DNA of 64,000 bases from assembly GCA_016784145.1 (NCBI GenBank), contig JADHVF010000002.1, positions 9,102 to 73,101 on the forward strand, written 5' to 3'. Under the pieces are notes generated by a model, which was given only the letters and a program-made list of their open reading frames with translations, searched no databases and had not been told where the DNA came from. Positions within the stretch are counted from its first letter, which is position 1, and each line of letters starts with the position of its first letter. Below are positions 1 to 64,000 of this stretch, piece by piece. Both the position numbers and the translations under genes were made by a program. The DNA is from Patescibacteria group bacterium. Its GTDB lineage: Bacteria; Patescibacteriota; Patescibacteriia; UBA2591; UBA6264.

Positions 1-353
1 CAAGGTTGCTTGGAGAAGGGATGTTAATGAAAGGAACTAGCAATAGATGGTAAAAAAAATGGTGGTCAACAAATAAGTTTTTATAGGTTGTGAATTGAAG
101 CCAGGGAAAATCCTGTATAATGCCCTGTTGTTTCATCATTAGGGCCATTTTTGTGTGGTAGAAGCTATCTGGTCCAATAATTCCAGGAGGAGTTAGAACA
201 TATAAGAAAATAATAAAACTAATGCTAAAAACTAAAAAATAGCTCAACCAAGGCCATTGTTTTATTCTTAAATTAATTTTTTTTATCATATATTGATAAC
301 TCAATAATTATTACTGTGCTTGCCAAAGCTTTGTGCAGAGAAAGGATAATTGA

Positions 354-1385
354 TTATTTTTTGAACTCTTCTATGATTTTTACTGGAGATGGGTCTATTT
401 GGTTAAGAATTGATAAATAAAAACTTGTCCAATCAATTAACAAAATAGAGCATAGTAAATTGCCTAAAAGGTTATCACTAAAATCAGGAATTATTTCATA
501 TCTTATTTCTTGCTTGGTAATTATTTTTTTGAATTTCTTTAAAGATTCTTTTTTAATTGAATTAGCCCAAATTAAAAATATAATTTCATCTTTCATTCTC
601 CTTGGCTGATTACTAGTTATTGAATTATGAAAAATTTCTGGAGCATTTTCAAAAAAACAAAACATTTTGCTGTTTTCTGCTATTTGTGTCTTCATTCTTC
701 TAGCTAGGGCAGATACTTCTTCGCTTGAAATGATTACAGGTAAATGATCAAAAATACAATAGGCAAGATGTTTGGCCATATTTTTTTCAGTTGGTATTTT
801 TATTGAAAGGGATTTATTAAAAATTGTTAGTTTAGTTAATTCTTTAGTTATATTAAGGTCTAAATTATTTATTATTTTTAATTTTTTTAGAACAGATAAA
901 ATAGGCATAAACAAATAAGGCAAAGCTGTTCTAGGCAATAATTCGGGTTTTATTTTGAAAATATCAATTTTTTTTTCGCTGGCTAATTCTTTAAGATAAC
1001 CATTATGAGTTATTATAAATATATTTGTTTTTTGTTTAAAAGCTTGTTTTGCACAGGCTATTGTTTCGGCCGTGTTGCCAGAATAACTATTGATAAAAAT
1101 TAAGTCATTAGGCCCGACAGATTTAGGAATATTAAAGGAGCGATTTATTATGATTGTTTGTTTGATTTTTGATTTTAATAAGTTATTTATTAATTCACCT
1201 CCAATCCCAGAACCGCCCATTCCACATATAAAAATATTTTTAAAATTTTTCTTTTTATATGATATTTTAATTTTTTTAGACAAATTATAGGCATCCAGCC
1301 AAGTTGCAGGCATTTTAATTAAGTCATTAATCATATTTGATTTGTCTATTTGCTTTATTTTTTTTAAGTCGTCAATAATTGTCAT
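354..1385 (-). CDS. SIS-domain sugar isomerase, bifunctional phosphoglucose/phosphomannose isomerase-like
   Basis: 343 aa. The FICGMGGSGIGGELI glycine-rich SIS phosphosugar-binding motif and overall length match archaeal/CPR-type PGI/PMI. Confidence 0.6.
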   Translation of the reverse strand: MTIIDDLKKIKQIDKSNMINDLIKMPATWLDAYNLSKKIKISYKKKNFKNIFICGMGGSGIGGELINNLLKSKIKQTIIINRSFNIPKSVGPNDLIFINSYSGNTAETIACAKQAFKQKTNIFIITHNGYLKELASEKKIDIFKIKPELLPRTALPYLFMPILSVLKKLKIINNLDLNITKELTKLTIFNKSLSIKIPTEKNMAKHLAYCIFDHLPVIISSEEVSALARRMKTQIAENSKMFCFFENAPEIFHNSITSNQPRRMKDEIIFLIWANSIKKESLKKFKKIITKQEIRYEIIPDFSDNLLGNLLCSILLIDWTSFYLSILNQIDPSPVKIIEEFKK

Positions 1386-1479
1386 GCAATAACTATATCA
1401 AATTTTTCTATTTTTAGACAATAGACAAGCAGTTATTTTTTTGCTACCATACAGGCAGATAATAAAATAAGTAATAATT

Positions 1480-2196
1480 ATGAGTGGACATTCTAAGTGG
1501 CATAAAATAAAACACGCCAAAGGAGCTAGTGATGCAAAAAAAGGTGTATTGTTTACAAAATTAGGCAATGCTATTACTGTGGCAGCCAGAGAAGGAGGTG
1601 GGGACACAGAGGCTAACTTTAAGTTAAGGTTAACCATTGAAACAGCTAAAAAAGCAAATGTGCCTAATAAAAATATTGAGAGAGCTATTAAAAGAGGAAC
1701 AGGAGATACTGGCGATAAACAAATAGAAGAAGTAATTTATGAGGCCTTTGGTCCAGCCGGAGTAAAGATAATAATTCAAGCCCTAACTGACAATAGAAAC
1801 AGAACTATAAATAGTTTAAGAACAATTTTTAAAAAATACAAAGGAGGCATGGGAGAACCAAATACAGTACGATGGATGTTTGAACAAAAGGGAGTTATTA
1901 GAGTTGATAAGGATAAGATAAAAAACATGGACGAGGTTGAATTAATGGCCATTGACTTAGATGTTCAAGACATAGCTAAACAAGAAGATGAAGTTATTTT
2001 TTATACTAGTTCTGGGGATTTAGAAAAAATTAAAAAAGAATTAGAACAAAAAGCAGAAATAGGAGATGCTAGAATAGAGTTTGTGGCCAAGGACTTAATT
2101 AAAATTGATAAATCAATCCAATTAAAAATTGATTCCCTTTTAGCAGAAATAGAAGATGACCCAGACATAAGTGATTGTTACACTAATATAGAATAA
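1480..2196 (+). CDS. yebC: YebC/PmpR family DNA-binding transcriptional regulator
   Basis: The N-terminus MSGHSKWHKIKHAKGASDAKKG...NIERAIKRGTG is the highly conserved YebC signature. 238 aa. Confidence 0.9.
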   Translation: MSGHSKWHKIKHAKGASDAKKGVLFTKLGNAITVAAREGGGDTEANFKLRLTIETAKKANVPNKNIERAIKRGTGDTGDKQIEEVIYEAFGPAGVKIIIQALTDNRNRTINSLRTIFKKYKGGMGEPNTVRWMFEQKGVIRVDKDKIKNMDEVELMAIDLDVQDIAKQEDEVIFYTSSGDLEKIKKELEQKAEIGDARIEFVAKDLIKIDKSIQLKIDSLLAEIEDDPDISDCYTNIE

Positions 2197-2199
2197 TAT

Positions 2200-2679
2200 A
2201 TGATTATACTTGGAATTGACCCAGGCATAGCCACGACAGGATATGGTCTGATTAATTTTTCCGAAGACAATAAGCTTGCTTTGGTTGATTATGGAACGAT
2301 CAAGACGCCTTCTAAAAAGGAATTTCCATTAAGATTACTTGATATATATAATGAATTAGAAGGGATAATAAAAAAATACAATCCTGACAAGATAGGAATA
2401 GAAAATATATATTTTGCTAAAAATGTTAAAACAGCTATAAATGTTGGGCAAGCAAGAGGGGTGCTTATCTTGGTTTCAGCTAGAACAAAGGCAGAAATTT
2501 TAGAGATTACTCCATTACAAGTAAAGCAAGGAATTACGGGATATGGCCAAGCATCTAAACAGCAAGTTCAGAAAATGGTCAAATTGGTTCTTGGTTTGGA
2601 CAAGGTTCCTAGACCAGATGATGCAGCCGATGCTTTGGCGATTGCAATTGTCTGTTCACAGAGAAAAACGTTCAATTAA
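2200..2679 (+). CDS. ruvC: Holliday junction resolvase RuvC
   Basis: MIILGIDPGIATTGYGL (catalytic Asp at the start). 159 aa, typical RuvC length. The C-terminus carries the acidic DDAADALAIA motif. Confidence 0.9.
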   Translation: MIILGIDPGIATTGYGLINFSEDNKLALVDYGTIKTPSKKEFPLRLLDIYNELEGIIKKYNPDKIGIENIYFAKNVKTAINVGQARGVLILVSARTKAEILEITPLQVKQGITGYGQASKQQVQKMVKLVLGLDKVPRPDDAADALAIAIVCSQRKTFN

Positions 2680-2688
2680 AAGGTATGT

Positions 2689-4161
2689 ATGGAAAAGAAA
2701 TTAAATATTATTCATTTATCTTCTGAAATATCTCCGTATTCAAAAACAGGAGGCCTGGCAGATGTTACTAGGTCGTTGCCTAGATCATTAAAGCGACTAG
2801 GACATAATGTTGCAGTAATTACGCCATATTACGGCTTTATTAGAAGAAAAAAATGGAAGGTAATTAATTTAGAACAAAAAATATCAGTAAGTTTTGCTGG
2901 TATTATTTATAAATTTGGAATTAAAAAAATCATTTGTCCGGACAAATATCCGGTTTTTTTTATTTGTCAGAATAAATTATTTGAATCTGTTGGTAGTCGC
3001 AATGTGTATAACTATTCAGATAAAGCTTTAAAGTATTTACTATTTAGTTTAGCTAGCATTGAGTTAATAAAAGTATTAAAATTAAATCCAAACATTATTC
3101 ATTGTCATGACTGGCACACTGGTTTGGTCCCAAATTATTTAAAATTAAAATATAACAAGGATTTGCTTTTTAAAAATATTCCTGTCATTTTTACAATTCA
3201 TAATTTACTATATCAAGGACCTGAGGATTGGTGGAATACACCTTTAAATAAATTGGATAATGGCCAAGGAATCCCAGCAGAAGATGAGGAAGAAATAAAA
3301 CATCTTAATTTTGTAAAAAGGGGAGTTATTTATTCTGACATTATAAATACTGTCAGCATGCGCTATGCTAAAGAAATTTTAACTCCTGAATTTGGTTGTA
3401 AGTTGGAGAAAGATTTACAAGCAAGAGAAAAAGATCTTTACGGGATTATAAATGGAGTTGATTACAATATCTTTAATCCTAAGTTTGATAAAAATATTTA
3501 TGTTAATTATGGAGCTAATTCATTACAAAACAAAACAAGTAATAAATTATATTTGCAAAAAAAATATAAATTAAAAGTTGATCCAAGTATTCCCTTAATT
3601 GGCATGGCTAACAGATTAACAGAACAAAAAGGATTTAGGTTAATAGTTAAGATTTTGGATTATTTGTTAAAATCAGATATTCAGGTAGCTATTATTGGAA
3701 GCGGAGGAAGCAGATACAAGGGTATTTTTAAAAAACAAGCAGCCAAATATCCCAAAAAATTATTATTTATTACACCCTTTAAAGAAGATGTTGGTAGAAA
3801 GGTTTATGCTGCTTCTGATATTTATTTAATGCCATCAAGGTTTGAGCCCTGTGGAATATCTCAGTTAATAAGCTTAAGGTATGGGTCAATTCCAATTGTT
3901 CACGAAGTTGGTGGACTAATGGACACCATAGTTGATTATAATCCTGAGACAGGCAAGGGAAATGGTTTTGTTTTTAATTCATATACATCAAGAGATTTAT
4001 TGTTTGCCATTGCCAGAGCTGTTGAAAATTACAAGCATAAAAAAGAGTGGAAAAAACTTGTTCGCGTTGCAATGAAGGAGTCCTATTCATGGAAAATCCC
4101 CGCACAAAAATATATTGGATTATATAGGAGGGCTATAAAACAAAGACATGAATTGGGTTAA
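2689..4161 (+). CDS. glgA: Glycogen (starch) synthase, GT5 family
   Basis: Hallmark KTGGLADV motif near the N-terminus and a GT-B C-terminal half (EPCGISQL). 490 aa. Confidence 0.85.
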   Translation: MEKKLNIIHLSSEISPYSKTGGLADVTRSLPRSLKRLGHNVAVITPYYGFIRRKKWKVINLEQKISVSFAGIIYKFGIKKIICPDKYPVFFICQNKLFESVGSRNVYNYSDKALKYLLFSLASIELIKVLKLNPNIIHCHDWHTGLVPNYLKLKYNKDLLFKNIPVIFTIHNLLYQGPEDWWNTPLNKLDNGQGIPAEDEEEIKHLNFVKRGVIYSDIINTVSMRYAKEILTPEFGCKLEKDLQAREKDLYGIINGVDYNIFNPKFDKNIYVNYGANSLQNKTSNKLYLQKKYKLKVDPSIPLIGMANRLTEQKGFRLIVKILDYLLKSDIQVAIIGSGGSRYKGIFKKQAAKYPKKLLFITPFKEDVGRKVYAASDIYLMPSRFEPCGISQLISLRYGSIPIVHEVGGLMDTIVDYNPETGKGNGFVFNSYTSRDLLFAIARAVENYKHKKEWKKLVRVAMKESYSWKIPAQKYIGLYRRAIKQRHELG

Positions 4162-5236
4162 TTTATTACATATTTATCAGCCATTTTGGCAAACTAGAGA
4201 AATTTTAGATAAGGTTGTAGAACAATCATACAAAAAGATTTTGTTTGTTTTAGAAAATAATTCAAGTACAAAAGTTAATATAAATATTTGTGCTGGACTA
4301 ACAGAACAATTGATTGTTAATGGATATGATGAGATTGTGGATAGATTAAAAAAATTAGCCATTAAGGGGCAAATTGAATTTGTTGATTCCGCTAAATATC
4401 ATCCTATTTTGCCTCTTTTGCCAACCAAGGAAATTATTAGACAAATAAAACTTAATAATAGTTTTAATAAAAAATATTTTGGAAAAACATATAATCCAAC
4501 AGGTTTTTTTCTCCCAGAATTAGCTTATAGTAAAAAAACAGCTAGAATTATCAAATCCTTGGGATATAAATGGATTATATTAGATGAAATTGCTTATAAT
4601 AATAGTTTTGGAGAGGTTTGCTTTGACCAACAATATTTTTTAAGAGATTTTTTTGATAAACAACATCAACCTTTTAAAATAATTTTTAGAAACAGAGGTC
4701 TCAGTTTGTTATTTTTTCATAAATGGCTTGATTCAGTTGAGAAATTTTGGCAAGCAGTTAATCAAGACATTCGCTCAAGTGAGTTTTTGGTTACAGCTTT
4801 TGATGGAGAAAGTTTAGGGCATCATCAGGCAATTTTGATTGATGTTTGGGAAAATATTTTAAAAGATAATAGAATTAAAACTATCTTTTTTTCAGAATAT
4901 TTAAAGCAATTGAATAATAAACAGGTAAACAAAATTGTTCCAATAAAATCTAGTTGGTCGACAGAAATTGATGATATAAAAAAAGATAGACCATATCCTT
5001 TGTGGGACAACAACCAAAACAAGTTACATCAACTGCAATGGAAAATTACTTATTTGGTTTTAAATATTGTTAAAAATTCAAGAGATAATCCAAACCATAA
5101 GCAAGCTAGGGACATGTTAGATAAGGCACTGCATTCTGACCAGTATTGGTGGGCATCTGCTAACCCTTGGTGGAGTAAAAGTCCAATCAAAAAAGGATTA
5201 AATCAGTTTGAAGAAATTATTAAATTATTAATATGA
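4148..5236 (+). CDS. Glycoside hydrolase family 57-like protein (alpha-glucan branching/processing enzyme candidate)
   Basis: An N-terminal LHIYQPF motif, a variant of GH57 motif HQHQP. It also has W..LDE and FDGESLGHH acidic motifs. A paralog follows it and it sits directly after glgA. Confidence 0.55.
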   Translation: MNWVNLLHIYQPFWQTREILDKVVEQSYKKILFVLENNSSTKVNINICAGLTEQLIVNGYDEIVDRLKKLAIKGQIEFVDSAKYHPILPLLPTKEIIRQIKLNNSFNKKYFGKTYNPTGFFLPELAYSKKTARIIKSLGYKWIILDEIAYNNSFGEVCFDQQYFLRDFFDKQHQPFKIIFRNRGLSLLFFHKWLDSVEKFWQAVNQDIRSSEFLVTAFDGESLGHHQAILIDVWENILKDNRIKTIFFSEYLKQLNNKQVNKIVPIKSSWSTEIDDIKKDRPYPLWDNNQNKLHQLQWKITYLVLNIVKNSRDNPNHKQARDMLDKALHSDQYWWASANPWWSKSPIKKGLNQFEEIIKLLI

Positions 5237-7212
5237 AATGGTCATTTTTTTTACATTTTTATCAACCATATAATCAACAAAAAGATATTTTAGAAAGAGT
5301 TGTTAACGAGAGTTATAGAAAAATTTTGTTAGGGTTGGCTAGAAATCCTAGCATGAAATTAAATCTCAATATAAATGCAGGGTTAACTGAGTTATTAGCT
5401 AAAAATGGTTATAATGATATAATTGAACAAATTAAAGATTGTGCTATTAAAGGACAAATTGAATTTGTTGGTTCAGCAAAATATCACCCCTTTTTGCCTC
5501 TTTTGCCGGTTAAAGAAATTAAAAGACAAATTGACATTAACACTAAAACAAATAAAAAATATTTTGGAAAAGTTTATAATCCAGTAGGATTTTTTTCTCC
5601 AGAAATGGCTTATAATACCAAGGTTGGCAAAGCAATTAGACAAGCAGGGTTTGATTGGGTTTTATTAGAAGAATTATCTGCTTTAGAGAAGCAAAAATTC
5701 CAAAAAATATATAAAATAAAAGATGTTAAAAATCTCAAGGTTGTTTTTAGGGACAAGAGGGCAAGTAATTTGATTTTGTCAGCAATTACTAGAAATATGG
5801 AATCTTTTATTAGTGAGTTTGGTCACGAAGAAATAAATAAAAATCGCTACCTTTTAACATTAATGGATGCAGAAACTTTTGGTCATCATCGACCAGGTTT
5901 AGAGAAATTCCTTTTTGAGATTTATGAAGATAAACAAATTAGCAAGGTTTTTATTTCTAAATTAATAAAAGAATTTTCTGTAAATGAAAAAATTAAAATT
6001 AGACCTAGTACTTGGTCTGCAGAAGAGCAAGATTTTTGGCTTAAAAAAGAAAAAAAACATTCTTTTAGTTTATGGTCTGACCCCAAAAATCCAATTCATA
6101 AGCTTCAGTGGGATTTTACTTATTTTGTGATAGAATTGGTAAATAAAGCTTCCAAAAAACAGAAGCATTACAAAAAAACAAGAATGTTATTAGACAAGGC
6201 ATTGCATTCCGACCAGTATTGGTGGGCATCTGCTAGACCTTGGTGGTCTTTAGAAATGATAGAGCAAGGAGCATTTGATTTAAAAAAGGTGGTTTTATCA
6301 ATTACAGCCATCCCTAAAAACAAGCAAGCAATAGCAGAAGATTATTATAATCAGATTTTAGGGTTGGCCTTTAAATGGCAAAGACAGGGGAAAATTCGCA
6401 ATGCTTACAGAGAGGAATATAAAACATTAAAACAAAAATCTTTTAAGAAAAGAGTTTTGGCTGGTCAATTTAATTCAATGATTTTAGAATTTGAAGACGA
6501 GATGAACAAGGCAATTAAAAATAAGGAATTTGAAAAAGCGATTAAATGGAGGGATGCCATTTATAAATTAAAAGCAGATACAGACATATTTGATGTTTTA
6601 CATGTTGTTGATGATTTGGCTAATCATAGAAACTTGCCATCATTAAAAGATTATTGGGAATATGATGTTCAAGATTTTTCAAAATTCGCAAAAGAGAATT
6701 TTGTTAGTTTTAATGAGAAAAAATTTCAAACCAAACAACCAAAACAACTTTTTGATGAAATAAAATTAGCATTTTTAAAAAAAGAAGAATCTCATCCCTT
6801 GGGCTTTTTTAGAGACAAGTATAATGTTTTTCATATTTGTGAGGTTCCATCTAATTATATCGAATATTATGTTGGTACAAAAATATGGGATGCAATGAGC
6901 TTGTTAAAGTTTAAAAAACACAAAAAATATCATAGTCAGGGGCAGTGTGATTATGAATATTTTAATAATAAACTTAAAATAACAATCAATGCTCAGAGTT
7001 TATTGAATAAATTTTTAATATTATTAAAACAAAGCGATATTAGTCAGGGTAAATATTTAAAAGTAGCTGTTTTATGTGAAAAAAATCAATATAAACCAAT
7101 ATTTTTTTCAAAAAATAAACAAAATCAACTGATTGCGATTGTTCCATATAAGTATTCATCCAAGGGAGTAGGCATAAAATATAAAATATTTAATTGGGTT
7201 TCCAAAAAATAA
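5233..7212 (+). CDS. GH57-like paralog with a ~300-aa C-terminal extension containing a UVR-like motif
   Basis: N-terminal 330 aa align to the preceding ORF (LHFYQPY, LLEE, MDAETFGHH, LHSDQYWWASARPWWS). The extension contains KEFEKAIKWRDAIYKLK, resembling the UvrB/UvrC UVR motif. Confidence 0.55.
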   Translation: MKWSFFLHFYQPYNQQKDILERVVNESYRKILLGLARNPSMKLNLNINAGLTELLAKNGYNDIIEQIKDCAIKGQIEFVGSAKYHPFLPLLPVKEIKRQIDINTKTNKKYFGKVYNPVGFFSPEMAYNTKVGKAIRQAGFDWVLLEELSALEKQKFQKIYKIKDVKNLKVVFRDKRASNLILSAITRNMESFISEFGHEEINKNRYLLTLMDAETFGHHRPGLEKFLFEIYEDKQISKVFISKLIKEFSVNEKIKIRPSTWSAEEQDFWLKKEKKHSFSLWSDPKNPIHKLQWDFTYFVIELVNKASKKQKHYKKTRMLLDKALHSDQYWWASARPWWSLEMIEQGAFDLKKVVLSITAIPKNKQAIAEDYYNQILGLAFKWQRQGKIRNAYREEYKTLKQKSFKKRVLAGQFNSMILEFEDEMNKAIKNKEFEKAIKWRDAIYKLKADTDIFDVLHVVDDLANHRNLPSLKDYWEYDVQDFSKFAKENFVSFNEKKFQTKQPKQLFDEIKLAFLKKEESHPLGFFRDKYNVFHICEVPSNYIEYYVGTKIWDAMSLLKFKKHKKYHSQGQCDYEYFNNKLKITINAQSLLNKFLILLKQSDISQGKYLKVAVLCEKNQYKPIFFSKNKQNQLIAIVPYKYSSKGVGIKYKIFNWVSKK

Positions 7213-8234
7213 TTATGATTTTTATTAAATTAAAAAATAAAATAAATATAAAGAAAACGATTAATAAAGAATATATGTTTTCTTTTTTTAAAGAAAATAA
7301 AAATAAATTTTTAAATAAGCAAGAAAAAATTTTAAAAATAAAAATTTATTTAAATAGAAATTTTATGGGCAAGTTTAGAAATATAAGCTTGGTTTATAAA
7401 ATAACAACTAATAAGCGAAATATAAGAATTAGAGCTAGAGCACATAATAATAAAGATATTCCTTTTAGGGATTATAAATCAATAAAATGGTTAAGGGATA
7501 ATAATATAAATAATGTTCCTATTCCCTTGTATTATGACAAATCATTAAATATATTTTTTTATAAAGAATCTCCAGGTCAATCTTTTGAACGATTATTTAA
7601 TGATAAAAATCCTGAAATTTATTTAGATTTTTCTCTTAAAATAGCTGATTTTTTAAGGAAAATGCATAAAATTTCTAGAAAACCAGATTTTTTGCCTATA
7701 AAGACAAGAAAACAGGATATAAAAGAAAGGAGACATTGGTTTTTTTTAACAAAAAAATGCTGTCCAAAAGTTTATCCATTTTTTAGAAAGACATTAAAAG
7801 GCCTCTGGACAGTTAATCAAAAGAATTTAAAGTTTTTTGATAATAATGAGTTTAGATTTGTTCACGGAGATGTTCATTGGGGCAATGTGATTAAAAACAA
7901 AGATGATTTTAGTGTTATTGATTTTTGTTGGGGTTCATGGGCCCACCCATTAGAAGATGTTGCTTGTTTTTTAGCTCAAAATGATTCAATGTTTCGTTAT
8001 TATATGAGTGACTTCTTGGGTTGGCGAAAGAAAATAAGAGATGTTTTTATAAAAAAATATTTTAAAAATAATTTAACCCATCAAGAGGAATTTTTGTTGA
8101 CTTATTTTGAGATTCAAAAAATATTAGAGATGGCCGCCATTCATTGCTTTGTAGAAGGAAATAAGGACAATAAAATAAATGGAGCTAATACATTGATAAC
8201 CAGGGCTAGTAAAAAATTAAAACAAATATTATAA
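7194..8234 (+). CDS. Aminoglycoside-phosphotransferase-fold (APH/CotS-like) kinase; possible sugar (maltose-type) kinase
   Basis: FVHGDVHWGNVI (catalytic loop HGDxxxxN) and VIDFCWGSWAHPLEDVA (DFxxG-like) are typical of the phosphotransferase enzyme family. It lies inside the glucan gene cluster. Confidence 0.55.
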   Translation: MGFQKIIMIFIKLKNKINIKKTINKEYMFSFFKENKNKFLNKQEKILKIKIYLNRNFMGKFRNISLVYKITTNKRNIRIRARAHNNKDIPFRDYKSIKWLRDNNINNVPIPLYYDKSLNIFFYKESPGQSFERLFNDKNPEIYLDFSLKIADFLRKMHKISRKPDFLPIKTRKQDIKERRHWFFLTKKCCPKVYPFFRKTLKGLWTVNQKNLKFFDNNEFRFVHGDVHWGNVIKNKDDFSVIDFCWGSWAHPLEDVACFLAQNDSMFRYYMSDFLGWRKKIRDVFIKKYFKNNLTHQEEFLLTYFEIQKILEMAAIHCFVEGNKDNKINGANTLITRASKKLKQIL

Positions 8235-8242
8235 TACATTAT

Positions 8243-9112
8243 ATGATTGATTTACACTTACATTCATATTATTCAGATGGAGTTTTTTCTCCAAAAGAAA
8301 TTGCAATTAAGGCCAAGCAAAATGGCCTTTCTTTTGTTTGTCTGACAGACCATAACAGCATTGACGGGCTTGAAGAGTTTGCAGTGGCTTGCCATGCAAA
8401 TAAGTTAAAATTCATTTCAGGAATAGAAATTTATAGTCATTACAAAGGCAAGCACATACATTTTTTAGGGTATAATTTTGATGTTCATAATAAGAAAATA
8501 AAATCAACTTTTAAAAACTTACAAAAAAAACATATTATTCAAATAAAAAAAACAATTAAAATTTTAAAAAACAATGGTTGGAAAATAAAAAACACAGATA
8601 TATTAGATAATAAATCTGCTTATATTGGTTCTGTTCATCTGGCTGAAGCGCTCAAAAATAATCGAGATAATTGGGAAAGGATAAAACAGGATTTTGGCTG
8701 GACAAAAGGCATGATTATTCCCATTACTGAGATTATAAATAAATATTTATTTCAAGAATACGGCAGAATTTATAAAGAAGCTGAAATACCAGTTAGGCAG
8801 GCAATCAAGTTAATTAAAACTGCTGGCGGAACAATTGTTTTGGCACACCCAGGGCAACATTTTTTTTGGCATGAAGATGATATTGTTTTAGAGTTAAAAA
8901 GCATGGGACTTGATGGCATAGAGGCAATAAGCTCACATCATTCGTGGGCTGAAATGGAGCATTGGCAAAAATTTGCCAAGCAAAACAAATTAATTATTAC
9001 AATTGGCAGTGATTTTCACGGACATGTTCCAAAAGAATGGGGGTTTGTTGTTAATAGTCCATGGGATTATTTTAAAATAACTAATCATCCAGATTTTACT
9101 AAAATATTTTAA
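8243..9112 (+). CDS. PHP-domain (polymerase/histidinol-phosphatase) metal-dependent phosphoesterase
   Basis: MIDLHLHSYYSDG...CLTDHNSIDG has the classic PHP HxH...DH motifs. The C-terminal AHPG and GSDFHG motifs are also present. Confidence 0.75.
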   Translation: MIDLHLHSYYSDGVFSPKEIAIKAKQNGLSFVCLTDHNSIDGLEEFAVACHANKLKFISGIEIYSHYKGKHIHFLGYNFDVHNKKIKSTFKNLQKKHIIQIKKTIKILKNNGWKIKNTDILDNKSAYIGSVHLAEALKNNRDNWERIKQDFGWTKGMIIPITEIINKYLFQEYGRIYKEAEIPVRQAIKLIKTAGGTIVLAHPGQHFFWHEDDIVLELKSMGLDGIEAISSHHSWAEMEHWQKFAKQNKLIITIGSDFHGHVPKEWGFVVNSPWDYFKITNHPDFTKIF

Positions 9113-9164
9113 GTGTTTTAGTTATAAAAGAGCCCTCTTTTTTGCTTAGGGCCCCTTTTTTTTT

Positions 9165-9383
9165 ACTTAGAGGCCTTGCCCCTAAGTAGAGTCACTTAGA
9201 GGCCTTGCCCCTAAGTAGAGTGCTAATCAGTAATCAGTAATTATTTACTTAGAGGCCTTGCCCCTAAGTAGAGTGCTAATCAGTAATCAGTAATTAATAT
9301 CTACTTAGAGGCCTTACCCCTAAGTAGAGTTACTTAGAGGCCTTGCCCCTAAGTAGAGTGCTAATCAGTAATCAGTAATTAAT
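9165..9383. repeat. Array of 5 copies of the 28-nt GC-rich hairpin element ACTTAGAGGCCTTGCCCCTAAGTAGAGT, three followed by a (CAGTAAT)n spacer
   Basis: The direct repeats are read from the sequence. Each copy is an imperfect inverted repeat (TACTTAGAGG / CCCCTAAGTA). It sits between convergent genes and overlaps the stop of the minus-strand CDS. Confidence 0.85.
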
Positions 9384-10602
9384 ATGGGTATATATAGCCA
9401 AGCACTCGCCAGCTGTCAAGTTTGTATTTTCTATGAGTTACTTTCCAGGCGCCCTTAAAGTTCATTTCTGAAAAATAAACATATTTATCATCAAATGACT
9501 CAACATAAGCAACATGTCCATATATTCTGGCTGCCCAGCCAGATTCTTTTAATAAAATAATTGCTCCTTTTTTAGGAGTTGTCCCAATTTTAAATCCCTT
9601 ACTCCTGGCATTCCCCATCCAACTTTTGGCATGTCCAACCCAAGTAGTACAAACTCCAAGTTCAGTTGCCCATTTATAAGCAGCCCATGAAGTGCATTGT
9701 CCTGGATAAAATCGATGGCATTTTCTCTTTGAGCTATAGGCCCAAGTCTTATAGCTTGACGGGGTCTCAACTAGTCGAACATCTTCTTGGGTTGCTCTTG
9801 GAACAATTTTGCGTGGTTTTGGCTTTGGTTTTGGCTTGATGGCATTTGGAATAAGTATTTCGTCATTTATAAATATATCTCCAGAGTCAGCTAAATTATT
9901 AAACTCAATTATGATTTGGGATGATGTTTTATATTTTTTAGCAATTGTGTCTATGGTATCACCATTTTTTACTTTATGTCTTAATCCATTTATAGGCAGA
10001 ATCATTAATGTTTCGCCTGGTTTGATAAATCTAGCTGTATATAGGGTTAGATTATTTTCCCATAAAATTGAATCAACGCTGATGCCAAATTTTTCAGCAA
10101 TGCTTATTATGGTATCGGCTGATTGAACAATATATTTTTCAACTTTAGTTCTAGTTAATGGTTGGGACATATCTAAGTCAACTTCAGTTGAGATTAGTGC
10201 AGAGTTATTAAGAGATAGGATTAACTCAGGTGAATTGTTTTTCTCTCTAATGGCGGCTATTTTAAAGTCGGGTTCTGTTCCTGCTTTCACTGGTAATTTA
10301 ATTTCAGGCAATGTATTTTCAGTAATAATTTTTTGTTCTTTGTCTATAAAAGAAAAAAATAGACTATTGTTAAAAGAATTTTTATAAACTTCATTAACCT
10401 CTGAATAAGAAAACATTGAAAAAATAAAAATAATTCCAAGAATTAATATTTTCTTGGAAAAAATTGTGTTTATATTATGCCTTGTTAATGCTTGATGAAT
10501 ATAAACAAATGTCAAAACAACAGTATGTCCTATTCTTTTTAAGACATTGTCTTGATTAGATAGAAATTTGGTGCTATTATCTACAATGGTTTTTGTTTTC
10601 AT
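9379..10602 (-). CDS. Secreted/membrane-anchored peptidoglycan hydrolase with 2x LysM and a C-terminal CHAP domain
   Basis: It has an N-terminal TM helix. There are two LysM-like segments (DTIISIAEKFGISVDSILWENNL; DTIDTIAKKYKTSSQIIIEFNNL). The C-terminal CHAP region includes CTSWAAYKW...GHVAYVE, supplying the catalytic Cys and His. Confidence 0.75.
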   Translation of the reverse strand: MKTKTIVDNSTKFLSNQDNVLKRIGHTVVLTFVYIHQALTRHNINTIFSKKILILGIIFIFSMFSYSEVNEVYKNSFNNSLFFSFIDKEQKIITENTLPEIKLPVKAGTEPDFKIAAIREKNNSPELILSLNNSALISTEVDLDMSQPLTRTKVEKYIVQSADTIISIAEKFGISVDSILWENNLTLYTARFIKPGETLMILPINGLRHKVKNGDTIDTIAKKYKTSSQIIIEFNNLADSGDIFINDEILIPNAIKPKPKPKPRKIVPRATQEDVRLVETPSSYKTWAYSSKRKCHRFYPGQCTSWAAYKWATELGVCTTWVGHAKSWMGNARSKGFKIGTTPKKGAIILLKESGWAARIYGHVAYVESFDDKYVYFSEMNFKGAWKVTHRKYKLDSWRVLGYIYPY

Positions 10603-10660
10603 AGCTAGTTCATATTATAAAACATATCTAATAATAATCAATATAAGTTATTAACATGTT

Positions 10661-13120
10661 ATGCAGAGATATAATTTTGAAAAAATAGAGAAAAAATGGC
10701 AAGCGGTTTGGGATAAGTTAAATATTTATAAAGCAGAGGACTTTAATACAGATAAACCCAAACAATATATTTTAGTTGAGTTTCCATATACATCTGGAGA
10801 TGGATTGCATGTTGGGCATGTACGAGGTTATACTGCTCTTGATATTTTAGCAAGAAAAAAACGAATGCAAGGAATTAATGTTTTATATCCAATGGGGTGG
10901 GATGCATTTGGTTTGCCAACCGAGAATTATGCTATTAAGTCAAAAATTCATCCCATGGAAATAACTGCTGCAAATGTAAAATTATTTAAAAGGCAACTAA
11001 AAAGCCTGGGCATGAGTTTTGATTGGTCAAGAGAAATCAATACCACTTCGCCAGCTTATTATAAGTGGACTCAATGGATATTTTCAAAATTGTTTATTAA
11101 TAAATTGGCTTACCAAGATAAAATTCCAATTAATTGGTGTTCAAAATGTAAAATTGGGCTCGCTAATGAAGAGGTGATAGCTGGCAAATGTGAAAGATGT
11201 GGGTCCATCACAGTCAAGAAAGAAAAAAAACAATGGATGCTTAAAATAACAAAATACGCTGACAGATTAATTAAAGATTTAGATGGAGTTAATTATTTAG
11301 ATAAAATAAAATCACAACAAATTAATTGGATAGGAAAAAGTAAAGGCACACAAGCAATATTTAAAATAGATAAACAAAACATAGACATAGAGGTTTTCAC
11401 AACTAGAATAGATACTATTTTTGGGGTCACATCTCTTGTGTTGGCTCCAGAACATAAAATAATTGGAAAACTGAAATCTCAGATTAAAAATTGGGATCAA
11501 GTTGCAAACTATATTAAACAGGCAAGTAAAAAAAGTGACTTAGAACGGACAGACCTTAATAAAACTAAAACAGGAGTTATTTTAAAAGGAGTTTTTGCTA
11601 TTAATCCAGTTAGTCAGAAAAAAGTACCAATTTGGATGGCTGATTATGTTATTTCCTCGTATGGTGGGGGAGCTGTGATGGTCGTCCCGGCTCATGATAA
11701 AAGAGATTATGTCTTTGCTAAAAAGCATAATATGGAAATCATAGAAGTTATTAAGGGGGGGGATGTTTTTAAACAAGCCTATACGGATTATGGAAATTTA
11801 ATAAATTCAGGAGAGTTTGATAAGTTGACATCTGTTCAAGCAATTAAGCAAATCACCAAATGGTTGGCAAAAAATAAAAAAGGAGGACCAATTATTAACT
11901 ACAAGCTAAGAGATTGGGTTTTTTCAAGACAACATTATTGGGGCGAGCCAATTCCAATTATCCATTGTGAAAAATGTAAAGCAGTTTTGGTTGATGAAAG
12001 AGATTTGCCAGTTATTTTGCCAAAAGTAAAAGAATACGAACCAACTGAAACAGGAGAATCTCCTTTGGCAAAAATTAAAGAATGGGTAAATGTTAAATGC
12101 CCTAAATGCAATGGGCCGGGCAAAAGAGAAACAGATACCATGCCAAATTGGGCTGGTTCAAGTTGGTATTTTTTAAGATATATTGACCCTAATAATGACA
12201 GTCAGTTAGCTGACTTTAAAAAGTTAAAATATTGGTTACCAGTTGATATTTATAATGGTGGCATGGAGCATACAACTTTACATTTGCTTTATTCTCGGTT
12301 TTGGCACAAATTTTTGTATGACATAGGCGTTGTTCCTTGCCAAGAGCCATATCAAGCCAGAATTTCACACGGAATGGTGTTAGGAGAAGGGGGAGTAAAA
12401 ATGAGTAAAAGTTTAGGCAATGTAATTAATCCAGACAATATTATTAAAAATCATGGCGCTGACGCATTAAGAGTATATGAAATGTTCATGGGGCCATTTG
12501 ACCAAGCAATTGCATGGGATTCAAAAACAATTGATGGCATTGATAGATTTTTAATGAAGATTATAAAGCTGACTCAATCAAATTTAGAAGATAGCCAAAT
12601 AAACTCAGATGAGCAAGTGATTAAAAATTTAGAGCAAATAAAACATCAAACAATTAAAAAAGTGAGTCAAGATATTGAGGACCTTAAGTTTAATACAGCT
12701 ATTGCTTGTTTAATGGAATATGTTAATAATCTTTTGGAATACAATAAACAAGACAATGTTTGTGGCTCAAAAGACATGATTGATTCTATTAAAATACTAA
12801 TATTATTAATGTCTGTTTTTGCTCCGCATTTGTCAGAAGATTTATGGCATAAAATAAATTCTGATATTTCAGACATAGATAGCATTTTTCAAGAACAATG
12901 GCCGAAACATGATTTAGAATTAGTAAAATCAAAACAAATAGATTTGATTATTCAGATTAATGGCAAGTTCAGGCATATTATAAAAGTAGATGCTGGCTTA
13001 TCAAAGCAAAAAGCAGGAAAATTAGCAAAGCAAGAAGCAAAAATTCAAAAATATTTAAAAAACAAGCAGGCAAGCAAAATAATATTTGTTCCAGATAAAA
13101 TAATTAACTTTGTTTTGTAA
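10661..13120 (+). CDS. leuS: Leucyl-tRNA synthetase
   Basis: The HIGH-region reads HVGHVRGY and the KMSKS motif is present (VKMSKSLGN). Other LeuS-specific blocks: PYTSGDGLHVGH, WDAFGLP. 819 aa. Confidence 0.95.
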   Translation: MQRYNFEKIEKKWQAVWDKLNIYKAEDFNTDKPKQYILVEFPYTSGDGLHVGHVRGYTALDILARKKRMQGINVLYPMGWDAFGLPTENYAIKSKIHPMEITAANVKLFKRQLKSLGMSFDWSREINTTSPAYYKWTQWIFSKLFINKLAYQDKIPINWCSKCKIGLANEEVIAGKCERCGSITVKKEKKQWMLKITKYADRLIKDLDGVNYLDKIKSQQINWIGKSKGTQAIFKIDKQNIDIEVFTTRIDTIFGVTSLVLAPEHKIIGKLKSQIKNWDQVANYIKQASKKSDLERTDLNKTKTGVILKGVFAINPVSQKKVPIWMADYVISSYGGGAVMVVPAHDKRDYVFAKKHNMEIIEVIKGGDVFKQAYTDYGNLINSGEFDKLTSVQAIKQITKWLAKNKKGGPIINYKLRDWVFSRQHYWGEPIPIIHCEKCKAVLVDERDLPVILPKVKEYEPTETGESPLAKIKEWVNVKCPKCNGPGKRETDTMPNWAGSSWYFLRYIDPNNDSQLADFKKLKYWLPVDIYNGGMEHTTLHLLYSRFWHKFLYDIGVVPCQEPYQARISHGMVLGEGGVKMSKSLGNVINPDNIIKNHGADALRVYEMFMGPFDQAIAWDSKTIDGIDRFLMKIIKLTQSNLEDSQINSDEQVIKNLEQIKHQTIKKVSQDIEDLKFNTAIACLMEYVNNLLEYNKQDNVCGSKDMIDSIKILILLMSVFAPHLSEDLWHKINSDISDIDSIFQEQWPKHDLELVKSKQIDLIIQINGKFRHIIKVDAGLSKQKAGKLAKQEAKIQKYLKNKQASKIIFVPDKIINFVL

Positions 13121-13151
13121 TTTTGCTGATTATTAATTATTATTTATCAAC

Positions 13152-14012
13152 ATGTCATTGTATAAACATACTAGAAATTTATTTTATACTAATAAATTTA
13201 AACCCTTGCGCAGGCGAGGGCAAAATTTTTTAATTAATGAAAAAATAGTAGTTAAAATTATAAAACAGGCAGACATAACATCCAAAGATATTGTTTTAGA
13301 AATCGGAGCCGGTACAGGCATTTTAACAAGCAAAATAGCAGACCATGCGAAAAAAGTTATGGCAGTAGAAATTGATAAAAACTTAATTCAGATTCTTGAA
13401 TCAGAAATAAAAAATTACAACAATATAGAAGTTATTTCTAATAGTATTTTGGACGAGAAATGTTGGGAAGAGATAATTAAAAAACAAGGCAAACAATATA
13501 AAATTATAGCCAACTTGCCATATAATATTACTGGGTTTGTTTTAAAAAAAATATTACTAGAGCCAATCAAGCCAGAGATAATTATAGTAATGCTCCAAAA
13601 AGAGGTTGTAGAAAGAATAGTGGCCAATCCCCCCAAAATGTCGTTTTTATCTGTTTTTGTCCAGTTTTGGGCTGATGTTCAAATTATTGCGAATGTAGGT
13701 AGGAATAATTTTTATCCAAAACCAAGTATTGATTCAATTATAATCAAATTATGTCCTTATTGTGATAAACATTGGCAATTAAAAAGTACGCCAGTAGAAT
13801 TTTTTAAGATAGTTAGAGCGGGATTCACTTCTCCTCGTAAATATTTACTTAACAATTTATTTAAATATGGTATTATAAGTAAAGAGCAAGGAGTAGATTT
13901 GTTTAAAAAAATTAAAATAAATCCAAAGATTAGAGCTCAAGAATTAGCAGTTTCTAAATGGATTGAATTAACCAATATATGTCTAAAAAAAACACAACTA
14001 AAAGACAGTTAA
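13152..14012 (+). CDS. rsmA: 16S rRNA (adenine1518/1519-N6)-dimethyltransferase
   Basis: RRRGQNFLINEKIV...LEIGAGTGILT is the conserved KsgA/RsmA N-terminal block plus the SAM-binding motif. Confidence 0.9.
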   Translation: MSLYKHTRNLFYTNKFKPLRRRGQNFLINEKIVVKIIKQADITSKDIVLEIGAGTGILTSKIADHAKKVMAVEIDKNLIQILESEIKNYNNIEVISNSILDEKCWEEIIKKQGKQYKIIANLPYNITGFVLKKILLEPIKPEIIIVMLQKEVVERIVANPPKMSFLSVFVQFWADVQIIANVGRNNFYPKPSIDSIIIKLCPYCDKHWQLKSTPVEFFKIVRAGFTSPRKYLLNNLFKYGIISKEQGVDLFKKIKINPKIRAQELAVSKWIELTNICLKKTQLKDS

Positions 14013-14695
14013 TATTTTTAAGCATCTTAACAATGCTTTTTGTTTTATTGGCCTATGTTCAGATAAAGGGAACTATTTTTTCTCCGTCTACTTGGGTTGA
14101 CCAATCAGAAGAAGCACAAGTAAAAAATATTAAAACACAAGCAATTATTAATCAAGATACTGACAGTGATGGCTTGCTTGACTTTGATGAACAATATACT
14201 TACAATACCTCAATTTATTTAGCAGACACTGATAGTGATGGAGTCACTGATAAAGATGAAATTGATATTGGTACAGACCCCTTGGACGCAATGTCGTTTT
14301 TAGGGGTAGTTAAAGAGAATCAAGATAAGAACGAAGAGGATACAATCATAGACATTTTGCCAACAGAACAAGATCAGTTAATTCAAAAAATTACAAATCA
14401 ACAAATAAGAGAGTTTTTGATTGACTCAATTGGAATAAACAAGGATGTTGTGAAAATGTTTGATGACAAAACTTTAATAAACTTGTATAATGAAGCTAAA
14501 CAAGAAACAGGTATTGATTTAGAAAACATAAATCAAGCCAAGCCATTTAGTCAAGGAGCTTCGGAACCTTCTGATTTAACTATTCCAGAACTTAGGCAAA
14601 TTTTAATAAATCAAGGAGTTGATGAGCAGATGTTAAATAAATTAGATGACAATATTTTGGAGACAATGTTTTTACAAACTCTTTTGACCCCTTAA
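13979..14695 (+). CDS. Secreted protein with thrombospondin-type-3-like Ca-binding repeats (DTDSDG)
   Basis: It starts with a signal-anchor (MSKKNTTKRQLIFLSILTMLFVLLA). Repeats DTDSDGLLDFDEQ and DTDSDGVTDKDEIDIGTDPLD follow. It overlaps the rsmA 3' end by 34 nt; an alternative start at 14030 is possible. Confidence 0.5.
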   Translation: MSKKNTTKRQLIFLSILTMLFVLLAYVQIKGTIFSPSTWVDQSEEAQVKNIKTQAIINQDTDSDGLLDFDEQYTYNTSIYLADTDSDGVTDKDEIDIGTDPLDAMSFLGVVKENQDKNEEDTIIDILPTEQDQLIQKITNQQIREFLIDSIGINKDVVKMFDDKTLINLYNEAKQETGIDLENINQAKPFSQGASEPSDLTIPELRQILINQGVDEQMLNKLDDNILETMFLQTLLTP

Positions 14696-14709
14696 TAATT
14701 TTTTAAATT

Positions 14710-17700
14710 ATGAATTCTCAAATGAAAAAAATATTTTTAATAATATTAGTGATTGTTTTTTGTTTTACTTTGTTTGCACCAAGACAAGTATTGGCCTTAG
14801 GAGATGAATGGGCGACAATAGGGCATTTTTTTTCTAGTGTAGGAGAGTATGTTTGGAAGATTGGTGAAGCATTATGGGAAGAAAGTAAACATCAGTTTAC
14901 GGCGGTTGTGTTTAAGCAAGGATTAAATCTTTATTTAGGCGAGATGGCTAGACAAAGCGCAGAATATGTTGCCACGGGAGGCAAGGGTCAAAAACCAGCC
15001 TTTATAAGCGACCCTACTTATTGGTCTAAGATGGGAGATAATTTATTAGGAACACTTGTTAATGAGGTGGCCCAAGAAGGGTTGGGAGTAAAAAGTTTAT
15101 GCGACCCGATTGACCCTACTATTAGATTTAATATGCTGGTATCGGTTGATACAAAATACAAGGAACAGCAATTTAAGGAAAACGAAATGGACATCTGTCC
15201 ATTAAGTAGAATTAACGAAAGAGTTAAAGAGGCCTCTAGTAAGAAGCTTTTTGAATTTTCAGCAGGTGTAAAAGAAGGAAAACCAAAAAAATTTAAAACC
15301 GATATAAAAGTTGCTATTGTTAATGACACAACCATAAACAAAGCAGATGGGAATTTTGTTTGTGATAAAAGAGGAAAACTTGTCTGGGGAATGTTAAAAT
15401 GTGAATGTAAAGAAAATTGCACTTCATCAAATTGTGATAATACTTGTTTTTCTGTCGATGAGAGGAACAATTTTGGCAGATGGGTAAATGATGGGGCTCA
15501 AGATTTATTAAATATTATTGACAAATTAAGCAATATTCAAGATGAATTTGAAAAAATTATTAATGCTTATGAATGTGCTGTTCAAGACAAGGATGGCAAT
15601 CCAGGTTGGTGCACTAAAAAACTTGAAGAAGTAGAACAAATAAGAAAAGATAAACAAGCAGAAAGAAACGAAAAATGTCCAAACCAAGATGACCCAGAAT
15701 ATTGCGATAAACTACAGGATGAAATAAATAATCTTGTTGAAAAATTTCTTTACATTGATAAATGGTCTAAAAACTATATTAGCATTGACAAATCTTTAAG
15801 AATTAAGAATGTAATAAAAGATTTAAAAAAATTAATTGATGAAACTCCTGATCCTACATCAGGACTAAAAAAAGGAGTTTGGGGACTAAAAAAAGAAAAC
15901 AAGGGATGGGAAATAGATTCATCAAAAGATAATGAGAATTATCTTGGTTGGTGGACAACTTATCCAGCTAAATGTGCTAAAGAAAGTTCAGATGATTTTT
16001 ATGCCTCAGAACATTGTCCTACTCTTTCTGCGTTAGCTTTTGGTAACGATTCAAACGAACATTATCAAGATGTAATTACTTATTCTAAAAGAATGAATAC
16101 TTATGCTAAAAAAATAGCAGATTGGTATGCCACTTTAGAAGACATGATTACAGAGACACACAAGGCGCTTGAAGAAGAAGAAGACCTTCCAGAGACAGAC
16201 CCATTAGACGAGGTTCGTAGAGTTACATCTTCAGAAGGAAGTGATATTGGGGCAACCATTAAAATGAAATCAGATTTTTTTGATAAACAAGCCAAAGCCA
16301 TGGAAGAATCTAAGTTTTTTCAGAACTTGCAAGGCAGGATGAACGATGTTAGTACTAATATTTCTGGAATAACTAAAACACCATCAATATATATTGATGA
16401 ATCAACCAGGACAGCTATTAAAGAAGGTTCGGCCACTTATAAACAATATACTGGAGCAGCTTTGGCAGATGCTTTCAATATTTTTTCTAGCACTTTAATG
16501 AAAAAACTGATGGAAAGAATTTTTGAAGAAGGGTTTAATCCAACTGTTGAAGCAGATAGAACCAAGCCATTTTTAGATAAAGGAGAAGATGAACCACCAG
16601 TTGTTCCAGACCTTGAAGATATTAGAGATGATTTTTCAGATCTAAAATCAGCTCCAATGCGCAAGGGTGGAAAAATGAGCATTTATGACGAATTTGCTGT
16701 TTGTTTGGATGATCCTTCGTATGAATTGCCAACTAATTGTTTGATTGATAGTAATATGATTGAGGCAATTGAAGGCAAAATGACTATTGGGGAGGCCTTG
16801 GATGAAAATTTGCTTAATCCTGGTGCTAGTGTTGGTAGTCCAGGAGATACTAGTAGTTTATTTAGTTATGCTAATCTTAAAAAATTAAGAAGATATAGAA
16901 TTTTTCCTTTAGGCATGGAAATAGCGGCTGAAAAAATATATAATCAAACCATGGGTGACCAGGAATATAAATTAAGATCAATTGTTAATGGATTTAATGT
17001 AGAAAATTCTATTGGCACCTGTTCAACAATTGACTTAAATGGGAGTTTTGAAACAGGGGAAAGTGTGCCAGGTAATTGGTTTTTGAATGATAGTGACGGG
17101 ACAGGAACAAGAGAAAGTGTAGATAATGAATATTATCACGGTTCTTTTTCTTATAAAATAAATTCAACACATACAGCAAATGCTTATTATGGAATCGGCC
17201 ATGAGCCTTATGACATTGAGCCAAACACCCAGTACACTGTTTCGGTAATGGTAAAAGCAGAGGCAATAAATACGGGCAGTTTTAATCTTTCTCTCCATTG
17301 TCACTCTGATTCTGGCGGAAACTTTAATTATACGACTGATGCTGGTGACACAAGCATTTCTTCTGCTAGCTCATCATGGGAACAGCTTTATAGAACTTTT
17401 ACAACTCACAATGATGCAACTGATTGCACCATGCTACTTATATTTAATAATGGTGGCACGGGCACTGTTTATGTTGACCAGGTAAATTTTGTAAAAGGCA
17501 ATAATATTCCTAATGATTACTCATGGGAATCTGCCTCGCCTTTTTGTCATTTAGTTGACCCTGACTGGGTATTAAAGGCCTCTACTTATCAGTGTGATTT
17601 AATGGGCTATTCAGCTATTCCATTAAAAAATAGCAACCAAAGACAAGAAACTTGTGTTGACTTAAAGGATTGCATACACGAAGACCAGGATGGCAATTGT

Positions 17701-20700
17701 GATACTTGGGCATATTGTACTAGAGAGAAAAATGTTTGGCAGTTTAATGGAACTGCTTGTGACAAACAATATGCTTCTTGTGAAACATATGTTCGTTTGT
17801 CAGATAAAAAACAGGCCTTTTATGTTAGCAATACAATAGATTTTGAAACTTGTACGGAAAATGACAATGGTTGTAATTGGTATTGTTCTGTTTGGGACAA
17901 TGATATTGGGTCTGATGGAAAATGGGCTTGCGTAGAGCCAGGTAGTTCATCTTATCCAGATGGCAAGAGTGATTATTCTCAATATGATGATGACAATGCA
18001 ATATTTTTTAATTTAAAAGCAGAAGATTGTAAAATTGAAGAACAGGGTTGTAATGAATACATTAAATTAGGAGAAAATATAAATTTAATTCCAAATAGTG
18101 GGTTTGAACTTGACAAGAATGCTGATGATATTGCTGATGGATGGATAGAAAAGTGGGAAGGAGACGAAGTTCTTACTGAGGATGCAGCTTTTGATGGATT
18201 ATTTGGTTATGAGTTTGTCCATTCTAATGGAGATGATATGGGGGATTATACAGGAGCATGGCAAAGAGTTTCTGTATTACCAGGGCAAAAATATACTATT
18301 TCTGCTAAAATAAAAATAATCACTCCTGTCACGGGGACTGGTTCGACTGCCACTGTTAATTATTATTGGGATGAAGACGGAGACAATTATGACATTGGCA
18401 ATAAAGGAGAGACAATAATTATACTTGATTACCTTGATGAATGGCAAGAACATTCTCAAACAGTAGTTGCTCCTGATAACATGAATTATGTCTGGATTGC
18501 TCCTATTATGTATGGCAATGGCAAGGTTTATTTTGACAATATTCAACTAGAATATGGAGCATTGTCTTCGGCTTATAAAGAGTATGGTTCAGGAGTTAAG
18601 GAGTATTTTAAGACAATTCCCAAGCAAAGACAATGGGTAGAAGATGGTAATGGCAATTGGGATTGGGAATGGAAAACATGCAGTGTTTATGATGAGGCAG
18701 ATAATTTGGATTGTGATGGCTATGCCCAGCAATGCGATGCCAAAGATATTGGTTGCGAGATTTACACTAATATAAGTAATAATGTTTCTTTCTCGGCCGT
18801 AAAAAGAGGAGAAGATGAATGTGCTCCTGAGTGTGTTGGGTATGAAACATTTAGGCAAATACCAACCAATTTTGATATTAATGTTGATTGGAAAAGCTTT
18901 ATCCCATCAACGGCCCAGGGATGTTATGTGCCAGGGTGTGAAGAGTTTACTAATTTAGATACACTGAATCAGGGCGGAGAAGGGACGGAATATTATTCTT
19001 ATTTAAGACAATGTGTAAAAACAGATGAACAAGCAAGGGCAATTATTGATAGTAATTCAGACGAGATAATGCCACCAGATTCTGATACTTGCGGGTATTT
19101 TTATACTTGGATTGGGTCTGAAACAAGTGGCTTTCAGTTAAAAAAATATTATCTAAAAATTGACACTGACAATGGTCCGGAAAAAGTTTCAACCTCTCCT
19201 CCAAGTTCTTGGGGAAATTGTTGGAACGAAGACCATGCAGCCACTAATCCTTATTGCAAGCAGTTTTATAATGAGGCAGGGCAAATTTATTATAGATTAT
19301 ATAAAAATACCATTACTTGTTCGGAAGAATGTTATCCATTCAGACGAAGTATTAATCAAGCCATTTACATGGCTATGCCGTCACAAGGAGAAATGTGTAG
19401 TTCTCAAAACAATGGTTGCAAGGAATACAAAGGGCCTTTAGCAGGTGATATTAATTCTGTTTTTTCAGATGATTTTACAGCTGGTACGGGGCAATGGACT
19501 ACTGGTGACCTTTCTTCAGAAACAGATAATTTTTCCGGTTATTCTTTAAAAAATAATGGAGCCGGAGAACTAAAGCGTTCAGTGGCTGGCTTGACTCAAA
19601 AAGATAAAATTTATTTTGTATCTTTTTGGATTAAAACAGCATCAAGTGATCCCATAGAGGTTTATTTTACTTCAACTGATAGAATAGAGCAAAATATTAG
19701 TTTAGTTAATGAGTGGCAGAATATGAGGTTTGGGCCATTCTATTTTTCAACTACTCCATCTAATGATGAAAAACTTAATATTTTCGCAACTAGTGATTTT
19801 TATATTGACAATGTTATTTTAGAGCAAATCGATGATAATATTTATTTGATAAATGATTCATGGTCAACTCAGGGTTCTTGTGATATTGATTATCAGGGAA
19901 ATTATAGCCAGGGATATATGATTGGTTGTGCTAAATATGTTGATACTAATAATGATGAGCATTATTTCAAACAATTTAGTAAAATGTGCCCTGAACAAGC
20001 AGTTGGTTGTGCGGGTTATATTAATACTCAAAATTATTCATATCCATTTGAATGGCAATTTAATCAAGCAGGAGCAGATAATGATGAAATAACAATTTTA
20101 GCAGACAAGACAGAGTATTATGTTGTTGAAAAAGAAAACTATTGTCATGAAAACAATAAAGGGTGTGAAAGATTAGGCCTGCCAGAAATCGAAGATGATG
20201 GGTCTATTAGTATGTGGTCAGATGTTTTTATTAAAAATAATCCTGATAACTATAAATCCAAGAGCATGGTTTTATGTGATGTTGACGGGGTTGGGTGTGA
20301 AGCATATTCTGATAATTATTATTTCAAAGACCCAATCAAGCAAGCAAAACTATGTGAATACAAAACCAAAACAATTAATGGAAATAATCAATCAGGCTGG
20401 TTTAAAAAAGACACAGACCAAGCTTGTTATTACGAAAATACGGGACCATACATAATAGATGACCTTACTTATGGCATTTATTTTCCAGGTCAAGAAAATT
20501 ATGATAATTATGTTGGTATTTGTCCAAAGAAACAAGTTGGGTGTACTGAATTTGTTGACCCTGGTTGGGGTGGCGGAACAAAGAATTTAATAAATAATAG
20601 TGACTTTGCTAACGAAGATGTTGGATATGATGACGATAATCATCCAGATGGTTGGTTTGATAGTTTTAATAATAATCCAAGTTGGCAAGTTGAAGTTGTT

Positions 20701-23700
20701 GATCAAGTATCAACTGGTATTTGTGGGGTTGGTAGTAATGAAAACAATGTTTGTTATTCTAACACAGCTTGCGAATCTTGGACTTGTGATCTTTTTGGAA
20801 CAGAGTGCTTTGGTACTGGGCCTTGCGAAGGTAGTAATTCATATTGCAGTCATGATAATAGTTTTTGTACTGATGATAGTGGCTGTAATACAACTACATC
20901 CACGGGAACTTGTACAAATGTCCTTGTTTGTGGAGGCAATGCTTCTTTTGAATGTAGCACTGGGGCAGATTGTTCTTCAGGTGATAATAGTTGTAATATA
21001 CCAAGTGATACTCCAACAGAGTGGGCATGTGAATATGATAACAGTGCTTGTGACCCAAACAACAATCAATGCCCTACTGTTAATGATAGTTGTTATTATG
21101 ATGATTGTTATTATACAGGTACAGCTTGTAATAGTAATTCTGATTGTGATGGTAATATTTCTCAGTCATGTGATGCTTCTACATTTGTCGCAACAGGTCA
21201 TTGTAAATTTGCCGTAGAGGAAAGTTGTATTTCAGACGATGATTGTGTTGGGAAGGGTTCTCAAGAATGTGTTTTTGGAACTTGTTCACAGGGTTATAAT
21301 AATTGTTATAACGATTCAGATAATTTTAGTTTTGTGCAATCATGTACCGGAGGAACAACTGGTTGTTATGGGGGAGATGCTTGTACATGTCCTGTTAATA
21401 GTGTTTGTATTCGAGATTTTGGCTCTTGTGATCCTTTTGGAACAGATACTTGTGCTACAGATGTACCATGTCAGAGAGTTGGCACTTGTAATACAAATTC
21501 AAACATAGAATGTTTTGAAGGCGGAGATAATAGATGTACTTATGATTACGGGAATGTTTGCGGGTTTGATGTTTGTATTTTAAATGGAGAATATAATGGC
21601 TATTGTGACACTTCATCACCATCACCTTGTGAATCCACTACTAATAATTTTTGTGATGCCCAGACGGGCACTTGTACTCAAGTACAAGATTCTTCTTGTA
21701 ATTTTTCACATTCTGACAGCGTTTCAGTTGAATTGCCTTCGGGAATGATAAATGCATATCATGTTTATACTAATAGTCCTGTTTCTACTGAAGCCGGCTT
21801 CATAGGAGATATTGGTAGTCCGACTGGAGGAGAGTTTTCTTATAATGGTCCGGCCTTTTATAGTATTTATGCTTTTGTTAGGAAAGGCACGGTGAAGTTC
21901 GGTGATTTATCAAAACCAGACGAAGAAATAGTTTCCATAGATAGTACTGAAAGCAATGACCAATGGATTAAAAAAAGTGTTTTTGTGAGTTATCCGTCTT
22001 CTACACGCGTTTATTTTGAACCAGATGTAAATAATGAGGTAGATGCTTACGTCACTGGCTTGGTTTTGTCTCCTTCTTCTTTTGCAGAATATTATTACAT
22101 TGATAATAATAAATTAGATAAAGCTACTTCTGTTTCATTAAAAAAAGGAAATATTCTCTTACAAAATTCAAGCGATATAAATATGGATGGGGAAATTAAT
22201 TCATACTATAATTCTTTTGCAACTTATCAGAAGTCGTCAGAACAAACTCCTCCAGGAGCTTTGGTTGATGCGATTAGTTGTTCGCCAGAGCCAGTAATTG
22301 ATTGTGAAGAAGAAATTAATCAGTCAACAGATTATTGCAAATATTGTTTGCCAAACAATCAGCTTGGAAATGATACCAATCTAATTTTAAAAGTTGATAG
22401 GGATAGAATTTGTGGAGAGTGGCTTACTTGTATTAGCTCTAATCAAGAATGGGATGCTAATTTAGGGGCATATAGGGATGTTTGTCAGTTCATGGGAAGA
22501 TGCAATCAATTGATAAGCTCGGGAGAGGCAACAGAATGTGTCAGATTTGTAGAGCCAGAGGAAGTTGTTTTAACAGAGGATGTTTATAAAAATAGGGATA
22601 TTTCTTTCTCGGGCATGGATTATTCAGGACATTCATTACATAATGTTTATCCCTTGGAAAAATTATTTCTCACGGGAACAGACACAGATGGTTATGAACT
22701 AACCCACAAAGACAAAGATGGTATAGAAGATGGTATAGATGGCAATGATTCAACTTTAGATAAAACATGCAGATTATTTCCTGAAAAGGACTCTCCTTTC
22801 AAAAATTGGGAAAAAGAGGACAAAAATGTCTTATATCAAGGAGTGAATTCATGTAACGATAATTCAAGTTCGGGAGATTATTCTGATTGTCAGTGTTCAT
22901 ATTTAAAAGTTAAATATGGTGGCATGAATCTTTATTATAATTACGCTGATTCAACTTTTGGCACTGCACCTTCAAAGGCCTGTATTAGCGGGAACAACAA
23001 GGGGGGAACATGCGCTAGTGATACTGATTGTGACAGCATTGCAGGGTCTTGTGTTAATAGAGGAGAGGGTCAAAAAGTGGTTGGATTAAGAGATTATTGT
23101 ATTGAATTAGATGATACAAAGGAAGGTGCTGGAGATTTAGGGGCTTGTGTTACTTGGTGGCCTGGTGCTGGCATGGGTGACCCAGATGTTTTCAATCAGG
23201 TTTCTTCAGCCGGATATGAAGGAGAGACAGAATATTTTTGCATAGATGCTTCTGACAGATGGGAATATAGAGGCGAGATTTATGAAGAAACACGTTATGA
23301 AGATGGGTATGGTTGTGCTAATAATCCTAGACCTTCCTCTTCAAATTGTGACAGTAATTACACTCTTAGTGAAACAAAGGGAGAGAATTGGGATGATGAC
23401 CAGTGGTGTGGTTGGCAAGGATCGCATAGTCAGTTTTGGAGATATGTGCATTGTACTAGGAATGGCAATGGTGATTCTGGTTGGTTTTCAGATAATAATG
23501 GTTCTGCTATAACATATCCTGTTCTTGATTATGGATCCACCCCTGTTCCTGAAGAAGTTGTAGAACATAGGTGTAACAAGATTATTGCTATCCCTGCTGG
23601 GAATGATGCTAAAGCTTTTACAAATGTTATTTATAATGAGTCAGCAGTGGGTGGTATTAATCATGGAGATGGTTGTGAGTTTTATGGCAACTTAGGATCC

Positions 23701-24453
23701 CTTGCCCTTGATTCACAAATAATTCTACCACATGCTGATTGGGCTGGAAATGATTGTAATATAAATATTTCTTACACAATTCCAGGAACATTGCTCGCTA
23801 GATATCCTATCACTTTGGCTGGCACAATTATTCATAATGGCACCAGTATTTTAAAGCAATTATTTGCTGTGTCAGGAAATGAATATCATTGGAATGGAAG
23901 TGCTTATATTGAACAAGCTGGTACATCATGGGATAATACAGAGACGGCAACAAATACAATCAATGCTCCCAAGGTTGCTTCCATGTCAGAAATAGAGGGA
24001 GAAATTACCATTGGTGATTCTAGTGATGCTGATGTTGCACGCACGGCAGCTTATCCGGCTACATTAAAGTTTTATGCTTGGGCCAATGAAAACCAAATGC
24101 CAGTCAGGGAAATCGAAATTGACTGGCTAGGCACAGGGTCTGAGATGGGGATTGAACAACATAATGTAACAGCTAAAAATCATAAAATTACTTGCGATAA
24201 TACTAATTTCGGAGATTCATCAGATGGGTGTATTGACGAACCATATGTATTTAACCGTATTTATACTTGTGTTGGTTCTGGTAGTTTGGGGTGGAATTCT
24301 AGTTTTTGCGGGGGGCTGACTAATGCTTGTTGTTTCAAACCAAGGGTAAGGATAAAAGATAATTGGGGCTGGTGTACAAATGGAGTTTTTGATTGTTCAG
24401 ACACACAAGGGTGGGTTGATTATAACGGAAAAATAGTAATATACGCTCAGTAA
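14710..24453 (+). CDS. Giant (3247 aa) secreted Cys-rich surface protein with at least 3-4 CBM4_9-like carbohydrate-binding jelly-roll modules
   Basis: It is a single uninterrupted 9.7-kb ORF with an N-terminal signal peptide (KKIFLIILVIVFCFTLFAPRQVLA). CBM4_9-like segments lie around aa 770-930, 1130-1290 and 1590-1740 (…GNWF…YTVSVMVKA…VYVDQVNFVKG; IPNSGFELD…KYTISAKIKI…VYFDNIQLEY; …FYIDNVILEQ). A dense Cys-rich repeat region spans roughly aa 2000-2350. Confidence 0.7.
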   Translation: MNSQMKKIFLIILVIVFCFTLFAPRQVLALGDEWATIGHFFSSVGEYVWKIGEALWEESKHQFTAVVFKQGLNLYLGEMARQSAEYVATGGKGQKPAFISDPTYWSKMGDNLLGTLVNEVAQEGLGVKSLCDPIDPTIRFNMLVSVDTKYKEQQFKENEMDICPLSRINERVKEASSKKLFEFSAGVKEGKPKKFKTDIKVAIVNDTTINKADGNFVCDKRGKLVWGMLKCECKENCTSSNCDNTCFSVDERNNFGRWVNDGAQDLLNIIDKLSNIQDEFEKIINAYECAVQDKDGNPGWCTKKLEEVEQIRKDKQAERNEKCPNQDDPEYCDKLQDEINNLVEKFLYIDKWSKNYISIDKSLRIKNVIKDLKKLIDETPDPTSGLKKGVWGLKKENKGWEIDSSKDNENYLGWWTTYPAKCAKESSDDFYASEHCPTLSALAFGNDSNEHYQDVITYSKRMNTYAKKIADWYATLEDMITETHKALEEEEDLPETDPLDEVRRVTSSEGSDIGATIKMKSDFFDKQAKAMEESKFFQNLQGRMNDVSTNISGITKTPSIYIDESTRTAIKEGSATYKQYTGAALADAFNIFSSTLMKKLMERIFEEGFNPTVEADRTKPFLDKGEDEPPVVPDLEDIRDDFSDLKSAPMRKGGKMSIYDEFAVCLDDPSYELPTNCLIDSNMIEAIEGKMTIGEALDENLLNPGASVGSPGDTSSLFSYANLKKLRRYRIFPLGMEIAAEKIYNQTMGDQEYKLRSIVNGFNVENSIGTCSTIDLNGSFETGESVPGNWFLNDSDGTGTRESVDNEYYHGSFSYKINSTHTANAYYGIGHEPYDIEPNTQYTVSVMVKAEAINTGSFNLSLHCHSDSGGNFNYTTDAGDTSISSASSSWEQLYRTFTTHNDATDCTMLLIFNNGGTGTVYVDQVNFVKGNNIPNDYSWESASPFCHLVDPDWVLKASTYQCDLMGYSAIPLKNSNQRQETCVDLKDCIHEDQDGNCDTWAYCTREKNVWQFNGTACDKQYASCETYVRLSDKKQAFYVSNTIDFETCTENDNGCNWYCSVWDNDIGSDGKWACVEPGSSSYPDGKSDYSQYDDDNAIFFNLKAEDCKIEEQGCNEYIKLGENINLIPNSGFELDKNADDIADGWIEKWEGDEVLTEDAAFDGLFGYEFVHSNGDDMGDYTGAWQRVSVLPGQKYTISAKIKIITPVTGTGSTATVNYYWDEDGDNYDIGNKGETIIILDYLDEWQEHSQTVVAPDNMNYVWIAPIMYGNGKVYFDNIQLEYGALSSAYKEYGSGVKEYFKTIPKQRQWVEDGNGNWDWEWKTCSVYDEADNLDCDGYAQQCDAKDIGCEIYTNISNNVSFSAVKRGEDECAPECVGYETFRQIPTNFDINVDWKSFIPSTAQGCYVPGCEEFTNLDTLNQGGEGTEYYSYLRQCVKTDEQARAIIDSNSDEIMPPDSDTCGYFYTWIGSETSGFQLKKYYLKIDTDNGPEKVSTSPPSSWGNCWNEDHAATNPYCKQFYNEAGQIYYRLYKNTITCSEECYPFRRSINQAIYMAMPSQGEMCSSQNNGCKEYKGPLAGDINSVFSDDFTAGTGQWTTGDLSSETDNFSGYSLKNNGAGELKRSVAGLTQKDKIYFVSFWIKTASSDPIEVYFTSTDRIEQNISLVNEWQNMRFGPFYFSTTPSNDEKLNIFATSDFYIDNVILEQIDDNIYLINDSWSTQGSCDIDYQGNYSQGYMIGCAKYVDTNNDEHYFKQFSKMCPEQAVGCAGYINTQNYSYPFEWQFNQAGADNDEITILADKTEYYVVEKENYCHENNKGCERLGLPEIEDDGSISMWSDVFIKNNPDNYKSKSMVLCDVDGVGCEAYSDNYYFKDPIKQAKLCEYKTKTINGNNQSGWFKKDTDQACYYENTGPYIIDDLTYGIYFPGQENYDNYVGICPKKQVGCTEFVDPGWGGGTKNLINNSDFANEDVGYDDDNHPDGWFDSFNNNPSWQVEVVDQVSTGICGVGSNENNVCYSNTACESWTCDLFGTECFGTGPCEGSNSYCSHDNSFCTDDSGCNTTTSTGTCTNVLVCGGNASFECSTGADCSSGDNSCNIPSDTPTEWACEYDNSACDPNNNQCPTVNDSCYYDDCYYTGTACNSNSDCDGNISQSCDASTFVATGHCKFAVEESCISDDDCVGKGSQECVFGTCSQGYNNCYNDSDNFSFVQSCTGGTTGCYGGDACTCPVNSVCIRDFGSCDPFGTDTCATDVPCQRVGTCNTNSNIECFEGGDNRCTYDYGNVCGFDVCILNGEYNGYCDTSSPSPCESTTNNFCDAQTGTCTQVQDSSCNFSHSDSVSVELPSGMINAYHVYTNSPVSTEAGFIGDIGSPTGGEFSYNGPAFYSIYAFVRKGTVKFGDLSKPDEEIVSIDSTESNDQWIKKSVFVSYPSSTRVYFEPDVNNEVDAYVTGLVLSPSSFAEYYYIDNNKLDKATSVSLKKGNILLQNSSDINMDGEINSYYNSFATYQKSSEQTPPGALVDAISCSPEPVIDCEEEINQSTDYCKYCLPNNQLGNDTNLILKVDRDRICGEWLTCISSNQEWDANLGAYRDVCQFMGRCNQLISSGEATECVRFVEPEEVVLTEDVYKNRDISFSGMDYSGHSLHNVYPLEKLFLTGTDTDGYELTHKDKDGIEDGIDGNDSTLDKTCRLFPEKDSPFKNWEKEDKNVLYQGVNSCNDNSSSGDYSDCQCSYLKVKYGGMNLYYNYADSTFGTAPSKACISGNNKGGTCASDTDCDSIAGSCVNRGEGQKVVGLRDYCIELDDTKEGAGDLGACVTWWPGAGMGDPDVFNQVSSAGYEGETEYFCIDASDRWEYRGEIYEETRYEDGYGCANNPRPSSSNCDSNYTLSETKGENWDDDQWCGWQGSHSQFWRYVHCTRNGNGDSGWFSDNNGSAITYPVLDYGSTPVPEEVVEHRCNKIIAIPAGNDAKAFTNVIYNESAVGGINHGDGCEFYGNLGSLALDSQIILPHADWAGNDCNINISYTIPGTLLARYPITLAGTIIHNGTSILKQLFAVSGNEYHWNGSAYIEQAGTSWDNTETATNTINAPKVASMSEIEGEITIGDSSDADVARTAAYPATLKFYAWANENQMPVREIEIDWLGTGSEMGIEQHNVTAKNHKITCDNTNFGDSSDGCIDEPYVFNRIYTCVGSGSLGWNSSFCGGLTNACCFKPRVRIKDNWGWCTNGVFDCSDTQGWVDYNGKIVIYAQ

Positions 24454-24536
24454 ACAAGGGCAGGCCCCTTTTAAATGGGTCTGACCTTTTAGCATAATTC
24501 AAACCATTTTTAGTTAATTGTATTTGTGTTTATTTA

Positions 24537-27500
24537 ATGTTAAATAGATTAAAAAAAATTAATTTTTCTCTTAAAAAATTAATACCAATAAACAGCATTG
24601 GTGTGAAAAGATTTTTATTATTATTTGTTTTTGTTGGTATTGCTATTTTTGTTCCTAAAATAGTATTTGCTTTTAGTATTATAGATAGCATAATTGCTCC
24701 TCCCTTAATGGCTTTGATTAATTTTTTGGGAAGATTAACTTCGTTTTTTATTTGGCTCTTAGTTCAAGTGGCTCAGTATAATGATTTTATAAATTCACCA
24801 GCCGTATCAAAAGGGTGGATTTTAATGAGAGACATATTTAATATGTTTTTTGTTATTATCTTGTTAGTAATTGCTTTTGCGACGGTTCTTAAAATAGAAA
24901 CATATTCATACAAGCGATTAATGCCAGTATTTATTGTTTCAGCTGTTTTGATTAATTTTTCCAAGTTGATTTGCGGAGTGATAATTGATATTTCTCAGGT
25001 TTTAATGCTTACATTTATATCTGCTATTCAGTCAGCTGCTACAGCTGATTTTGTTGAAATTTTTGGGTTGACTAAAATGTTGGAATTAAGAGATAACATA
25101 GAATCAGGGGTGGTTATTTCGGGAGGAGAAATGTTTGGGGCTTTGCTTTTAGGACTTGTTATGGTTTTGGTTGCTCTTGGAGTTATAATGACAATGACAC
25201 TTTTGTTAGTAGCCAGGATTGTTATGATTTGGTTTTATGTCCTGCTTTCGCCAATGGCTTTTATGGCAACTATTTTACCGGGGACAAAAAGCTATGCTAG
25301 TCAATGGTGGACTGATTTTATAAAACAAGTAATCATTGGCCCTGTTTTGGCTTTTTTTCTATGGATATCTTTTTCAGTTGTCTCGACAGGGGGGTCTTCT
25401 GGAATGATTGATTCATCTAGCGGGAATTCAGCTACCATAGGCGTAACCGGAGAGCCGAGTTTTATATTTAACTTTTTAATTGGCATTGCGATGTTGATCG
25501 GCTCTTTAATGATGGCTCAAAAAATGGGAGTAGCTGGTGGAAAAATGGTTGGGGGAGCAGTTAGCAAAATGAAAGGCATGGCCATTGGCAAAGCAAAAGG
25601 AGTAGCCAAGAGAGCAGCCAAGAGAGTAGGAGCCCCTTTAAAGAAAGTTGGCAAGGGCTTGGCAGGAGCAGCAGTTAAAGCACCTCTTAGGGGATTAAAG
25701 GCTGGAGTAAAATTTGGGGGCAAAAAATTACAAAAAACAGGAAAAGTCGGAGAATGGGTTGGTAAGGGAATTGAAAAGACAGCAACTCCGATTGAATCAA
25801 TTAGACAACTAAAAGGTAGTGCAGTTCAAGGATTGCAAAAAAGAAAACAAAGTCGTTTAGAAAGACTTAGAAAAGGGAAAGGAACGATAATGGATAAAGC
25901 AGCCCAGGCATTAAGTGAAGAATATGATAAATCAGGAGGGAGAGACACAACAATTAACCAGGAAATTAGGAGGGATAAACTTGAAAAAAGACAAAAACAA
26001 GCTCAATCAAAACATGATGATGATGTAATTGTAGGAGCAGAAAACGACGAAGCATATGCTCTTGTGGCAGCAGAAAGAGGATTATTAAAAACAACCAAAG
26101 TTGAAAAATTACCGACTAAAGACAATAAAAGATTGGAAGAATTAAAACAAGGTGATGCCACAGACACTTTAACCACAGAGGAGCAAGAAGAGTTTGAAGA
26201 ATTAACAACCAAGAATGAGGATTTAAAGAAAAAAGCTAAAACAACAACCAAGAACAATGAACGAGTTGAGCGCACGGTGGCTAATGCTAGAAACAAATTT
26301 GCATCAGATTCTATTATAGGGAAGTCCTTTGATGACCATTTAAAAAAGAAAGGTGATGCTAATTTAGCTTATAATACATTTTATAAAGATAATCCAGGGC
26401 AGTTAACTAAAGATATTAAATCAGGAGATTTTGGGGTAGCCCAATTAATGAAATTAGATAAAGATACAACAAAGGACCTTGGTTCAAGTGATGTGGGGCA
26501 GAATATTTTATCTGAAATAAAAACAGAGGATTTTAATAAATTTGCTAAATCTACGGACATAAAAGTTCAGGATAAATTTGAAGCACTTTTTGGAGACATA
26601 AAGCCGGAAAAAATTAAAGAAAAAGATAAACAAAAACTGATTGATGCTGGTAGGGCTGATTTAGCTTTTGTGGATGACCCAGAAACAGAAGAACAAAAAA
26701 GTAATAACAAAAACATGGTTAAAAAATTGGAAATGGAAGAGAATAGAGATGTTTTACTTAAACAGTCAGACATGGCTTTAAAGAATGATGTGGTGGCTGA
26801 GTTGGTCGTAAAGACAGCAAATCTAGAAGATATTCAAAAAATGTCACCGAAAAGAAAGGAAAATCTTTTGGAAGAAAAAATGCCTGCTATAATGAAGAAT
26901 TATCAAAAAAAGGAAAGCGATCAAGGATTAGAAGACCCTGAAAAAGAAGATTATAAGAAGATTCAAACAACTTATATTAAAGCCAAGAAAGGAAAAGATA
27001 TTAGCAAGGTCTTTGAAGACAAGGATGGCAAGTTTGATGAAAGCAAGTGTGCTAATCTTTCTAAATGGATAAAAAATGGTACAATTAAATCAGGTGATTT
27101 GGGAGATTTAGATATTGATAGGGAAAATATTAATGAAAAGCAAAAAGATGAAGTATTGAGTCAAATATCTCAAGGAATGACAGCTAGCGATGTTATGAAA
27201 TTATATGGTAAAAATCAAGGATTGGCACAAAAATTAACCAATAAAATTCAAGCACAAGCTTCAACAGGAGATAAAGAAGCACTAGAAAAGATAGAAGTTC
27301 TCTCCAACTCAGAATTTTTTCAAAGACAAATATCTACAACAACTAAACAAAAAACAAAAGAAACAAAAATACAGGGCAAGAAAGTAGATAAATCAAGTGT
27401 CCGAAAGATTGAAACAATAACTACTCAAGAAATTGAAGAAAGAAAAGAAATGATAACCAAAAAATATAATAACCTTGAAGAACCAGTAGATGCTATAATG

Positions 27501-28127
27501 ATAGTAGAAGACCATACTAAACAAGGTGGCGAATTAGCGAAAACAATTAGTTCTGCTTCTTTAGAATCATTTAAAAATTTACAAGCATCAAAGAATGCAG
27601 GGAAAGAAATGATTGCTAAAATGGACAAAAATGAATTAAATGAGTTTGCTCAGGAGCTAATCAAGCATAAAGGCGGACAAGAAAAACTGGCAAAGATTTT
27701 TAATTTAAGAGATATGTTCCCTGTCGGCCAAGACTTGTCTGAAAAAGGAAAGATGACAGTTAATAACAAAGAATATGATTTATCTAATTCAAGGGAAAGA
27801 GAAGAGGTTAATCAACTCAATGCTCAAAAAGCAGTTGATGTTATAAAACAAGCACCAACCATTGCTGTTAATTTAGCAGGAGTAGAAGGCGCAAAAGGAT
27901 TAACAGATTTGCAAGGAGTGAGCAAAGAAATAGCAGAAGCGATAATACAAGCCATTGCCAACCAAGCAAACAAAGGGGATGACCAAGCTCAACAACTCAT
28001 TCCCAACCTTAAAAATACTGCATGGATAAAAGAAATTTTAGAAAAACAAAAGAAAGAAGCAGGACCACTAGAAGAAGGGCAATCAGAGACAGAAGGGACA
28101 ACAGAAGGGACAACAGAAACAGAATAA
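24537..28127 (+). CDS. VirB6/TrbL-like polytopic membrane protein with an ~850-aa K/E/D-rich low-complexity tail
   Basis: The N-terminal ~330 aa contain about 6-7 hydrophobic helices with TrbL/VirB6-like organisation. Next comes a Gly/Lys-rich linker (GKAKGVAKRAAKRVGAPLKK). The tail is long, charged and probably coiled/disordered. It lies in the same operon as the VirB4 ATPase. Confidence 0.5.
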   Translation: MLNRLKKINFSLKKLIPINSIGVKRFLLLFVFVGIAIFVPKIVFAFSIIDSIIAPPLMALINFLGRLTSFFIWLLVQVAQYNDFINSPAVSKGWILMRDIFNMFFVIILLVIAFATVLKIETYSYKRLMPVFIVSAVLINFSKLICGVIIDISQVLMLTFISAIQSAATADFVEIFGLTKMLELRDNIESGVVISGGEMFGALLLGLVMVLVALGVIMTMTLLLVARIVMIWFYVLLSPMAFMATILPGTKSYASQWWTDFIKQVIIGPVLAFFLWISFSVVSTGGSSGMIDSSSGNSATIGVTGEPSFIFNFLIGIAMLIGSLMMAQKMGVAGGKMVGGAVSKMKGMAIGKAKGVAKRAAKRVGAPLKKVGKGLAGAAVKAPLRGLKAGVKFGGKKLQKTGKVGEWVGKGIEKTATPIESIRQLKGSAVQGLQKRKQSRLERLRKGKGTIMDKAAQALSEEYDKSGGRDTTINQEIRRDKLEKRQKQAQSKHDDDVIVGAENDEAYALVAAERGLLKTTKVEKLPTKDNKRLEELKQGDATDTLTTEEQEEFEELTTKNEDLKKKAKTTTKNNERVERTVANARNKFASDSIIGKSFDDHLKKKGDANLAYNTFYKDNPGQLTKDIKSGDFGVAQLMKLDKDTTKDLGSSDVGQNILSEIKTEDFNKFAKSTDIKVQDKFEALFGDIKPEKIKEKDKQKLIDAGRADLAFVDDPETEEQKSNNKNMVKKLEMEENRDVLLKQSDMALKNDVVAELVVKTANLEDIQKMSPKRKENLLEEKMPAIMKNYQKKESDQGLEDPEKEDYKKIQTTYIKAKKGKDISKVFEDKDGKFDESKCANLSKWIKNGTIKSGDLGDLDIDRENINEKQKDEVLSQISQGMTASDVMKLYGKNQGLAQKLTNKIQAQASTGDKEALEKIEVLSNSEFFQRQISTTTKQKTKETKIQGKKVDKSSVRKIETITTQEIEERKEMITKKYNNLEEPVDAIMIVEDHTKQGGELAKTISSASLESFKNLQASKNAGKEMIAKMDKNELNEFAQELIKHKGGQEKLAKIFNLRDMFPVGQDLSEKGKMTVNNKEYDLSNSREREEVNQLNAQKAVDVIKQAPTIAVNLAGVEGAKGLTDLQGVSKEIAEAIIQAIANQANKGDDQAQQLIPNLKNTAWIKEILEKQKKEAGPLEEGQSETEGTTEGTTETE

Positions 28128-28168
28128 TTAATAATTATTGATTGATATAATAAAAACAAATTAGAAAC

Positions 28169-29455
28169 ATGGAATTTAAGGATTTACCAGATTGGGTAAA
28201 AGACAATTTATTAAGTGACCAAACATTGGCAGTTAATAAAAAGATTATAAAAGACTTTGAATTAACAAATGAACAAAAGTCAATTGTTTTTGATGCCTTG
28301 CGAAAAATTATATTAAAACAATCAAATATAGATGAATTAACAGTCGTTTTGCAGGGAATGGGAGTTGGCATAGATAAAGCAAACAAACTTATTATAGAAG
28401 TTATTAAGCAAAGATTACTGCCTTTAAAAGAATATTTATTAATTGATTTTCGTCCATCTATTACTAAATTAGGGGGAAAGATTCTTAAAGAACAATCAAG
28501 CCAGTTTGTGCCAGATAAAGAAATTTCTTTAGAAAAAACAGCTCAACAGATTATAGATGAACTTAAAATATCTTTTGAAAGAGATGTTATGGCAACTAGG
28601 TTTAGTAATATTGTTGTTTCATTTTTAAAAGAAGTGAGAAGCGAGATTGAAACAAAAATTGTTTTAAAAAGAGACCCAAAGATAGGAGGAATGGGGATTG
28701 AGGACGAGATGGTTGATAAAATAATACAGGCCTTGAAAAAGAAGCATCAATCTCCTAAAATAATCAAAAATACAAAGGTTAAAGATTTGACAGAAGAATT
28801 AAAATTAGCTCAAGAACCAATTGATATTCCTGGCTCAATTCCAAAACCTCAGCCAAAACCTGACTTAGGGGCAAGGCCTCTAAGTAAAGACATGAGTCAA
28901 GAAAAGCAAGTATTAACACCAAAACCTTATCCTGTTTCTCAACCAAAACCTGACTTAGGGGCAAGGCCTCTAAGTAAAGACATGAGTCAAGAAAAGCAAG
29001 TATTAACACCAAAACCTTATCCTGTTTCTCAGCCAAAACCTGACTTAGGGGCAAGGCCTCTAAGTAAACCGTTAGTACATCAAACACCAAGGCCGGTTAA
29101 GGATTTGTCTGGGCCAGTTGAAATTAGGTCAAGAACATTGAGTCCTATTGATGAATTAAGAACATTTTCTTTGGTTGATTGGCGACGATTAGGGAAAACA
29201 GCTGATGCTGTTACCAGAATCAAAGACAAAATAAATTTGTTAGAAGAAGAATCATTGCTAAAAAAGGCAGAAGGAATTAAGGCATGGAAAGAATCAACCA
29301 TTAACAAATTATATTTAAAAATAGGGGAGCAAGCGATTAATTCAGGGTCATCAATTAGGGATGTTATTTTAAGCAGGCAAAGCAATAAAGAACAAACCTT
29401 AACAGAAGAAGAGTTTAATGCTGTGGTTGAATTAAATCAATCTTTGAGATTTTAA
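28169..29455 (+). CDS. Hypothetical protein with a 3x tandem 30-aa repeat (PKPDLGARPLSKDMSQEKQVLTPKPYPVSQ)
   Basis: 428-aa ORF in the co-directional cluster. The internal 90-nt tandem repeat embeds the GC-hairpin element (see repeat 28851-29070). Confidence 0.5.
   Translation: MEFKDLPDWVKDNLLSDQTLAVNKKIIKDFELTNEQKSIVFDALRKIILKQSNIDELTVVLQGMGVGIDKANKLIIEVIKQRLLPLKEYLLIDFRPSITKLGGKILKEQSSQFVPDKEISLEKTAQQIIDELKISFERDVMATRFSNIVVSFLKEVRSEIETKIVLKRDPKIGGMGIEDEMVDKIIQALKKKHQSPKIIKNTKVKDLTEELKLAQEPIDIPGSIPKPQPKPDLGARPLSKDMSQEKQVLTPKPYPVSQPKPDLGARPLSKDMSQEKQVLTPKPYPVSQPKPDLGARPLSKPLVHQTPRPVKDLSGPVEIRSRTLSPIDELRTFSLVDWRRLGKTADAVTRIKDKINLLEEESLLKKAEGIKAWKESTINKLYLKIGEQAINSGSSIRDVILSRQSNKEQTLTEEEFNAVVELNQSLRF
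28851..29070. repeat. 2.4 copies of a 90-nt in-frame tandem repeat, each containing ACTTAGGGGCAAGGCCTCTAAGT (reverse complement of the intergenic hairpin element at 9165-9383)
   Basis: Exact 23-nt match read from the sequence at 28864, 28954 and 29044. The period is 90 nt, a multiple of 3. Confidence 0.85.
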
Positions 29456-29466
29456 TAAATATATAT

Positions 29467-29895
29467 ATGCAATTTTTAGTTCCACAATTTATTGATGTTG
29501 AACCAAAAATCATTGGGCCAATTTCGCCTCGTCAGTTCGTTGTTTTCATTGTTACTTTATTATTATGTGTGTTAGCATATAAGTTAGCTGATTTTGCTTT
29601 ATTCACAATTGAAGCAATTATTTTTGTGGCAGTAGGGGGGTCATTTATGTTTCTTAAGGTTAATGGCCAACCATTGCATTATTTTTTACTTAATATTGGG
29701 AATAGTTTCAAAAAGCCAAACTTAAGGGTGTGGAAAAAACAAACCAAGATGCCAGTTGAAATAAAAGTAAAAGAAAAGAAAAAAGACAAAGGACCAATTG
29801 TTGTCAGAAAGTCACTTCCTTCAACTCGGCTTTCACAAATTTCATTAATGGTTGATACAGGAGGCAAATACAATGAAGAGGATTTTGAAGAATAA
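29467..29895 (+). CDS. PrgI/VirB3-like small membrane protein (type IV secretion component)
   Basis: 142 aa. MQFLVPQFIDVEPKIIGPISPRQFVVF… is followed by two hydrophobic helices, typical of the PrgI family. It sits immediately upstream of the VirB4-family ATPase, as VirB3 does relative to VirB4. Confidence 0.5.
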   Translation: MQFLVPQFIDVEPKIIGPISPRQFVVFIVTLLLCVLAYKLADFALFTIEAIIFVAVGGSFMFLKVNGQPLHYFLLNIGNSFKKPNLRVWKKQTKMPVEIKVKEKKKDKGPIVVRKSLPSTRLSQISLMVDTGGKYNEEDFEE

Positions 29896-29908
29896 ATAAT
29901 AAAATAAT

Positions 29909-30574
29909 ATGGCAACTAAAAGCAATGTATCTTCTACTCAAAAATATTTAGACATTTCTGAAATTAGAAATGATTGTGTGATTTTGAAAAATGGATCATT
30001 ATGTTCTGTTATTTTGTCATCTTCAATTAATTTTGGGCTTAAGTCATCTGACGAGCAAAAAGCAGTGATTCAAAATTATATATCATTTTTAAACACAATA
30101 GATTTCCCAATGCAAATAATTATCCAATCAAGACCTTTTAATATCAAACCATATCTAGCTGAATTGGAAAGTCTTAGAAAAAAACACACAAATGAATTGT
30201 TAAAAATTCAAATGGCAGATTATGCTAGTTTTGTGAAAGAATTGGTTGTTTTAGGAGAGATAATGAGTAGAAAGTTTTATATTGTTCTTTTGTATAATCC
30301 AGCTGGTGATAAAAAAATTGGATTTTTTGCTAGGATTTCAGAGCTTTTTAGTGCAGCTAGAACAGTTAAAATGAATAGAATAAAAATTGAAAAATATAAA
30401 GAAAAGCTTTTCAGAAGAGTTGATATTGTTACCTCGGCTCTTTCTTCTATGGGAGTAAGTGGAGTGCCGCTTGATACACAAAGTTTAATAGAACTTTTTT
30501 ATAACTCATATAATCCAGCTGAATCTGAAATGCAAAAAATTACAGAAGTCAAAAAATTAAGATTAGAAGATTAA
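29909..30574 (+). CDS. Hypothetical protein; candidate detached N-terminal domain of the VirB4/TraC ATPase
   Basis: 221 aa. …YLDISEIRNDCVILKNGSLCSVI… resembles the start of VirB4 N-terminal domains. It ends 13 nt before the ATPase ORF. Confidence 0.45.
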   Translation: MATKSNVSSTQKYLDISEIRNDCVILKNGSLCSVILSSSINFGLKSSDEQKAVIQNYISFLNTIDFPMQIIIQSRPFNIKPYLAELESLRKKHTNELLKIQMADYASFVKELVVLGEIMSRKFYIVLLYNPAGDKKIGFFARISELFSAARTVKMNRIKIEKYKEKLFRRVDIVTSALSSMGVSGVPLDTQSLIELFYNSYNPAESEMQKITEVKKLRLED

Positions 30575-30587
30575 AATAAATTTTATT

Positions 30588-32504
30588 ATGGTTTTTGACC
30601 CATCAATTATTAAAACAAAAGAAGAATTAGCAGAGCAACCAAAACAGTTGTCTAAAAAAGAACAGAAGCAAGTTGATATTAAAAAAGAGATAGAATTAGA
30701 TGATGTCATAAAGACAGAGCAAGCATATCGCAAAGGACTTGTCTCTGTTCGTGATTTGATTGCTCCTTCTGCTTTGAGAGCAACTCCAGCCTATCTACAG
30801 TTGGGAAACAAATATCTCAGAACACTTTTTGTAGTTGCCTTCCCAAGATATATTACAGTTGGTTGGTTTTCTCCTTTAATTGGCTTTGATTCTTCTTTGG
30901 ATGTATCAATGTTTTTTTATCCGGTTGAAACAAAAGTGATTTTAAAACAATTACAAAAAAAAGTTGGTAATATAGAAGCAGAGCTTGGAGCAGAATACGA
31001 GAAAGGTATGCCAAGAGACCCTTTAAAGGAAACAGCTTTGAGAGATATTGAGAATTTAAGAAATCAATTAACTACTGGTACAGAGCATTTTTTTCAATTT
31101 TCTTTATATGTAACTATTTATGCTGACACGGAAAAAGAGTTGGATGAGACAACAGAAAAAGTAGAGAACATTTTTGCATCAAAACTAGTTTATACTAGAA
31201 GAGCTTTTTATCAAGCAGAACAAGGATTTGATTCTACCTTGCCTTTAGCAAATGACAAAATAATGGTTTCAATAAATATTAATACCTCTCCTTGCGCTTC
31301 TAGTTTCCCTTTTATTTCAGCTGATTTAACGTCAGACAATGGCATTCTCTACGGAATTAATAGACATAACAATAGTTTGATTCTTTTTGATAGATTTTCA
31401 ATGCCTAATGCTAATTTTATGGTTTTTGCTACCTCTGGCTCGGGTAAAAGTTATTTTGCTAAATTAGAAGTTTTGCGGTCATTAATGATGGGCACGGATG
31501 TTATTATTATTGACCCTGAAAAAGAGTACAAGCATTTATCTGACGCTGTAGGGGGAACGTTTATTAACATCTCGCTTGCTTCTGAAGCCAAGATTAATCC
31601 ATTTGATTTGCCCAGGTCAAGTTCAAAAGATGTAAAAACAAGCGATCTAATTAGAAGTGGAGTTATTTCAGTAAAAGGATTATTAAAGCTAATGATTGGA
31701 CAGCCAATAGGAAAGAAAGATAATGCTTTTACGCCAAAAGAGGACTCCTTGCTTGATAGTGCACTTTTAGAAACTTATGCTAAAAAAGACATTATACCAG
31801 GATGTGATTTAACAAAAGTTCAAATGCCAACCTTAAGCGATTTTCAGCAAATTTTAGAAGGAATGGAGGGAGTAGATGATTTAGTTGAAAGATTAAAAAA
31901 ATATACAGCCGGAACATTTTCAGGATTTTTAAATCGTCCTACTAATGTTGAAATGGATAACCAGTTTATAGCTTTTTCAGTTAGAGATCTTGAGGACGAA
32001 TTAAGACCAATGGCTATTTATAGTATTGTGAATTATATTTGGAATACTGTGCGAGCAAAATTAAAGAAAAGAATTTTATTGGTTGACGAGGCTTGGTGGT
32101 TAATGCAAAATGAAGAGTCTGCAAAATTTATATTTGCTCTTGTTAAACGTTGCCGAAAATATTATATGGGAGTAACAACAATTACACAGGATGTAAATGA
32201 CTTTCTTAACTCTCCTTATGGCAGGGCAATTGTCACTAACTCAGCCATGCAATTATTATTAAAACAGTCGCCAGCTTCGGTTGACAGGGTATCAAAGATA
32301 TTTATGCTGACAGAAGGAGAAAAATTTTTATTATTAGAATGTGGGCTGGGTGAAGGCATATTCTTTGCTGGACCCAAACACGCGGCCATAAAAGTAGTTG
32401 CTTCTTATTCAGAAGACCAATTAATAACATCAGACCCCAGTCAGTTATTAGAAATTGAAGAATCTAAAAAAGAGTTTGCTAAAGAATCTAAAAAAGAAGA
32501 ATAA
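30588..32504 (+). CDS. VirB4/TraC/TrbE-family type IV secretion ATPase
   Basis: Walker A is FATSGSGKSYFAKLE. Walker B is RILLVDEAWWLM. A downstream TTITQ motif is present. 638 aa; if the preceding ORF is included, the size matches VirB4. Confidence 0.8.
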   Translation: MVFDPSIIKTKEELAEQPKQLSKKEQKQVDIKKEIELDDVIKTEQAYRKGLVSVRDLIAPSALRATPAYLQLGNKYLRTLFVVAFPRYITVGWFSPLIGFDSSLDVSMFFYPVETKVILKQLQKKVGNIEAELGAEYEKGMPRDPLKETALRDIENLRNQLTTGTEHFFQFSLYVTIYADTEKELDETTEKVENIFASKLVYTRRAFYQAEQGFDSTLPLANDKIMVSININTSPCASSFPFISADLTSDNGILYGINRHNNSLILFDRFSMPNANFMVFATSGSGKSYFAKLEVLRSLMMGTDVIIIDPEKEYKHLSDAVGGTFINISLASEAKINPFDLPRSSSKDVKTSDLIRSGVISVKGLLKLMIGQPIGKKDNAFTPKEDSLLDSALLETYAKKDIIPGCDLTKVQMPTLSDFQQILEGMEGVDDLVERLKKYTAGTFSGFLNRPTNVEMDNQFIAFSVRDLEDELRPMAIYSIVNYIWNTVRAKLKKRILLVDEAWWLMQNEESAKFIFALVKRCRKYYMGVTTITQDVNDFLNSPYGRAIVTNSAMQLLLKQSPASVDRVSKIFMLTEGEKFLLLECGLGEGIFFAGPKHAAIKVVASYSEDQLITSDPSQLLEIEESKKEFAKESKKEE

Positions 32505-32512
32505 AATTATTT

Positions 32513-33052
32513 ATGAAAAAAAATATTATTGTAATTATTTTAATAATCATTTTAATTATAGTTGGAATTATTTTTATGTTTGCCAGCCAAAATGAACAAG
32601 ATATTCCTACTGATGACAAAATATTAAAGCAACAAGATATTGAGAAGCAAGAGCAAGAAAAAGCAAAGGCAGCTCAAATTAAAATTATTAAAACAGATTT
32701 AAAAAATCAAGCCAGAGCATTTGTTCAATACATGGGTACTTATTCAAAAGAAAATGCTTATCAAAACAGAGAAGAGTTATTAAATCAAATGACTGATAGT
32801 TTTATAAAAAAATCATTAGAACAAATTGAACAAAACATAAATCAACCAGATTTTGCTTCTTTGTTGACTAGTGTTTTGTCAGTTGAAGCAAGAAGACATA
32901 ATAATGAAGTGGCTGTTTATTCTGTTAATGTTAAACAAACAAGAGTTTTTGCTAGTGTGGTTGAGGATGAGATTGAGTATAAAACAGGTGAAATTCTTTG
33001 GCTAAAACAAGCTGACAAATGGAAAGTTAATAGTATTGATTTTGATTTATAG
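32513..33052 (+). CDS. Bitopic membrane protein (N-terminal TM plus ~150-aa extracytoplasmic domain); possible VirB8-like component
   Basis: The hydrophobic N-terminus is IIVIILIIILIIVGIIFMF. It is followed by a soluble domain with mixed alpha/beta character. Its position is within the T4SS-like operon. Confidence 0.35.
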   Translation: MKKNIIVIILIIILIIVGIIFMFASQNEQDIPTDDKILKQQDIEKQEQEKAKAAQIKIIKTDLKNQARAFVQYMGTYSKENAYQNREELLNQMTDSFIKKSLEQIEQNINQPDFASLLTSVLSVEARRHNNEVAVYSVNVKQTRVFASVVEDEIEYKTGEILWLKQADKWKVNSIDFDL

Positions 33053-33068
33053 CTTTTAATCATTTTTT

Positions 33069-33509
33069 ATGGGAGAGCAAACAATACAGCAAAGAGAATT
33101 GGAGAGAAAAAGAGAACTTTTATTACAACAGCAAAGACAGCGAATAATTCAATCAAAAAAAAAGAAAGATTCTCAGAATACTAAACAAACAGAAGAAAAA
33201 ATCAAAAAATTAAGAAGAGTTTATAGGATGTCAAATGCAAGTTCAGCAGCGAGTGTATTTGGAATTATTATCACCTTTTTAATAATGAATGCTCAGTTAA
33301 TTTTTGGAAATATACTTGGATTCAAGAAAATTCCTAAATTAACTTTACCAGAAATAGCAATTCTTATTTTAATAGATTTTTTAGTACTTATAATTACTTT
33401 GTTTATTGTTTTGCTTTTAGTCCTTGCAGCCATGCCATTAATTGGACCAGTGGCAGCAGTAAATATATTTGGAACAGAAATTGTAAGTTTTATTCAATCA
33501 ATGTTTTGA
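33069..33509 (+). CDS. Small membrane protein (charged N-terminus, 2-3 TM helices)
   Basis: 146 aa. The N-terminus is Q/R/K-rich and the C-terminal half is hydrophobic. It is operonic with the T4SS-like genes. Confidence 0.4.
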   Translation: MGEQTIQQRELERKRELLLQQQRQRIIQSKKKKDSQNTKQTEEKIKKLRRVYRMSNASSAASVFGIIITFLIMNAQLIFGNILGFKKIPKLTLPEIAILILIDFLVLIITLFIVLLLVLAAMPLIGPVAAVNIFGTEIVSFIQSMF

Positions 33510-33516
33510 TTTATAA

Positions 33517-34920
33517 ATGAAAATAAAAAATTTAAATAAATTATTTAGTGTTTTAATAGTAGTGTTTTTGCTGACTTGTTTTTTAAGTATGCCGGTTTTT
33601 GCTCAAGAAAATGGAAACGAATACGAATCTCCAGCTTTTTATCCACAAGTTCAAATCCCTAATCCTAATTCAGATTTTATTCCAGGACAGGCAACTATAA
33701 TCAGTGGTAGCACTTTTGCAACATATATTATTGCAATTTACAATTGGGGATTAAGAGCTGTTTTAACCTTGGCTATTATTGTGATTATTGTTTCAGGATT
33801 TCAATGGATGGTTTCTACTGGCAATGCTAGTAAAATCGGTCAGGCAAAAGAAAGAATTATTTCTGCTTTGATTGGAGTAATGATTGCCCTTGGGTCATTT
33901 TTTCTGCTTAATTTTATTAATCCTTCTTTAACAAGATTTAGAGATCTAAATGTTGCACCAGTAGTGGATTTAGCAGAGATTAGTAATAAAAAATGTGGAG
34001 AAAATGGTATTTGTATTTATGGAGAGATTAGAGAAAATGAGGATAAAAGCATAGGGCAGTGCGAGTGCAAAACAGAAATGAGGGTGCAGTATAAATACAA
34101 AGATGAAGATGGGGATGAAGATGAAGAGGAGGAAAATTTTCAAGCTAAAAAATATTATGATTGTGGAAAAATGTATTATGAACCCAGAACACATATTGGG
34201 GCTGATTGCGGAGAGAATAACCCAAAACAAACTTGTATGTTAAAGGTAGGGTTTGAAACAGGTGGCAATAATAATTATTATCCGTATGGAAACAATGAAT
34301 GGGCTATTAATTTTTTCACTTCTCCTGAAGATTTTGCTATGTGGCCAGATGATACCAGGGATTGTATAGATGCAAGTCAACCACCCCCACCTGATTGCCC
34401 TGATGAAACAGCAATATATGAGATAGATGATTTCCGTTGTTTTAATATTACATCAAGCCCAGATCCGTATTGCGAAGATCATGTAATTTCTTTAACAAGT
34501 CAAATACAAGATCTTGTGTTGAAAGAATCAGAAATTACTAAAATAGAAATATATTTAGCTGTTGATGACGCATATGAGCAAGGTTGCCCCATGAATAATA
34601 TGGACGAAAAAGACTGGAAAACACTAAAGAATAGCAATCATTGGACTGATTATTTAGGAAATAATCATAATGATGTTGGCACAGAATTTAGTTGCATAAA
34701 TCCAGGAGACGACAGTGGTAATGATGCCGTAATAAGAGTAAGAGCTTGTTTTGGAATTGATGATGATTATTGCAAGAATACATCTAATCAGGATTATAAC
34801 CCAAATCCTAATGATATTTTTAAAGATTTTAAAATTATAATAGCAGATGACAGTAGTGGGGGAGCAACTTCTTACTATGGTCAAATAAAAGTTTATACAA
34901 ATCGTGTTTGTTCACAATAA
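33517..34920 (+). CDS. VirB2/TrbC-like pilin domain fused to a ~330-aa Cys-rich C-terminal extension
   Basis: It begins with a signal peptide (LIVVFLLTCFLSMPVFA). Two hydrophobic helices separated by a short loop follow (…IIAIYNWGLRAVLTLAIIVIIVSGFQWMVSTGNASKIGQAKERIISALIGVMIALGSFFLLNFINP), the classic T4SS pilin topology. The C-terminal half is rich in Cys, Asp and Asn. Confidence 0.5.
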   Translation: MKIKNLNKLFSVLIVVFLLTCFLSMPVFAQENGNEYESPAFYPQVQIPNPNSDFIPGQATIISGSTFATYIIAIYNWGLRAVLTLAIIVIIVSGFQWMVSTGNASKIGQAKERIISALIGVMIALGSFFLLNFINPSLTRFRDLNVAPVVDLAEISNKKCGENGICIYGEIRENEDKSIGQCECKTEMRVQYKYKDEDGDEDEEEENFQAKKYYDCGKMYYEPRTHIGADCGENNPKQTCMLKVGFETGGNNNYYPYGNNEWAINFFTSPEDFAMWPDDTRDCIDASQPPPPDCPDETAIYEIDDFRCFNITSSPDPYCEDHVISLTSQIQDLVLKESEITKIEIYLAVDDAYEQGCPMNNMDEKDWKTLKNSNHWTDYLGNNHNDVGTEFSCINPGDDSGNDAVIRVRACFGIDDDYCKNTSNQDYNPNPNDIFKDFKIIIADDSSGGATSYYGQIKVYTNRVCSQ

Positions 34921-34926
34921 ATAAAT

Positions 34927-36219
34927 ATGTCAGAAAAAACCAAGAAAATATTATTAGTAATTTTATTCATTTTAGTCGTAATTGGTATGGCTTGGCTTTT
35001 ATATTCTGTGTTTTTTAAAAAACCAGTTGTATTGGTTGCCCCAGATATTGTTGAAGAACTACCTGAACAAGTAAGGTTGCCTGTTACTCAAGATGATTGG
35101 GAAGCAATGACAGTAGAACAAAGAGTTACTAATGGTTTGCCAAAATTTGAGTGGCTAGATAAAGAGATTTCTAAAATTCCAGCTATTCCTGTTACTAGGA
35201 AGGTTGCTCCTAAAATTGATGAAATAGCTAAAGGGGGGAAAACATGGGTTTCCCCGGTTTCAATTGATAAAGTAAAATGGCCCACTTTAGCAAAGGATGG
35301 GTTAAATAGTATTTATTATAATCCTGAGACAGGTCAATTTTTTGAAGTTGATATTTATGGGAACAAAACATTAATGACAGACCAGGTCTTTTATAATGTT
35401 GATAATGTTAATTGGGCCCCCACTAAAGAAAGGGCTATTATTGAATATCCAGACGGTTTTAAGGTAATGTATGATTTTAAAAAGAAAAAACAATATACTT
35501 TGCCAAAAAATTGGGAAGATTTTTCATGGGATATTGGGGCTGACAAAATTGCTTTCAAATCAATTAGTAAATATGCAGAAAATACTTGGTTAGCTATTGC
35601 CAGGCCAGATGGAAGCAAGGCAAAGCCAATTGAACACATGGGAGAAAACGCAGATAAAGTTACTGTTTCTTGGTCTCCTAATAATCAAGTAGTGGCTTTT
35701 TCATCTACTGGTGACCCAAGAGGAATGTGGGAACAAGAAATGTTATTAATTGGTCAGCATGGCGAAAATTTTAAATCATTAGTTATTGACGGCAGGAGAT
35801 TTGAACCAAAATGGGCGCCAAATGGAAGCAAAATTGTTTATAGTGTTTACAGTTCAGAGTTTGATTACAAGCCAAGGTTATATGTTGTTGATGCCCAAGG
35901 AGATGATATAGGTAGAAATAAAATAAGCACAGGACTAGAAACATGGGCTCATAAATGCACTTTTAATTCTAATGGGGCTGAACTTTATTGTGCTGTGCCA
36001 AAAACATTGCCAGATGGAGCTGGTATGATTGAAGAATTAGGAGAAGGATCTAGAGATAATTTTTACAAAATAAATGTTTCTACCGGGGAGGTTTCTTTTT
36101 TAGCAGAAGGGGCTATGGGGGGCTATGATGTCAAGGATATTTATGTGTCTAATGATGATAAATATCTTTATTTTGTTGACGAAAATAGTAGTAGGTTAAG
36201 ATATATTAAGTTAAAATAA
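34927..36219 (+). CDS. Membrane-anchored TolB-like (PD40) beta-propeller protein
   Basis: An N-terminal TM helix is followed by repeated W-SPDG-like blades (VSWSPNNQVVAFSS; PKWAPNGSKIVYSV; IEYPDGFKVMYD). Confidence 0.6.
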   Translation: MSEKTKKILLVILFILVVIGMAWLLYSVFFKKPVVLVAPDIVEELPEQVRLPVTQDDWEAMTVEQRVTNGLPKFEWLDKEISKIPAIPVTRKVAPKIDEIAKGGKTWVSPVSIDKVKWPTLAKDGLNSIYYNPETGQFFEVDIYGNKTLMTDQVFYNVDNVNWAPTKERAIIEYPDGFKVMYDFKKKKQYTLPKNWEDFSWDIGADKIAFKSISKYAENTWLAIARPDGSKAKPIEHMGENADKVTVSWSPNNQVVAFSSTGDPRGMWEQEMLLIGQHGENFKSLVIDGRRFEPKWAPNGSKIVYSVYSSEFDYKPRLYVVDAQGDDIGRNKISTGLETWAHKCTFNSNGAELYCAVPKTLPDGAGMIEELGEGSRDNFYKINVSTGEVSFLAEGAMGGYDVKDIYVSNDDKYLYFVDENSSRLRYIKLK

Positions 36220-36243
36220 AATTAGTAGTATTATTAATTATAT

Positions 36244-36276
36244 AAAAAAGCCCTGTTAAGAAAACAGAGGTTTTTT
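36244..36276. terminator. Bidirectional rho-independent terminator between convergent genes
   Basis: AAAAAA-GCCCTGTT-aagaa-AACAGAGG-TTTTTT. The stem is 7 bp with a 1-nt bulge. An A-tract lies 5' and a T-tract 3'. Confidence 0.6.
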
Positions 36277-36313
36277 ATAAAATAATTATTAATCATTAAT
36301 TCGGGAGATGCAT

Positions 36314-38383
36314 TTATTCTAAGTGGGTTGACATAATACTTGCTTGAATTTTTTTCTTGATCAAGGGATATTTTTCAAGGCGAGGACTTTGATAAAATAG
36401 TTGTTTTGCTATTTTTTTTGTTAGGGCTATTATTTTTACATCTGTTAGTTTGGCTATTTTTAAACTGGTAATAAATCCAGATTGTTGTGTACCAAATATT
36501 TCTCCGGGTCCACGAATTTCTAAATCTTTTTCAGCTAATTCAAATCCGTTGTTTGTAGATATTAGAGCATTTAATCTTTCAGTTGCGGTTATGGAATCTG
36601 TGTCTAGCATTAAAAAACAATATGACTGGTCTTCTCCTCTTCCAACTCTTCCCCTAAGTTGATGTAATTGAGCTAATCCAAATCGTTCAGCTCCATGAAT
36701 TAACATTATTGATGCGTTTTTAATATCAATGCCAACTTCAATAACAGTTGTTGAGACAAGTATATCAATCTGCTTGGCTAAAAAATCTTTAATAATTTTT
36801 TCTTTAGTAGTAGATTTTAATTTGCCGTGAAGTGCTTTGATTTTAAGGTTTGGAAATATGTTAGTTGTTAAATTGATATATTCTTGCTTAACAGACATTG
36901 CTCCCAATTTATCAGATTCATCTATTAACGGGCAAATTACAAATGCTTGTTTTTGTTTAGTAATTTCTTCTTTTATAAATTCATAAGTTTTTTTGTATTC
37001 AATTGGTTTAATTATTTTGGTGATAATTTTTTTTCTTCCTTTAGGCATTTCATCTATAATTGAAATGTCTAAGTCGCCATATAGTGTCAGGGCCACAGAC
37101 CTTGGTATTGGAGTAGCAGTCATTGAAAGAAAGTGAGGAGATACTGTTTGTTCTAATAGATGTTGACGTTGGCTTGTGCCAAATCTATGCTGTTCATCGA
37201 TGATTACTAATCCTAATTTTTTAAATTTTATAATTGGTTGAATCAAGGCATGTGTGCCAATAATTAGGTCAATGTCTAATTGGGCTAATTTTTTAATTAA
37301 TTCTATTTTAGTTATTTTCTTTTTAAAATTTGTTTTTATACTATTGCTGGTTAATAATGCTATTTTAAAAGAAAAATTTTTAAACAAATTTGAAAATGTA
37401 TTAAAGTGTTGCTCAGCTAGTATTTCAGTTGGAGCCATATAACATGTTTGTTGACTGTTTAGTATGACATTTAAGATAGCCAATCCAGCCACGACTGTTT
37501 TTCCGCTACCAACATCTCCCTCTAACAATCTATTCATTGGATTATCTTTTCCCATGTCATTGATAATCTCCCACGCAGATCTTTTTTGAGCATTTGTAAG
37601 TTTAAAAGGCAGTTCTTTTACGAATTTTTTTGTTTTAGCAAGATAAAATTTTATTTTATGTGCTTGTTTATGCTTGATATTTTGGCGTATTAAATGATTT
37701 TTGGCTTGAATTATAAATAGCTCATCAAATTTTAATCTCTTAATTGCCTTGGTCATTATTTTTTTATCGCTAGGAAAATGTATTTGTTCTAATGCAAAAG
37801 AAAGGTCAATTAAATTATTAGTAGCTCTAATATCTCTATGTAACCAGTCATTTATTTTTTGAATAACAGGAATTGTTTGTTTTATTAAAAATCTTATTTG
37901 TTTTTGAGTGATATTTGATGTTAGGGGATAGATTGGAACCAGCCTGCCAGTATGAATAGGGTTTTTGTTATCCAAAGGGGTTTCATAAGAGGGATTTATT
38001 AATTGAAACCCATGTGTTTTGTTTTTAATAATTTTTCCAGCAAAATAAACAGTTTGACCTTTGGTGAATTTTTTAGTTAGGTATGGTTGATTAAACCAGA
38101 TAATTTTAAGAGAATCAGTTTTATCAGACACCAAGGCCTCAGTAATTGACATTTTTCTATTAAAAGAAGAATGAGTGCTAATTGACTTGATAATTGCCTT
38201 GATTGTGCCTGTTTTTTTTGCTTTAATCTTGTCTATTGTAAGGACTTCGCTATAATCATCATAGCGAAAAGGGTAGTGGAATATTAAATCATCTATTGTT
38301 AATAAGTTTATCTTGGATAATTTTTTAGAGATTGCACTGCCAACACTGGTCAATTTATTAATTGGAGTTTTCAATTCAATCAT
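36314..38383 (-). CDS. recG: ATP-dependent DNA helicase RecG
   Basis: An N-terminal wedge/OB region is followed by a SF2 helicase core with GDVGSGKTVVAG (motif I), DEQHRFG (motif II) and QLRGRVGRG (motif VI). 689 aa. Confidence 0.9.
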   Translation of the reverse strand: MIELKTPINKLTSVGSAISKKLSKINLLTIDDLIFHYPFRYDDYSEVLTIDKIKAKKTGTIKAIIKSISTHSSFNRKMSITEALVSDKTDSLKIIWFNQPYLTKKFTKGQTVYFAGKIIKNKTHGFQLINPSYETPLDNKNPIHTGRLVPIYPLTSNITQKQIRFLIKQTIPVIQKINDWLHRDIRATNNLIDLSFALEQIHFPSDKKIMTKAIKRLKFDELFIIQAKNHLIRQNIKHKQAHKIKFYLAKTKKFVKELPFKLTNAQKRSAWEIINDMGKDNPMNRLLEGDVGSGKTVVAGLAILNVILNSQQTCYMAPTEILAEQHFNTFSNLFKNFSFKIALLTSNSIKTNFKKKITKIELIKKLAQLDIDLIIGTHALIQPIIKFKKLGLVIIDEQHRFGTSQRQHLLEQTVSPHFLSMTATPIPRSVALTLYGDLDISIIDEMPKGRKKIITKIIKPIEYKKTYEFIKEEITKQKQAFVICPLIDESDKLGAMSVKQEYINLTTNIFPNLKIKALHGKLKSTTKEKIIKDFLAKQIDILVSTTVIEVGIDIKNASIMLIHGAERFGLAQLHQLRGRVGRGEDQSYCFLMLDTDSITATERLNALISTNNGFELAEKDLEIRGPGEIFGTQQSGFITSLKIAKLTDVKIIALTKKIAKQLFYQSPRLEKYPLIKKKIQASIMSTHLE

Positions 38384-38532
38384 GTTTTTTTATTTATTTG
38401 ATATTATTGTTTTGTGAATAAAAGAGAAGCCATATCATCCTCTAATTAAAGATATAATATTATAACATAAAATCACCTTAAAATCAAACTATTAAAATCA
38501 AATTAATAATTAATTAATTTAAGTAATTATAA

Positions 38533-38822
38533 AAAAAGTGTGCAATATCGGATGTCGCACACTTCAAATAGTTACTTGGTTACTTACTTAGGGGCCTTGC
38601 CCCTAAGTAAAGTAGAAATCAATAATCAGTAATCAATAATCAACTACCTCACTGAGGGTTTTACTTAGGGGCCTTGCCCCTAAGTAAAGTAGAAATCAAT
38701 AATCAGTAATCAATAATCAACTACCTCACTGAGGGTTTTACTTAGAGGCCTTGCCCCTAAGTAGAAAATAAGCACATAAAAGTGTGCAATATCGGATGTC
38801 GCACATATGTCGCACATATTGA
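38533..38822. repeat. Composite repeat: 27-nt direct repeats (AAAGTGTGCAATATCGGATGTCGCACA) flanking a 77-nt tandem array (2 full copies plus a partial third). Each unit has a perfect 9-bp-stem hairpin CTTAGGGGC-CTT-GCCCCTAAG plus (AATCART)n
   Basis: Read directly. Hairpin copies start at 38586, 38663 and 38740. The flanking direct repeats are at 38536-38562 and 38780-38806. Confidence 0.85.
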
Positions 38823-38856
38823 GGATTGCATATGAGTTGAATAAATCAATCTTATA

Positions 38857-38884
38857 TTGACTTTTTGTTTTTATTTAGTATAAT
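38857..38884 (+). promoter_or_regulatory. Sigma70-like promoter for the tRNA-Ser pair (TTGACT-16-TATAAT)
   Basis: Consensus -35 TTGACT (38857-38862) and -10 TATAAT (38879-38884). The -10 ends 15 nt upstream of the mature tRNA 5' end. Confidence 0.55.
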
Positions 38885-38899
38885 CTAAAAAAGAATAAT

Positions 38900-38982
38900 G
38901 GAGAGATCGGATAATGGTATTCCACCAGTTTGCTAAACTGGCGCCTTTTTTAGGCTTGCGGGTTCGATCCCCGCTCTCTCCG
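38900..38982 (+). tRNA. tRNA-Ser (anticodon GCT)
   Basis: Acceptor GGAGAGA/TCTCTCC. Anticodon stem CCAGT/ACTGG with loop TTGCTAA. It has a long variable arm, a T-arm GCGGG-TTCGATC-CCCGC and discriminator G. The overlapping ORFs in the track are spurious. Confidence 0.85.
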
Positions 38983-39002
38983 TTTTTAATAAAAATGGAT
39001 TT

Positions 39003-39090
39003 GGAGGGGTGCTCCGAATTGGCTAAGGAACCGGTCTTGAAAACCGGCGCCCGCAAGGGCTTATGGGTTCGAGTCCCATCCCCTCCGCCA
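39003..39090 (+). tRNA. tRNA-Ser (anticodon TGA), CCA encoded
   Basis: Acceptor GGAGGGG/CCCCTCC. Anticodon stem CCGGT/ACCGG with loop CTTGAAA. It has a long variable arm (CGCCCGCAAGGGC), a T-loop TTCGAGT and a 3' GCCA. Confidence 0.8.
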
Positions 39091-39246
39091 TTTTATACTA
39101 AAGCAGTGGAATGACAAAAGTTTCAAGCTTTTAAAATTTTTATAAAAGAGGTATTCTCTATCTCAAGGAGTGAAGGATATCAACCCTCTCTGTCTTGGTT
39201 TGTCGAAGCTTTTAGTGGGGATTGGGAGTTAAAGATAATTTTTATA

Positions 39247-39708
39247 ATGGAAAAAACACTTATTATTTTAAAGCCAGATTGCTTACAACGAAACCTCTTA
39301 GGAGAGATTATTAAGCGATTTGAAAACAAAGGATTAAAAATTGCTGGCCTGAAAATGGGCAGGATTTCTGATGAGCAGATAGACAAACATTATAATCATC
39401 ACAAAGACAAACCATTTTTTAGTGGATTAAAAGGATTTATGCAATCAGCCCCTGTGATATTTATTGTGATTGAAGGATATGATGTCATAAATGCTGTTAG
39501 GGCAATTGTTGGTTCCACTGTTGGCAGGGAAGCGGACGCAGGCTCTGTTAGAGGAGATTTTTCTATGAGTCATTCAAATAATATTGTTCATGCATCAGAT
39601 TCTATTGAAGCAGCAGACATTGAAATTAAACGATTTTTTGCTGAAAAAGAGGTGTTTGATTATCCAAAAGATGACTGGAAATGGGTTTATGCTGAAGATG
39701 AAAAATAA
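39247..39708 (+). CDS. ndk: Nucleoside diphosphate kinase
   Basis: LIILKPD…NIVHASD (active-site His motif NxxHxSD). 153 aa. Confidence 0.9.
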   Translation: MEKTLIILKPDCLQRNLLGEIIKRFENKGLKIAGLKMGRISDEQIDKHYNHHKDKPFFSGLKGFMQSAPVIFIVIEGYDVINAVRAIVGSTVGREADAGSVRGDFSMSHSNNIVHASDSIEAADIEIKRFFAEKEVFDYPKDDWKWVYAEDEK

Positions 39709-39721
39709 ATATTAATTTTTT

Positions 39722-40246
39722 ATGATTTTTTTATCAATTTTATTTATAATAATATTTTTTTTCTTTTTATTTGTTTTTTCTAGTTATTCTTGGGCGTTCT
39801 TTAGTGCAGCGCCTTTTGTTTTTTCGTTCAGGGGAGAGGTTGATAGAATGTTAAAAATTGCCAAAATTAAACCAGGAGAAAAGTTTTATGACTTAGGAAG
39901 TGGAGACGGCAGAATGGTGTTAGCAGCTGGCCAACAAGGAGCAGATAGTGTTGGTTTTGAAATTTCTTTTTTCCCATTTATATTATCAAAAATTAAATGT
40001 TGGAAATATTCTAAAAATTGTAAAATTTTTTATAAAAATTTTTGGAAAGCAAATTTAAAGGATGCTGATATTATTTATTTTTATCTTTTGCCAAAATCTT
40101 CTTCAAAATTAAGACATAAATTTGTAAAAGAACTAAACACGGGCACAAGAATAATATCAAATGCATTTCCAATCAAGGAATGGGAGCCAACTAGGGTTTT
40201 TAAGAAACAAGGACATCCTCCTCTATATCTTTATCAAATAGATTGA
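39722..40246 (+). CDS. Membrane-anchored class I SAM-dependent methyltransferase-like protein
   Basis: An N-terminal hydrophobic segment is followed by DLGSGDGRMVLAAG, a GxGxG SAM-binding motif I. Confidence 0.45.
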   Translation: MIFLSILFIIIFFFFLFVFSSYSWAFFSAAPFVFSFRGEVDRMLKIAKIKPGEKFYDLGSGDGRMVLAAGQQGADSVGFEISFFPFILSKIKCWKYSKNCKIFYKNFWKANLKDADIIYFYLLPKSSSKLRHKFVKELNTGTRIISNAFPIKEWEPTRVFKKQGHPPLYLYQID

Positions 40247-40656
40247 TAAAGAAAATAATATTAAAATAATTTTTGACCAAAAGCCAATAGATATTGTCCT
40301 AGAAGTAGTTTGGTTAATAATTGTTTTTTTATACAATTATTTTTTTCATTAAAACTTCATAATGTTTTTGAAATATTAAAAATCTTTCTTTTTTAGTTTT
40401 TAATTTTATTTTTATTGTCTGTTTATTTAATGTTGTCTAAGGCATATTAACAGGTCAATGATGACCAAAAAGCAATTGACATAGTTAAAAAATCGGTTTA
40501 TCTTATAACTAAGACCAATTCACCTGCTTATCCAGAAATATCAAGACAATATTATCAAGTATTAGGTTTTCTTTATTTTAAGATAGGTAGAAATGATTTG
40601 AAAGATGTGTGTCTAAAACAAGAACAAAAAATATTTAAAAAATCTAATAAAAAATT

Positions 40657-41157
40657 ATGACACAAGAAAAAAAACAAGAAGTTGATTTTGGGAAGGTTCT
40701 TGTCTCATGGGAATTTCCAGAATATACTCAATATAAAAAGACGCGTTCATGGCAAGTTGTTGTTAGTGGAATTTGGTTAATTATATTTATTTACTCAATA
40801 ATTATTGCCAATTTACTTTTTGCTATTTTTTTGGCATTGGTTGTGTTTATTGTTTTCTTACAGGAGAAAGCAACACCAATGGATGTTAAAATAAAAATTT
40901 GTGAGCAAGGGATAATTATTGGAAAGAAATTTTATGAATGGTTTGAAATCGAAAATTTTCGATTAATTTATAGACCTCCAGAAACAAAAAGATTATATAT
41001 TGACATTAAAGATAGCTGGTTACATGACTTTTCCGTCTCTGTTGAAGACCAGGATCCAAGAGAGATTAGAAAAATATTAAAAGAATTTTTAGAAGAAGAT
41101 TTATCAAGACCAGAGGAGACGATAATAGATGCTTTGAGTCGTTGGTTAAAGATATAG
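40657..41157 (+). CDS. Hypothetical membrane protein
   Basis: 166-aa ORF with two adjacent TM helices (IWLIIFIYSIIIANLLFAIFLALVVFIVFL). No recognisable catalytic motif. Confidence 0.4.
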   Translation: MTQEKKQEVDFGKVLVSWEFPEYTQYKKTRSWQVVVSGIWLIIFIYSIIIANLLFAIFLALVVFIVFLQEKATPMDVKIKICEQGIIIGKKFYEWFEIENFRLIYRPPETKRLYIDIKDSWLHDFSVSVEDQDPREIRKILKEFLEEDLSRPEETIIDALSRWLKI

Positions 41158-41168
41158 GTTTTTCTGGG

Positions 41169-41240
41169 GCCCCTGTAGTTTAATGGATAGAGCGTGTCCT
41201 TGCGGAGGATAAGACCCAGGTTCGATTCCTGGCAGGGGCA
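41169..41240 (+). tRNA. tRNA-Arg (anticodon GCG by my fold)
   Basis: Acceptor GCCCCTG/CAGGGGC. D-loop with GGATAGAG (A20). Anticodon stem TGTCC/GGATA with loop TTGCGGA. T-arm CCAGG-TTCGATT-CCTGG and discriminator A. Confidence 0.7.
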
Positions 41241-41314
41241 TTTATTGATTATTAATTACTAGATTCAGGGATTTTGTTCCCTATTTTTTTTAAAAAAGAA
41301 ATTATATAAATTAT

Positions 41315-43906
41315 ATGTTATTAGTAAGCTTTATTGCCTTGTGCTTATCAATTTATTTCTATAAAAGAATAAAAGTTTCTATTTTTTTTAAAATTTTATT
41401 TAGCTTAGGGACATTGGTCTCTATATTTTTTTATGTGTTATATTTTATTGCAAATTATTTTACTGGCAACGGAATAACAAATGCTGTTTTTTATTATTTG
41501 GAATATGGTTTAGAAGGAGTAGATTTTTTAGAATACATTAATTTAATTTCAGTAGCGAGTCTTTTTCTTTTATTTGGAATAGTTTTGGCTATTTGGATAA
41601 TTCTTAAAAAGAATCATAAAGAAAAACATAATGTTATATTTTTTTTGGCTGTTTTTTTGTTCTTGTTTGTTTCTTTAGCATTAAATCCAGTTACAGTTAG
41701 TTTAGGGAAAATGGTGTTTAAAAATAAAGAAAATATTATTATGGATAAAGATTCAGTGTTTTATGAATTTTATAAACATCCCAGAATTAGGCAAATAGCT
41801 AAATCAAAAAATCTTGTATTTATTTATGCTGAAGGGTTAGAAAGGACATATTTTGATGAAGCCATTTTCCCTGATTTAACTAAAAATTTAAAAAAAATTG
41901 AGTCAAAAAGTGTTTCCTTTATGGATTTGTCACAAGGTCCATATGCAGAACATACTATTGGGGGCATGGTTGCAGGGCAGTGTGGTTTTCCATTAATAAT
42001 TCCGTCTTTTTCTATTGTAGGGGCTAATTCAATGTTTGGCATGGATACTTATTTAGAATCAGCTATTTGTTTAGGGGATTTATTACATGATGAAGGCTAT
42101 TATTTAACTTACTATGGTGGAGCCCCGCTTTCTTTTGGAGGCAAGGGGAAGTTTTATTTAACTCACAAATTTAATGATGTTAAGGGTAGGAATGAACTTT
42201 TAGAAAAAATTCCCAACCAGGATTACAGAAGTGCTTGGGGAATATATGATGATTCATTGTTTGATTTGGCTTATAATAGATATGTTGAATTAGCCAAAAA
42301 ACAAGATAAGTTTGCAATGTTTTTGTTGACATTAGACACACACCCTTCTCTTGATGGAGGATATCCTTCCAAGAGTTGTAATAATATAAAATATCAAGAC
42401 GGCAACAATTTAATGCTAAACGTGGTAGCTTGTTCAGATTATTTGATTAGCAATTTTGTTAAAAAAATTAGAGCATCAAAGTTAGACCAAGAAACAGTTA
42501 TTGTGATTGTTTCAGATACTCTTGGGCAAAAAAATGATGCTACTGAATTGTTAAACAAGGGAGATAGAAAACTTCTTTATTTAATAAATGAACCAAATAG
42601 TGTGGCTGGCACTAAAATAGATAATCCTGGATTAAATTTTGATATAGCATCCACAATGCTTCCTTTTATAGGGTATAAGGGGGACATAGGCATGGGGCGA
42701 AACTTATTTGAAATAGAATCATCAACTAATAGGGTTCAGAATATCATAGATAATTTAAGTGAATTTAAGTCTAATGTATTACAATTTTGGAAATTTCCAA
42801 AAATAGAAAAATTTATTGAAATAAATATGAATCAAAAAAAAATATTTATTGACAACAATGAATATGAAATCCCAATTCTTATTAAACTAAATGATGATTT
42901 AGAAACCATATTAAATTTTAGATTTTTTACCTCTAATGATTTAGCTCTAATTGAGAGCATTACTAATTCAGTTGAGGACAATGGATTTATATTGATAGAA
43001 GAATGTTCTAAAATAAATTATATTATTAATACAGGAATAGATAATGATAGTTTTTGTTTATTGGCTGGAAAAAACAATAAGTATAGTTACATGAATTTAA
43101 CTCCCAGAATTGATTTAAGTCAAGAAAAAAAATATTATATGCATTCTTTTCCATCGCTTCGATTGTCAATAGAAGAAATTCATAAAATTATTAACAAGGG
43201 TGTAAATAATTTTTCAACCAAGATGATTGCACATGCAGGAGGAGGAATAAATAAAAGCACATACACAAATAGTTTTGATGCGCTAGACAGCAACATGGCT
43301 AAAGGGTTTTCTTATTTTGAAATAGATTTTGTTTTTACAAAAGATAATAAGTTAGTTTGTTTGCATGACTGGGAGTCTAGTTTTGAGGATACATTTGGAT
43401 TTAAAACAGAAGAAAAATTAACATTAAATGAATTTAAGAAATTAGCATCAACCAAAGCAATGTTTCATAACTGTACTTTATTAGAGTTAGCTTCTTGGAT
43501 GGAGAAACACCCGGATGCTTATCTTGTCACAGACATAGAAGGGGATAATGTTGAGGCCTTGAAAATGATATCAACCATAATCCCTGATTATGAAAAAAGA
43601 GTAATCCCACAGATATATTCCCCTGCTAATTTTTCAAAAATTAAAGAAATGGGATATGACCAAGTTATATGGACTCTTTATAGGTATGGAGGGACTAATA
43701 AAAATGTATTGGATGTAATTAGACGATTTTATGGCTCTTTTGCCATAACAATGCCTGTTGATAGAGCTAAGACAGATTTACCACTAAAATTAAAAGAAAG
43801 AGAAATTCCAACCTATGTACATACAATCAATTTAATGGATGAAAAAATAAATTTCACGAAGAATTATCATGTTACTGAAATTTATACAGATTTTTTGACT
43901 CCTTAA
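41315..43906 (+). CDS. Polytopic membrane protein with an LtaS/sulfatase-like (alkaline-phosphatase superfamily) domain fused to a C-terminal glycerophosphodiester phosphodiesterase (GDPD) domain
   Basis: The N-terminal ~130 aa contain 4-5 TM helices. The central region has LtaS/sulfatase-like motifs (…LDTHPSLDGGY…, VSDTLG). The C-terminus has AHAGGGINKSTYTNSFDALDSNMAKGFSYFEIDFVFTKDNKLVCLHDW, a GDPD signature (HRG…E.D…KDG..V..HD). Confidence 0.6.
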   Translation: MLLVSFIALCLSIYFYKRIKVSIFFKILFSLGTLVSIFFYVLYFIANYFTGNGITNAVFYYLEYGLEGVDFLEYINLISVASLFLLFGIVLAIWIILKKNHKEKHNVIFFLAVFLFLFVSLALNPVTVSLGKMVFKNKENIIMDKDSVFYEFYKHPRIRQIAKSKNLVFIYAEGLERTYFDEAIFPDLTKNLKKIESKSVSFMDLSQGPYAEHTIGGMVAGQCGFPLIIPSFSIVGANSMFGMDTYLESAICLGDLLHDEGYYLTYYGGAPLSFGGKGKFYLTHKFNDVKGRNELLEKIPNQDYRSAWGIYDDSLFDLAYNRYVELAKKQDKFAMFLLTLDTHPSLDGGYPSKSCNNIKYQDGNNLMLNVVACSDYLISNFVKKIRASKLDQETVIVIVSDTLGQKNDATELLNKGDRKLLYLINEPNSVAGTKIDNPGLNFDIASTMLPFIGYKGDIGMGRNLFEIESSTNRVQNIIDNLSEFKSNVLQFWKFPKIEKFIEINMNQKKIFIDNNEYEIPILIKLNDDLETILNFRFFTSNDLALIESITNSVEDNGFILIEECSKINYIINTGIDNDSFCLLAGKNNKYSYMNLTPRIDLSQEKKYYMHSFPSLRLSIEEIHKIINKGVNNFSTKMIAHAGGGINKSTYTNSFDALDSNMAKGFSYFEIDFVFTKDNKLVCLHDWESSFEDTFGFKTEEKLTLNEFKKLASTKAMFHNCTLLELASWMEKHPDAYLVTDIEGDNVEALKMISTIIPDYEKRVIPQIYSPANFSKIKEMGYDQVIWTLYRYGGTNKNVLDVIRRFYGSFAITMPVDRAKTDLPLKLKEREIPTYVHTINLMDEKINFTKNYHVTEIYTDFLTP

Positions 43907-43935
43907 TCATTCAATAGAAAATATAAATAAAAAAT

Positions 43936-43960
43936 ACAGACAATTAATGTCTGTTTTTAT
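43936..43960 (+). terminator. Rho-independent terminator
   Basis: ACAGACA-attaa-TGTCTGT followed by TTTTTAT. Perfect 7-bp stem. Confidence 0.65.
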
Positions 43961-43969
43961 TTATATGAT

Positions 43970-44046
43970 TGGCGGTCCGGACGGGACTCGAACCCGCAGC
44001 CTTCTGCGTGACAGGCAGATGATCTAACCAATTGATCTACCGGACC
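43970..44046 (-). tRNA. tRNA-Asp (anticodon GTC), CCA encoded
   Basis: Minus-strand read: GGTCCGG-TA-GATC…GATC-A-TCTGC-CTGTCAC-GCAGA-…GCGGG-TTCGAGT-CCCGT-CCGGACC-G-CCA. Confidence 0.85.
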
Positions 44047-44384
44047 ACTGATTTTATGATTTTGGCAAAGATTTCTTCATGATGTTCAGCCAATTTAGCT
44101 AGTATCTTTCTATCTATATCAATATTGTTTTTCTTTAACTTGTTAATGAATTCAGAATAGCTAATTCCTTGTTTTCTGCAGCCAGCATTAATTTTAATTT
44201 GCCAAAGGGCTCTAAATGTTCTTTTTTTAACTTTCCTGTCTCTGTATGCATATACGCCAGCCTTGGCCGAGGCTGTTTTAGCTAGTCGTACCTTGCTTTT
44301 TCTGCCACCACGATAGCCCTTAACTGTTTTAAGCAGTTTTTTTCTTTTCTTTAAATGGCTTTTTCCTCTTTTTACTCTTGGCAT
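44037..44384 (-). CDS. rplT: 50S ribosomal protein L20
   Basis: MPRVKRGKSHLKKRKKLLKTVKGYRGG…RALWQIKINA is the canonical L20. The last 10 nt overlap the 5' acceptor stem of tRNA-Asp. Confidence 0.9.
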   Translation of the reverse strand: MPRVKRGKSHLKKRKKLLKTVKGYRGGRKSKVRLAKTASAKAGVYAYRDRKVKKRTFRALWQIKINAGCRKQGISYSEFINKLKKNNIDIDRKILAKLAEHHEEIFAKIIKSVVR

Positions 44385-44397
44385 AAGATATATATTA

Positions 44398-44577
44398 TTA
44401 TATGTGTTGGCTAATTGTTTTTCTTAAACTTTTACTCAATGTTTTTTTATTTCTCTTGTTTCTTTTTATTTTTCCAGATTCTTTGGCATTAAAATGGTTT
44501 TGGCCACATGTTTTATGTAGCAATTTTCCGCTCTTTGTTTTTTTAATTCTTTTGGCTATTGTTTTTCTTGTTTTCAT
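44398..44577 (-). CDS. rpmI: 50S ribosomal protein L35
   Basis: A 59-aa ORF below the ORF-track cutoff. Translated by hand: MKTRKTIAKRIKKTKSGKLLHKTCGQNHFNAKESGKIKRNKRNKKTLSKSLRKTISQHI. The start overlaps the infC stop (ATGA), in the classic infC-rpmI-rplT order. Confidence 0.8.
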   Translation of the reverse strand: MKTRKTIAKRIKKTKSGKLLHKTCGQNHFNAKESGKIKRNKRNKKTLSKSLRKTISQHI

Positions 44578-45077
44578 TTTTTTCTGATTAATACAGTTAT
44601 TTTATTGTTTTGTCTTTTTGGTCGTTGCTCGACTATTGTTTCCTGCTCAATCTCATCTATAAATTTATTGAGCATATTAAAGGCAAGGTCAAAATGAGCT
44701 TTTTCTCTTCCCTTTAATATTATTTCGATTTTAACTTTATTGCCTTGTTCTAAAAACTTGGTAGCATTTTTAATTCTAAATTCTAAATCATGTTTTCCTG
44801 TTCTTGGAGTTATTCTTATTCCCTTGGTTCCCTTGGCCTTTTGGCTCTTTTTTTCTTTGCTTTCTTTTCTTTTTAAGTCGTATTTTAATTGTCCAAAATC
44901 TAATATTTTTGCTACTGGTGGTTCTGCTTTTGGACTAATTTCAACTAAATCAAGTTTTTCATTTTTAGCGATTTCAAGAGCTTCAGATATTTTTACTATT
45001 CCTAAGTGTTCGTCATTTTTGCCCAATAAACGAACCTTTTCTGCTTTTATTCGATTGTTAGTTTTATAATATTTCAA
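44574..45077 (-). CDS. infC: Translation initiation factor IF-3
   Basis: …VRLLGKNDEHLGIVKISEALEIAKNEKLDLVEISPKAEPPVAKILDFGQLKYDLKRKE… is the IF-3 N- and C-domain signature. 167 aa. Confidence 0.9.
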   Translation of the reverse strand: MKYYKTNNRIKAEKVRLLGKNDEHLGIVKISEALEIAKNEKLDLVEISPKAEPPVAKILDFGQLKYDLKRKESKEKKSQKAKGTKGIRITPRTGKHDLEFRIKNATKFLEQGNKVKIEIILKGREKAHFDLAFNMLNKFIDEIEQETIVEQRPKRQNNKITVLIRKK

Positions 45078-45095
45078 TTTTTTTAATTAAATAAT

Positions 45096-45165
45096 TATTG
45101 ATTACTGATTATTGATTAATGATTACTGATTAGTGATTATTGATTACTGATTAACTATTAGTTAA
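45096..45165. repeat. Heptamer microsatellite (TGATTAN)x9
   Basis: TGATTAC TGATTAT TGATTAA TGATTAC TGATTAG TGATTAT TGATTAC TGATTAA … read directly. It is immediately 3' of the tmRNA gene. Confidence 0.85.
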
Positions 45166-45166
45166 A

Positions 45167-45553
45167 TGGTGGAGATGGCGGGTAATTCTCCCGCGTCCGC
45201 AAACAATTAAACAAAAATATCTACCTTTATAGTTTGGTTATTTTTCTCGATAAAAAAATAGAAACCAAACAAAATTTTTTTTACCAAAGCCCTATTTTAT
45301 TTAAATTAATTTTATTGGGCATTAAAATTAATCTGTCCTGCAAAAATGATACCAATATTTGCTAGCAGGAGTCGTAAACATCAGCAGTGATTGTCAATTT
45401 TATGCAACCACAGGGCTTAAAGCAGGAACAGATAAAATCTGTTTTGCTTTTACCAATAAATTTTTGGCATTTATTTGTTTTTAGAGAATTAACGCATCTC
45501 TTAAAACGAAAGGCTGTTTTTGAGTAATAATCTCGTCAATTATTAACATCCCC
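45167..45553 (-). ncRNA. ssrA: tmRNA (ssrA), ~387 nt
   Basis: The minus strand starts GGGGATGTTAATAATTGACGAG (tRNA-like 5' half, G3:U70 pair). It ends …GGACGCGGGAGAATTACCCGCCATCTCCACCA (T-arm GCGGG/CCCGC, acceptor CATCTCC, discriminator A, CCA), closely matching canonical tmRNA termini. smpB lies 4 kb away. Confidence 0.7.
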
Positions 45554-45622
45554 TAAATAATTCAAAGAACTTCAGTATATTTTATTAGTATAACAGATTT
45601 TTTACAAAAGTCAATATTTACT

Positions 45623-47725
45623 TTATTCTTCGTCTTTATCTGTTAGTTTTTTTTGAATATTTTTTGGTACAGGAGAATAGCAATGAAATTCCATTGATGA
45701 GTTTCCTCTTCCTTCTGTTATTGATCGCAGCGTGGTTGTGTATCCAAACATTTCTCCTAAAGGAACAATTGCTTTTATTATTTTTATTTTTTCTCTTGCT
45801 TCGGTTTCTTGTATTTGAGCTCTCTTTGAATTAAGGTCACCAATTACATCTCCCATAAAGTCTCCTGGAGCAGCGATTTCAATTTTCATTATTGGCTCAA
45901 GTAATACAGGGTCTGCTTCTTCAACTCCTTTGCGAATGCCCCTGGTAGCAGCTACTTTAAAGGCTGCTTCAGATGAATCAACTTCATGGAAGCTACCATC
46001 ATAAACTGCTACAGACATATCAACAATTGGATATCCTGCTACCACGCCAGTGCTCATGGCTTCTATTACCCCTTTTTTAATTGCAGGAATATATTCTCTT
46101 GGAATTGACCCACCTTTTATTTCATCTTCAAAAACAAACCCCTTTCCTCTCTCCAAAGGAGTTAATCTTAATAAACAATGTCCATATTGACCCCTCCCTC
46201 CAGATTGATGAATGTATTTTCCTTCGGTTTCAACTTCTTTGGTGATTGTTTCTTTGTAAGCAACTTGAGGCCTGCCCACATTTGCTTCTACGTTGAATTC
46301 TCTTTTCATTCGGTCAATAATAATTTCTAAATGTAATTCTCCCATTCCTGAAATAATTGTTTGCAAGGTCTCTTCATCGGTTCTAACCTTAAAGGTTGGG
46401 TCTTCTTCTGACAATTTATTTATAGCCACCCCCATTTTTTCTTGATCTGATTTTGTTTTAGGTTCAACAGCCACGGATATAACAGGATCAGGAAAGGTAA
46501 TAGATTCTAATATGATTGGGTCATCGAGAGAACATAAAGTATCTCCAGTGGTTGTATTTTTTAAGCCAACAATTGCTGCTATATCTCCAGCTAAAATTTC
46601 CTTAACTTCCTCTCTTTTATTGGCATGCATTCGTACTATTCTGCCAATCCTTTCTTTCTTCCCAGTACTAGAATTAAGCACATATGAGCCTGCTTCTAGT
46701 TTTCCGGAATAAATCCTAAAATAACATAAACGACCTACAAAAGGATCTGTAGCAATTTTAAAAATAAGAGCTGAAAATGAGGCATTTTTATCTGCTTTTC
46801 TTGTTTTTCTTTCTTGTTTGTTTTCTTCTTCCTCTTCGTCTACAGCTTCTTTTATGGCTGGAACATCTAAAGGAGAAGGAAGATATTTACAGATTGCCTC
46901 TAATAGTGGCTGAATGCCTTTATTTTTTAGAGCAGAACCACAGAATACTGGAACAATAGATCGACTTGTAACAGCTTTTCTGAGTGCTTGTTCTAGTTCA
47001 GTTACTTTAATTTCTTCATTGGCTAAATATTTTTGCATTAATTCCTCGTCATTTTCAACGATTTTTTCAATTAAATCATGTCTGTATTTAGTTGCTTGTT
47101 CTTTCATTTCTGTTGGGATTTCCCTTGTTTCTGTTTCTTTCCCCATTTCATCTAAATAAATTATTGCTTTTTCTTCCAGTAAATCAATTATTCCATTAAA
47201 GTCAGCTTCTGTCCCAATTGGTAACTGAATTGGAATGGCGTTTTTGGTCAATCTTTCATGGATAGATTTCATGTCAAAATAAAAGTCAGCCCCGGTTCTA
47301 TCTAATTTATTTACAAAAGCAATTAAAGGAACCTTGAATTTATCAGCTTGATGCCAAACTGTTTCTGATTGAGGCTCAACTCCAGCTACTCCATCAAAAA
47401 CAACTACGCCACCATCAAGAACTCGAAGAGACCTTTGGACTTCAGCCGTAAAATCAATGTGTCCAGGTGTATCGATAATATTTATTTTAATATCTCCTTG
47501 TGACTTTGTTTCCCAAAATATAGTTGTGGCAGCAGAGGTGATTGTTACCCCTCTTTCTTTTTCTTGTTCCATCCAGTCCATTTCAGCTTCTCCTTCATGA
47601 ACTTCTCCGACTTTGTGTTTTTTACCGGAATAATATAAAATTCGTTCAGTGACAGTTGTTTTACCAGCATCAATATGAGCAATAATTCCAATATTGCGAG
47701 TTTGTTTTAATGATGTTTCAGTCAT
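45623..47725 (-). CDS. fusA: Elongation factor G
   Basis: [14 protein letters not shown] (G1), DTPGH (G3), NKLD (G4). 700 aa with the five-domain EF-G layout. Confidence 0.95.
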
Positions 47726-47812
47726 AATAATAAATAAAGTTAAAAATTTTCCCCCTTACTTTTTAATAAAAGAAACGGGGGAATATAAGTTAATATAATA
47801 ATTTTATAAGTT

Positions 47813-48280
47813 TTATCTGGCAAAGTGAGCAAAGGCTTTGTTTGCTTTTGCCATTTTGTAGATGTTATCTTTTTTTGTTATTGTTTCCCCTTCGTTGTTG
47901 GCTGCTTGCATTAATTCAGCAGCAAGCTTAACAGGCATTGTTTTTCCTTTGGTTTTTTTTACAGAACTAATAATCCATTTTGATGCTAAAGTGAATTGTC
48001 TGGCTTCGTTTGTTTTATAAGGAATTTGATAGTTTGTTCCACCAATTCTGCGAGACCGCAGTTCAACCACAGGAGATACATTTTTAATTGCTTGTTCAAA
48101 TATATCAACGGGATTTTGTTTAGTTTTGGTTTTAATAATATCAAATGTTTCAAATATAATTTTTTGAGCTATGCTTTTTTTTCCACCCTTCATTATATAG
48201 TTAATAAACTTAGCTATTTTAATTGAGTTATATTTTGGGTCTGGATTTATTTTTCTTTTTATGGCTTGTTTTCCTCTCAT
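47813..48280 (-). CDS. rpsG: 30S ribosomal protein S7
   Basis: MRGKQAIKRKINPDPKYNS…KGGKKSIAQKI… is the canonical S7. It follows rpsL in the str operon order. Confidence 0.95.
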   Translation of the reverse strand: MRGKQAIKRKINPDPKYNSIKIAKFINYIMKGGKKSIAQKIIFETFDIIKTKTKQNPVDIFEQAIKNVSPVVELRSRRIGGTNYQIPYKTNEARQFTLASKWIISSVKKTKGKTMPVKLAAELMQAANNEGETITKKDNIYKMAKANKAFAHFAR

Positions 48281-48429
48281 GTTGATTGATTATTGATTAT
48301 TAATTATTGATTATTAATTATTGATTATTAATTATTGATTACTGATTATTAATTATTGATTACTGATTATTGATTACTGATTATTGATTACTGATTATTA
48401 ATTATTGATTACTGATTATTGATTACTGA
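48281..48429. repeat. ~21-unit heptamer microsatellite (TGATTAT / TAATTAT / TGATTAC) filling the entire rpsL-rpsG intergenic spacer
   Basis: Read directly. 149 bp made almost entirely of T[GA]ATTA[TC] units. Confidence 0.9.
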
Positions 48430-48849
48430 TTATTTTTTAATTTTTTCCTTTTTGGCCCCATAAAGCGAACGGCTTGTTTTTCTTCCTTCAACGCCACTAG
48501 TATCATATACTCCACGTACGACATGATATCTTACTCCTGGCAAGTCTTTCACTTTTCCTCCCCTTAAAAGAACCACAGAATGCTCTTGAAGATTATGACC
48601 AATTCCAGGGATATAAGCAGTTACTTCCATGCCATTTGATAGGCGGACTCTAGCAATTTTTCTTAAAGCAGAGTTTGGTTTTTTTGGTGTCTGAGTTGTT
48701 ACTTTTAGACAGACTCCCCTTAAAAATGGATTATTAGCAGGTGTTCTTTTTCTTTTTAGAGTATTAAAATTACTTCGCAAAGCAGGTGTTTGCGATTGTT
48801 TCTTTGTTCTTTTTCTTTTATTTTTTATTAATTGATTTATTGTTGGCAT
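48430..48849 (-). CDS. rpsL: 30S ribosomal protein S12
   Basis: …[60 protein letters not shown]… is the canonical S12. Relative to E. coli it has a ~12-aa N-terminal insertion. Confidence 0.95.
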
Positions 48850-48896
48850 AATAATCTATTTTATATGTTTTTAAAAAAAAGTCAACAACTTAATGT

Positions 48897-49520
48897 TTAA
48901 AATCCAAATCCTTGACCAGTAATTATGTAAAATAAAAAATTTGCTATAGGAGAAAGAAATGAAAAGGCAATAAACATTGCTATTAGAATCCCAAAAAATC
49001 CTAACTGTTCAACATGTTTCCATTGGTTTGGAAAAAGGCCTGCGAAGATTTTCGAGCCATCAAGAGGTGGAAAGGGGATCAAATTAAATAAGGCTAAAAA
49101 AATATTAATATAAATAATTAATTTTAAATACATTAAAAATTGGATAAAATATAATGAAATCATGTTTGTTGGCAAAAATACAAATAAAAGCCTTAAAATT
49201 AACCCAATAAATATAGCAATGCCAAGATTTGATAATGGTCCGGCTGCGGCTACTTTTAATGTTCCGTATTTAGAATCCCTTAGGTTATATGGATTAAATG
49301 GAACTGGTTTTGCCCAGCCAATAAAAATTCCAGAAGACATCAATAAAAATATGGGAAGGATTACTGTTCCAATTGGATCTATGTGTGAAATTGGATTTAA
49401 TGTTAGTCTACCAGCATTTTTGGCTGTTGGGTCTCCTAATCTATAAGCCATCCATCCATGTGAGTATTCGTGAAATACAGCTGAGAGAATAATAATAATG
49501 TATAAAAAAATTTTATCCAT
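48897..49520 (-). CDS. Site-2 protease family (peptidase M50) intramembrane zinc metalloprotease
   Basis: HEYSHG (HExxH) sits in the first TM helix. It is a polytopic protein with an LDGS-like motif (PPLDGSKIF) in a later helix. Confidence 0.7.
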   Translation of the reverse strand: MDKIFLYIIIILSAVFHEYSHGWMAYRLGDPTAKNAGRLTLNPISHIDPIGTVILPIFLLMSSGIFIGWAKPVPFNPYNLRDSKYGTLKVAAAGPLSNLGIAIFIGLILRLLFVFLPTNMISLYFIQFLMYLKLIIYINIFLALFNLIPFPPLDGSKIFAGLFPNQWKHVEQLGFFGILIAMFIAFSFLSPIANFLFYIITGQGFGF

Positions 49521-49592
49521 TTTACAGAAGTTGCATTAATTTATTAATTTGTTAAACTATTATGACGGATTATTAAAAATAAACAAGTATAT

Positions 49593-49772
49593 ATGTCTAG
49601 AAAATGTTCAATTTGTAATCGAGGACCACAAACAAGCGTTTCCAGAACCCATTCAAATATTGCTAATAAAACAAAACAATATTTAAATTTACAAACAAAA
49701 AAGATTCTTGGAAAAAAAATGAAGCTTTGCACTAAATGTTTAAAAAATTTTAAAAAAAAAAATAACTTTTAA
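49593..49772 (+). CDS. rpmB: 50S ribosomal protein L28
   Basis: A 59-aa ORF below the track cutoff. Hand translation: MSRKCSICNRGPQTSVSRTHSNIANKTKQYLNLQTKKILGKKMKLCTKCLKNFKKKNNF. It has the L28 pattern (M.R.C..C.KGP..G..VSHS…PNLQ). Confidence 0.8.
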   Translation: MSRKCSICNRGPQTSVSRTHSNIANKTKQYLNLQTKKILGKKMKLCTKCLKNFKKKNNF

Positions 49773-49791
49773 TTATTTTTATTTTTTAGAA

Positions 49792-50241
49792 TTAATATTT
49801 CATTTCTCTTCTAATTTTTTTGTCTAATTCTCTTTTTTTAATTATGGCTCTTTTGTCTGTCTGTTTTTTGCCAATACCAATTCCGATTGTTATTTTAATA
49901 ATTCCTCCCTTAAGATATGTCTTTAATGGAATTACAGATGTTCCCGGAGACTTGATTTTTCCAATCAATTCTTTGATTTCTTTCTTGTTTAATAGGAGTT
50001 TTCTTTTTCTTGATGGATCATAGTTTTGTTGAACGCTAAAGGCTGGAGCATATCTTGATACATGAATATTTATCAACCACAAGGAATTAGTTGGACCAAT
50101 GTCAACATAACTGTCTGAGAAATTAATATTACCTTGTTTTATTGATTTTACTTCAGGGCCTGTTAAAATGATTCCCGCTTCAAAGGTTTTTAATATCTTA
50201 TAGTTATAGTATGCTTTTTTATTTTTGTTTATTATTTTCAT
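49792..50241 (-). CDS. smpB: SsrA-binding protein
   Basis: …NKKAYYNYKILKTFEAGIILTGPEVKSIKQGNINFSDSYV… is the SmpB signature. 149 aa. Confidence 0.9.
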   Translation of the reverse strand: MKIINKNKKAYYNYKILKTFEAGIILTGPEVKSIKQGNINFSDSYVDIGPTNSLWLINIHVSRYAPAFSVQQNYDPSRKRKLLLNKKEIKELIGKIKSPGTSVIPLKTYLKGGIIKITIGIGIGKKQTDKRAIIKKRELDKKIRREMKY

Positions 50242-50294
50242 ATTATGAATTATAACATATTGTTTTTATAATTAAAAATGTTATAATAAAAAAT

Positions 50295-51470
50295 ATGAAA
50301 ATCGGAATAGATTGTCGCACAATTTTAAATCCTGCTAAAGGTCAATCAGCTGGACTTGGCCATTATGTATATCAACTGGTTCGACATTTGATAAGCAATG
50401 ACAAACAAAATACGTATGTTTTATTCTTTGATCGTTCTATTCCCAAGAAAAGATTAAAGAAGTTTATAAAAAAAAATACAATAATCAAGTTCTTTCCATT
50501 TATAAGTTATACAAAATTTTTAAAATTTCGTTATTTTGATTTTTTAGAAAGCGCTGTTTTGTTAAACGAGAATCTTGATATTTTCCATTCTCCATTGCCG
50601 TCTTTGCCTTTGTCGTACAAAGGAAATTCTGTTGTTACTGTTCATGATGTTTCTATTTATAGGTTCCCGGAATTATATTCCAAAAAAGAGGTTTTTAATT
50701 TAAAAAAGGAAATCCCAGATACATTAAAAAGAGCGAACAAAATAATTACTGCTTCAAACTCTACTAAAAAAGATTTAATAAAAATTTTTAATATAAATCC
50801 CGAGAAAATAAAAGTAGTTTATCATGGAATTGATAAAAGATTTTTTAAAAAATCTTCTGATAGCAGTATAAGAAAGATAAAAATTAAATACAAGATTAAG
50901 AAAAAATATTTTCTTTTCTTGGGCACGCTTGATAAAAGAAAAAATATTACAGGAATTATAGATGCTTACGAACATTTTAGAGATAAAAAAATTGATTTAA
51001 ATAAAAAAATAAAACATTCTAGTAAATTTTTTGATTATCAACTTGTATTAGCAGGAGCTGTTGGAGAAAATTCTAAAGATATAAGTAGAAAGATTTCTTT
51101 TTCAAAATATAAAAAAGATATTTTATTGCCAGGATATATAGAAGCAGATGAACTATGTCCTCTTTTTCAAGGCGCTGAAATTTTTATTTCACCTTCTATT
51201 TATGAAGGGTTTGGAACACCAATAATAGAAGCAATGGCTAATAATTTGCCAGTAATATCAAGTAATGTTTCCTCAATTCCTGAAATAACAGATAATTGTT
51301 CAATATTGGTTAATCCAAATAATAGTAAAAAAATAGCTCAAACAATGTATGATTTATTGTCAAACAAGGAATTAAGGCAAGCAATAATATCTTGCAACAA
51401 ACAAAGGGCAAAATTTTTTGATTGGGATAAATGTGCTAAAGAAACCATTGATGTTTATAAGAAAATATAA
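50295..51470 (+). CDS. Glycosyltransferase family 4 (GT-B fold)
   Basis: MKIGIDCR… at the N-terminus and EGFGTPIIEAMANNLPVISSNVSSIPEI (the EX7E region) are typical of GT4. Confidence 0.8.
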   Translation: MKIGIDCRTILNPAKGQSAGLGHYVYQLVRHLISNDKQNTYVLFFDRSIPKKRLKKFIKKNTIIKFFPFISYTKFLKFRYFDFLESAVLLNENLDIFHSPLPSLPLSYKGNSVVTVHDVSIYRFPELYSKKEVFNLKKEIPDTLKRANKIITASNSTKKDLIKIFNINPEKIKVVYHGIDKRFFKKSSDSSIRKIKIKYKIKKKYFLFLGTLDKRKNITGIIDAYEHFRDKKIDLNKKIKHSSKFFDYQLVLAGAVGENSKDISRKISFSKYKKDILLPGYIEADELCPLFQGAEIFISPSIYEGFGTPIIEAMANNLPVISSNVSSIPEITDNCSILVNPNNSKKIAQTMYDLLSNKELRQAIISCNKQRAKFFDWDKCAKETIDVYKKI

Positions 51471-51494
51471 TTAATAAGTTTAATTAAAAAAAAT

Positions 51495-51932
51495 ATGCAA
51501 GAAGAATTTAAACAAAACACACAAGAGGGGGGAACAAAATCAAAAAAAAGAGGATTAATTTTTTTGATAGTTGGTATTGTCATATTGGTAATGCTGGTTG
51601 CTTTTTTGGCTTATACAATGTTTTTTTCTGTGAAAGCAACATCATCATGGAGTGCTGTTTTTCTAAATAATGGCAGAACTTATTTTGGTCACATAATCAA
51701 GCAAGACGTAAGATTCTTGACCTTAACAAATGTTTATTACATACAAGTTCAACAGTTAGCTCCAGATCAAGAGGGAGCACAGCCACAACAACAGCTTTCT
51801 TTGGTTAATATTGCAGATGAGTTACATCAGCCAGAAGATGTGATGAAAATTAATCTTGACAATGTTTTATTTGTTCAGGAATTGAAAGAAGATTCACAAA
51901 TAGTCACTACAATTGGCCAACTGTCAAAATAA
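51495..51932 (+). CDS. Hypothetical bitopic membrane protein
   Basis: 145-aa ORF. A charged N-terminus is followed by one TM helix (LIFLIVGIVILVMLVAFLAYTMFF). Confidence 0.35.
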   Translation: MQEEFKQNTQEGGTKSKKRGLIFLIVGIVILVMLVAFLAYTMFFSVKATSSWSAVFLNNGRTYFGHIIKQDVRFLTLTNVYYIQVQQLAPDQEGAQPQQQLSLVNIADELHQPEDVMKINLDNVLFVQELKEDSQIVTTIGQLSK

Positions 51933-51961
51933 AAAAGCATAATTGATTTAATTTTTGTAGA

Positions 51962-53701
51962 GTGAATAGCTTTAAGAACAGAAGCAATTTTAATGCGGCT
52001 GGTAGTTTATTAATTGTTGTCTTTATATTATTAATTATTTTTGTTATAGCAGTTGGATTATTTTATTTAAGTAAAAATAATAAAACAAGGTTTAATTCTG
52101 GGATTGATTTTTGGATACATGGTGAGCCAGTTCAGTCATTTGGAGTTGAAGATAGCTTTTTTGTTTTTATCAAAAATAAAGAAATCAGAGAATTGGAAGA
52201 CATCACGGTTACGCTTTTTTTTCCAGATAAATTTAATTTAATCCATGAGAATTTAGAGTGCGAAGAAATATCTACTAACAGGTGTTCATGGCACATAGAT
52301 AGAATAGCCAAAAACGGGCTAAAGGATATTAAGTTTTCAGGGATATTTTTAGGAGACATAAATAGTCCACAGGTTTTTAGAGGAGAGATTAATTTTAAGT
52401 TAAAGGGATTTTCTTCAGTTTTTCAAAAAAAATTATCCTTTTCAGTTAATATAGAGCCGTCATTTATGTTGTCAGTAAATATGCCAGATAAAGCTCTTTC
52501 TTATGAAGATTTAGAGTTTGATTTTTTTTTAAAGAGCATTGTTAACGAAAATATTTCTAATATTAAGATTATTTTTAATTTCCCTGATAATTTTATTCCA
52601 AAAAAGATAATTAATATTAATAATAAAGAAGAAAAAGTTAACACAACAGAACAATCTAATAATATAGATATTAATATTGATAAAATAGATAAAAAAGAAT
52701 TAAATTTTAAAATAATAGGATTTTTTGATAAGCCAAACAAAGATTCATTTTTTAATATAAATGCTGGGATAATAGATAATAAAGTTTTTTATAATCAATC
52801 ATTACAGCCAGAAAATATAAATGTAACTGATTTTGGTTTTAAAGCGCTTGTGAGTATTGATGAAAATAAAGAGCCTGTTCAGGATTATGATTGGGGAGAT
52901 GATGTTTCAATAAAAATGGCCTATTTTAATGATAGTGACAAGGTTGTTGAAGATTTTGTATTGGAGATGAGAATTGATAATAAAAAATATGCTTATATTT
53001 CAGAGGATGACTTGCTTTTTAAAATAAAAAAGGTTTTACCAGGAGAAAGTGGAAATGTTAATTTTAGTTTGCCATTGAAGTCGTCAACTCAAGCAAGTAA
53101 AAATAATTATAAAAATGCAAATTTTTTAATATATGCTATGGCCAGCGGTATATTCTCAGACAACCAAGAGTGGAAATCCAAAAGCAATGAAATAGATATA
53201 AGGATTAATACATTTGTAGAGCTTGAAGCAGAGGCGCGTTATTATAATGATGAAAGGGTTGCTATTGGTAGCGGTAACCTTCCTCCTAAAATGGGAGAGG
53301 AAACAAGTTATTGGATTTTTTGGAGGATAAAAAATACTACTAATTCAATAAAAGATATTTTTGTAAAAACAAAATTGCCAACCAATGTATCTTACTTAAA
53401 CAAAACAGGGGCAACCAATGGTTTAATATTATATGATGCCAAGGCCAGGCAAGTAATTTGGCAAATACCAACTATTTCAGCATATAGAGGAGGAGGATAC
53501 TCTTTGTTGGAAGCCGGGTTTGAAGTGTCTGTCTCTCCTATAATTTCAAATGTTGGCTCTGTTATGGATTTAACAAAAGATATATTTTTGAATTTTGAAG
53601 ACAATTTTACTCAAGATTCTACTTCAATAATAAAAAATCCTTTAAATACATTTTTAAATGCAGACCCGGTATTTAATGGTTCAGGGGTTGTATTAAAATA
53701 A
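51962..53701 (+). CDS. Hypothetical membrane-anchored large protein (beta-rich, possible cell-surface repeat domains)
   Basis: 579-aa ORF with an N-terminal TM helix (LLIVVFILLIIFVIAVGLFYL). The rest is N/K/S-rich with beta-like alternation. No catalytic motif. Confidence 0.4.
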   Translation: MNSFKNRSNFNAAGSLLIVVFILLIIFVIAVGLFYLSKNNKTRFNSGIDFWIHGEPVQSFGVEDSFFVFIKNKEIRELEDITVTLFFPDKFNLIHENLECEEISTNRCSWHIDRIAKNGLKDIKFSGIFLGDINSPQVFRGEINFKLKGFSSVFQKKLSFSVNIEPSFMLSVNMPDKALSYEDLEFDFFLKSIVNENISNIKIIFNFPDNFIPKKIININNKEEKVNTTEQSNNIDINIDKIDKKELNFKIIGFFDKPNKDSFFNINAGIIDNKVFYNQSLQPENINVTDFGFKALVSIDENKEPVQDYDWGDDVSIKMAYFNDSDKVVEDFVLEMRIDNKKYAYISEDDLLFKIKKVLPGESGNVNFSLPLKSSTQASKNNYKNANFLIYAMASGIFSDNQEWKSKSNEIDIRINTFVELEAEARYYNDERVAIGSGNLPPKMGEETSYWIFWRIKNTTNSIKDIFVKTKLPTNVSYLNKTGATNGLILYDAKARQVIWQIPTISAYRGGGYSLLEAGFEVSVSPIISNVGSVMDLTKDIFLNFEDNFTQDSTSIIKNPLNTFLNADPVFNGSGVVLK

Positions 53702-53710
53702 ATAATATTT

Positions 53711-56605
53711 ATGTCTAAAATAAATTTTATTAAAATTGAAGAAAAAATTTTAGATTTTTGGAAACAAAAGAAAATTTTTACTAAATTAAGAAAAAAAAAT
53801 GCAGGTGGAAAGGCATGGTCTTTTTTAGATGGGCCTATTACAGCCAATAATCCAATGGGAGTTCATCATGCTTGGGGAAGAACATATAAAGATATTTTTC
53901 AGCGATATAAAGCAATGAATGGCTATGACCAAAGATATCAAAATGGATTTGATTGTCAGGGTCTTTGGGTTGAGGTAGAGGTAGAGAAAGACAAGGGCTT
54001 TAAAACAAAAAAAGATATTGAAACATACGGGATTGAAAAGTTTGTTAATGATTGCAAGCAGAGGGTTACAAAATATTCAGACATCCAAACACAACAATCT
54101 ATTCGCCTTGGTCAATGGATGGATTGGGATAATTCTTATTATACAATGTCTGACGAGAATAATTATGCAATTTGGAACTTTTTAAAGAAATGTAAAGACA
54201 AACAAATATTATATAAAGGAAAAGATGTTGTTCCTTGGTGTATAAGATGCGGCACAGCCATTTCGCAGCATGAAATTTTAACAGAGGAATACAAGGAAGT
54301 GTCTCATAAGTCAATCTTTTTTAAACTGCCAATTAAAGGAAGTCCAAATACATTTTTTATGGCTTGGACAACAACTCCTTGGACTTTGCCTGCTAATGTG
54401 GCTCTGGCTGTTCACCCAGAATTAAATTATGTAAAAATCCAAGACAGGAAAGACAATAATATTTATGTTTTACTTGAAAGCAAATCAGAATTAGTTGTAA
54501 ATGGAAAAATAATTGATAAATTTGTTGGTGAAAAGTTAATAGGAATGGAATACGAGGGAATGTTTGATAACATGAAAGAGCCTAGCCAACAATTAAAGTC
54601 ATATAAGCATTCAGTTATTTCATGGGATGAAGTGACAGAAGAAGAAGGGACGGGGATTGTTCATATTGCTCCTGGTTGCGGACAAGAGGATTTTCAACTC
54701 AGCAAGGAGTTTAATATTCCGGTTATTGACCCAACCAATAAGCAAGGAAAATATAAACAAGGATTTGATTTTTTAACAGATAGATTTGTGACAGAAGTTA
54801 ATGAGGTCATTTTTGACGATTTAACCAAAAGAGGGTTTGTTTTTGATATCAAGGATTATCAGCATCGTTATCCTACTTGTTGGAGATGTAAGTCAGAGCT
54901 TATTTTTAGATTAGTTGATGAATGGTATATTTCAATGAAGAAGTTAAGAAAGCCGTTAGCAAAAGCTGTTAAAAAAATAAAATGGTTGCCAAAATACGGA
55001 CTAGATAGAGAGTTGGATTGGCTTAAAAATATGAGTGACTGGTTAATTTCAAAAAAACGATATTGGGGATTAGCATTGCCTATATATGAATGTACTAAAT
55101 GTAAAAAATTTGAAGTAATTGGGTCCAAACAAGAATTACAGGACAGAGCGATAGAAGGCTGGGTTGATTTTAGTGGACATTCTCCTCATCGTCCTTGGGT
55201 TGATAAAGTGAAAATAAAATGTTCAAAGTGTGATAATAAAATTTCAAGAATATTAGATGTTGGCAATCCTTGGCTTGATGCAGGCATTGTTCCATTTTCA
55301 ACTATTAAATATTATTCAGATAAAAAATACTGGGAAAAATGGTTCCCCCCTCATCTTGTTTGTGAATCATTTCCAGGTCAGTTTAAAAATTGGTTTTACT
55401 CTTTAATTGTAATGAGCGTTGTCTTAGAGGATTGTCCACCAGTAGAGACAATTTTTGGATATGCATTAGTAAAAGATGAACACGGAGAAGAGATGCATAA
55501 ATCAGCAGGAAATGCAATTTGGTTTGATGATGCGGTTACTAAAACAGGAGTTGATGCAATGAGGTGGCTTTATTTTAGCTCCAATCCTTTTAATAATCTT
55601 TATTTTGGGTTTAATAATATTCAAAAATCACAAAATAAACTTTTAGTACTTTGGAATATTTTTGTTTTTTATAAAACTCATGGGAGTAAAATTATTAAAG
55701 CACAACCAATGGGTAATGTTTTAGATAAATGGATTATTTCAAAGTTAAATAATTTAATTTTAAAAACAACTTCAGGATTAGATGAATATAATACATCTTT
55801 TGTGGCCGAAGAAATAGCCAAGTTTTTAATAAAAGATTTTTCAAGATGGTATTTAAGGATGTCAAGAAATAGATTTAGAGATTTATCTAATCAAGCCGAC
55901 AATCAGCAGGCGAATTATACATTATATTTTGTGCTTCTTAATCTTATTAAATTATTAGCTCCCATAACTCCTTTTTTGGCTGAGGAAATTTATTTATCAA
56001 TCAAGCAAGACAATGATGTTGAATCTGTTCATTTGTTTAGTTGGCCAAAAGCAGACCAGCAAGCAATTAGCAAAGACATGGAAGATAAAATGAGTTTGGT
56101 TCGGGAAATTTGCGAGATTGGTCATAGCATTAGAGTTAAGGCAGGCATTAAAGTCAGACAACCATTAAGTTGTGTGGCCATTAAATCAAGCAAAATGACA
56201 GCAGAGCTAGAAAATTTAATTAAAAAAGAATTAAATGTTAAAAAAGTTGATTGGGTTAAGAAAATTCCCAAGTCAAAGGATTGGGTTATGGTTGATGATA
56301 GCGATATATTGATGGCTTTAAACATAAAATTAACAGCAGAGCTAGAAGAAGAAGGGATTATAAGAGAGGTTGTTAGACAGGTTAATTCTTTGCGTAAAAA
56401 AAATAAATTAACAATCAATGACACTATAGAAATTTATTACGAGACAACAAGTCAGAGAATAAAAGAAGTAATAAAGAAAAACTTAGGCACATTAAAGAAG
56501 AATACAATTAGTTCATCTATTTTAGATAGAAAAATAAGTAATGATTTTTCCCAAAAGCAAATAAAAATAAACAATCAAGTAGTTGTGTTAGCAATAAATG
56601 TTTAA
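53711..56605 (+). CDS. ileS: Isoleucyl-tRNA synthetase (class I aaRS with CP1 editing domain)
   Basis: PMGVHHAWGRT fills the HIGH-region position. GFDCQGLWVE matches IleS GWDCHGLP. WTTTPWTLPAN is the editing-domain signature. There is a KMSKS-like EMHKSAGN and Cys-cluster zinc knuckles. leuS is already present elsewhere in the window. Confidence 0.75.
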   Translation: MSKINFIKIEEKILDFWKQKKIFTKLRKKNAGGKAWSFLDGPITANNPMGVHHAWGRTYKDIFQRYKAMNGYDQRYQNGFDCQGLWVEVEVEKDKGFKTKKDIETYGIEKFVNDCKQRVTKYSDIQTQQSIRLGQWMDWDNSYYTMSDENNYAIWNFLKKCKDKQILYKGKDVVPWCIRCGTAISQHEILTEEYKEVSHKSIFFKLPIKGSPNTFFMAWTTTPWTLPANVALAVHPELNYVKIQDRKDNNIYVLLESKSELVVNGKIIDKFVGEKLIGMEYEGMFDNMKEPSQQLKSYKHSVISWDEVTEEEGTGIVHIAPGCGQEDFQLSKEFNIPVIDPTNKQGKYKQGFDFLTDRFVTEVNEVIFDDLTKRGFVFDIKDYQHRYPTCWRCKSELIFRLVDEWYISMKKLRKPLAKAVKKIKWLPKYGLDRELDWLKNMSDWLISKKRYWGLALPIYECTKCKKFEVIGSKQELQDRAIEGWVDFSGHSPHRPWVDKVKIKCSKCDNKISRILDVGNPWLDAGIVPFSTIKYYSDKKYWEKWFPPHLVCESFPGQFKNWFYSLIVMSVVLEDCPPVETIFGYALVKDEHGEEMHKSAGNAIWFDDAVTKTGVDAMRWLYFSSNPFNNLYFGFNNIQKSQNKLLVLWNIFVFYKTHGSKIIKAQPMGNVLDKWIISKLNNLILKTTSGLDEYNTSFVAEEIAKFLIKDFSRWYLRMSRNRFRDLSNQADNQQANYTLYFVLLNLIKLLAPITPFLAEEIYLSIKQDNDVESVHLFSWPKADQQAISKDMEDKMSLVREICEIGHSIRVKAGIKVRQPLSCVAIKSSKMTAELENLIKKELNVKKVDWVKKIPKSKDWVMVDDSDILMALNIKLTAELEEEGIIREVVRQVNSLRKKNKLTINDTIEIYYETTSQRIKEVIKKNLGTLKKNTISSSILDRKISNDFSQKQIKINNQVVVLAINV

Positions 56606-57710
56606 TTTATTATTAAAATCTAATAAATCAAAGGCAAGAATTGGCAAACTAATAACAGCTCATGGTTCAATAGATAGCCCATTTTTTATGCCGATTGCTA
56701 CCAAAGGAGCTGTTAAAGGATTGTCTCCCGAGGACATTAAATTGCTTGGGGCTCAAATAATACTCTCAAACACATATCATTTATTTTTAAGACCTGGTTT
56801 GGCAGTAATAAGTAGCCATAAAGGACTACACAAGTTTATTAACTGGAACAAACCTATTTTAACTGATAGTGGTGGCTATCAAGTTTTTTCTTTGTCTAAA
56901 AAAAGAATAGTTAAAAATAATGGAGTAGAATTTCTATCAGAGATAGATGGTCAAAAGATTTTGTTAACACCTGCTAAGGCAGTTAAAATTCAGAAAGTTT
57001 TGGGTTCTGATATTGTTATGGTTTTTGATGAGTGTGTATCATATCCAAGTAATTACGAACAAGCAGATAAGGCAATTAAAAGAACGACTAGATGGGCGAA
57101 ACAATGTAAGCAAGAATTTTTAAAAAATAATCAAGACAATAAACAGTTGCTTTTTGGTATTGTGCAAGGTTCTATATATAAAGACTTAAGAATAGCGAGC
57201 GCTCGACAACTTATGGAGATAGGGTTTGATGGGTATGCGATTGGCGGACTTACATTAGGAGAACCAATCAATCAAACTTATGAAATGATTAATTTAGTGG
57301 AGCAAGTTTTAGATGAACAAAAACCGAGATATTTAATGGGAGCTGGTAAGCCAGAGCAAATCTTTAAAGCAGTTATGCTAGGGATTGATATGTTTGATTG
57401 TGTTATCCCTTCTAGAAATGCCAGACACGGACTTTTGTATGCTCAAATATCTGAACAAATCAAACCAAGTTTTAATAAAAAATCTTACAAAGAAATAAGA
57501 ATACTTAATTCAAAATATAAAAATAATACTCAACCAATATCTAAGTATTGTAAATGTTATACTTGTCAAAATTATTCATTGAGTTACTTAAGGCATTTGT
57601 TTGTCACTAAAGAAGCTTTTGGGCAAAGATTGGCAGTAATTCACAATTTGTTTTTTTACATTAATTTAATGAAAAACATAAGACAATTAATAAAAAATGG
57701 GGACATTTAG
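56598..57710 (+). CDS. tgt: Queuine tRNA-ribosyltransferase
   Basis: …DSPFFMPIATKGAVKGLSPEDIK…NTYHL… is the canonical TGT N-terminus. The C-terminal Zn site is CKCYTCQNYSLSYLRHL. Confidence 0.9.
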   Translation: MFNLLLKSNKSKARIGKLITAHGSIDSPFFMPIATKGAVKGLSPEDIKLLGAQIILSNTYHLFLRPGLAVISSHKGLHKFINWNKPILTDSGGYQVFSLSKKRIVKNNGVEFLSEIDGQKILLTPAKAVKIQKVLGSDIVMVFDECVSYPSNYEQADKAIKRTTRWAKQCKQEFLKNNQDNKQLLFGIVQGSIYKDLRIASARQLMEIGFDGYAIGGLTLGEPINQTYEMINLVEQVLDEQKPRYLMGAGKPEQIFKAVMLGIDMFDCVIPSRNARHGLLYAQISEQIKPSFNKKSYKEIRILNSKYKNNTQPISKYCKCYTCQNYSLSYLRHLFVTKEAFGQRLAVIHNLFFYINLMKNIRQLIKNGDI

Positions 57711-57756
57711 CATCTCTTGACACAAGGGATTTAAATTTATATACTTGTTATAATGA

Positions 57757-57828
57757 GCCGCCATCGTCTAGTGGTTAGGACACCAGGTTTTCATTCTGGC
57801 AACAGGGGTTCGATTCCCCTTGGCGGTG
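57757..57828 (+). tRNA. tRNA-Glu (anticodon TTC)
   Basis: GCCGCCA-TC-GTC-TAGTGGTTAG-GAC-A-CCAGG-TTTTCAT-TCTGG-CAAC-AGGGG-TTCGATT-CCCCT-TGGCGGT-G. It aligns position by position with E. coli tRNA-Glu. Confidence 0.8.
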
Positions 57829-57857
57829 CTTAATTAATAATAAATAATAAAAGAATT

Positions 57858-58088
57858 ATGAAAATTAACGTTTATTCTACTGAAACTTGCGGGTTTTGTA
57901 TTCAGCTTAAAAATTTTTTAGAAGAAAATAATATTGAATTCAATGAATTCAATGTAGGTAGTGATCAATCAGCAGCTAAAAAAATGATTGAAGCCACCGG
58001 GCAAATGGGAGTGCCAGTAACTGAAATTGACGGAGAATTTATAGTTGGATTTGATGTTAATAGATTGAAGGAAAAGCTTAATCTTTAA
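57858..58088 (+). CDS. Glutaredoxin/NrdH-like small redoxin
   Basis: 76 aa. An STETCGFC (CxxC) motif near the N-terminus in a thioredoxin-fold-sized protein. Confidence 0.7.
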   Translation: MKINVYSTETCGFCIQLKNFLEENNIEFNEFNVGSDQSAAKKMIEATGQMGVPVTEIDGEFIVGFDVNRLKEKLNL

Positions 58089-58104
58089 TTTTTTTAATAA
58101 TTAT

Positions 58105-58779
58105 ATGAATAGACTTGTTAAAGTAAAAAAAAATCTTCAGATATTAGAGTTTATTAGGCAGAGCGCGAAAAGCATGAGTGCAATTGGATACACTGAACAT
58201 GGATTAAGACATGCAGAGCTTGTATCTAAGAGAGCTGGTTGGTTGGCAAAACAAGTTGGGTTAGACAAAAATAAACAGGAGTTAGCTTCTATTGTTGGAT
58301 TTTGTCATGATGCAGGTAATTTTATGGGAAGAACTCAACATCATTATTGGGGAGCTGTTTTATTTCATCAAGTTTTTTCTAATAATGATGATTGCATTTT
58401 TTCTGCCAAAGAAATTACATCTATTGTTCAAGCAGTTGTAAATCATGATAAATATACAATGAAATTAACCAATGGAATATCAGCCATAGTTGTTTTGGCA
58501 GATAAGTCAGACACTAGTCGTTCAAGAGTAGAAGCAAAATCAATCAAAGAAATAACCAAAGATATTCATAATAGGGTAAATTATGCGGTTACAGATTCAA
58601 AATTAATTGTTGATAAGCAAAAAAATATAATTTCATTATCTTTAAAAATAGACACAAAATTTGTTTCAATCATGGAATATTTTGAAATTTTTACAGATAG
58701 AATGTCATATTGTAGAAAAGCAGCCGAATGTCTTGGGTATAAATTTGGATTGATTATTAATGATTTTAAATTATCATGA
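58105..58779 (+). CDS. HD-domain phosphohydrolase
   Basis: H…HD signature: HGLRHAELV … GFCHDAGN … VNHDKY. Confidence 0.65.
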   Translation: MNRLVKVKKNLQILEFIRQSAKSMSAIGYTEHGLRHAELVSKRAGWLAKQVGLDKNKQELASIVGFCHDAGNFMGRTQHHYWGAVLFHQVFSNNDDCIFSAKEITSIVQAVVNHDKYTMKLTNGISAIVVLADKSDTSRSRVEAKSIKEITKDIHNRVNYAVTDSKLIVDKQKNIISLSLKIDTKFVSIMEYFEIFTDRMSYCRKAAECLGYKFGLIINDFKLS

Positions 58780-59084
58780 ATAACAGGACAATAAAGATAA
58801 ACGAACTGATTAAAAGAGAATTATCAGGTATTATTTTGAAGCAGATAAATATTCCACTAGGTTCCTTTGTTACAATAACAAAAGTTGAGACAGCTGCGGA
58901 TTTAGTAAAGACAAAAATATGGATAAGCATTTTCCCGGATGAATATAATGAAGAAATTTTAAAGATTTTTAATAAAAACGCTGGCAAACTTCAAGATATT
59001 TTAAATAAGCGTTTATCAATGAAATGGGTTCCAAGGATTAAATTTTTTGTTGATTTAACAAATATAAATATTGATAAGAAATAA
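58776..59084 (+). CDS. rbfA: Ribosome-binding factor A
   Basis: 102 aa. …RTIKINELIKRELSGIIL… (KH-like fold signature of RbfA). The start overlaps the upstream stop (ATGA). Confidence 0.75.
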   Translation: MNNRTIKINELIKRELSGIILKQINIPLGSFVTITKVETAADLVKTKIWISIFPDEYNEEILKIFNKNAGKLQDILNKRLSMKWVPRIKFFVDLTNINIDKK

Positions 59085-59094
59085 AATATAAATA

Positions 59095-60420
59095 ATGGAA
59101 AATTTAATGGAAAAAATAATTTCATTAGCCAAGCAAAGAGGTTTTGTTTATAAATCTTCAGAGATTTATGGTGGAGCTTATTCTTTTTATGATTATGGAC
59201 CTCTGGGAGTAGAATTAAAAAATAATATTAAAAAACAATGGTGGAAAAATGTAGTTTATCAAAGACAAGATGTTGTTGGGCTTGATAGTTCAATTTTAAG
59301 TCCTAGAATAGTTTGGGAAGCATCAGGTCACTTGCAAGGATTTGCTGATTTATTGGTTGAGTGCAAGCAATGCCATCATCGTTTTAAAGAAGATGAGCTA
59401 AATAAAAATCAATGTCCTGATTGCGCAGGCGATTTAACTAGTCCAAAGCAGTTTAACTTATTAATGAAAACGAATTTGGGAGTTGTTAAAGACAAGCAGG
59501 AAGAATATTATTTAAGAGGAGAAACTTGCCAAGGTATTTATTTAAATTATTTAAATGTAAAAGATTCTTTACGTAAAAAGCTTCCTTTTGGAATTGCACA
59601 AATTGGTAAAGCTTTCCGTAATGAAATTACTCCTAAAAATTTTATTTTTAGAACAAGAGAATTTGAACAAATGGAAATGCAATATTTTGTTAACCCTGAT
59701 GAAGCAAACAAGCATTATGATGAATGGAAACAAGTAACCATGGATTGGTATAAACAGTATATTGTTAATTCAGAGAATTTAAGGTGGAGAGAACATACTA
59801 AGAATGAATTAGCTCATTATGCCAAGCAAGCATGGGACATTGAATATAAAACACCATTTGGCGGATGGAAAGAGTTTGCAGGTGTTCATAATAGAGGAGA
59901 TTGGGATTTATCAAGACATCAAGAATACAGTCAGATTAAGATGGAATATAGAGATGAAGTCACAAATCAAAAGTTTACTCCATGGGTAGTAGAGGTCTCA
60001 ATAGGGGTGGATAGAGCTTTTTTAATGTTTTTGCTTGATGCTTATGATGAAGTTGATGGAGGGAGGACAACTACAACCAAGTCAATCAAAGCTAAAGAAG
60101 TTGTTTTGCGTCTTGATAAAAGGTTGGCTCCAATTAAGGCAGGTATTTTGCCATTAGCAAAAAAACCAGAATTGATTAAAATAGCTAATCAAATATATGA
60201 TGAATTATCTCGCCAATGGATGTGCGAATATGATCAAACAGGGTCTATTGGCAAAAGATATCGTAGGCAAGACGAAATAGGCACGCCATATTCAATAACC
60301 ATTGATTTTGACACCATAAAAGACAAGCAAGTGACCATAAGAGATAGAGATACAATGAAGCAAGAAAGAATTTTAATTAATGCTTTGCCAGATTATATTA
60401 GAGAAGGAATTCGCGATTGA
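59095..60420 (+). CDS. glyQS: Glycyl-tRNA synthetase, class II alpha2-type
   Basis: …KRGFVYKSSEIYGGAYSFYDYGPLGVELKNNIKKQWW… is the hallmark GlyRS N-terminus. Class II motifs 2 and 3 (…FRNE…; …GVDRAFL…) are present. Confidence 0.85.
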   Translation: MENLMEKIISLAKQRGFVYKSSEIYGGAYSFYDYGPLGVELKNNIKKQWWKNVVYQRQDVVGLDSSILSPRIVWEASGHLQGFADLLVECKQCHHRFKEDELNKNQCPDCAGDLTSPKQFNLLMKTNLGVVKDKQEEYYLRGETCQGIYLNYLNVKDSLRKKLPFGIAQIGKAFRNEITPKNFIFRTREFEQMEMQYFVNPDEANKHYDEWKQVTMDWYKQYIVNSENLRWREHTKNELAHYAKQAWDIEYKTPFGGWKEFAGVHNRGDWDLSRHQEYSQIKMEYRDEVTNQKFTPWVVEVSIGVDRAFLMFLLDAYDEVDGGRTTTTKSIKAKEVVLRLDKRLAPIKAGILPLAKKPELIKIANQIYDELSRQWMCEYDQTGSIGKRYRRQDEIGTPYSITIDFDTIKDKQVTIRDRDTMKQERILINALPDYIREGIRD

Positions 60421-60423
60421 TTA

Positions 60424-61719
60424 TTGATTAATATATTTATGTACACAAGAACAAAATTTAAAAATGGACTTAATCTGATTACAGTGCCATCAACCAGCGC
60501 TAAAACAATAACAGTTTTAGCGTTATTTGGAGTTGGCTCTCGTTATGAAAGAGTTCAACAAAATGGAATGTCTCACTTTGTTGAGCATATGATGTTTAAG
60601 GGAACAAATAAAAGAAAAGACAATTTAACAATTGCTAGTGAGTTAGATGGCCTTGGGGCTGAGTACAATGCTTTTACAAGTACAGATTATACAGGTTATT
60701 ACATTAAATCAATTAAGCAGAACGTTCATACTTGTTTTGATGTTTTATCTGACATGCTTTTTAATTCAGTTTTTGACAAAAATGAGATTACTAAAGAAAA
60801 GGGAGTAATCTTGGAAGAAATAAAAATTTATAAAGAAAATCCAATGTTTTATATTGGAGATGTGTTTCAGGAAGTTCTTTATGGCAAACACCCTCTTGGC
60901 AGAAACATTGTTGGGCCACCAGCAACAGTTAAATCTTTTACTAGACAAGGATTAATGAATTATAAAAATAAATTTTATAATCACAATAAAATGATTTTAG
61001 CTGTGGCAGGGAATATAAGCAAACAAGAGGTTATTAATTTAACAGACAAATATTTTAATATATATAAAACAAGTAAACGAGCAACAAATTATACTAGTTT
61101 TAAGGTTCCAGCTAACATAAAATCAAATAGAGTCAAAGTTGTTTTTAATAACCTAAAGCAAACCCAAATTGCTTTAGGAGGATTTGCCTATCCATATAAT
61201 CATGTTAATATTGATGCTTTAAAAATTTTATCAATAATTCTGGGAGGAAACATGAGTTCTCGTCTTTTTTCAGAAGTTAGAGTAAAGAGAGGGTTAGCAT
61301 ATTATATTAAGTTCCATCTTGATGTCCATCAAGATGTTGGGGGATATTCAATAATAACAGGAGTTGATAAAAGCAAAACAAGACAAGCAATTAAAGTGAT
61401 TTTGGCAGAAATAAATAAGCTAAAACAGAATGGCATCACTAAACAAGAATTAGTAAAAGCAAAAAAATATTTTATTGGAATGACAGGAATTTCTTTGGAA
61501 GATTCTGCTAGTTTGGCAAGTTGGTATGCAAGGCAGCTTTTATTAAAAAATGAAGTTATTTCTGTTTCAGAACAAATAAGCAGGATTAAAAGGGTTAGTC
61601 GGGCAGATGTTCAAAAAGCTATAAATTATCTTATGACCACCCAAGGGATTAAAATGGGTGTAATAGGACCATTTAAGAATAATAATTCTTTGTTGCAAAT
61701 ATTAAAAAGAGGGGTATAA
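60424..61719 (+). CDS. Peptidase M16 (insulinase/pitrilysin) family zinc protease
   Basis: Inverted zinc motif HFVEHMMFKGT (HxxEH). Length is 431 aa. Confidence 0.8.
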   Translation: MINIFMYTRTKFKNGLNLITVPSTSAKTITVLALFGVGSRYERVQQNGMSHFVEHMMFKGTNKRKDNLTIASELDGLGAEYNAFTSTDYTGYYIKSIKQNVHTCFDVLSDMLFNSVFDKNEITKEKGVILEEIKIYKENPMFYIGDVFQEVLYGKHPLGRNIVGPPATVKSFTRQGLMNYKNKFYNHNKMILAVAGNISKQEVINLTDKYFNIYKTSKRATNYTSFKVPANIKSNRVKVVFNNLKQTQIALGGFAYPYNHVNIDALKILSIILGGNMSSRLFSEVRVKRGLAYYIKFHLDVHQDVGGYSIITGVDKSKTRQAIKVILAEINKLKQNGITKQELVKAKKYFIGMTGISLEDSASLASWYARQLLLKNEVISVSEQISRIKRVSRADVQKAINYLMTTQGIKMGVIGPFKNNNSLLQILKRGV

Positions 61720-61752
61720 TAAAGATAAGCATAACTTTTAAATTAAATAATT

Positions 61753-62772
61753 ATGTCTAATGAAAAACAAACAACTTTAATTAAGATAGATGTTTGGTCT
61801 ATCCTCAAAATAGCCATAATTCTTCTAATAGCAGTGTTTTTATATTTTATAAGAGATATTCTTTTTATTATTTTTATTGCTGGCCTTCTGGCAACCATAA
61901 TTTCTCCAATGATTGCTTTTTTTGAACGAAAAAAAATCCCTCGTTTTTTAGGAACATTATTTGTTTATATTGGCGTTTTTATGATTTTAGCTTTGGTGGG
62001 AGTTACGGTTGTTCCAACCGTAATAAGCCAGGGCAAAGTTTTATCAGAGCAACTGCCAGAACTTCTAAGTTCAATCTTGAGTAAAATTCAACCAGAATCA
62101 CAAGCACAATTTGCAGACATAGTAGATAAGTGGTTTGCTAAGTCAAGCCTTGATGCAATGTCTATTTTTTCAGTGTTAGGAACAGTGGCTGGGCAAGTAT
62201 TGTCGTTTGTAATGATTTTTGTATTAGCGTTTTATTTGTCAATTAGAAAAAAAGGAGTTGAAACAGCTGCTAATTTGTTAATTCCAGATAAATATCAAAA
62301 ATTCTTTAAAAATTTTATTAATTCAGTCCAAAAAGAAATTGGAGCATGGGCAAGAGGGCTGGCAATGCTTTGCCTTTTTGTTGGAATAATGGTCTATGTT
62401 GGCCTGACTATATTGGGAGTAAAATATGCACTAACATTGGCTGTTATAGCTGCACTGGTGGAGATTATACCATATATTGGTCCTTGGATTGGCTTATTAA
62501 TAGCAATAATAATTACATTGGCACAATCTCCGGCCTTGGTTTTATTTGTTGTTGGTCTTTATTTAATTATTCAGCAAATTGAAAATATTTTAATTTCTCC
62601 ATATATAATGCATAAAGCGGTTGGATTAGACCCGCTAATTATAATTTTAGCATTAATGGTTGGTGGAAAGTTGGCTGGTCCAATTGGTATGATTGTTGCC
62701 GTACCTTGTGCTACAATTTTCTCAATTTTATTGAGGTATTACATAGAACATAAGCAAAAATTAATTGAGTAA
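61753..62772 (+). CDS. AI-2E (PerM/YhhT) family transporter
   Basis: 339 aa with 7-8 TM helices. The conserved …PYIGPWIG… block is typical of AI-2E permeases. Confidence 0.7.
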   Translation: MSNEKQTTLIKIDVWSILKIAIILLIAVFLYFIRDILFIIFIAGLLATIISPMIAFFERKKIPRFLGTLFVYIGVFMILALVGVTVVPTVISQGKVLSEQLPELLSSILSKIQPESQAQFADIVDKWFAKSSLDAMSIFSVLGTVAGQVLSFVMIFVLAFYLSIRKKGVETAANLLIPDKYQKFFKNFINSVQKEIGAWARGLAMLCLFVGIMVYVGLTILGVKYALTLAVIAALVEIIPYIGPWIGLLIAIIITLAQSPALVLFVVGLYLIIQQIENILISPYIMHKAVGLDPLIIILALMVGGKLAGPIGMIVAVPCATIFSILLRYYIEHKQKLIE

Positions 62773-62793
62773 TATTTTTTATATTTAATAATA

Positions 62794-63798
62794 ATGTTTG
62801 GAAAAAAAATAGGAATTGACTTAGGGACAACTAATATTTTGGTTTATCTTCCTGATAAAGGGATAGTTACTAATGAACCATCAGTGATTGCTGTGTCGAC
62901 CATTGACAAGAGCATTTTAGCAGTAGGGGACGAGGCTAAAGAAATGATAGGGCGAACACCAGATACAATAATAGCTAAAAGGCCATTGAAAGATGGGGTT
63001 ATTGCTGATTATAAAGCAACTGAAGCAATGATGAAATACTTTATAGGGAAAGTCATTGGGAAAATAAATTTATTTAAACCAGAAGTCATGGTAGCTGTGC
63101 CCGGGGGGATTACTTCGACCGAGAGAAGAGCTGTTATTGATGCTACTATGAAATCAGGGGCAAAGGCATCTTATATCATAAAAGAACCTATTGCAGCGGC
63201 GATTGGCTCTGCTATTCCAATTGGCTCTGCTTCAGGGCATATGATAATTGATATTGGTGGAGGAACAACAGAAGTAGCAGTTATTTCTTTGGGAGGAATT
63301 GTTAGCTCTACGTCAGTTAGGGTGGCTGGAAATAAATTTGATTCAGCTATTGCTAATTTTATAAAGAAAAAATATAATTTAGCGATTGGAGAGAGAACTT
63401 CTGAGGGGATTAAAATTAAAATTGGGTCAGCTTTGTCGTTAGATAAAAAAATAAAAATGGATATTAAGGGGAGGGACTTGATTCGTGGATTGCCTAGAAT
63501 ACTAACAATTGATTCAGACGATGTAACAGAAGCAATTCAAGATGAATTAAAAGATATTGTATCAGCAGTAAAATCAGTTTTTCATGAAACCCCACCAGAG
63601 CTTTCAGCAGATGTAATTGAAAAAGGAATGATATTGTCAGGAGGGAGCTCTCTTTTGAGAAATTTAGACAAACTGCTTACTAAAGCAATTGGTGTGCCAG
63701 CTTATGTAGCAGATGAGCCTCTTTTATCTGTTGCAAAAGGAACAGGGCTTGCTCTTGATAATCTTGAATCATATAAAAGAAGTCTTTTGTCTACGTAA
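62794..63798 (+). CDS. mreB: Rod-shape-determining actin homolog MreB
   Basis: IGIDLGTTNILVY…NEPSVIAV (phosphate-1 motif); DIGGGTTEVAVIS (phosphate-2). Confidence 0.9.
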   Translation: MFGKKIGIDLGTTNILVYLPDKGIVTNEPSVIAVSTIDKSILAVGDEAKEMIGRTPDTIIAKRPLKDGVIADYKATEAMMKYFIGKVIGKINLFKPEVMVAVPGGITSTERRAVIDATMKSGAKASYIIKEPIAAAIGSAIPIGSASGHMIIDIGGGTTEVAVISLGGIVSSTSVRVAGNKFDSAIANFIKKKYNLAIGERTSEGIKIKIGSALSLDKKIKMDIKGRDLIRGLPRILTIDSDDVTEAIQDELKDIVSAVKSVFHETPPELSADVIEKGMILSGGSSLLRNLDKLLTKAIGVPAYVADEPLLSVAKGTGLALDNLESYKRSLLST

Positions 63799-63810
63799 TA
63801 TTTTTTTATT

Positions 63811-64000
63811 ATGCATATATTAGAAGACTTAAAGTCTAGAGGATTAATATATCAAACAACTAATTATGATGGGCTTTATAAAAAATTAAAGAGCCCTCCT
63901 GTTTTTTTATATGTAGGATTTGACCCAACTGCTGACAGTCTTCATATTGGAAATCTTCTTCAAATAATCACCTTGATTAGATTCAGTAAAGCAGGTCATT
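63811..64000 (+). CDS. tyrS: Tyrosyl-tRNA synthetase (5' partial, runs off the window)
   Basis: …FLYVGFDPTADSLHIGNL… is the TyrS HIGH-region (HIGN variant). Confidence 0.8.
   Translation, partial: MHILEDLKSRGLIYQTTNYDGLYKKLKSPPVFLYVGFDPTADSLHIGNLLQIITLIRFSKAGH

Follow-up and report, generated by a model that had tools for sequence, protein, structure and literature searches.

The 64,000-nucleotide stretch of DNA analysed here (the window) contains, at 24537-36219 on the + strand, nine intact open reading frames (ORFs) that share one direction, are separated by gaps of only 6-41 nt, and encode in order proteins of 1196, 428, 142, 221, 638, 179, 146, 467 and 430 amino acids (aa). These coordinates and the common orientation were given exactly by the first-pass annotation, which had counted ten genes; there are nine, since the tightly packed ORFs leave no space for a tenth. 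Canonical type IV secretion system (T4SS) parts account for five of the nine, and the other four include the gene for p428, one for a small membrane protein and one for a PD40 beta-propeller anchored in the membrane. The features of the cluster and its immediate surroundings are as follows:

13979-14695, + strand: g238, anchored in the membrane and bearing a TSP3 repeat (calcium-binding; Pfam TSP3_bac, 3.2e-5)
14710-24453, + strand: giant Cys-rich surface protein of 3247 aa with a CBM_4_9 domain (Pfam, 8.7e-11)
24537-28127, + strand: extended VirB6/TrbL-like polytopic membrane protein, 1196 aa
28169-29455, + strand: p428, soluble and conserved, containing three Pro-rich repeats of 30 aa, with homologues in related loci
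29467-29895, + strand: PrgI-family (VirB3-like) small membrane protein (Pfam PrgI, E 8.5e-6, 26.7 bits against a gathering threshold, GA, of 27)
29909-30574, + strand: TrsD-like protein of 221 aa, a separate VirB4 N-terminal domain (NCBIfam TrsD/TraD, 8.1e-9)
30588-32504, + strand: VirB4-family ATPase, C-terminal two-thirds, 638 aa (NCBIfam conju_CD1110, 2.9e-104)
32513-33052, + strand: p179, a VirB8-like bitopic protein of 179 aa
33069-33509, + strand: p146, a lineage-specific small membrane protein whose N-terminus is charged and which has 2-3 transmembrane (TM) segments
33517-34920, + strand: long VirB2-like protein, 467 aa (Pfam T4SS_pilin 4.1e-4 and TrbC 1e-3, below GA)
34927-36219, + strand: membrane-anchored PD40 (TolB-like) beta-propeller, 430 aa (Pfam PD40, 27.3 bits against a cutoff of 20.9)
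36250-36277, both strands: bidirectional terminator hairpin with A-run and U-run flanks, separating the final T4SS gene from recG, which is convergent

The 638-aa protein exceeded the cutoff of the conju_CD1110 model (349.9 bits against 325), matched Pfam P-loop_TraG (9.4e-29) and pCF10 PrgJ (27% identity, E 2.5e-42), and carries a Walker A motif at aa 281-288 (GSGKS, aa 284-288) and a Walker B motif (LLVDEAW) at aa 497-503, confirming its earlier recognition as a VirB4 ATPase from these two motifs. Judged by sequence, it is a VirB4 of the Gram-positive/monoderm (MPF_FATA, CD1110) type, and best hits and family models would place it closest to the VirB4 proteins of Patescibacteria; a CedB model with a cutoff of 700 bits reached 51, in the P-loop region only. 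Positions 98-265 of the VirB4_plasma model were matched by the 221-aa ORF and the contiguous positions 266-891 by the 638-aa ORF, and VirB4 is therefore split. The smaller part, assigned to the TraC-like family PF26593 by precomputed Pfam annotation, was found in 79 of 85 loci, usually at ~220-240 aa. The genes for PrgI, TrsD and VirB4 follow one another with 13-nt gaps. The PrgI/VirB3 identity proposed previously was upheld, given that PF12666 was matched by 45 of 46 positional orthologues (best 4.6e-11); the accompanying statement that this gene directly precedes the ATPase was not, because the 221-aa ORF intervenes. The PrgI-like protein has a hydrophobic hairpin at aa 15-49, and hhalign aligned it with pCF10 PrgI (E 3.5e-4) on the motif DVEdKIIGPIT.RQF.

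A fold match to R388 TrwI and transitive homology to Pfam TrbL bore out the VirB6/TrbL-like call for the 1196-aa protein, and placed a VirB6 homologue near virB4, as in T4SSs of the Patescibacteria clade. This protein starts with a helical membrane domain (~330 aa), which leads into a basic stretch rich in G/A/K (aa 341-480); after this comes a tail of ~700 aa that is K/E/D-rich. Downstream of virB4, p179 combines an N-terminal TM helix, a long helix and a C-terminal NTF2-like domain, and lies inside the T4SS cluster, as is characteristic of the VirB8 family; the suggestion that one small membrane protein might be VirB8-like thus holds for p179. Its description as one of two small bitopic proteins holds equally for p179, with its single TM helix, and fails for p146, in which there are about three hydrophobic segments (within aa 54-73 and 88-136). 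The near-universal occurrence of a VirB8-like gene after virB4 in related loci seems to be undescribed. A cytoplasmic-membrane translocon consisting of an extended VirB6, PrgI/VirB3, a split VirB4 and a VirB8-like protein is accordingly encoded here.

By blastp, 71 of the 85 loci contain a homologue of p428, whose gene without exception has the VirB6-like gene on one side and the PrgI gene on the other, and p428 is a family-specific component of such loci. Neither a TM segment nor a Walker A motif is present in p428, and its conserved C-terminal domain (~110 aa, alignment A5) matched nothing in Pfam or the PDB and none of the pCF10/pSK41 transfer proteins. This large family, which comprises 2306 representative clusters at E<=1e-3, seems to be undescribed. 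A 90-bp tandem repeat (x2.5, 28848-29068) lies inside the p428 gene, and an allele of 398 aa occurs in another sample. Homologues of p146 were confined to L006 and L074, the two closest relatives, and its position is occupied by a ComF-like phosphoribosyltransferase in 32 of 63 related loci.

The 467-aa protein begins with a signal peptide and continues with a two-TM T4SS-pilin module (aa ~66-136) and a 331-aa C-terminal extension with 16 Cys, presumably extracellular, for which no homologue was found. Its own pilin-family scores fall short of GA; a homologue, P0083, exceeds it (27.3 against 26.6), PF18895 was matched by 26 of 27 related long pilin-like ORFs, and the initial VirB2/TrbC-type pilin call is thereby substantiated. 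The protein is also colinear with short pilins of the same genome (27-29% identity, with G94, W97, M98, S100, G102 and K106 invariant), which are encoded by four PF18895 genes in an array just outside the window, ~30 kb from the locus, with a 304-aa pilin gene also nearby. In related loci, pilin modules are fused to Peptidase_M15/VanY, SLT or NlpC/P60 domains, and the fusion of such modules to hypervariable Cys-rich or cell-wall-hydrolase ectodomains seems not to have been described. Full-length orthologues (31-64% identity) of the adjoining 430-aa protein, which is anchored by an N-terminal TM (aa 1-32), neighbour pilin-like genes in 21 related loci. The PD40 match and an NCBIfam TolB propeller match (2.4e-9) agree with its first description as a TolB-like beta-propeller. 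It was rejected as TolB of a Tol-Pal system: TIGR02800, with a cutoff of 343 bits, reached 36.6, on the propeller blades only, the protein is membrane-anchored, and no Tol-Pal domains were found in Pfam scans of the window ORFs.

Immediately upstream of the T4SS genes, the 3247-aa protein has an N-terminal signal/anchor and 143 Cys. A large ORF (~800-1470 aa where contig ends permit) commonly precedes the VirB6-like gene in relatives (25 loci mapped), and some of these ORFs are homologous to the giant protein, which is probably, if tentatively, a locus-associated candidate adhesin; a hairpin with a U-run (24456-24491, z -2.1) separates its gene from that of the VirB6-like protein. A TM at aa 7-35 is present in g238, and in one relative (L069) a g238 homologue is flanked directly by ksgA on one side and by the p428-like, PrgI, TrsD and VirB4 genes on the other; g238 is thus possibly, and again tentatively, part of the locus. 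The terminator-like site at 36250-36277 was called on the - strand as well, with fold z-scores of -5.1 (+ strand) and -6.9 (- strand) and none of 200 shuffles equally stable, and marks the 3' boundary of the T4SS unit. The housekeeping genes originally reported around the cluster (leuS, rsmA/ksgA, recG and tRNAs) are all present, with ksgA upstream, recG downstream and the tRNA genes 2.7 kb downstream, and the DNA shows no compositional island beyond the amino-acid bias of the giant upstream gene.

Domain scans of every window ORF >=120 aa detected no VirD4, VirB11, VirB9/10, relaxase or integrase, in agreement with the original reading of the window. Relaxase, type IV coupling protein (T4CP), VirB11 and integrase domains were likewise not found within 10 kb beyond either window end, so that the absence of a relaxase, coupling protein or integrase, including any adjacent relaxase or VirD4, extends over ~84 kb around the locus. 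Searches by tblastn with pCF10 PcfC and PcfG gave no match, either in the window or across 85 loci, and no cryptic Walker A motif was found in ORFs of unassigned function. The majority of Patescibacteria genomes are reported to contain VirD4-like (T4CP) genes, as a rule at a distance from virB4 (PMC12102498), and one may be present elsewhere in this genome.

The best 80 genome matches were all Patescibacteria metagenome-assembled genomes (VirB4 identity 46-74%, and 60-74% to the proteins of the related genomes), consistent with the CPR-type organism surmised at the outset; those with informative names were Magasanik-, Kerfeld-, Uhr-, Falkow-, Jackson- and Buchananbacteria. The order VirB6-like, p428, PrgI, TrsD, VirB4, VirB8-like is common to ~80 related genomes (informative names Magasanik-, Kerfeld-, Uhr- and Falkowbacteria), which are assigned to class ABY1, with recG nearby in 21 loci. 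The literature records ksgA near virB4 in many Patescibacteria classes, recG/comF near virB4 in ABY1, and vertical inheritance of the T4SS within classes (PMC12102498). Lying among housekeeping genes with no relaxase, coupling protein or integrase, the locus is chromosomal, as proposed, and its description as a core lifestyle or host-interaction system rather than an ordinary conjugative element agrees with the published view (PMC10633639, PMC12102498). It can be identified with considerable confidence as a chromosomal, vertically inherited Patescibacteria-type T4SS derived from MPF_FATA, in the arrangement of its ABY1-assigned relatives. Relaxase-less chromosomal T4SSs of this kind, which most of the ultra-small CPR/Patescibacteria possess, are already published for Saccharibacteria (Wang 2023) and Patescibacteria (Quinonero-Coronel 2025).

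The T4SS of Candidatus Southlakia epibionticum ML1 (SEML1_0006-0019) and those of the surveyed Patescibacteria clade are likewise chromosomal; they have a VirB4 that descends from MPF_FATA, a TrsD-like protein encoded by its own ORF, PrgI/VirB3, VirB6 and VirB2-like pilins, and no linked relaxase or coupling protein; each of these features, with TrsD and PrgI adjacent, was found here. The present locus differs from these in the gene arrangement that it shares with its ABY1-assigned relatives, in the extension of VirB6 to 1196 aa, in the presence of the PD40 propeller and the p428 family, and in a VirB8-like gene directly after virB4, whereas no VirB8 structural homologue was found in Southlakia and only a few dozen were found in the Patescibacteria survey (PMC12102498). 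Furthermore, its in-locus pilin is the 467-aa Cys-rich fusion, the short pilin array lying outside the cluster, and no lysozyme or peptidase gene is directly downstream. With the MPF_FATA plasmid systems (pSK41/pGO1 Trs, pIP501 Tra, pCF10 Prg/Pcf), it shares the lack of an outer-membrane core and of VirB11; the order VirB3, (TrsD), VirB4 is that of pSK41 (trsC-trsD-trsE), the order VirB6, VirB3, VirB4 ... VirB8-like parallels pCF10 (prgH-I-J-K-L), and hhalign linked orthologue profiles of the locus to PrgL, PrgI and TrsL. Unlike these plasmids, it has no relaxase, VirD4-type coupling protein, SSB/topoisomerase accessory genes or PrgB-type LPXTG adhesin, and it has VirB2-like pilin modules, chromosomal location, vertical inheritance and a VirB6 3-4 times longer, the MPF_FATA prototype being only ~300 aa and the 1196-aa protein being MPF_FATA-derived. 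The extended VirB6 proteins of Rickettsiales and of MPF_FA systems (700-900 aa; PMC12857230) likewise join a membrane core to a large hydrophilic C-terminal domain, which is probably unstructured; the tail described here is unrelated to theirs in sequence, K/E/D-rich, and preceded by the basic G/A/K-rich segment.

As to mechanism, VirB4 hexamers docked on VirB3/VirB8 would supply the energy to assemble a stalk based on VirB6, and a pilus or conduit of VirB2, across the monoderm envelope. Variable ectodomains would be offered to the host cell by the long proteins with pilin modules and by the neighbouring giant CBM protein. No monoderm T4SS is known from direct observation to build a pilus, and a 331-aa ectodomain on the pilin module may be incompatible with pilus packing. 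On balance, the apparatus would serve as a contact-dependent conduit at the epibiont-host interface rather than in conjugation, and the identification as a Patescibacteria-type T4SS taken together with this mechanism and function is quite probably the best overall explanation. In Southlakia, epibiotic growth requires the T4SS and pilin genes and dispenses with comEC (PMC10633639; PMC12857230), and tubular structures, possibly T4SS pili, have been reported at a parasite-host interface together with uptake of host RNA (bioRxiv 10.64898/2026.06.21.733656).

The direction of transport could, as a tentative reading of gene content, be inward, with macromolecules of the host, for instance nucleic acids, being taken up. 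The Helicobacter pylori ComB uptake T4SS, a diderm system with VirB7/9/10, operates with a VirB2/3/4/6/8-containing set and without VirD4, VirB11 or a relaxase, and by analogy the present VirB2/3/4/6/8 set, with neither VirD4 nor VirB11, resembles it. The sequence affinity of ComB to this locus is that of generic VirB families only. ComB has been cited as the precedent for an importing T4SS (PMC11665869). Membership of the ComB or Ced import systems was rejected, there being no specific ComB or CedA/CedB homology and a likeness in subunit composition only. Uptake is slightly favoured over export because no T4CP is linked, comF follows the VirB8-like gene in half of the relatives, and recG is adjacent; comF is absent from the window, and the argument from it is therefore borrowed from relatives. 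Competence in Southlakia depends on type IV pili and ComEC rather than on the T4SS, which is essential independently of ComEC, and both facts argue against a role in classical transformation.

Export of effector proteins is the less expected direction, though still a serious candidate. The T4SS would inject or release proteins into the host bacterium or onto its surface, so that the host is remodelled or lysed, with a T4CP encoded elsewhere or dispensed with, and with cargo such as adjacent-encoded cell-wall hydrolases or Cys-rich ectodomain proteins. Such a role was proposed as an alternative by Wang 2023 (PMC10633639) and would accommodate both the hydrolase-fused pilin modules of relatives and the hypervariable Cys-rich ectodomains, which suggest host-directed surface or secreted proteins; moreover, T4SSs that secrete proteins with no T4CP exist, as in Bordetella Ptl and Brucella VirB. 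However, no recognisable effector or secretion signal and no T4CP in cis is present, and both the hydrolase domains and the Cys-rich ones come with Sec-type signal peptides and with membrane anchors, and therefore need no T4SS for their export.

That the system only builds a VirB2-type fibre, bearing variable ectodomains, by which the cell attaches to its host, nothing being translocated, is improbable. The multiplicity of pilin genes (the long in-locus gene, the four of the short array and the 304-aa one), the adjacent giant CBM and TSP3 proteins and the lack of a substrate receptor would all suit such an organelle. Against this, attachment and motility in Patescibacteria are already served by type IV pili, the VirB3/4/6/8 translocon is kept phylum-wide and the extended VirB6 across related loci; this therefore amounts to more machinery than pilus biogenesis alone usually retains.

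Least credible of all is an integrated conjugative element, or its decayed remnant, with relaxase and coupling protein beyond the window: the homology of VirB4, PrgI, TrsD and the VirB8-like protein to Gram-positive plasmid and conjugative-element proteins, the proximity of tRNA genes and the presence of relaxases in a minority of Patescibacteria (PMC12102498) would favour it, but no relaxase (MOB), T4CP (VirD4/TcpA) or integrase/excisionase was found in ~84 kb, variable presence among relatives was not observed, and the locus is intact, compositionally unremarkable apart from the giant gene, and syntenic between ksgA and recG in ~80 species-level genomes in which VirB4 divergence tracks lineage, in keeping with the published phylogeny.

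It is conceivable, though doubtful as a joint proposition, that the VirB2 module carries large, hypervariable disulfide-rich or hydrolase ectodomains, such as those of the 467-aa protein and of the hydrolase fusions in relatives, which the T4SS fibre displays or delivers so that specific host envelopes are recognised and breached, and that the widespread soluble p428 is a new cytoplasmic subunit replacing the coupling protein in substrate recruitment; if so, the locus would represent a new architectural variant of the T4SS with a built-in host-range module.

The T4SS-like locus (24537-36219, + strand) was found to consist of nine open reading frames (ORFs) encoding proteins of 1196, 428, 142, 221, 638, 179, 146, 467 and 430 aa, rather than the ten genes counted in the first-pass annotation, since the intergenic gaps of 6-41 nt leave no room for one more. 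Upstream lie leuS, rsmA/ksgA, and the genes for a 238-aa TSP3-repeat membrane protein and a 3247-aa Cys-rich CBM_4_9 surface protein; downstream, a strong hairpin closes the unit against the convergent recG. The non-coding and remote features relevant to this layout are as follows.

24456-24491, 3' of the giant surface-protein gene: weaker hairpin plus U-run (z -2.1)
36250-36277, both strands: hairpin with flanking A- and U-runs (fold z -5.1 and -6.9 relative to shuffled sequences)
14541-17353 of contig L089 from the same genome, ~3.2-6 kb past the left end of the window: tandem array of four short pilin genes (PF18895) plus the gene for a 304-aa pilin-module protein

The gene for the TSP3-repeat protein (13979-14695, +) has a 34-nt overlap with the end of ksgA, and in one related locus its homolog (L069:7016-7792) is located directly between ksgA and the p428, PrgI, TrsD and VirB4 genes, with neither the giant gene nor VirB6 intervening, a placement on account of which the T4SS locus may begin at 13979 rather than 24537. 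A rise in GC content at 16-26 kb was rejected as evidence of an island because the giant Cys/Gly-rich gene lies in the same stretch, and a promoter scan, with 89 sites against 79 expected, carried no useful signal.

The 638-aa product was confirmed to be a monoderm-type VirB4 ATPase, as indicated by matches to NCBIfam conju_CD1110 (2.9e-104; 349.9 bits against a cutoff of 325) and Pfam P-loop_TraG (9.4e-29), and by the intact Walker A (ATSGSGKS, aa 281-288) and Walker B (LLVDEAW, aa 497-503) motifs already recognised in the first-pass annotation; several metagenome contigs from ENA and Logan encode an identical VirB4. The PrgI-like gene had been placed directly before this ATPase, a position in fact occupied by the 221-aa ORF, which had not been singled out previously and which matches the TrsD/TraD family (8e-9). 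As the 221- and 638-aa products cover consecutive parts of the VirB4_plasma model (positions 98-265 and 266-891, respectively), VirB4 is evidently encoded in two pieces, as is likewise the case in the trsC-trsD-trsE arrangement of pSK41/pGO1. Assignment of the 142-aa product as a PrgI/VirB3-like small membrane protein was upheld by a near-threshold Pfam PrgI score (26.7 bits, the gathering score being 27; E 8.5e-6), by PrgI matches in 45 of 46 positional orthologs (best 4.6e-11), and by an ortholog profile that also recovered PrgI of pCF10.

The 1196-aa protein contains approximately seven hydrophobic segments within its first 320 residues. Direct Pfam and NCBIfam scans gave no VirB6/TrbL match, a profile of 42 orthologs found nothing among PDB sequences, and hhalign comparison of that profile with PrgH of pCF10 was not significant, so that the assignment rests on a fold match and transitive homology. 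The homolog P0079 exceeds the Pfam cutoff for TrbL (28.9 versus 25.9 bits), the matched region being precisely the one aligned with residues 198-280 of the 1196-aa protein, and the best match of the ortholog profile among 26 pCF10/pSK41 transfer proteins was the TrbL-family protein TrsL. Several independent lines, predicted fold included, nevertheless identify the protein as VirB6, in agreement with the polytopic VirB6/TrbL-like protein initially proposed. Its remaining ~850 residues comprise a basic G/A/K-rich segment and, after it, a K/E/D-rich tail, and define it as an extended VirB6; a cytoplasmic location of the tail is suggested by the positive-inside rule, given that the basic segment comes after the last VirB6 helix.

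Structure prediction was needed for the 179-aa protein because an ortholog profile recovered only PrgL from the PDB sequences (E 0.64), and Pfam scans of each family member returned nothing; the resultant model was confidently assigned a VirB8 fold. Equivalent bitopic, VirB8-like proteins of ~200 aa are encoded at the first position after virB4 in 64 of 70 related loci.

The VirB2/TrbC-topology pilin anticipated from the sequence was located in the 467-aa protein, which begins with a signal peptide, continues with a module of two TM helices that matches T4SS_pilin (4e-4) and TrbC (1e-3), and ends in a 331-aa extension containing 16 cysteines; these cysteines, together with the basic loop that joins the helices of the pilin module, suggest an extracellular location for the extension. 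A homolog search with this protein returned only six proteins, a set too shallow for modelling the Cys-rich extension. All 27 virB4-adjacent pilin-like genes in related loci were similarly long (294-586 aa), and nearly all had the same layout, in which a two-TM pilin module is preceded by a signal peptide or N-terminal TM and followed by a C-terminal extension; the extensions typically measure ~110-420 aa and contain 7-28 cysteines, and one is only 54 aa long. The extensions are hypervariable across the related loci (e.g., L010:13462-16858, L049:13398-16673, L016:12784-14484), that of the window protein having no blastp match to any of the others, and some carry peptidoglycan hydrolase domains, namely Peptidase_M15/VanY in three, SLT in two, and NlpC/P60 in protein P0087. 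The short pilins of the L089 array (window coordinate = 11386 minus L089 coordinate), which lies ~28-31 kb from the VirB6-like gene, are of 113, ~124, 128 and 132 aa with strong PF18895 matches, the accompanying 304-aa protein having a central pilin module between Cys-rich flanks. Their alignment to the pilin module of the 467-aa protein is colinear, and since short PF18895 pilins of the same genome are found there, the major pilin is probably encoded in this distant array outside the window.

No function could be assigned to two proteins of the locus, the soluble p428 (428 aa) and the membrane protein p146 (146 aa), and no Walker A motif was found in its unknown ORFs. The p428 family comprises 2306 representative clusters at E<=1e-3, and its conserved C-terminal domain had no PDB or Pfam match and none among the 26 pCF10/pSK41 transfer proteins. 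The p428 gene includes a near-perfect 90-bp tandem repeat (28848-29068; 2.5 copies, 98% identical) encoding 30-aa Pro-rich repeats, the copy number of which is polymorphic within the population: the protein measures 428 or 398 aa in different samples, the allele on contig L001 being one repeat shorter. At the second position after virB4, occupied by p146 in the window, 32 of 63 related loci instead encode a ComF-like zinc-finger phosphoribosyltransferase directly 3' of the VirB8-like gene (e.g., L007:12767-13579, L028:12551-13258). As ComF is unrelated to p146, the gene at this position was rejected as a conserved T4SS part; no ComF motif was detected anywhere in the 64-kb window. The 430-aa protein, previously described as a TolB-like beta-propeller, proved to be a membrane-anchored PD40 propeller with TolB-like blades, but the score of 36.6 bits against a 343-bit cutoff excluded TolB proper.

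A one-genome-per-species scan yielded, as its best 80 loci, examples with VirB4 proteins 46-74% identical to that of the window. The informatively named MAGs among them were Magasanik-, Kerfeld-, Uhr-, Falkow-, Jackson- and Buchananbacteria, all of which we take to belong to GTDB class ABY1, plus three outliers from WWE3 and Curtissbacteria. Many TPA-assembled MAGs bearing such a locus, clearly of Patescibacteria type (e.g., those of L006, L011 and L013), are titled 'uncultured Gammaproteobacteria bacterium' in public databases, which looks like a placeholder or mislabel. The conserved gene order was large surface protein, extended VirB6-like gene (880-1290 aa), p428-like, PrgI, TrsD, VirB4 and VirB8-like, followed by at least one long pilin-like gene with a PD40 propeller, recG being nearby in 21 loci.

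It was apparent that the genes for a VirB3/VirB4/VirB6/VirB8 translocon and VirB2-type subunits are intact, co-oriented and conserved, and that no linked gene for conjugative DNA processing or for coupling lies within the window plus 10 kb on each side. Pfam scans of all window ORFs of at least 120 aa detected no VirD4/TraG coupling protein, VirB11, VirB9/10 or relaxase domain, bearing out the absences noted initially, and no integrase domain; all of these classes were likewise absent from the 10 kb beyond each window end, as represented by metagenome contigs of the same organism; a low-sensitivity tblastn search with the VirD4 and relaxase of pCF10 found no match in the window or 85 loci. By analogy with R388/pKM101, VirB4 with its TrsD-like N-domain would dock on VirB3 and VirB8, and VirB6 would form a central stalk on which VirB2 subunits polymerise; judging from relatives, the machine may act where the cell is in contact with a host bacterium.

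Import of host macromolecules was tentatively and slightly favoured over export, and more clearly over adhesion alone and conjugation. ComB is an existing example of a T4SS that imports, related loci have comF and recG close by, and the locus has no linked export receptor; however, the lean is a weak one because the window lacks comF and the T4SS of Candidatus Southlakia epibionticum, a cultivated Saccharibacteria species, is essential independently of ComEC. Export of effectors was judged only a little less probable than import, neither being likelier than not, and a role confined to adhesion distinctly improbable. Conjugation was considered scarcely credible, and an ICE or conjugative remnant was rejected because synteny is conserved, the context is housekeeping and no integrase lies in the window or the 10 kb on either side.

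The locus is a further, uncultivated example of the kind of system described in Southlakia, which resembles Gram-positive conjugation machines, possesses pilins, has no recognisable coupling protein or relaxase, and is encoded by genes, the pilin array among them, without which the organism cannot grow as an epibiont (Wang et al. 2023, PMC10633639). VirB4 occurs in 2,417 of 3,035 Patescibacteria genomes, mostly as a monophyletic clade nested in MPF_FATA, with TrsD, PrgI/VirB3, VirB6 and VirB2-like genes nearby, only a few dozen VirB8 homologs, and hardly any relaxases; in many classes ksgA is frequently found close to virB4, and ABY1 loci commonly feature comF, recG and radA (Quinonero-Coronel et al. 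2025, PMC12102498). The first-pass reading of a relaxase-less, non-conjugative T4SS is therefore supported by both studies and, coinciding with the published view, is not new. A 2025 review called such systems 'the most exciting newcomers' and speculated that the pilus is a host-uptake conduit (PMC12857230), and a 2026 preprint reported host RNA uptake and tubular structures, which may be T4SS pili, at a parasite-host interface (bioRxiv 10.64898/2026.06.21.733656).

The general picture of this T4SS, one of few machines shown to be essential for the CPR epibiotic lifestyle, is left unchanged, the main remaining value of the locus being its accessory features. The VirB8-like gene after virB4, the p428 family, the long pilin fusions and the distant pilin array appear to go beyond the published accounts consulted, and PMC12102498 is silent on pilin-module fusions, the extended form of VirB6, the propeller and giant neighbouring genes. 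By way of contrast with Southlakia, in which no VirB8 homolog was found, the ABY1-assigned loci almost always carry a VirB8-like gene directly after virB4. For these relatives, the VirB8 homolog, extended VirB6, p428 family, PD40 propeller partnering pilin-like genes, and Cys-rich or hydrolase pilin fusions constitute well-defined objects for structural studies and for genetic work in relatives that can be cultivated, and may help to account for host specificity.

Elsewhere in the window, a 407-aa LysM-LysM-CHAP cell-wall hydrolase (9379-10602, -) has a CHAP domain matching that of PrgK, the VirB1-like hydrolase of pCF10 (tblastn 9e-9), and could be a VirB1 analog for the T4SS or simply a housekeeping autolysin. 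Adjacent ORFs of 145 and 579 aa (51495-53701, +) between a glycosyltransferase gene and ileS had no Pfam match, and the larger has no Walker A motif. The genes for tmRNA (45167-45553, -; Rfam, 84.5 bits) and smpB (49792-50241, -), ~4 kb apart, flank fusA, rpsG and rpsL in an ordinary housekeeping context.

Follow-up and report, generated by a model that had tools for sequence, protein, structure and literature searches.

How does one and the same palindrome come to lie between genes at two sites of a bacterial chromosome and to be translated, several times over, inside a conserved gene at a third? The question is raised by a stretch of 64,000 nucleotides of a Patescibacteria genome (hereafter the window), which is otherwise ordinary chromosome, with genes for aminoacyl-tRNA synthetases, ribosomal proteins, EF-G, tmRNA/SmpB, RecG and MreB. 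The original prediction had left two answers open: either a mobile palindromic element was domesticated into a protein repeat, or a single nucleic-acid signal is being maintained regardless of coding context.

Two features of the gene content are mentioned in passing. At 4148-7212, adjacent GH57-family paralogues contain identical segments of 16 to 25 nt (for example, 5138-5162 is identical to 6211-6235), which points to one gene having been duplicated in tandem, perhaps with later gene conversion. An unusual find for a bacterium is a 174-aa protein, encoded at 39722-40246, that matches the eukaryote-type DOT1 family of histone methyltransferases (PF08123, E 2.5e-7).

One palindrome at three loci

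The 23-mer ACTTAGGGGCAAGGCCTCTAAGT is found without mismatch on the plus strand at 28863-28885, 28953-28975 and 29043-29065, and on the minus strand at 9165, 9194, 9247, 9332 and 38740. Minus-strand copies with one mismatch lie at 9303, 38586 and 38663, the last two being perfect palindromes. The window thus holds 11 matches at up to three mismatches, compared with 0.00 expected from 100 dinucleotide shuffles. All 11 are nearly identical, and eight are extragenic. The original prediction had described the 23-mer as the exact reverse complement of the repeat in the array starting at 9165, and this is borne out by four exact copies and a fifth with one mismatch; the palindrome was also correctly described as intergenic at two loci (the arrays at 9165-9354 and 38586-38762) and coding at a third. 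Only two variants exist among the copies, C10T (at 9303) and T17C (at 38586 and 38663), the latter making the palindrome perfect, and the pattern of the family with its variant positions is ACTTAGGGG[CT]AAGGCC[CT]CTAAGT.

The 23-mer is a short, imperfect, hairpin-forming palindrome within the range of about 20 to 40 nt that is typical of REPs. Its stem has 10 bp, with a single G.U/A.C position, and its loop has 3 nt. As RNA, the GGGGCAAGGCC strand has a folding energy of -13.0 kcal/mol with one G.U pair, a value equalled by none of 200 shuffles; on the opposite strand the G.U pair becomes an A.C mismatch and the energy is -9.1 kcal/mol. As DNA, the 23-mer reaches -6.4 kcal/mol, and the perfect 27-mer TTACTTAGGGGCAAGGCCCCTAAGTAA folds with -18.3 kcal/mol. 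The GC content, put at 80% for a 21-mer in the original prediction, had to be revised: it is 52% for the 23-mer and 77% for the 13-nt core GGGGCAAGGCCTC, compared with 26 to 37% along the window. The window contains no other family of GC-rich perfect hairpins with a stem of at least 9 bp.

The larger of the two intergenic arrays (9161-9385, minus strand) contains five hairpins, at 9165, 9194, 9247, 9303 and 9332, and sits between two convergent genes, encoding a PHP-domain protein (8243-9112, plus strand) and a LysM/CHAP protein (9379-10602, minus strand). Successive hairpins are spaced by 29, 53, 56 and 29 nt, and what separates them is either 6 nt or an AT-rich heptad module (GCTAATCAGTAATCAGTAATTA...). 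The neighbours separated by 6 nt (9165/9194 and 9303/9332) have the same orientation. Just ahead of the first hairpin, at 9140-9161, GCTTAGGGCCCC followed by T10 looks like what is left of a palindrome copy after decay or truncation; the PHP-domain gene may have its actual terminator here.

The second array (38584-38766, minus strand) consists of three hairpins in 77-nt units (spacings of 77 and 77 nt), each unit being made of a hairpin, the heptad module and a small palindrome, CCTCACTGAGG. Two of its three hairpins are perfect palindromes with a 12-bp stem, TTACTTAGGGGCCTTGCCCCTAAGTAA. It is flanked by two divergently oriented genes, recG (36314-38383, minus strand) and a tRNA-Ser gene (38899, plus strand), and it is bracketed by an exact direct repeat of 28 nt, AAAAGTGTGCAATATCGGATGTCGCACA, with its left copy at 38534-38561 and its right copy at 38778-38805, both on the plus strand. 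The 28-nt repeat forms a small hairpin itself and is absent elsewhere in the window; it could be a duplication junction or the footprint of an insertion. BLAST of this array against phage and plasmid collections returned no match, and a search of the window with Rfam at the gathering threshold returned only tRNAs and the tmRNA, with no match in either array.

What do the coding and intergenic copies have in common? When all 11 copies were aligned with their flanks, identity stopped at the end of the palindrome, plus AA(A) on its 3' side, so that for some pairs the exact match between a coding and an intergenic copy extends to 26 nt (the 23-mer and AAA). In the intergenic arrays, A(G/A)AGT comes after the hairpin and AT-rich heptads (AATCAGT/AATCAAT) come next; these heptads are the non-hairpin module of each array. 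As this module is shared by the two intergenic arrays and is absent from the copy in the CDS, the palindrome alone is common to all three loci. The intergenic structures are thus mosaics in which short modules are combined, much like REP/BIME clusters.

The heptads (ATTGATT/ATTACTG) are also found in other spacers of the window, where hairpins are absent. They fill whole intergenic regions at 48285-48434 and 45094-45153, and form short runs at 13126, 41242 and 60415; the spacers filled in this way include that between rpsL and rpsG (about 21 units) and the gap between the tmRNA gene and infC. They place stop codons in all frames.

Several known types of repeat were considered for the arrays and set aside. 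An intrinsic terminator requires a T/U tract directly after a GC-rich stem-loop; only the 9303 copy passes the scan (tail TATTAATT), and after the other copies comes AA(A) or a different module. A CRISPR array would have identical repeats at regular intervals, unique spacers and cas genes; here the spacings are irregular, the 'spacers' are repeats too, and the search for cas domains was negative. TIGR-Tas arrays are characterized by two variable spacers of 8 to 12 nt, box C/D motifs and a nearby Tas protein with a Nop domain (PMC12045711); here the segments between hairpins are repeated, not variable, and no Nop domain is encoded by the neighbouring genes. An uptake signal (USS/DUS) would be a short motif present singly about once per kb, also within coding DNA, with an inverted pair now and then; this does not fit either, as no 10-mer of the repeat is present outside the three loci, except for a chance occurrence of AAGGCCTCTA at 17575. 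Regarding a replication origin, the cumulative GC skew has no origin-type reversal at the arrays, and its sole fall (at about 44 to 48 kb) matches a run of genes on the minus strand. Finally, the intergenic arrays are not former coding sequence, since their copies are in different frames with stop codons between them.

The coding repeat and its host gene

The three plus-strand copies belong to a tandem repeat of 90 nt, or 30 codons (28848-29068; 2.45 copies, 98% matches according to TRF), within the 428-aa ORF at 28169-29455 on the plus strand. Each unit begins with CTCAGCCAAAACCTG, continues with the hairpin and next AAA, and encodes QPKP-DLGARPLSK-DMSQEKQVLTPKPYPVS; the frame of the ORF reads ...QPKPDLGARPLSKDMSQEKQVLTPKPYPVS..., the first hairpin copy (28863-28885) being read as (D)LGARPLS. 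Exact matches, TRF and translation agree with the original prediction of three copies with a 90-nt period, each encoding DLGARPLSK. That the element 'recurs three times in frame' is nevertheless an overstatement: the copies exist, but a duplication of 90 nt keeps the frame, being exactly 30 codons long, and the palindrome, read directly from its sequence, is open in four of its six frames. The 27-nt perfect palindrome would itself occupy nine codons, and agrees with the CDS at 25 of 27 positions. Tandem units differ among themselves by a single substitution. On sequence grounds, a single sequence gave rise to the three coding copies through recent tandem duplication, and their origins are not independent. 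A -1 frameshift at CCAAAAC, which precedes the hairpin, would be speculative, given that the spacer is just 3 nt and that the -1 frame stops immediately.

Its homologues and their conserved terminal domains show that the ORF is a genuine CDS, encoding a conserved Patescibacteria protein. Among the 81 homologues, all those with a named source come from Patescibacteria/CPR metagenomes; with the frame thus conserved and the matches exact, the two doubts attached to the original prediction, a frame lacking in relatives and a mismatched repeat, do not apply. In the homologue alignment, the N-terminal and C-terminal domains are conserved (the C-terminus ends with ...EFNAVVELNQ.LRF), and the spacer between them is rich in K, E and P and differs in length and sequence in every homologue. 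AlphaFold2, run on this alignment, gives confident helical domains at residues 1-193 and 323-428, and a disordered linker at residues 194-322 (pLDDT below 50), which is the part holding the repeats. Searches of the PDB by sequence and by fold returned no significant relative of the protein.

The gene is located directly upstream of genes for PrgI-like, TraC-like and VirB4/TraG-like ATPase proteins, and downstream of genes for a 3247-aa and a 1196-aa protein, and this cluster is conserved. The two large proteins are encoded at 14710-28127; the longer has a weak CBM_4_9 match and the shorter has no Pfam match. Four T4SS_pilin genes precede the window by a few kb (L069, 14541-16426). Together, the genes for the large, PrgI-, TraC- and VirB4-like proteins and for the pilins look like a CPR secretion or pilus cluster. 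Just before the gene, the 3' end of the 1196-aa gene carries 2.5 tandem copies of a 12-nt unit, ACAGAAGGGACA (28089-28118).

Relatives and sister assemblies

The loci of 47 relatives of the gene were fetched from GTDB genomes, with up to 10 kb on each side. As the original prediction had asked, the ORF proved to be conserved in relatives without the repeat: at these 47 loci, no GC-rich hairpin within the homologue recurs in the flanks, no comparable hairpin is present, and the shared 15-mers are AT-rich chance matches. DLGARPLSK was not found in the aligned homologues. Three homologues (L025, L029 and L055) do have internal repeats, defined as 15-mers recurring anywhere within the homologue ORF, which are unrelated to the present one and occur independently. 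In the 656 kb of sequence from the 47 relatives, about 17 perfect GC-rich hairpins with a stem of at least 9 bp were counted, none of which belongs to a recurrent family. In one distant homologue (L057, 11015-11035), a different GC-rich perfect hairpin, CGGCTTGCCGCCGGCAAGCCG, occurs in the region coding for the conserved C-terminal domain.

Closer to the window, no further copy of the hairpin exists in the 10 kb beyond each end, so that the repeat occupies three loci in about 84 kb (window and flanks) and is coding in one gene only. No transposase, of the RAYT/IS200-like or any other type, was found among the roughly 30 window ORFs scanned and in the precomputed Pfam annotation of the 10-kb flanks, which leaves the mobilizing enzyme without a candidate.

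Comparison with assemblies of near-identical strains indicates that the arrays are prone to change. A sister assembly from another sample (L001) differs from the window at one of 20,851 bases outside the arrays, with no indels. Its length differs in two places: it lacks 90 nt of the coding array and has 53 nt more in the array upstream of recG, where it has four hairpins compared with three in the window. It thus encodes the same protein with exactly one 90-nt unit fewer (P0002, 398 aa). At the 9.2-kb array, another assembly (L018) has seven hairpins instead of five, and in several others the contigs end inside the array. These numbers come from short-read assemblies at 6-9x coverage, and the differences could partly be artefacts of collapse or expansion. 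The coding and the non-coding arrays both appear to be unstable spots of this genome.

Origin of the coding copies

We consider it reasonably likely that a lineage-specific, REP-like palindrome was captured once in a tolerant linker, and was then amplified by unequal recombination or slippage. The usual habitat of the palindrome, of 23 nt and up to 27 nt, would be intergenic, where it is clustered with the AT-rich heptad module in mosaic arrays. One copy would have entered 28169-29455 in an open frame, inside the Pro/Lys-rich disordered linker, and the insertion would have been tolerated because this linker is disordered and unconstrained. The inserted copy would have persisted as a passenger encoding (D)LGARPLS(K), a small, flexible and hydrophilic peptide. 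The 90-nt unit would then have expanded to two and three copies through unequal recombination or replication slippage between units, a process that the hairpin or cruciform probably favoured, and the same instability may shift the copy number of the intergenic arrays. Excising the palindrome in silico leaves ...CCA AAA CCA CCG..., which would encode PKPP, a plausible linker; the site before insertion, reconstructed as ...CCAAAACC|A CCG..., would have been 27 nt shorter. As there is no close relative (43 to 92% identity) in which an empty site could be seen, we infer the insertion event and its direction, from intergenic DNA into the CDS. The mode of entry and the absence of a function at the protein level are likewise what we infer.

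Of the two answers first proposed, the mobile element is therefore retained in part: a shared palindrome lying in frame in a gene is the best reading, but 'domesticated' is unsupported. The coding element looks like a tolerated passenger, unlike a conserved functional feature, judging from the hypervariable disordered linker, the absence of the element at the 47 loci and a recent amplification whose copy number varies between assemblies. For the same reasons (a variable linker, absence at 47 loci, recent amplification), a signal maintained regardless of coding context is unsupported. Exact identity of all copies could nevertheless also reflect selection on a signal, and this alternative was weighed more closely. 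The palindrome would then be selected in both contexts as a stabilizer of RNA 3' ends, as a processing or pause stem-loop, or as a DNA palindrome bound by a protein. Consistent with this, all 11 copies are nearly identical, and both T17C (G.U to G-C) and C10T (C-G to U.G) keep the pairing on the GGGGCAAGGCC strand. The RNA fold is better by 4 kcal/mol on this strand, which is sense for the CDS, for the 3' region of the LysM/CHAP gene and for recG. However, the strand argument relies on two variants only (p roughly 0.25-0.5), the hairpin is absent from the gene's 47 relatives, 10 of the 11 copies lack a T-tract, and the 38.6-kb array is placed between the best divergent promoter-like sites, so that it may not be transcribed. 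Recent spread explains the identity of the copies equally well, and we regard a selected signal as unlikely. It seems quite improbable, too, that the hairpin is an active cis-element, namely the recognition site of a hairpin-specific recombinase or of a nucleic-acid-binding protein of the episymbiont. If it were, a hairpin in a secretion-cluster gene would drive, for example, programmed variation of linker length or co-translational pausing between domains, and one nucleic-acid signal would act alike in coding and non-coding contexts.

Alternatively, the 90-nt unit could be kept as a contingency locus, providing a hypervariable linker length that is useful to an episymbiont in a secretion- or pilus-associated protein. 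Two units compared with three in assemblies otherwise 99.995% identical, the position of the gene in a PrgI/TraC/VirB4-like cluster beside giant surface-type proteins, and the wide variation of linker length in the family are all expected in this case. Yet a change of one unit keeps the frame and alters a disordered spacer by 30 aa, hence there is no on/off switch; the intergenic arrays vary in the same way, which ties the instability to the repeat rather than to the gene; and short-read collapse may account for part of the variation. We therefore doubt that such a function is at work. The reverse direction, with the repeat originating as coding sequence and the intergenic arrays being decayed or copied fragments of it, would agree with the CDS copy being the majority variant of the intergenic copies. 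It appears very improbable, given that only 23-26 nt of the 90-nt coding unit are present in the intergenic arrays, that the intergenic loci share an additional module, that perfect-palindrome variants exist only between genes, and that the intergenic copies are mutually out of frame (29-, 53-, 56- and 77-nt spacings). Least credible of all is an assembly artefact, by which a repeat-induced chimera would have put an intergenic repeat into the gene. The MAG contigs have a coverage of 6-9x and several of them break at the 9.2-kb array; however, the window and two other assemblies, ERZ24794648 and ERZ24794654, come from three different samples and agree on the placement, the frame is open, and the sequences on the two sides of the repeat encode the N-domain and the C-domain of a single conserved protein, ordered as in all homologues.

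If capture followed by amplification is the correct explanation, to which known repeats is the palindrome closest? Rickettsia palindromic elements (RPEs) provide a documented case of in-frame fusion into ORFs (PMC10969869, section 4.2). As with RPEs, the present family is found both between genes and in frame in a gene, where it adds a peptide without destroying the protein. However, RPEs are about 100 to 150 bp long with a conserved peptide, whereas the segment shared here by coding and non-coding copies is 23-27 nt; RPEs are found in dozens of unrelated genes, whereas a single gene in about 84 kb is concerned here, its copies being multiplied by tandem duplication; and the Rickettsia lineage is unrelated to Patescibacteria. 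A REP is an imperfect palindrome of short length, with a core like GGGGGCTTGCCCCC in P. fluorescens (PMC3337134). The present repeat resembles REPs, REPINs and BIMEs by its G-rich/C-rich core (GGGGCCTTGCCCC, compared with GGGGGCTTGCCCCC in P. fluorescens), and by being mostly extragenic, clustered, mixed with short motifs and variable between close strains. It differs in that adjacent copies are direct, whereas REPINs are inverted doublets, in that no gene for RAYT, the IS200-like HUH tyrosine transposase whose gene is flanked by REPs, is within reach, in that the copy number is low so far, whereas REPs are numerous in a genome, and in that one locus is coding, whereas REPs are extragenic by definition. 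Since size, inverted doublets, RAYT gene and copy number do not all match, the repeat is likened to RPEs and REPs, and not classed as a member of either.

MITEs (ERIC, BOX, QMITE and the Anabaena MITEs) sometimes sit in frame inside ORFs (PMC10969869), and the palindrome shares with them that it is a small non-autonomous repeat occasionally found in such a position. But it has no terminal inverted repeats apart from the hairpin, its size is well below the MITE range (50-500 bp), the coding copies have no target-site duplication, and the 28-nt repeat around the 38.6-kb array is not a typical one. As a 30-codon unit of a disordered, Pro/Lys-rich spacer, with a copy number varying between near-identical strains, the coding array also resembles VNTR linkers; unlike in ordinary coding VNTRs, its unit carries a sequence common to intergenic arrays.

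A full-text search of the literature found no description of REP-like repeats in Patescibacteria. Few palindromic repeat families extend into coding sequence, and the present case would add one from Patescibacteria (CPR). It would also illustrate how repeat DNA is taken up, and later multiplied, by disordered linkers of otherwise conserved proteins. At the three hairpin loci, moreover, short-read assemblies of these genomes break or become confused. In practice, the loci may serve as a VNTR-like marker for strain typing and as a pointer toward a possible hairpin-specific transposase elsewhere in the genome, without opening a new mechanism.

Beyond the window and its relatives, a scan for the hairpin gave no match in GTDB representative genomes or in viral contigs, and 12 matches in metagenome contigs (L003-L014), which are unrelated contigs of 49-60% GC. 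These probably reflect the convergence of GC-rich stems in a different element. All 12 carry an identical 21-nt perfect hairpin, CTTAGGGG[CT]AAGGCCCCTAAG, within longer and different conserved intergenic repeats that are followed by T-runs. In one of these contigs (L007), the 21-nt hairpin flanks a BacA gene on both sides, at 14-34 and 1286-1306.

Follow-up and report, generated by a model that had tools for sequence, protein, structure and literature searches.

A pilin-domain protein with an exchangeable Cys-rich C-terminal region in a Patescibacteria type IV secretion operon

A 64-kb stretch of Patescibacteria DNA, hereafter called the window, carries a gene in which a pilin-like N-terminal region continues into a long Cys-rich C-terminal one, raising the question of what such a fusion does beside a type IV secretion system (T4SS). 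In Patescibacteria, genes for VirB2-like pilins occur widely in the neighborhood of virB4 (PMC12102498), and T4SS pilin genes were essential for epibiotic growth of a Saccharibacterium, the one species tested (PMC10633639); the function of the Patescibacteria T4SS has nevertheless been described as completely unknown (PMC10633639, PMC11665869). The PF18895 VirB2-like pilins of these systems are thus already known, and what appears to be new is the long ectodomain-bearing form: we found no description of such C-terminal extensions in the papers searched on Patescibacteria VirB2-like pilins, PMC10633639 and PMC12102498 included.

The gene and its operon

The open reading frame starts with ATG, 7 nt after the stop codon of the upstream gene, and encodes 467 amino acids (aa). 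Because the identical protein is present in NCBI (hypothetical protein ISS06_01355, Patescibacteria group bacterium) and on contigs from different samples with the same neighbors, it is a real gene. More specifically, the protein was found on 11 contigs, and the six listed sites represent six different samples or runs, with identical neighbors in all. A chance reading frame is ruled out by these independent assemblies together with thousands of relatives (13,928 representative proteins matching at E ≤1e-3). The comparisons below cover 153 relatives for architecture, the 140 closest for Pfam domains and 145 for Cys content.

The gene lies within a run of same-strand genes (Table 1). From the PrgI/VirB3-like gene through the TolB-like gene, intergenic gaps are 6 to 16 nt, and no terminator-like site was detected between these genes, the sole plus-strand match (35234) being located inside the TolB-like gene. 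The gene content is that of an MPF-FATA-like Patescibacteria T4SS cluster, with VirB4, PrgI/VirB3, TrsD and a VirB6 candidate, and with no relaxase or coupling protein among the scanned reading frames. The VirB6 candidate had no Pfam match and has orthologues in related loci. The Pfam scan, which found no relaxase or VirD4 domain, covered 48 window reading frames of at least 100 aa, a set that does not include those at 58105-58779, 58776-59084, 61753-62772 and 62794-63798.

Table 1. Features of the locus, in window coordinates
Feature	Position	Strand	Remarks and evidence
Secreted giant protein, 3247 aa, 143 Cys, CBM_4_9 domain	14710..24453	+	Head of the same-strand gene run
Polytopic protein, 1196 aa; candidate extended VirB6	24537..28127	+	At least 6 hydrophobic segments, then a large hydrophilic domain (topology only)
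PrgI/VirB3-like membrane protein	29467..29895	+	26.7 bits versus a cut-off of 27; orthologues in related loci
TrsD/TraC-like protein	29909..30574	+	Resembles the VirB4 N-terminal part
VirB4-type ATPase, CD1110 family	30588..32504	+	350 bits; same operon, two genes upstream of the pilin gene
Two small membrane proteins, 179 aa (bitopic) and 146 aa (2-3 hydrophobic segments)	32513..33509	+	Topology; orthologues
Pilin-domain protein with Cys-rich ectodomain, 467 aa (whole gene)	33517..34920	+	Stop codon included
Sec-type signal peptide, aa 1-29 (MKIKNLNK...SMPVFA↓QE)	33517..33603	+	Hydropathy, conservation, modeled helix 6-23
Conserved extracytoplasmic N-segment, aa 30-65	33604..33711	+	Alignment conservation, pLDDT ~90
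Pilin hairpin, aa 66-139: helix 1 (66-99), basic loop GNASKIGQAKER, helix 2 (104-134), NFINPSL cap	33712..33933	+	Pfam, model, alignment
Linker, aa 140-155, TRFRDLNVAPVVDLAE, ~16 aa	33934..33981	+	Low model confidence
Module A, aa 156-289, 8 Cys, acidic run DEDGDEDEEEE	33982..34383	+	Orphan
Module B, aa 290-467, 8 Cys	34384..34917	+	Predicted eight-strand jelly-roll-class beta-sandwich
Membrane-anchored TolB/PD40-like beta-propeller, 430 aa	34927..36219	+	Always directly downstream of the pilin gene

The same gene order, VirB3-TrsD-VirB4-g179-g146-pilin-ectodomain gene-TolB-like, was observed in seven related loci (L020, L021, L023 and L024, and the partial loci L001, L022 and L025), with the genes for the two small membrane proteins (g179 and g146) conserved between virB4 and the pilin gene of the same operon. 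Across these loci, identity was 75-81% for VirB4, 63-65% for the TolB-like protein and 48-50% for the pilin N-domain; the C-terminus was unalignable, or module B alone matched at 23-30%. At the level of sequence, the C-terminus is shown to be replaced between orthologous operons. The pilin gene is single-copy per operon, with a tandem in one partial locus (L001), and is the only pilin-domain gene of the operon both here and in L020-L024. Likewise, phmmer and HMM searches of reading frames down to 40 aa detected no second or short pilin gene in the window.

Pilin hairpin and ectodomain

Hydropathy analysis identified three hydrophobic segments, at aa 3-31, aa 70-102 and aa 112-136, the first of which is a signal peptide ending VFA↓QE, with Ala29 conserved at ≥90% in the family alignment. 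AlphaFold predicted a helix-loop-helix (aa 66-99 and 104-134) with pLDDT >90. Hydropathy and model thereby recovered the topology that a first-pass annotation of this DNA had described and proposed to check, with a signal peptide and then two helices joined by a short loop; this loop is basic. The extracytoplasmic segment ahead of the hairpin carries the motif F-x-P-Q-V-x-I-P, which marks the long-pilin subfamily, and its P43 is invariant or nearly so. At aa 66-133, the protein matched positions 4-70 of the Pfam profile T4SS_pilin (PF18895; 67/71 positions, E 4e-4), although the score of this protein by itself (20.8 bits) is under the Pfam gathering score (26.6 bits); 137 of the 140 closest relatives matched the profile, with a best E of 1e-51. 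Alignment of the hairpin with short array pilins shows the shared motifs in register, with G94, W97, G102 and G120 invariant. By profile and motif, the N-terminal domain belongs to PF18895, the "VirB2-like" pilins of Patescibacteria T4SSs. The pilin build proposed earlier for the N-terminal ~150 aa is consequently sustained by the profile coverage, the confidently modeled hairpin and the proximity of virB4.

The same annotation had named this region a VirB2/TrbC pilin, a label that holds for architecture and virB4 linkage. The match to the TrbC/VirB2 family (PF04956, E 1e-3) is confined to aa 1-39, the signal peptide, and hhalign against Agrobacterium VirB2 gave a probability of 5% for the single sequence and, for a profile of 120 sequences, one of 11%. 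The alignment is restricted to the end of helix 1, where the likeness is one of local motif (GISWMFGRAS in VirB2 versus GFQWMVSTGNAS here). The pilin-domain profile matched no chain among PDB sequences. Foldseek of the full-length model against the PDB returned nothing at E ≤0.001, and its top 50 contained generic helical hairpins only and no pilin; short helical hairpins are poorly discriminated in such a search, and the query has a low-confidence C-terminus. Because the PF04956 match is limited to the signal peptide and the VirB2 profile comparison is not significant, "VirB2/TrbC pilin" is best taken, as these alignments read, as an annotation by family name and architecture rather than demonstrated homology.

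Two other identities were considered and rejected. A type IV pilus pilin is ruled out by the absence of the prepilin-peptidase motif (G↓F/M-x-x-x-E), and the classical Sec leader (VFA↓QE) with two further hydrophobic helices differs from the class III signal peptide and single N-terminal helix of type IV pilins. A sortase-anchored surface protein is ruled out as well, since LPXTG is lacking and the protein ends ...TNRVCSQ.

The strings quoted in the first-pass annotation all occur in the protein, where aa 94-125 read GFQWMVSTGNASKIGQAKERIISALIGVMIAL, aa 160-170 CGENGICIYGE and aa 182-188 CECKTEM. Its description of the C-terminal region as Cys-rich was correct, but its count of about 20 Cys was slightly too high: the protein has 17, of which all but the one in the signal peptide, 16 in number, lie in the 317 residues of aa 151-467 (5.0%, compared with a mean of 1.45% across the window's stop-to-stop reading frames of 150 aa or more). 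The abundance of Asp, Asn and Pro was likewise confirmed (37, 28 and 16 residues, respectively, in aa 151-467). What had been described as a single domain comprises at least two modules, one of them shuffled among relatives. Module A showed marginal similarity to three relatives (P0042, P0016 and P0013), a jackhmmer search with it retrieved no relative among the 153 proteins compared, and no confident structure model was obtained. Module B, in contrast, folded confidently in the structure prediction that had been proposed for this region (beta-sandwich, pLDDT 84, pTM 0.84), and occurs in 21 of the 153 relatives, mostly straight after the pilin domain. Its structural matches were weak and all to jelly-roll folds, receptor-binding and carbohydrate-binding domains among them, a likeness of fold class only (best PDB match, E 4e-3, TM ≤0.34; best viral match in BFVD, E 8e-5, TM ≤0.42); its profile matched no PDB sequence, and the module had no Pfam match. 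The model confidently predicts a jelly-roll-class beta-sandwich without a close structural relative.

A C-terminal extension of at least 100 aa was present in 135 of the 153 relatives, with a median of 7% Cys, so the fusion is not the exception it had been taken for but the usual architecture of the subfamily. Cys number was even in 126/145 relatives, and Cys content was at least 4% in 129/145. The relatives' C-termini fell into 78 BLAST groups, 57 of them singletons. In a few relatives, peptidoglycan hydrolase domains (NlpC/P60, Amidase_2, M15, 3D, SLT) occupy the same C-terminal position, which places the C-terminal end outside the membrane; the 467-aa protein itself has no hydrolase signature. 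On sequence grounds, these observations support an extracytoplasmic, disulfide-rich C-terminal part. MdbA-like disulfide oxidoreductase and VKOR are enriched in CPR genomes (10.1101/335083); no Dsb or VKOR gene was found by Pfam among the scanned reading frames of the window. Taken together, a pilin hairpin with a variable Cys-rich ectodomain is a standard part of such T4SS operons.

Possible roles of the fusion

The first-pass annotation placed a folded module on a pilus subunit, with the protein as the major polymerizing T4SS pilin and the ~35-kDa Cys-rich domain on the outer face of every subunit. Solved conjugative pili have both pilin termini facing outward, which makes a C-terminal fusion topologically possible, and the ~16-aa linker after the hairpin and the standing of this gene as the sole pilin-domain gene of the operon speak for the proposal too. 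It nevertheless presupposes a polymerizing subunit and is sterically strained: by our estimate from F-pilus geometry, ~800 square angstroms of surface would be available per subunit, compared with the ~1600 that a 35-kDa globule would occupy in cross-section. Head-to-tail cyclization, which some VirB2/TrbC pilins undergo, is impossible with the C-terminal domain attached. In addition, other Patescibacteria genomes carry separate arrays of 6-9 short Cys-free pilins, and in five array genomes a single longer Cys-rich pilin heads the array, which suggests a division into major and minor pilins. A search of genome contigs with the single protein returned mostly such short-pilin arrays instead of orthologues. 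It is unlikely that the 467-aa protein repeats along a pilus whose every subunit is decorated, and we give the major-pilin proposal as a whole only a slim chance.

A second possibility is that the hairpin does no more than anchor the protein in the membrane by two helices. It might then be a fixed part of the T4SS membrane complex, never extracted or polymerized, and the ectodomain would be an ordinary surface protein. Two relatives (P0095 and P0138) are chains with 2-6 concatenated pilin domains, which look like membrane-embedded assemblies and less like extractable subunits, and the hydrolases fused to the same hairpin would need the cell's own wall, not a distant filament. However, the conservation of the hairpin across operons at 48-50% identity, with the motifs FxPQVxIP, GFxWM, GNA and NFINPSL kept, exceeds what a generic anchor would need, and the linkage to virB4 is strict. 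We regard a static anchor as rather unlikely.

Alternatively, the hairpin could serve as a signal for export or insertion by the T4SS, with the variable C-terminal domains as effectors that are delivered onto or into the envelope of the host, by the logic of polymorphic toxins. A conserved N-terminal module joined to interchangeable C-terminal modules, some of them enzymes, is what such delivery would predict, and protein export by the Patescibacteria T4SS has been the subject of published speculation (PMC10633639, PMC11665869). Against delivery, the downstream gene encodes a conserved 430-aa propeller rather than a small immunity-like protein, the gene is single-copy per operon (tandem only in the partial locus L001) with no cassette array, most C-termini among the relatives have no enzymatic signature in Pfam, and the Sec signal peptide already crosses the producer's membrane. 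We consider this explanation very improbable.

The reading we favor, to which we give an even chance, is that a T4SS-coupled pilin hairpin displays an exchangeable extracellular domain with a role in host contact. The 467-aa protein would belong to a chromosomal Patescibacteria T4SS operon as one of its conserved components, encoded in a single copy. Once the Sec signal peptide is cleaved off, the PF18895 hairpin would be embedded in the cytoplasmic membrane, its two ends on the outside and its basic loop on the inside, and the 317-aa disulfide-bonded ectodomain, made up of orphan module A and jelly-roll-class module B, would be shown on the cell surface. We infer two further steps: (i) the conserved hairpin would couple the protein to the T4SS, either by remaining in the membrane as a partner of the machine or, if VirB4 drives its extraction, by entering a short pilus or stalk as a rare, terminal or basal subunit; and (ii) the exchangeable ectodomain would bind some structure of the host bacterium's envelope and would in this way determine contact or specificity for the T4SS, with VirB5, R64 PilV and CofB/TcpB as analogues. 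Host contact is probably the role of the ectodomain. Several observations weigh against this reading: module B matched no structural relative significantly, the hairpin gave no significant match to VirB2, and the window yielded neither a short pilin gene that might supply a major subunit nor, among the scanned reading frames, a Dsb or VKOR gene. To our knowledge, a T4SS pilus has yet to be observed in any member of the Patescibacteria, and the sole CPR filaments solved so far are the unrelated Pam pili (10.64898/2026.03.03.709456). A broader and doubtful extension would make the PF18895 hairpin a general T4SS-coupled carrier that presents interchangeable domains at the site of host contact, mostly disulfide-rich binding modules and some cell-wall hydrolases, with the module setting which hosts are attached to or fed on.

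The fusion may thus be how ultra-small uncultured Patescibacteria recognize their hosts. Its gene has a fixed place in one common type of operon, and it links a conserved hairpin, tied to the machine, with the operon's fastest-changing extracellular domain; it is therefore a concrete candidate for the T4SS component that touches the host. If the carrier extension is true, the hypervariable C-terminus of one operon gene would be a readable determinant of host range across the whole radiation. For annotation, counts of "VirB2-like pilins" lump together two kinds of protein, the short pilins of arrays and the long forms with an ectodomain, which probably do different jobs.

Comparison with known systems

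The closest known counterparts are the Patescibacteria VirB2-like pilins (Wang et al. 2023, PMC10633639; Quinonero-Coronel et al. 2025, PMC12102498), which share the N-terminal domain family, with its signal peptide, two-helix hairpin and GFxWM...GNA...AK motifs, and the setting near virB4 in a chromosomal MPF-FATA-like cluster without relaxase and coupling protein. As described, those pilins are ~110-150 aa long, Cys-free and often in arrays of 2-11, whereas the present protein is single-copy and 467 aa long, its N-segment is specific to the subfamily, and its disulfide-rich ectodomain spans 317 aa. Agrobacterium VirB2, RP4 TrbC and F TraA (PF04956 and relatives) have in common with it a signal peptide, a helical hairpin, a basic loop and VirB4 linkage; it differs from them in its ordinary 29-aa leader instead of a long one and in its large C-terminal domain, which precludes cyclization, and no significant sequence or fold-search match links it to them.

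VirB5/CagL of T4SSs, the PilV shufflon adhesin of the R64 thin pilus and the minor pilins CofB/TcpB of type IVb pili are minor or tip adhesins. They offer a functional analogy only, in that a conserved part for pilus incorporation is combined with a variable or beta-rich C-terminal part for specificity; their folds and assembly systems are unrelated, VirB5 being a soluble helical protein and not a membrane hairpin, and the prepilin-peptidase motif is absent here. PrgK, TcpG and CwlT are VirB1-type cell-wall hydrolases of Gram-positive T4SSs, and the 467-aa protein resembles them only through those of its relatives that carry NlpC/P60, amidase, M15, SLT or 3D domains.

Operon context of the pilin gene

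The pilin gene is a genuine ORF encoding 467 aa, and NCBI annotates the identical protein, from a Patescibacteria group bacterium, as hypothetical. The protein is present on 11 contigs; the six listed represent six different samples with identical neighbors. The window is chromosomal (26-37% G+C) and carries genes for LeuRS, KsgA, RecG, NDK, EF-G, S7, S12, SmpB, IleRS, TGT, and ProRS. The pilin gene is the eighth of nine in a tight same-strand run; from PrgI onward, 6-16 nt separate neighboring genes, with no terminator-like sites found between them. It is obligatorily linked to a VirB4 operon, and gene order is kept around seven relatives (loci L020, L021, L023, and L024, and the partial loci L001, L022, and L025).

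Features of the window and of related loci, with protein identities to the window orthologues
Feature	Coordinates	Strand	Description	Identity, related loci
LysM-LysM-CHAP cell-wall hydrolase	9379-10602	-	~4 kb upstream of the run
Giant secreted protein	14710-24453	+	3247 aa; heads the same-strand run, before the T4SS genes
Run gene 1	24537-28127	+	1196 aa, polytopic; VirB6-like in topology only
Run gene 2			428-aa protein
Run gene 3			PrgI/VirB3	51-57%
Run gene 4			TrsD/TraC-like protein	62-68%
Run gene 5			VirB4, CD1110 family, 350 bits; 638 aa, without intein	75-81%
Run gene 6			179-aa bitopic protein
Run gene 7			146-aa membrane protein
Run gene 8	33517-34920	+	Window pilin gene	N-domain 48-50%; C-terminal region without significant similarity (L001, L021, L023) or alignable in module B alone, 23-30% (L024, L025)
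Run gene 9	34927-36219	+	TolB/PD40-like beta-propeller, 430 aa, membrane-anchored	63-65%
Module A	aa 156-289		8 Cys; acidic run DEDGDEDEEEE
Module B	aa 290-467		8 Cys
VirB4, L023	5324-9256		~1300 aa; intein with LAGLIDADG endonuclease
VirB4, L024	4920-8804		~1300 aa; intein with LAGLIDADG endonuclease
Insertion, L023	11545-12980		HEPN/nucleotidyltransferase (toxin-antitoxin-like) pairs between pilin and TolB-like genes
Insertion, L001	2766-3092		Lone nucleotidyltransferase gene, same place

No relaxase or coupling-protein domains were found among the window ORFs scanned, which agrees with the published picture of Patescibacteria T4SS. In the product of run gene 1, at least six hydrophobic segments lie within the first ~330 aa, and the large remainder is hydrophilic; it has no Pfam match, its topology is compatible with an "extended VirB6," and orthologues are present in L023 and L024. 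The TolB-like gene, which always follows the pilin gene, is surprising for a bacterium presumed to have no outer membrane. The giant protein has a hydrophobic N-terminal segment and a CBM_4_9 carbohydrate-binding domain, and 143 of its residues (4.4%) are Cys. It could be a very large adhesin rich in disulfides; no adhesins were reported near Patescibacteria T4SS in the 2025 survey (PMC12102498). The LysM-LysM-CHAP hydrolase may possibly supply VirB1-like activity to the T4SS.

The N-terminal pilin domain

The protein contains three hydrophobic segments (aa 3-31, 70-102, and 112-136), the first being a classical Sec leader ending in VFA|QE. All sequence strings cited in the first-pass annotation, which had proposed a VirB2/TrbC-type pilin, were found in the protein, and its two-helix hairpin was borne out by hydropathy and by AlphaFold2 (150-sequence alignment; helices at aa 66-99 and 104-134, pLDDT >90). 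A Pfam scan matched PF18895 (T4SS_pilin) at aa 66-133 (profile positions 4-70 of 71) with E 4e-4; its 20.8 bits fall short of the 26.6-bit gathering score. The TrbC/VirB2 match (E 1e-3) carries no weight because it is confined to the signal peptide. Family context settles membership in PF18895 despite the subthreshold score. Exhaustive phmmer searching of 1.84 billion representative proteins returned 13,928 relatives at E ≤1e-3 and 1,763 at ≤1e-10, and 137 of the 140 closest match PF18895 (best E 1e-51); besides the predicted helices, the domain aligns motif by motif with short tandem-array pilins of other Patescibacteria (IIVSGFQWMVSTGNASKIGQAKERIISALIG in the window versus IIVSGFQWMTAGGNATTIETAKKRIINAxIG in the arrays), with G94, W97, G102, and G120 invariant. 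Proteins of this kind have been described in earlier work on Patescibacteria T4SS as "VirB2-like pilins"; they are essential in Southlakia epibionticum (PMC10633639) and were detected in 1,948 assemblies, where arrays of 2-11 are frequent (PMC12102498). A direct relationship to true VirB2 could not be established: comparison by hhalign with an Agrobacterium VirB2 profile of 120 sequences gave a probability of 11%, the alignment being limited to the end of helix 1 (GISWMFGRAS in VirB2 versus GFQWMVSTGNAS in the window). No PDB chain matched the pilin-domain profile, and Foldseek with the full-length model returned generic hairpins only.

A modular, exchangeable ectodomain

Residues 151-467 contain 16 Cys, or 5.0%, compared with a mean of 1.45% in window stop-to-stop ORFs 150 aa or longer; they also include 37 Asp, 28 Asn, and 16 Pro. 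The proposed Cys-rich C terminus stands, with a protein total of 17 Cys, one of them in the leader, rather than about 20. The fusion, which the first-pass annotation placed outside canonical T4SS descriptions, is the rule within the subfamily: at least 100 aa follow the pilin domain in 135 of 153 relatives examined (median extension 194 aa, median 7.2% Cys). In 145 relatives the pilin domain is followed by 60 aa or more. Of these, 129 reach 4% Cys or higher, and the Cys count is even in 126, an excess that by our arithmetic lies ~9 standard deviations from a 50:50 null and is expected if all Cys are paired. The ectodomain is most probably fully disulfide-bonded. An MdbA-like thiol-disulfide oxidoreductase and VKOR are reported as enriched in CPR genomes (10.1101/335083); neither was found among the ORFs scanned in the 64-kb window.

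The ectodomain is extracytoplasmic. A minority of relatives carry peptidoglycan hydrolase domains (NlpC/P60, Amidase_2, Peptidase_M15_4, SLT, or 3D), always C-terminal of the hairpin, which independently places that end outside the membrane. Tandem pilin domains (2-6 per chain) occur in other relatives and require both hairpin ends to lie on the same membrane side, any other arrangement being topologically impossible. Fusion of hydrolases to the hairpin and concatenation of hairpins in one chain both favor a role as a static membrane anchor, which we consider doubtful though the strongest of the alternatives. Individual hydrolase fusions (P0006, P0123, P0099, P0110, and P0146, with NlpC/P60, Amidase_2, Peptidase_M15_4, or 3D) could represent VirB1-like functions tethered by the pilin domain. 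The chains with 3-6 T4SS_pilin domains (P0095, P0138, P0046, P0057, P0028, and P0137) are fused pilin arrays, P0095 holding six in 555 aa (Pfam E 1e-51), and bear on any pilus model.

The C-terminal region is modular. Module B was seen in 21 of the 153 relatives, mostly directly after the hairpin, and is displaced downstream by module A in the window protein. Its model (20-sequence alignment; pLDDT 84, pTM 0.84) is an eight-strand beta-sandwich, for which Foldseek found no specific structural relative in PDB (best E 4e-3, TM ≤0.34) or BFVD (best E 8e-5, TM ≤0.42); the weak matches were all jelly-rolls, namely viral capsids, the botulinum toxin receptor-binding domain, the Kex2 P-domain, phage baseplate and receptor-binding proteins, and CBM11. 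This predicted fold class is compatible with a binding module. Module A had no significant relative among the 153 proteins and a low-confidence AlphaFold2 model. BLAST sorts the C-termini of the 145 relatives into 78 groups, of which 57 are singletons. The contrast in identities across related loci (see table) indicates that, in operons that are otherwise orthologous, the ectodomain has been replaced and the hairpin conserved.

Candidate role and relation to known systems

We infer that the hairpin would couple the protein to the T4SS and that the ectodomain may contact the host envelope, a functional reading in which we place about even confidence. Delivery of the protein as an effector is the least probable role, given its Sec leader and the lack of immunity-like genes. 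The earlier proposal that every pilus subunit bears the domain is topologically possible, since the solved structures of conjugative pili have both ends of the pilin on the outside, but is sterically strained by our own estimate and improbable, with short-pilin arrays in other genomes also arguing against it. Nine of eleven loci compared from species-representative genomes (mostly labeled Komeilibacteria or Patescibacteria, three from MAGs labeled Gammaproteobacteria) contain runs of 3-9 pilin-domain genes, none with a window-VirB4 match within 10 kb. The longest arrays comprise 6-9 nearly Cys-free short pilins (108-172 aa), and one longer pilin with 12-22 Cys leads each of five arrays, an arrangement that looks like a major/minor division. 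In these five (L003, L005, L006, L007, and L010), 7-8 short pilin genes lie behind the leader (190-297 aa), which in three has a small conserved C-terminal Cys-rich module.

With host-envelope contact as the favored reading, the protein would be a concrete candidate host-contact determinant of an essential T4SS, relevant to T4SS and CPR specialists. The N-domain family and operon are already known, and the domain architecture is plain to anyone browsing PF18895; no description of the ectodomain-bearing subfamily or its fixed operon slot was found in the T4SS/CPR literature searched (a 2023 Cell paper, a 2025 Microbial Genomics survey, a 2025 FEMS review, a 2024 PNAS perspective, and full-text searches). 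T4SS pili have yet to be observed in Patescibacteria, and the CPR filaments with structures solved to date are unrelated Pam pili (10.64898/2026.03.03.709456). The 2025 survey is explicit in regarding VirB2 as small (PMC12102498), whereas the window protein comprises 467 aa and carries an ectodomain.
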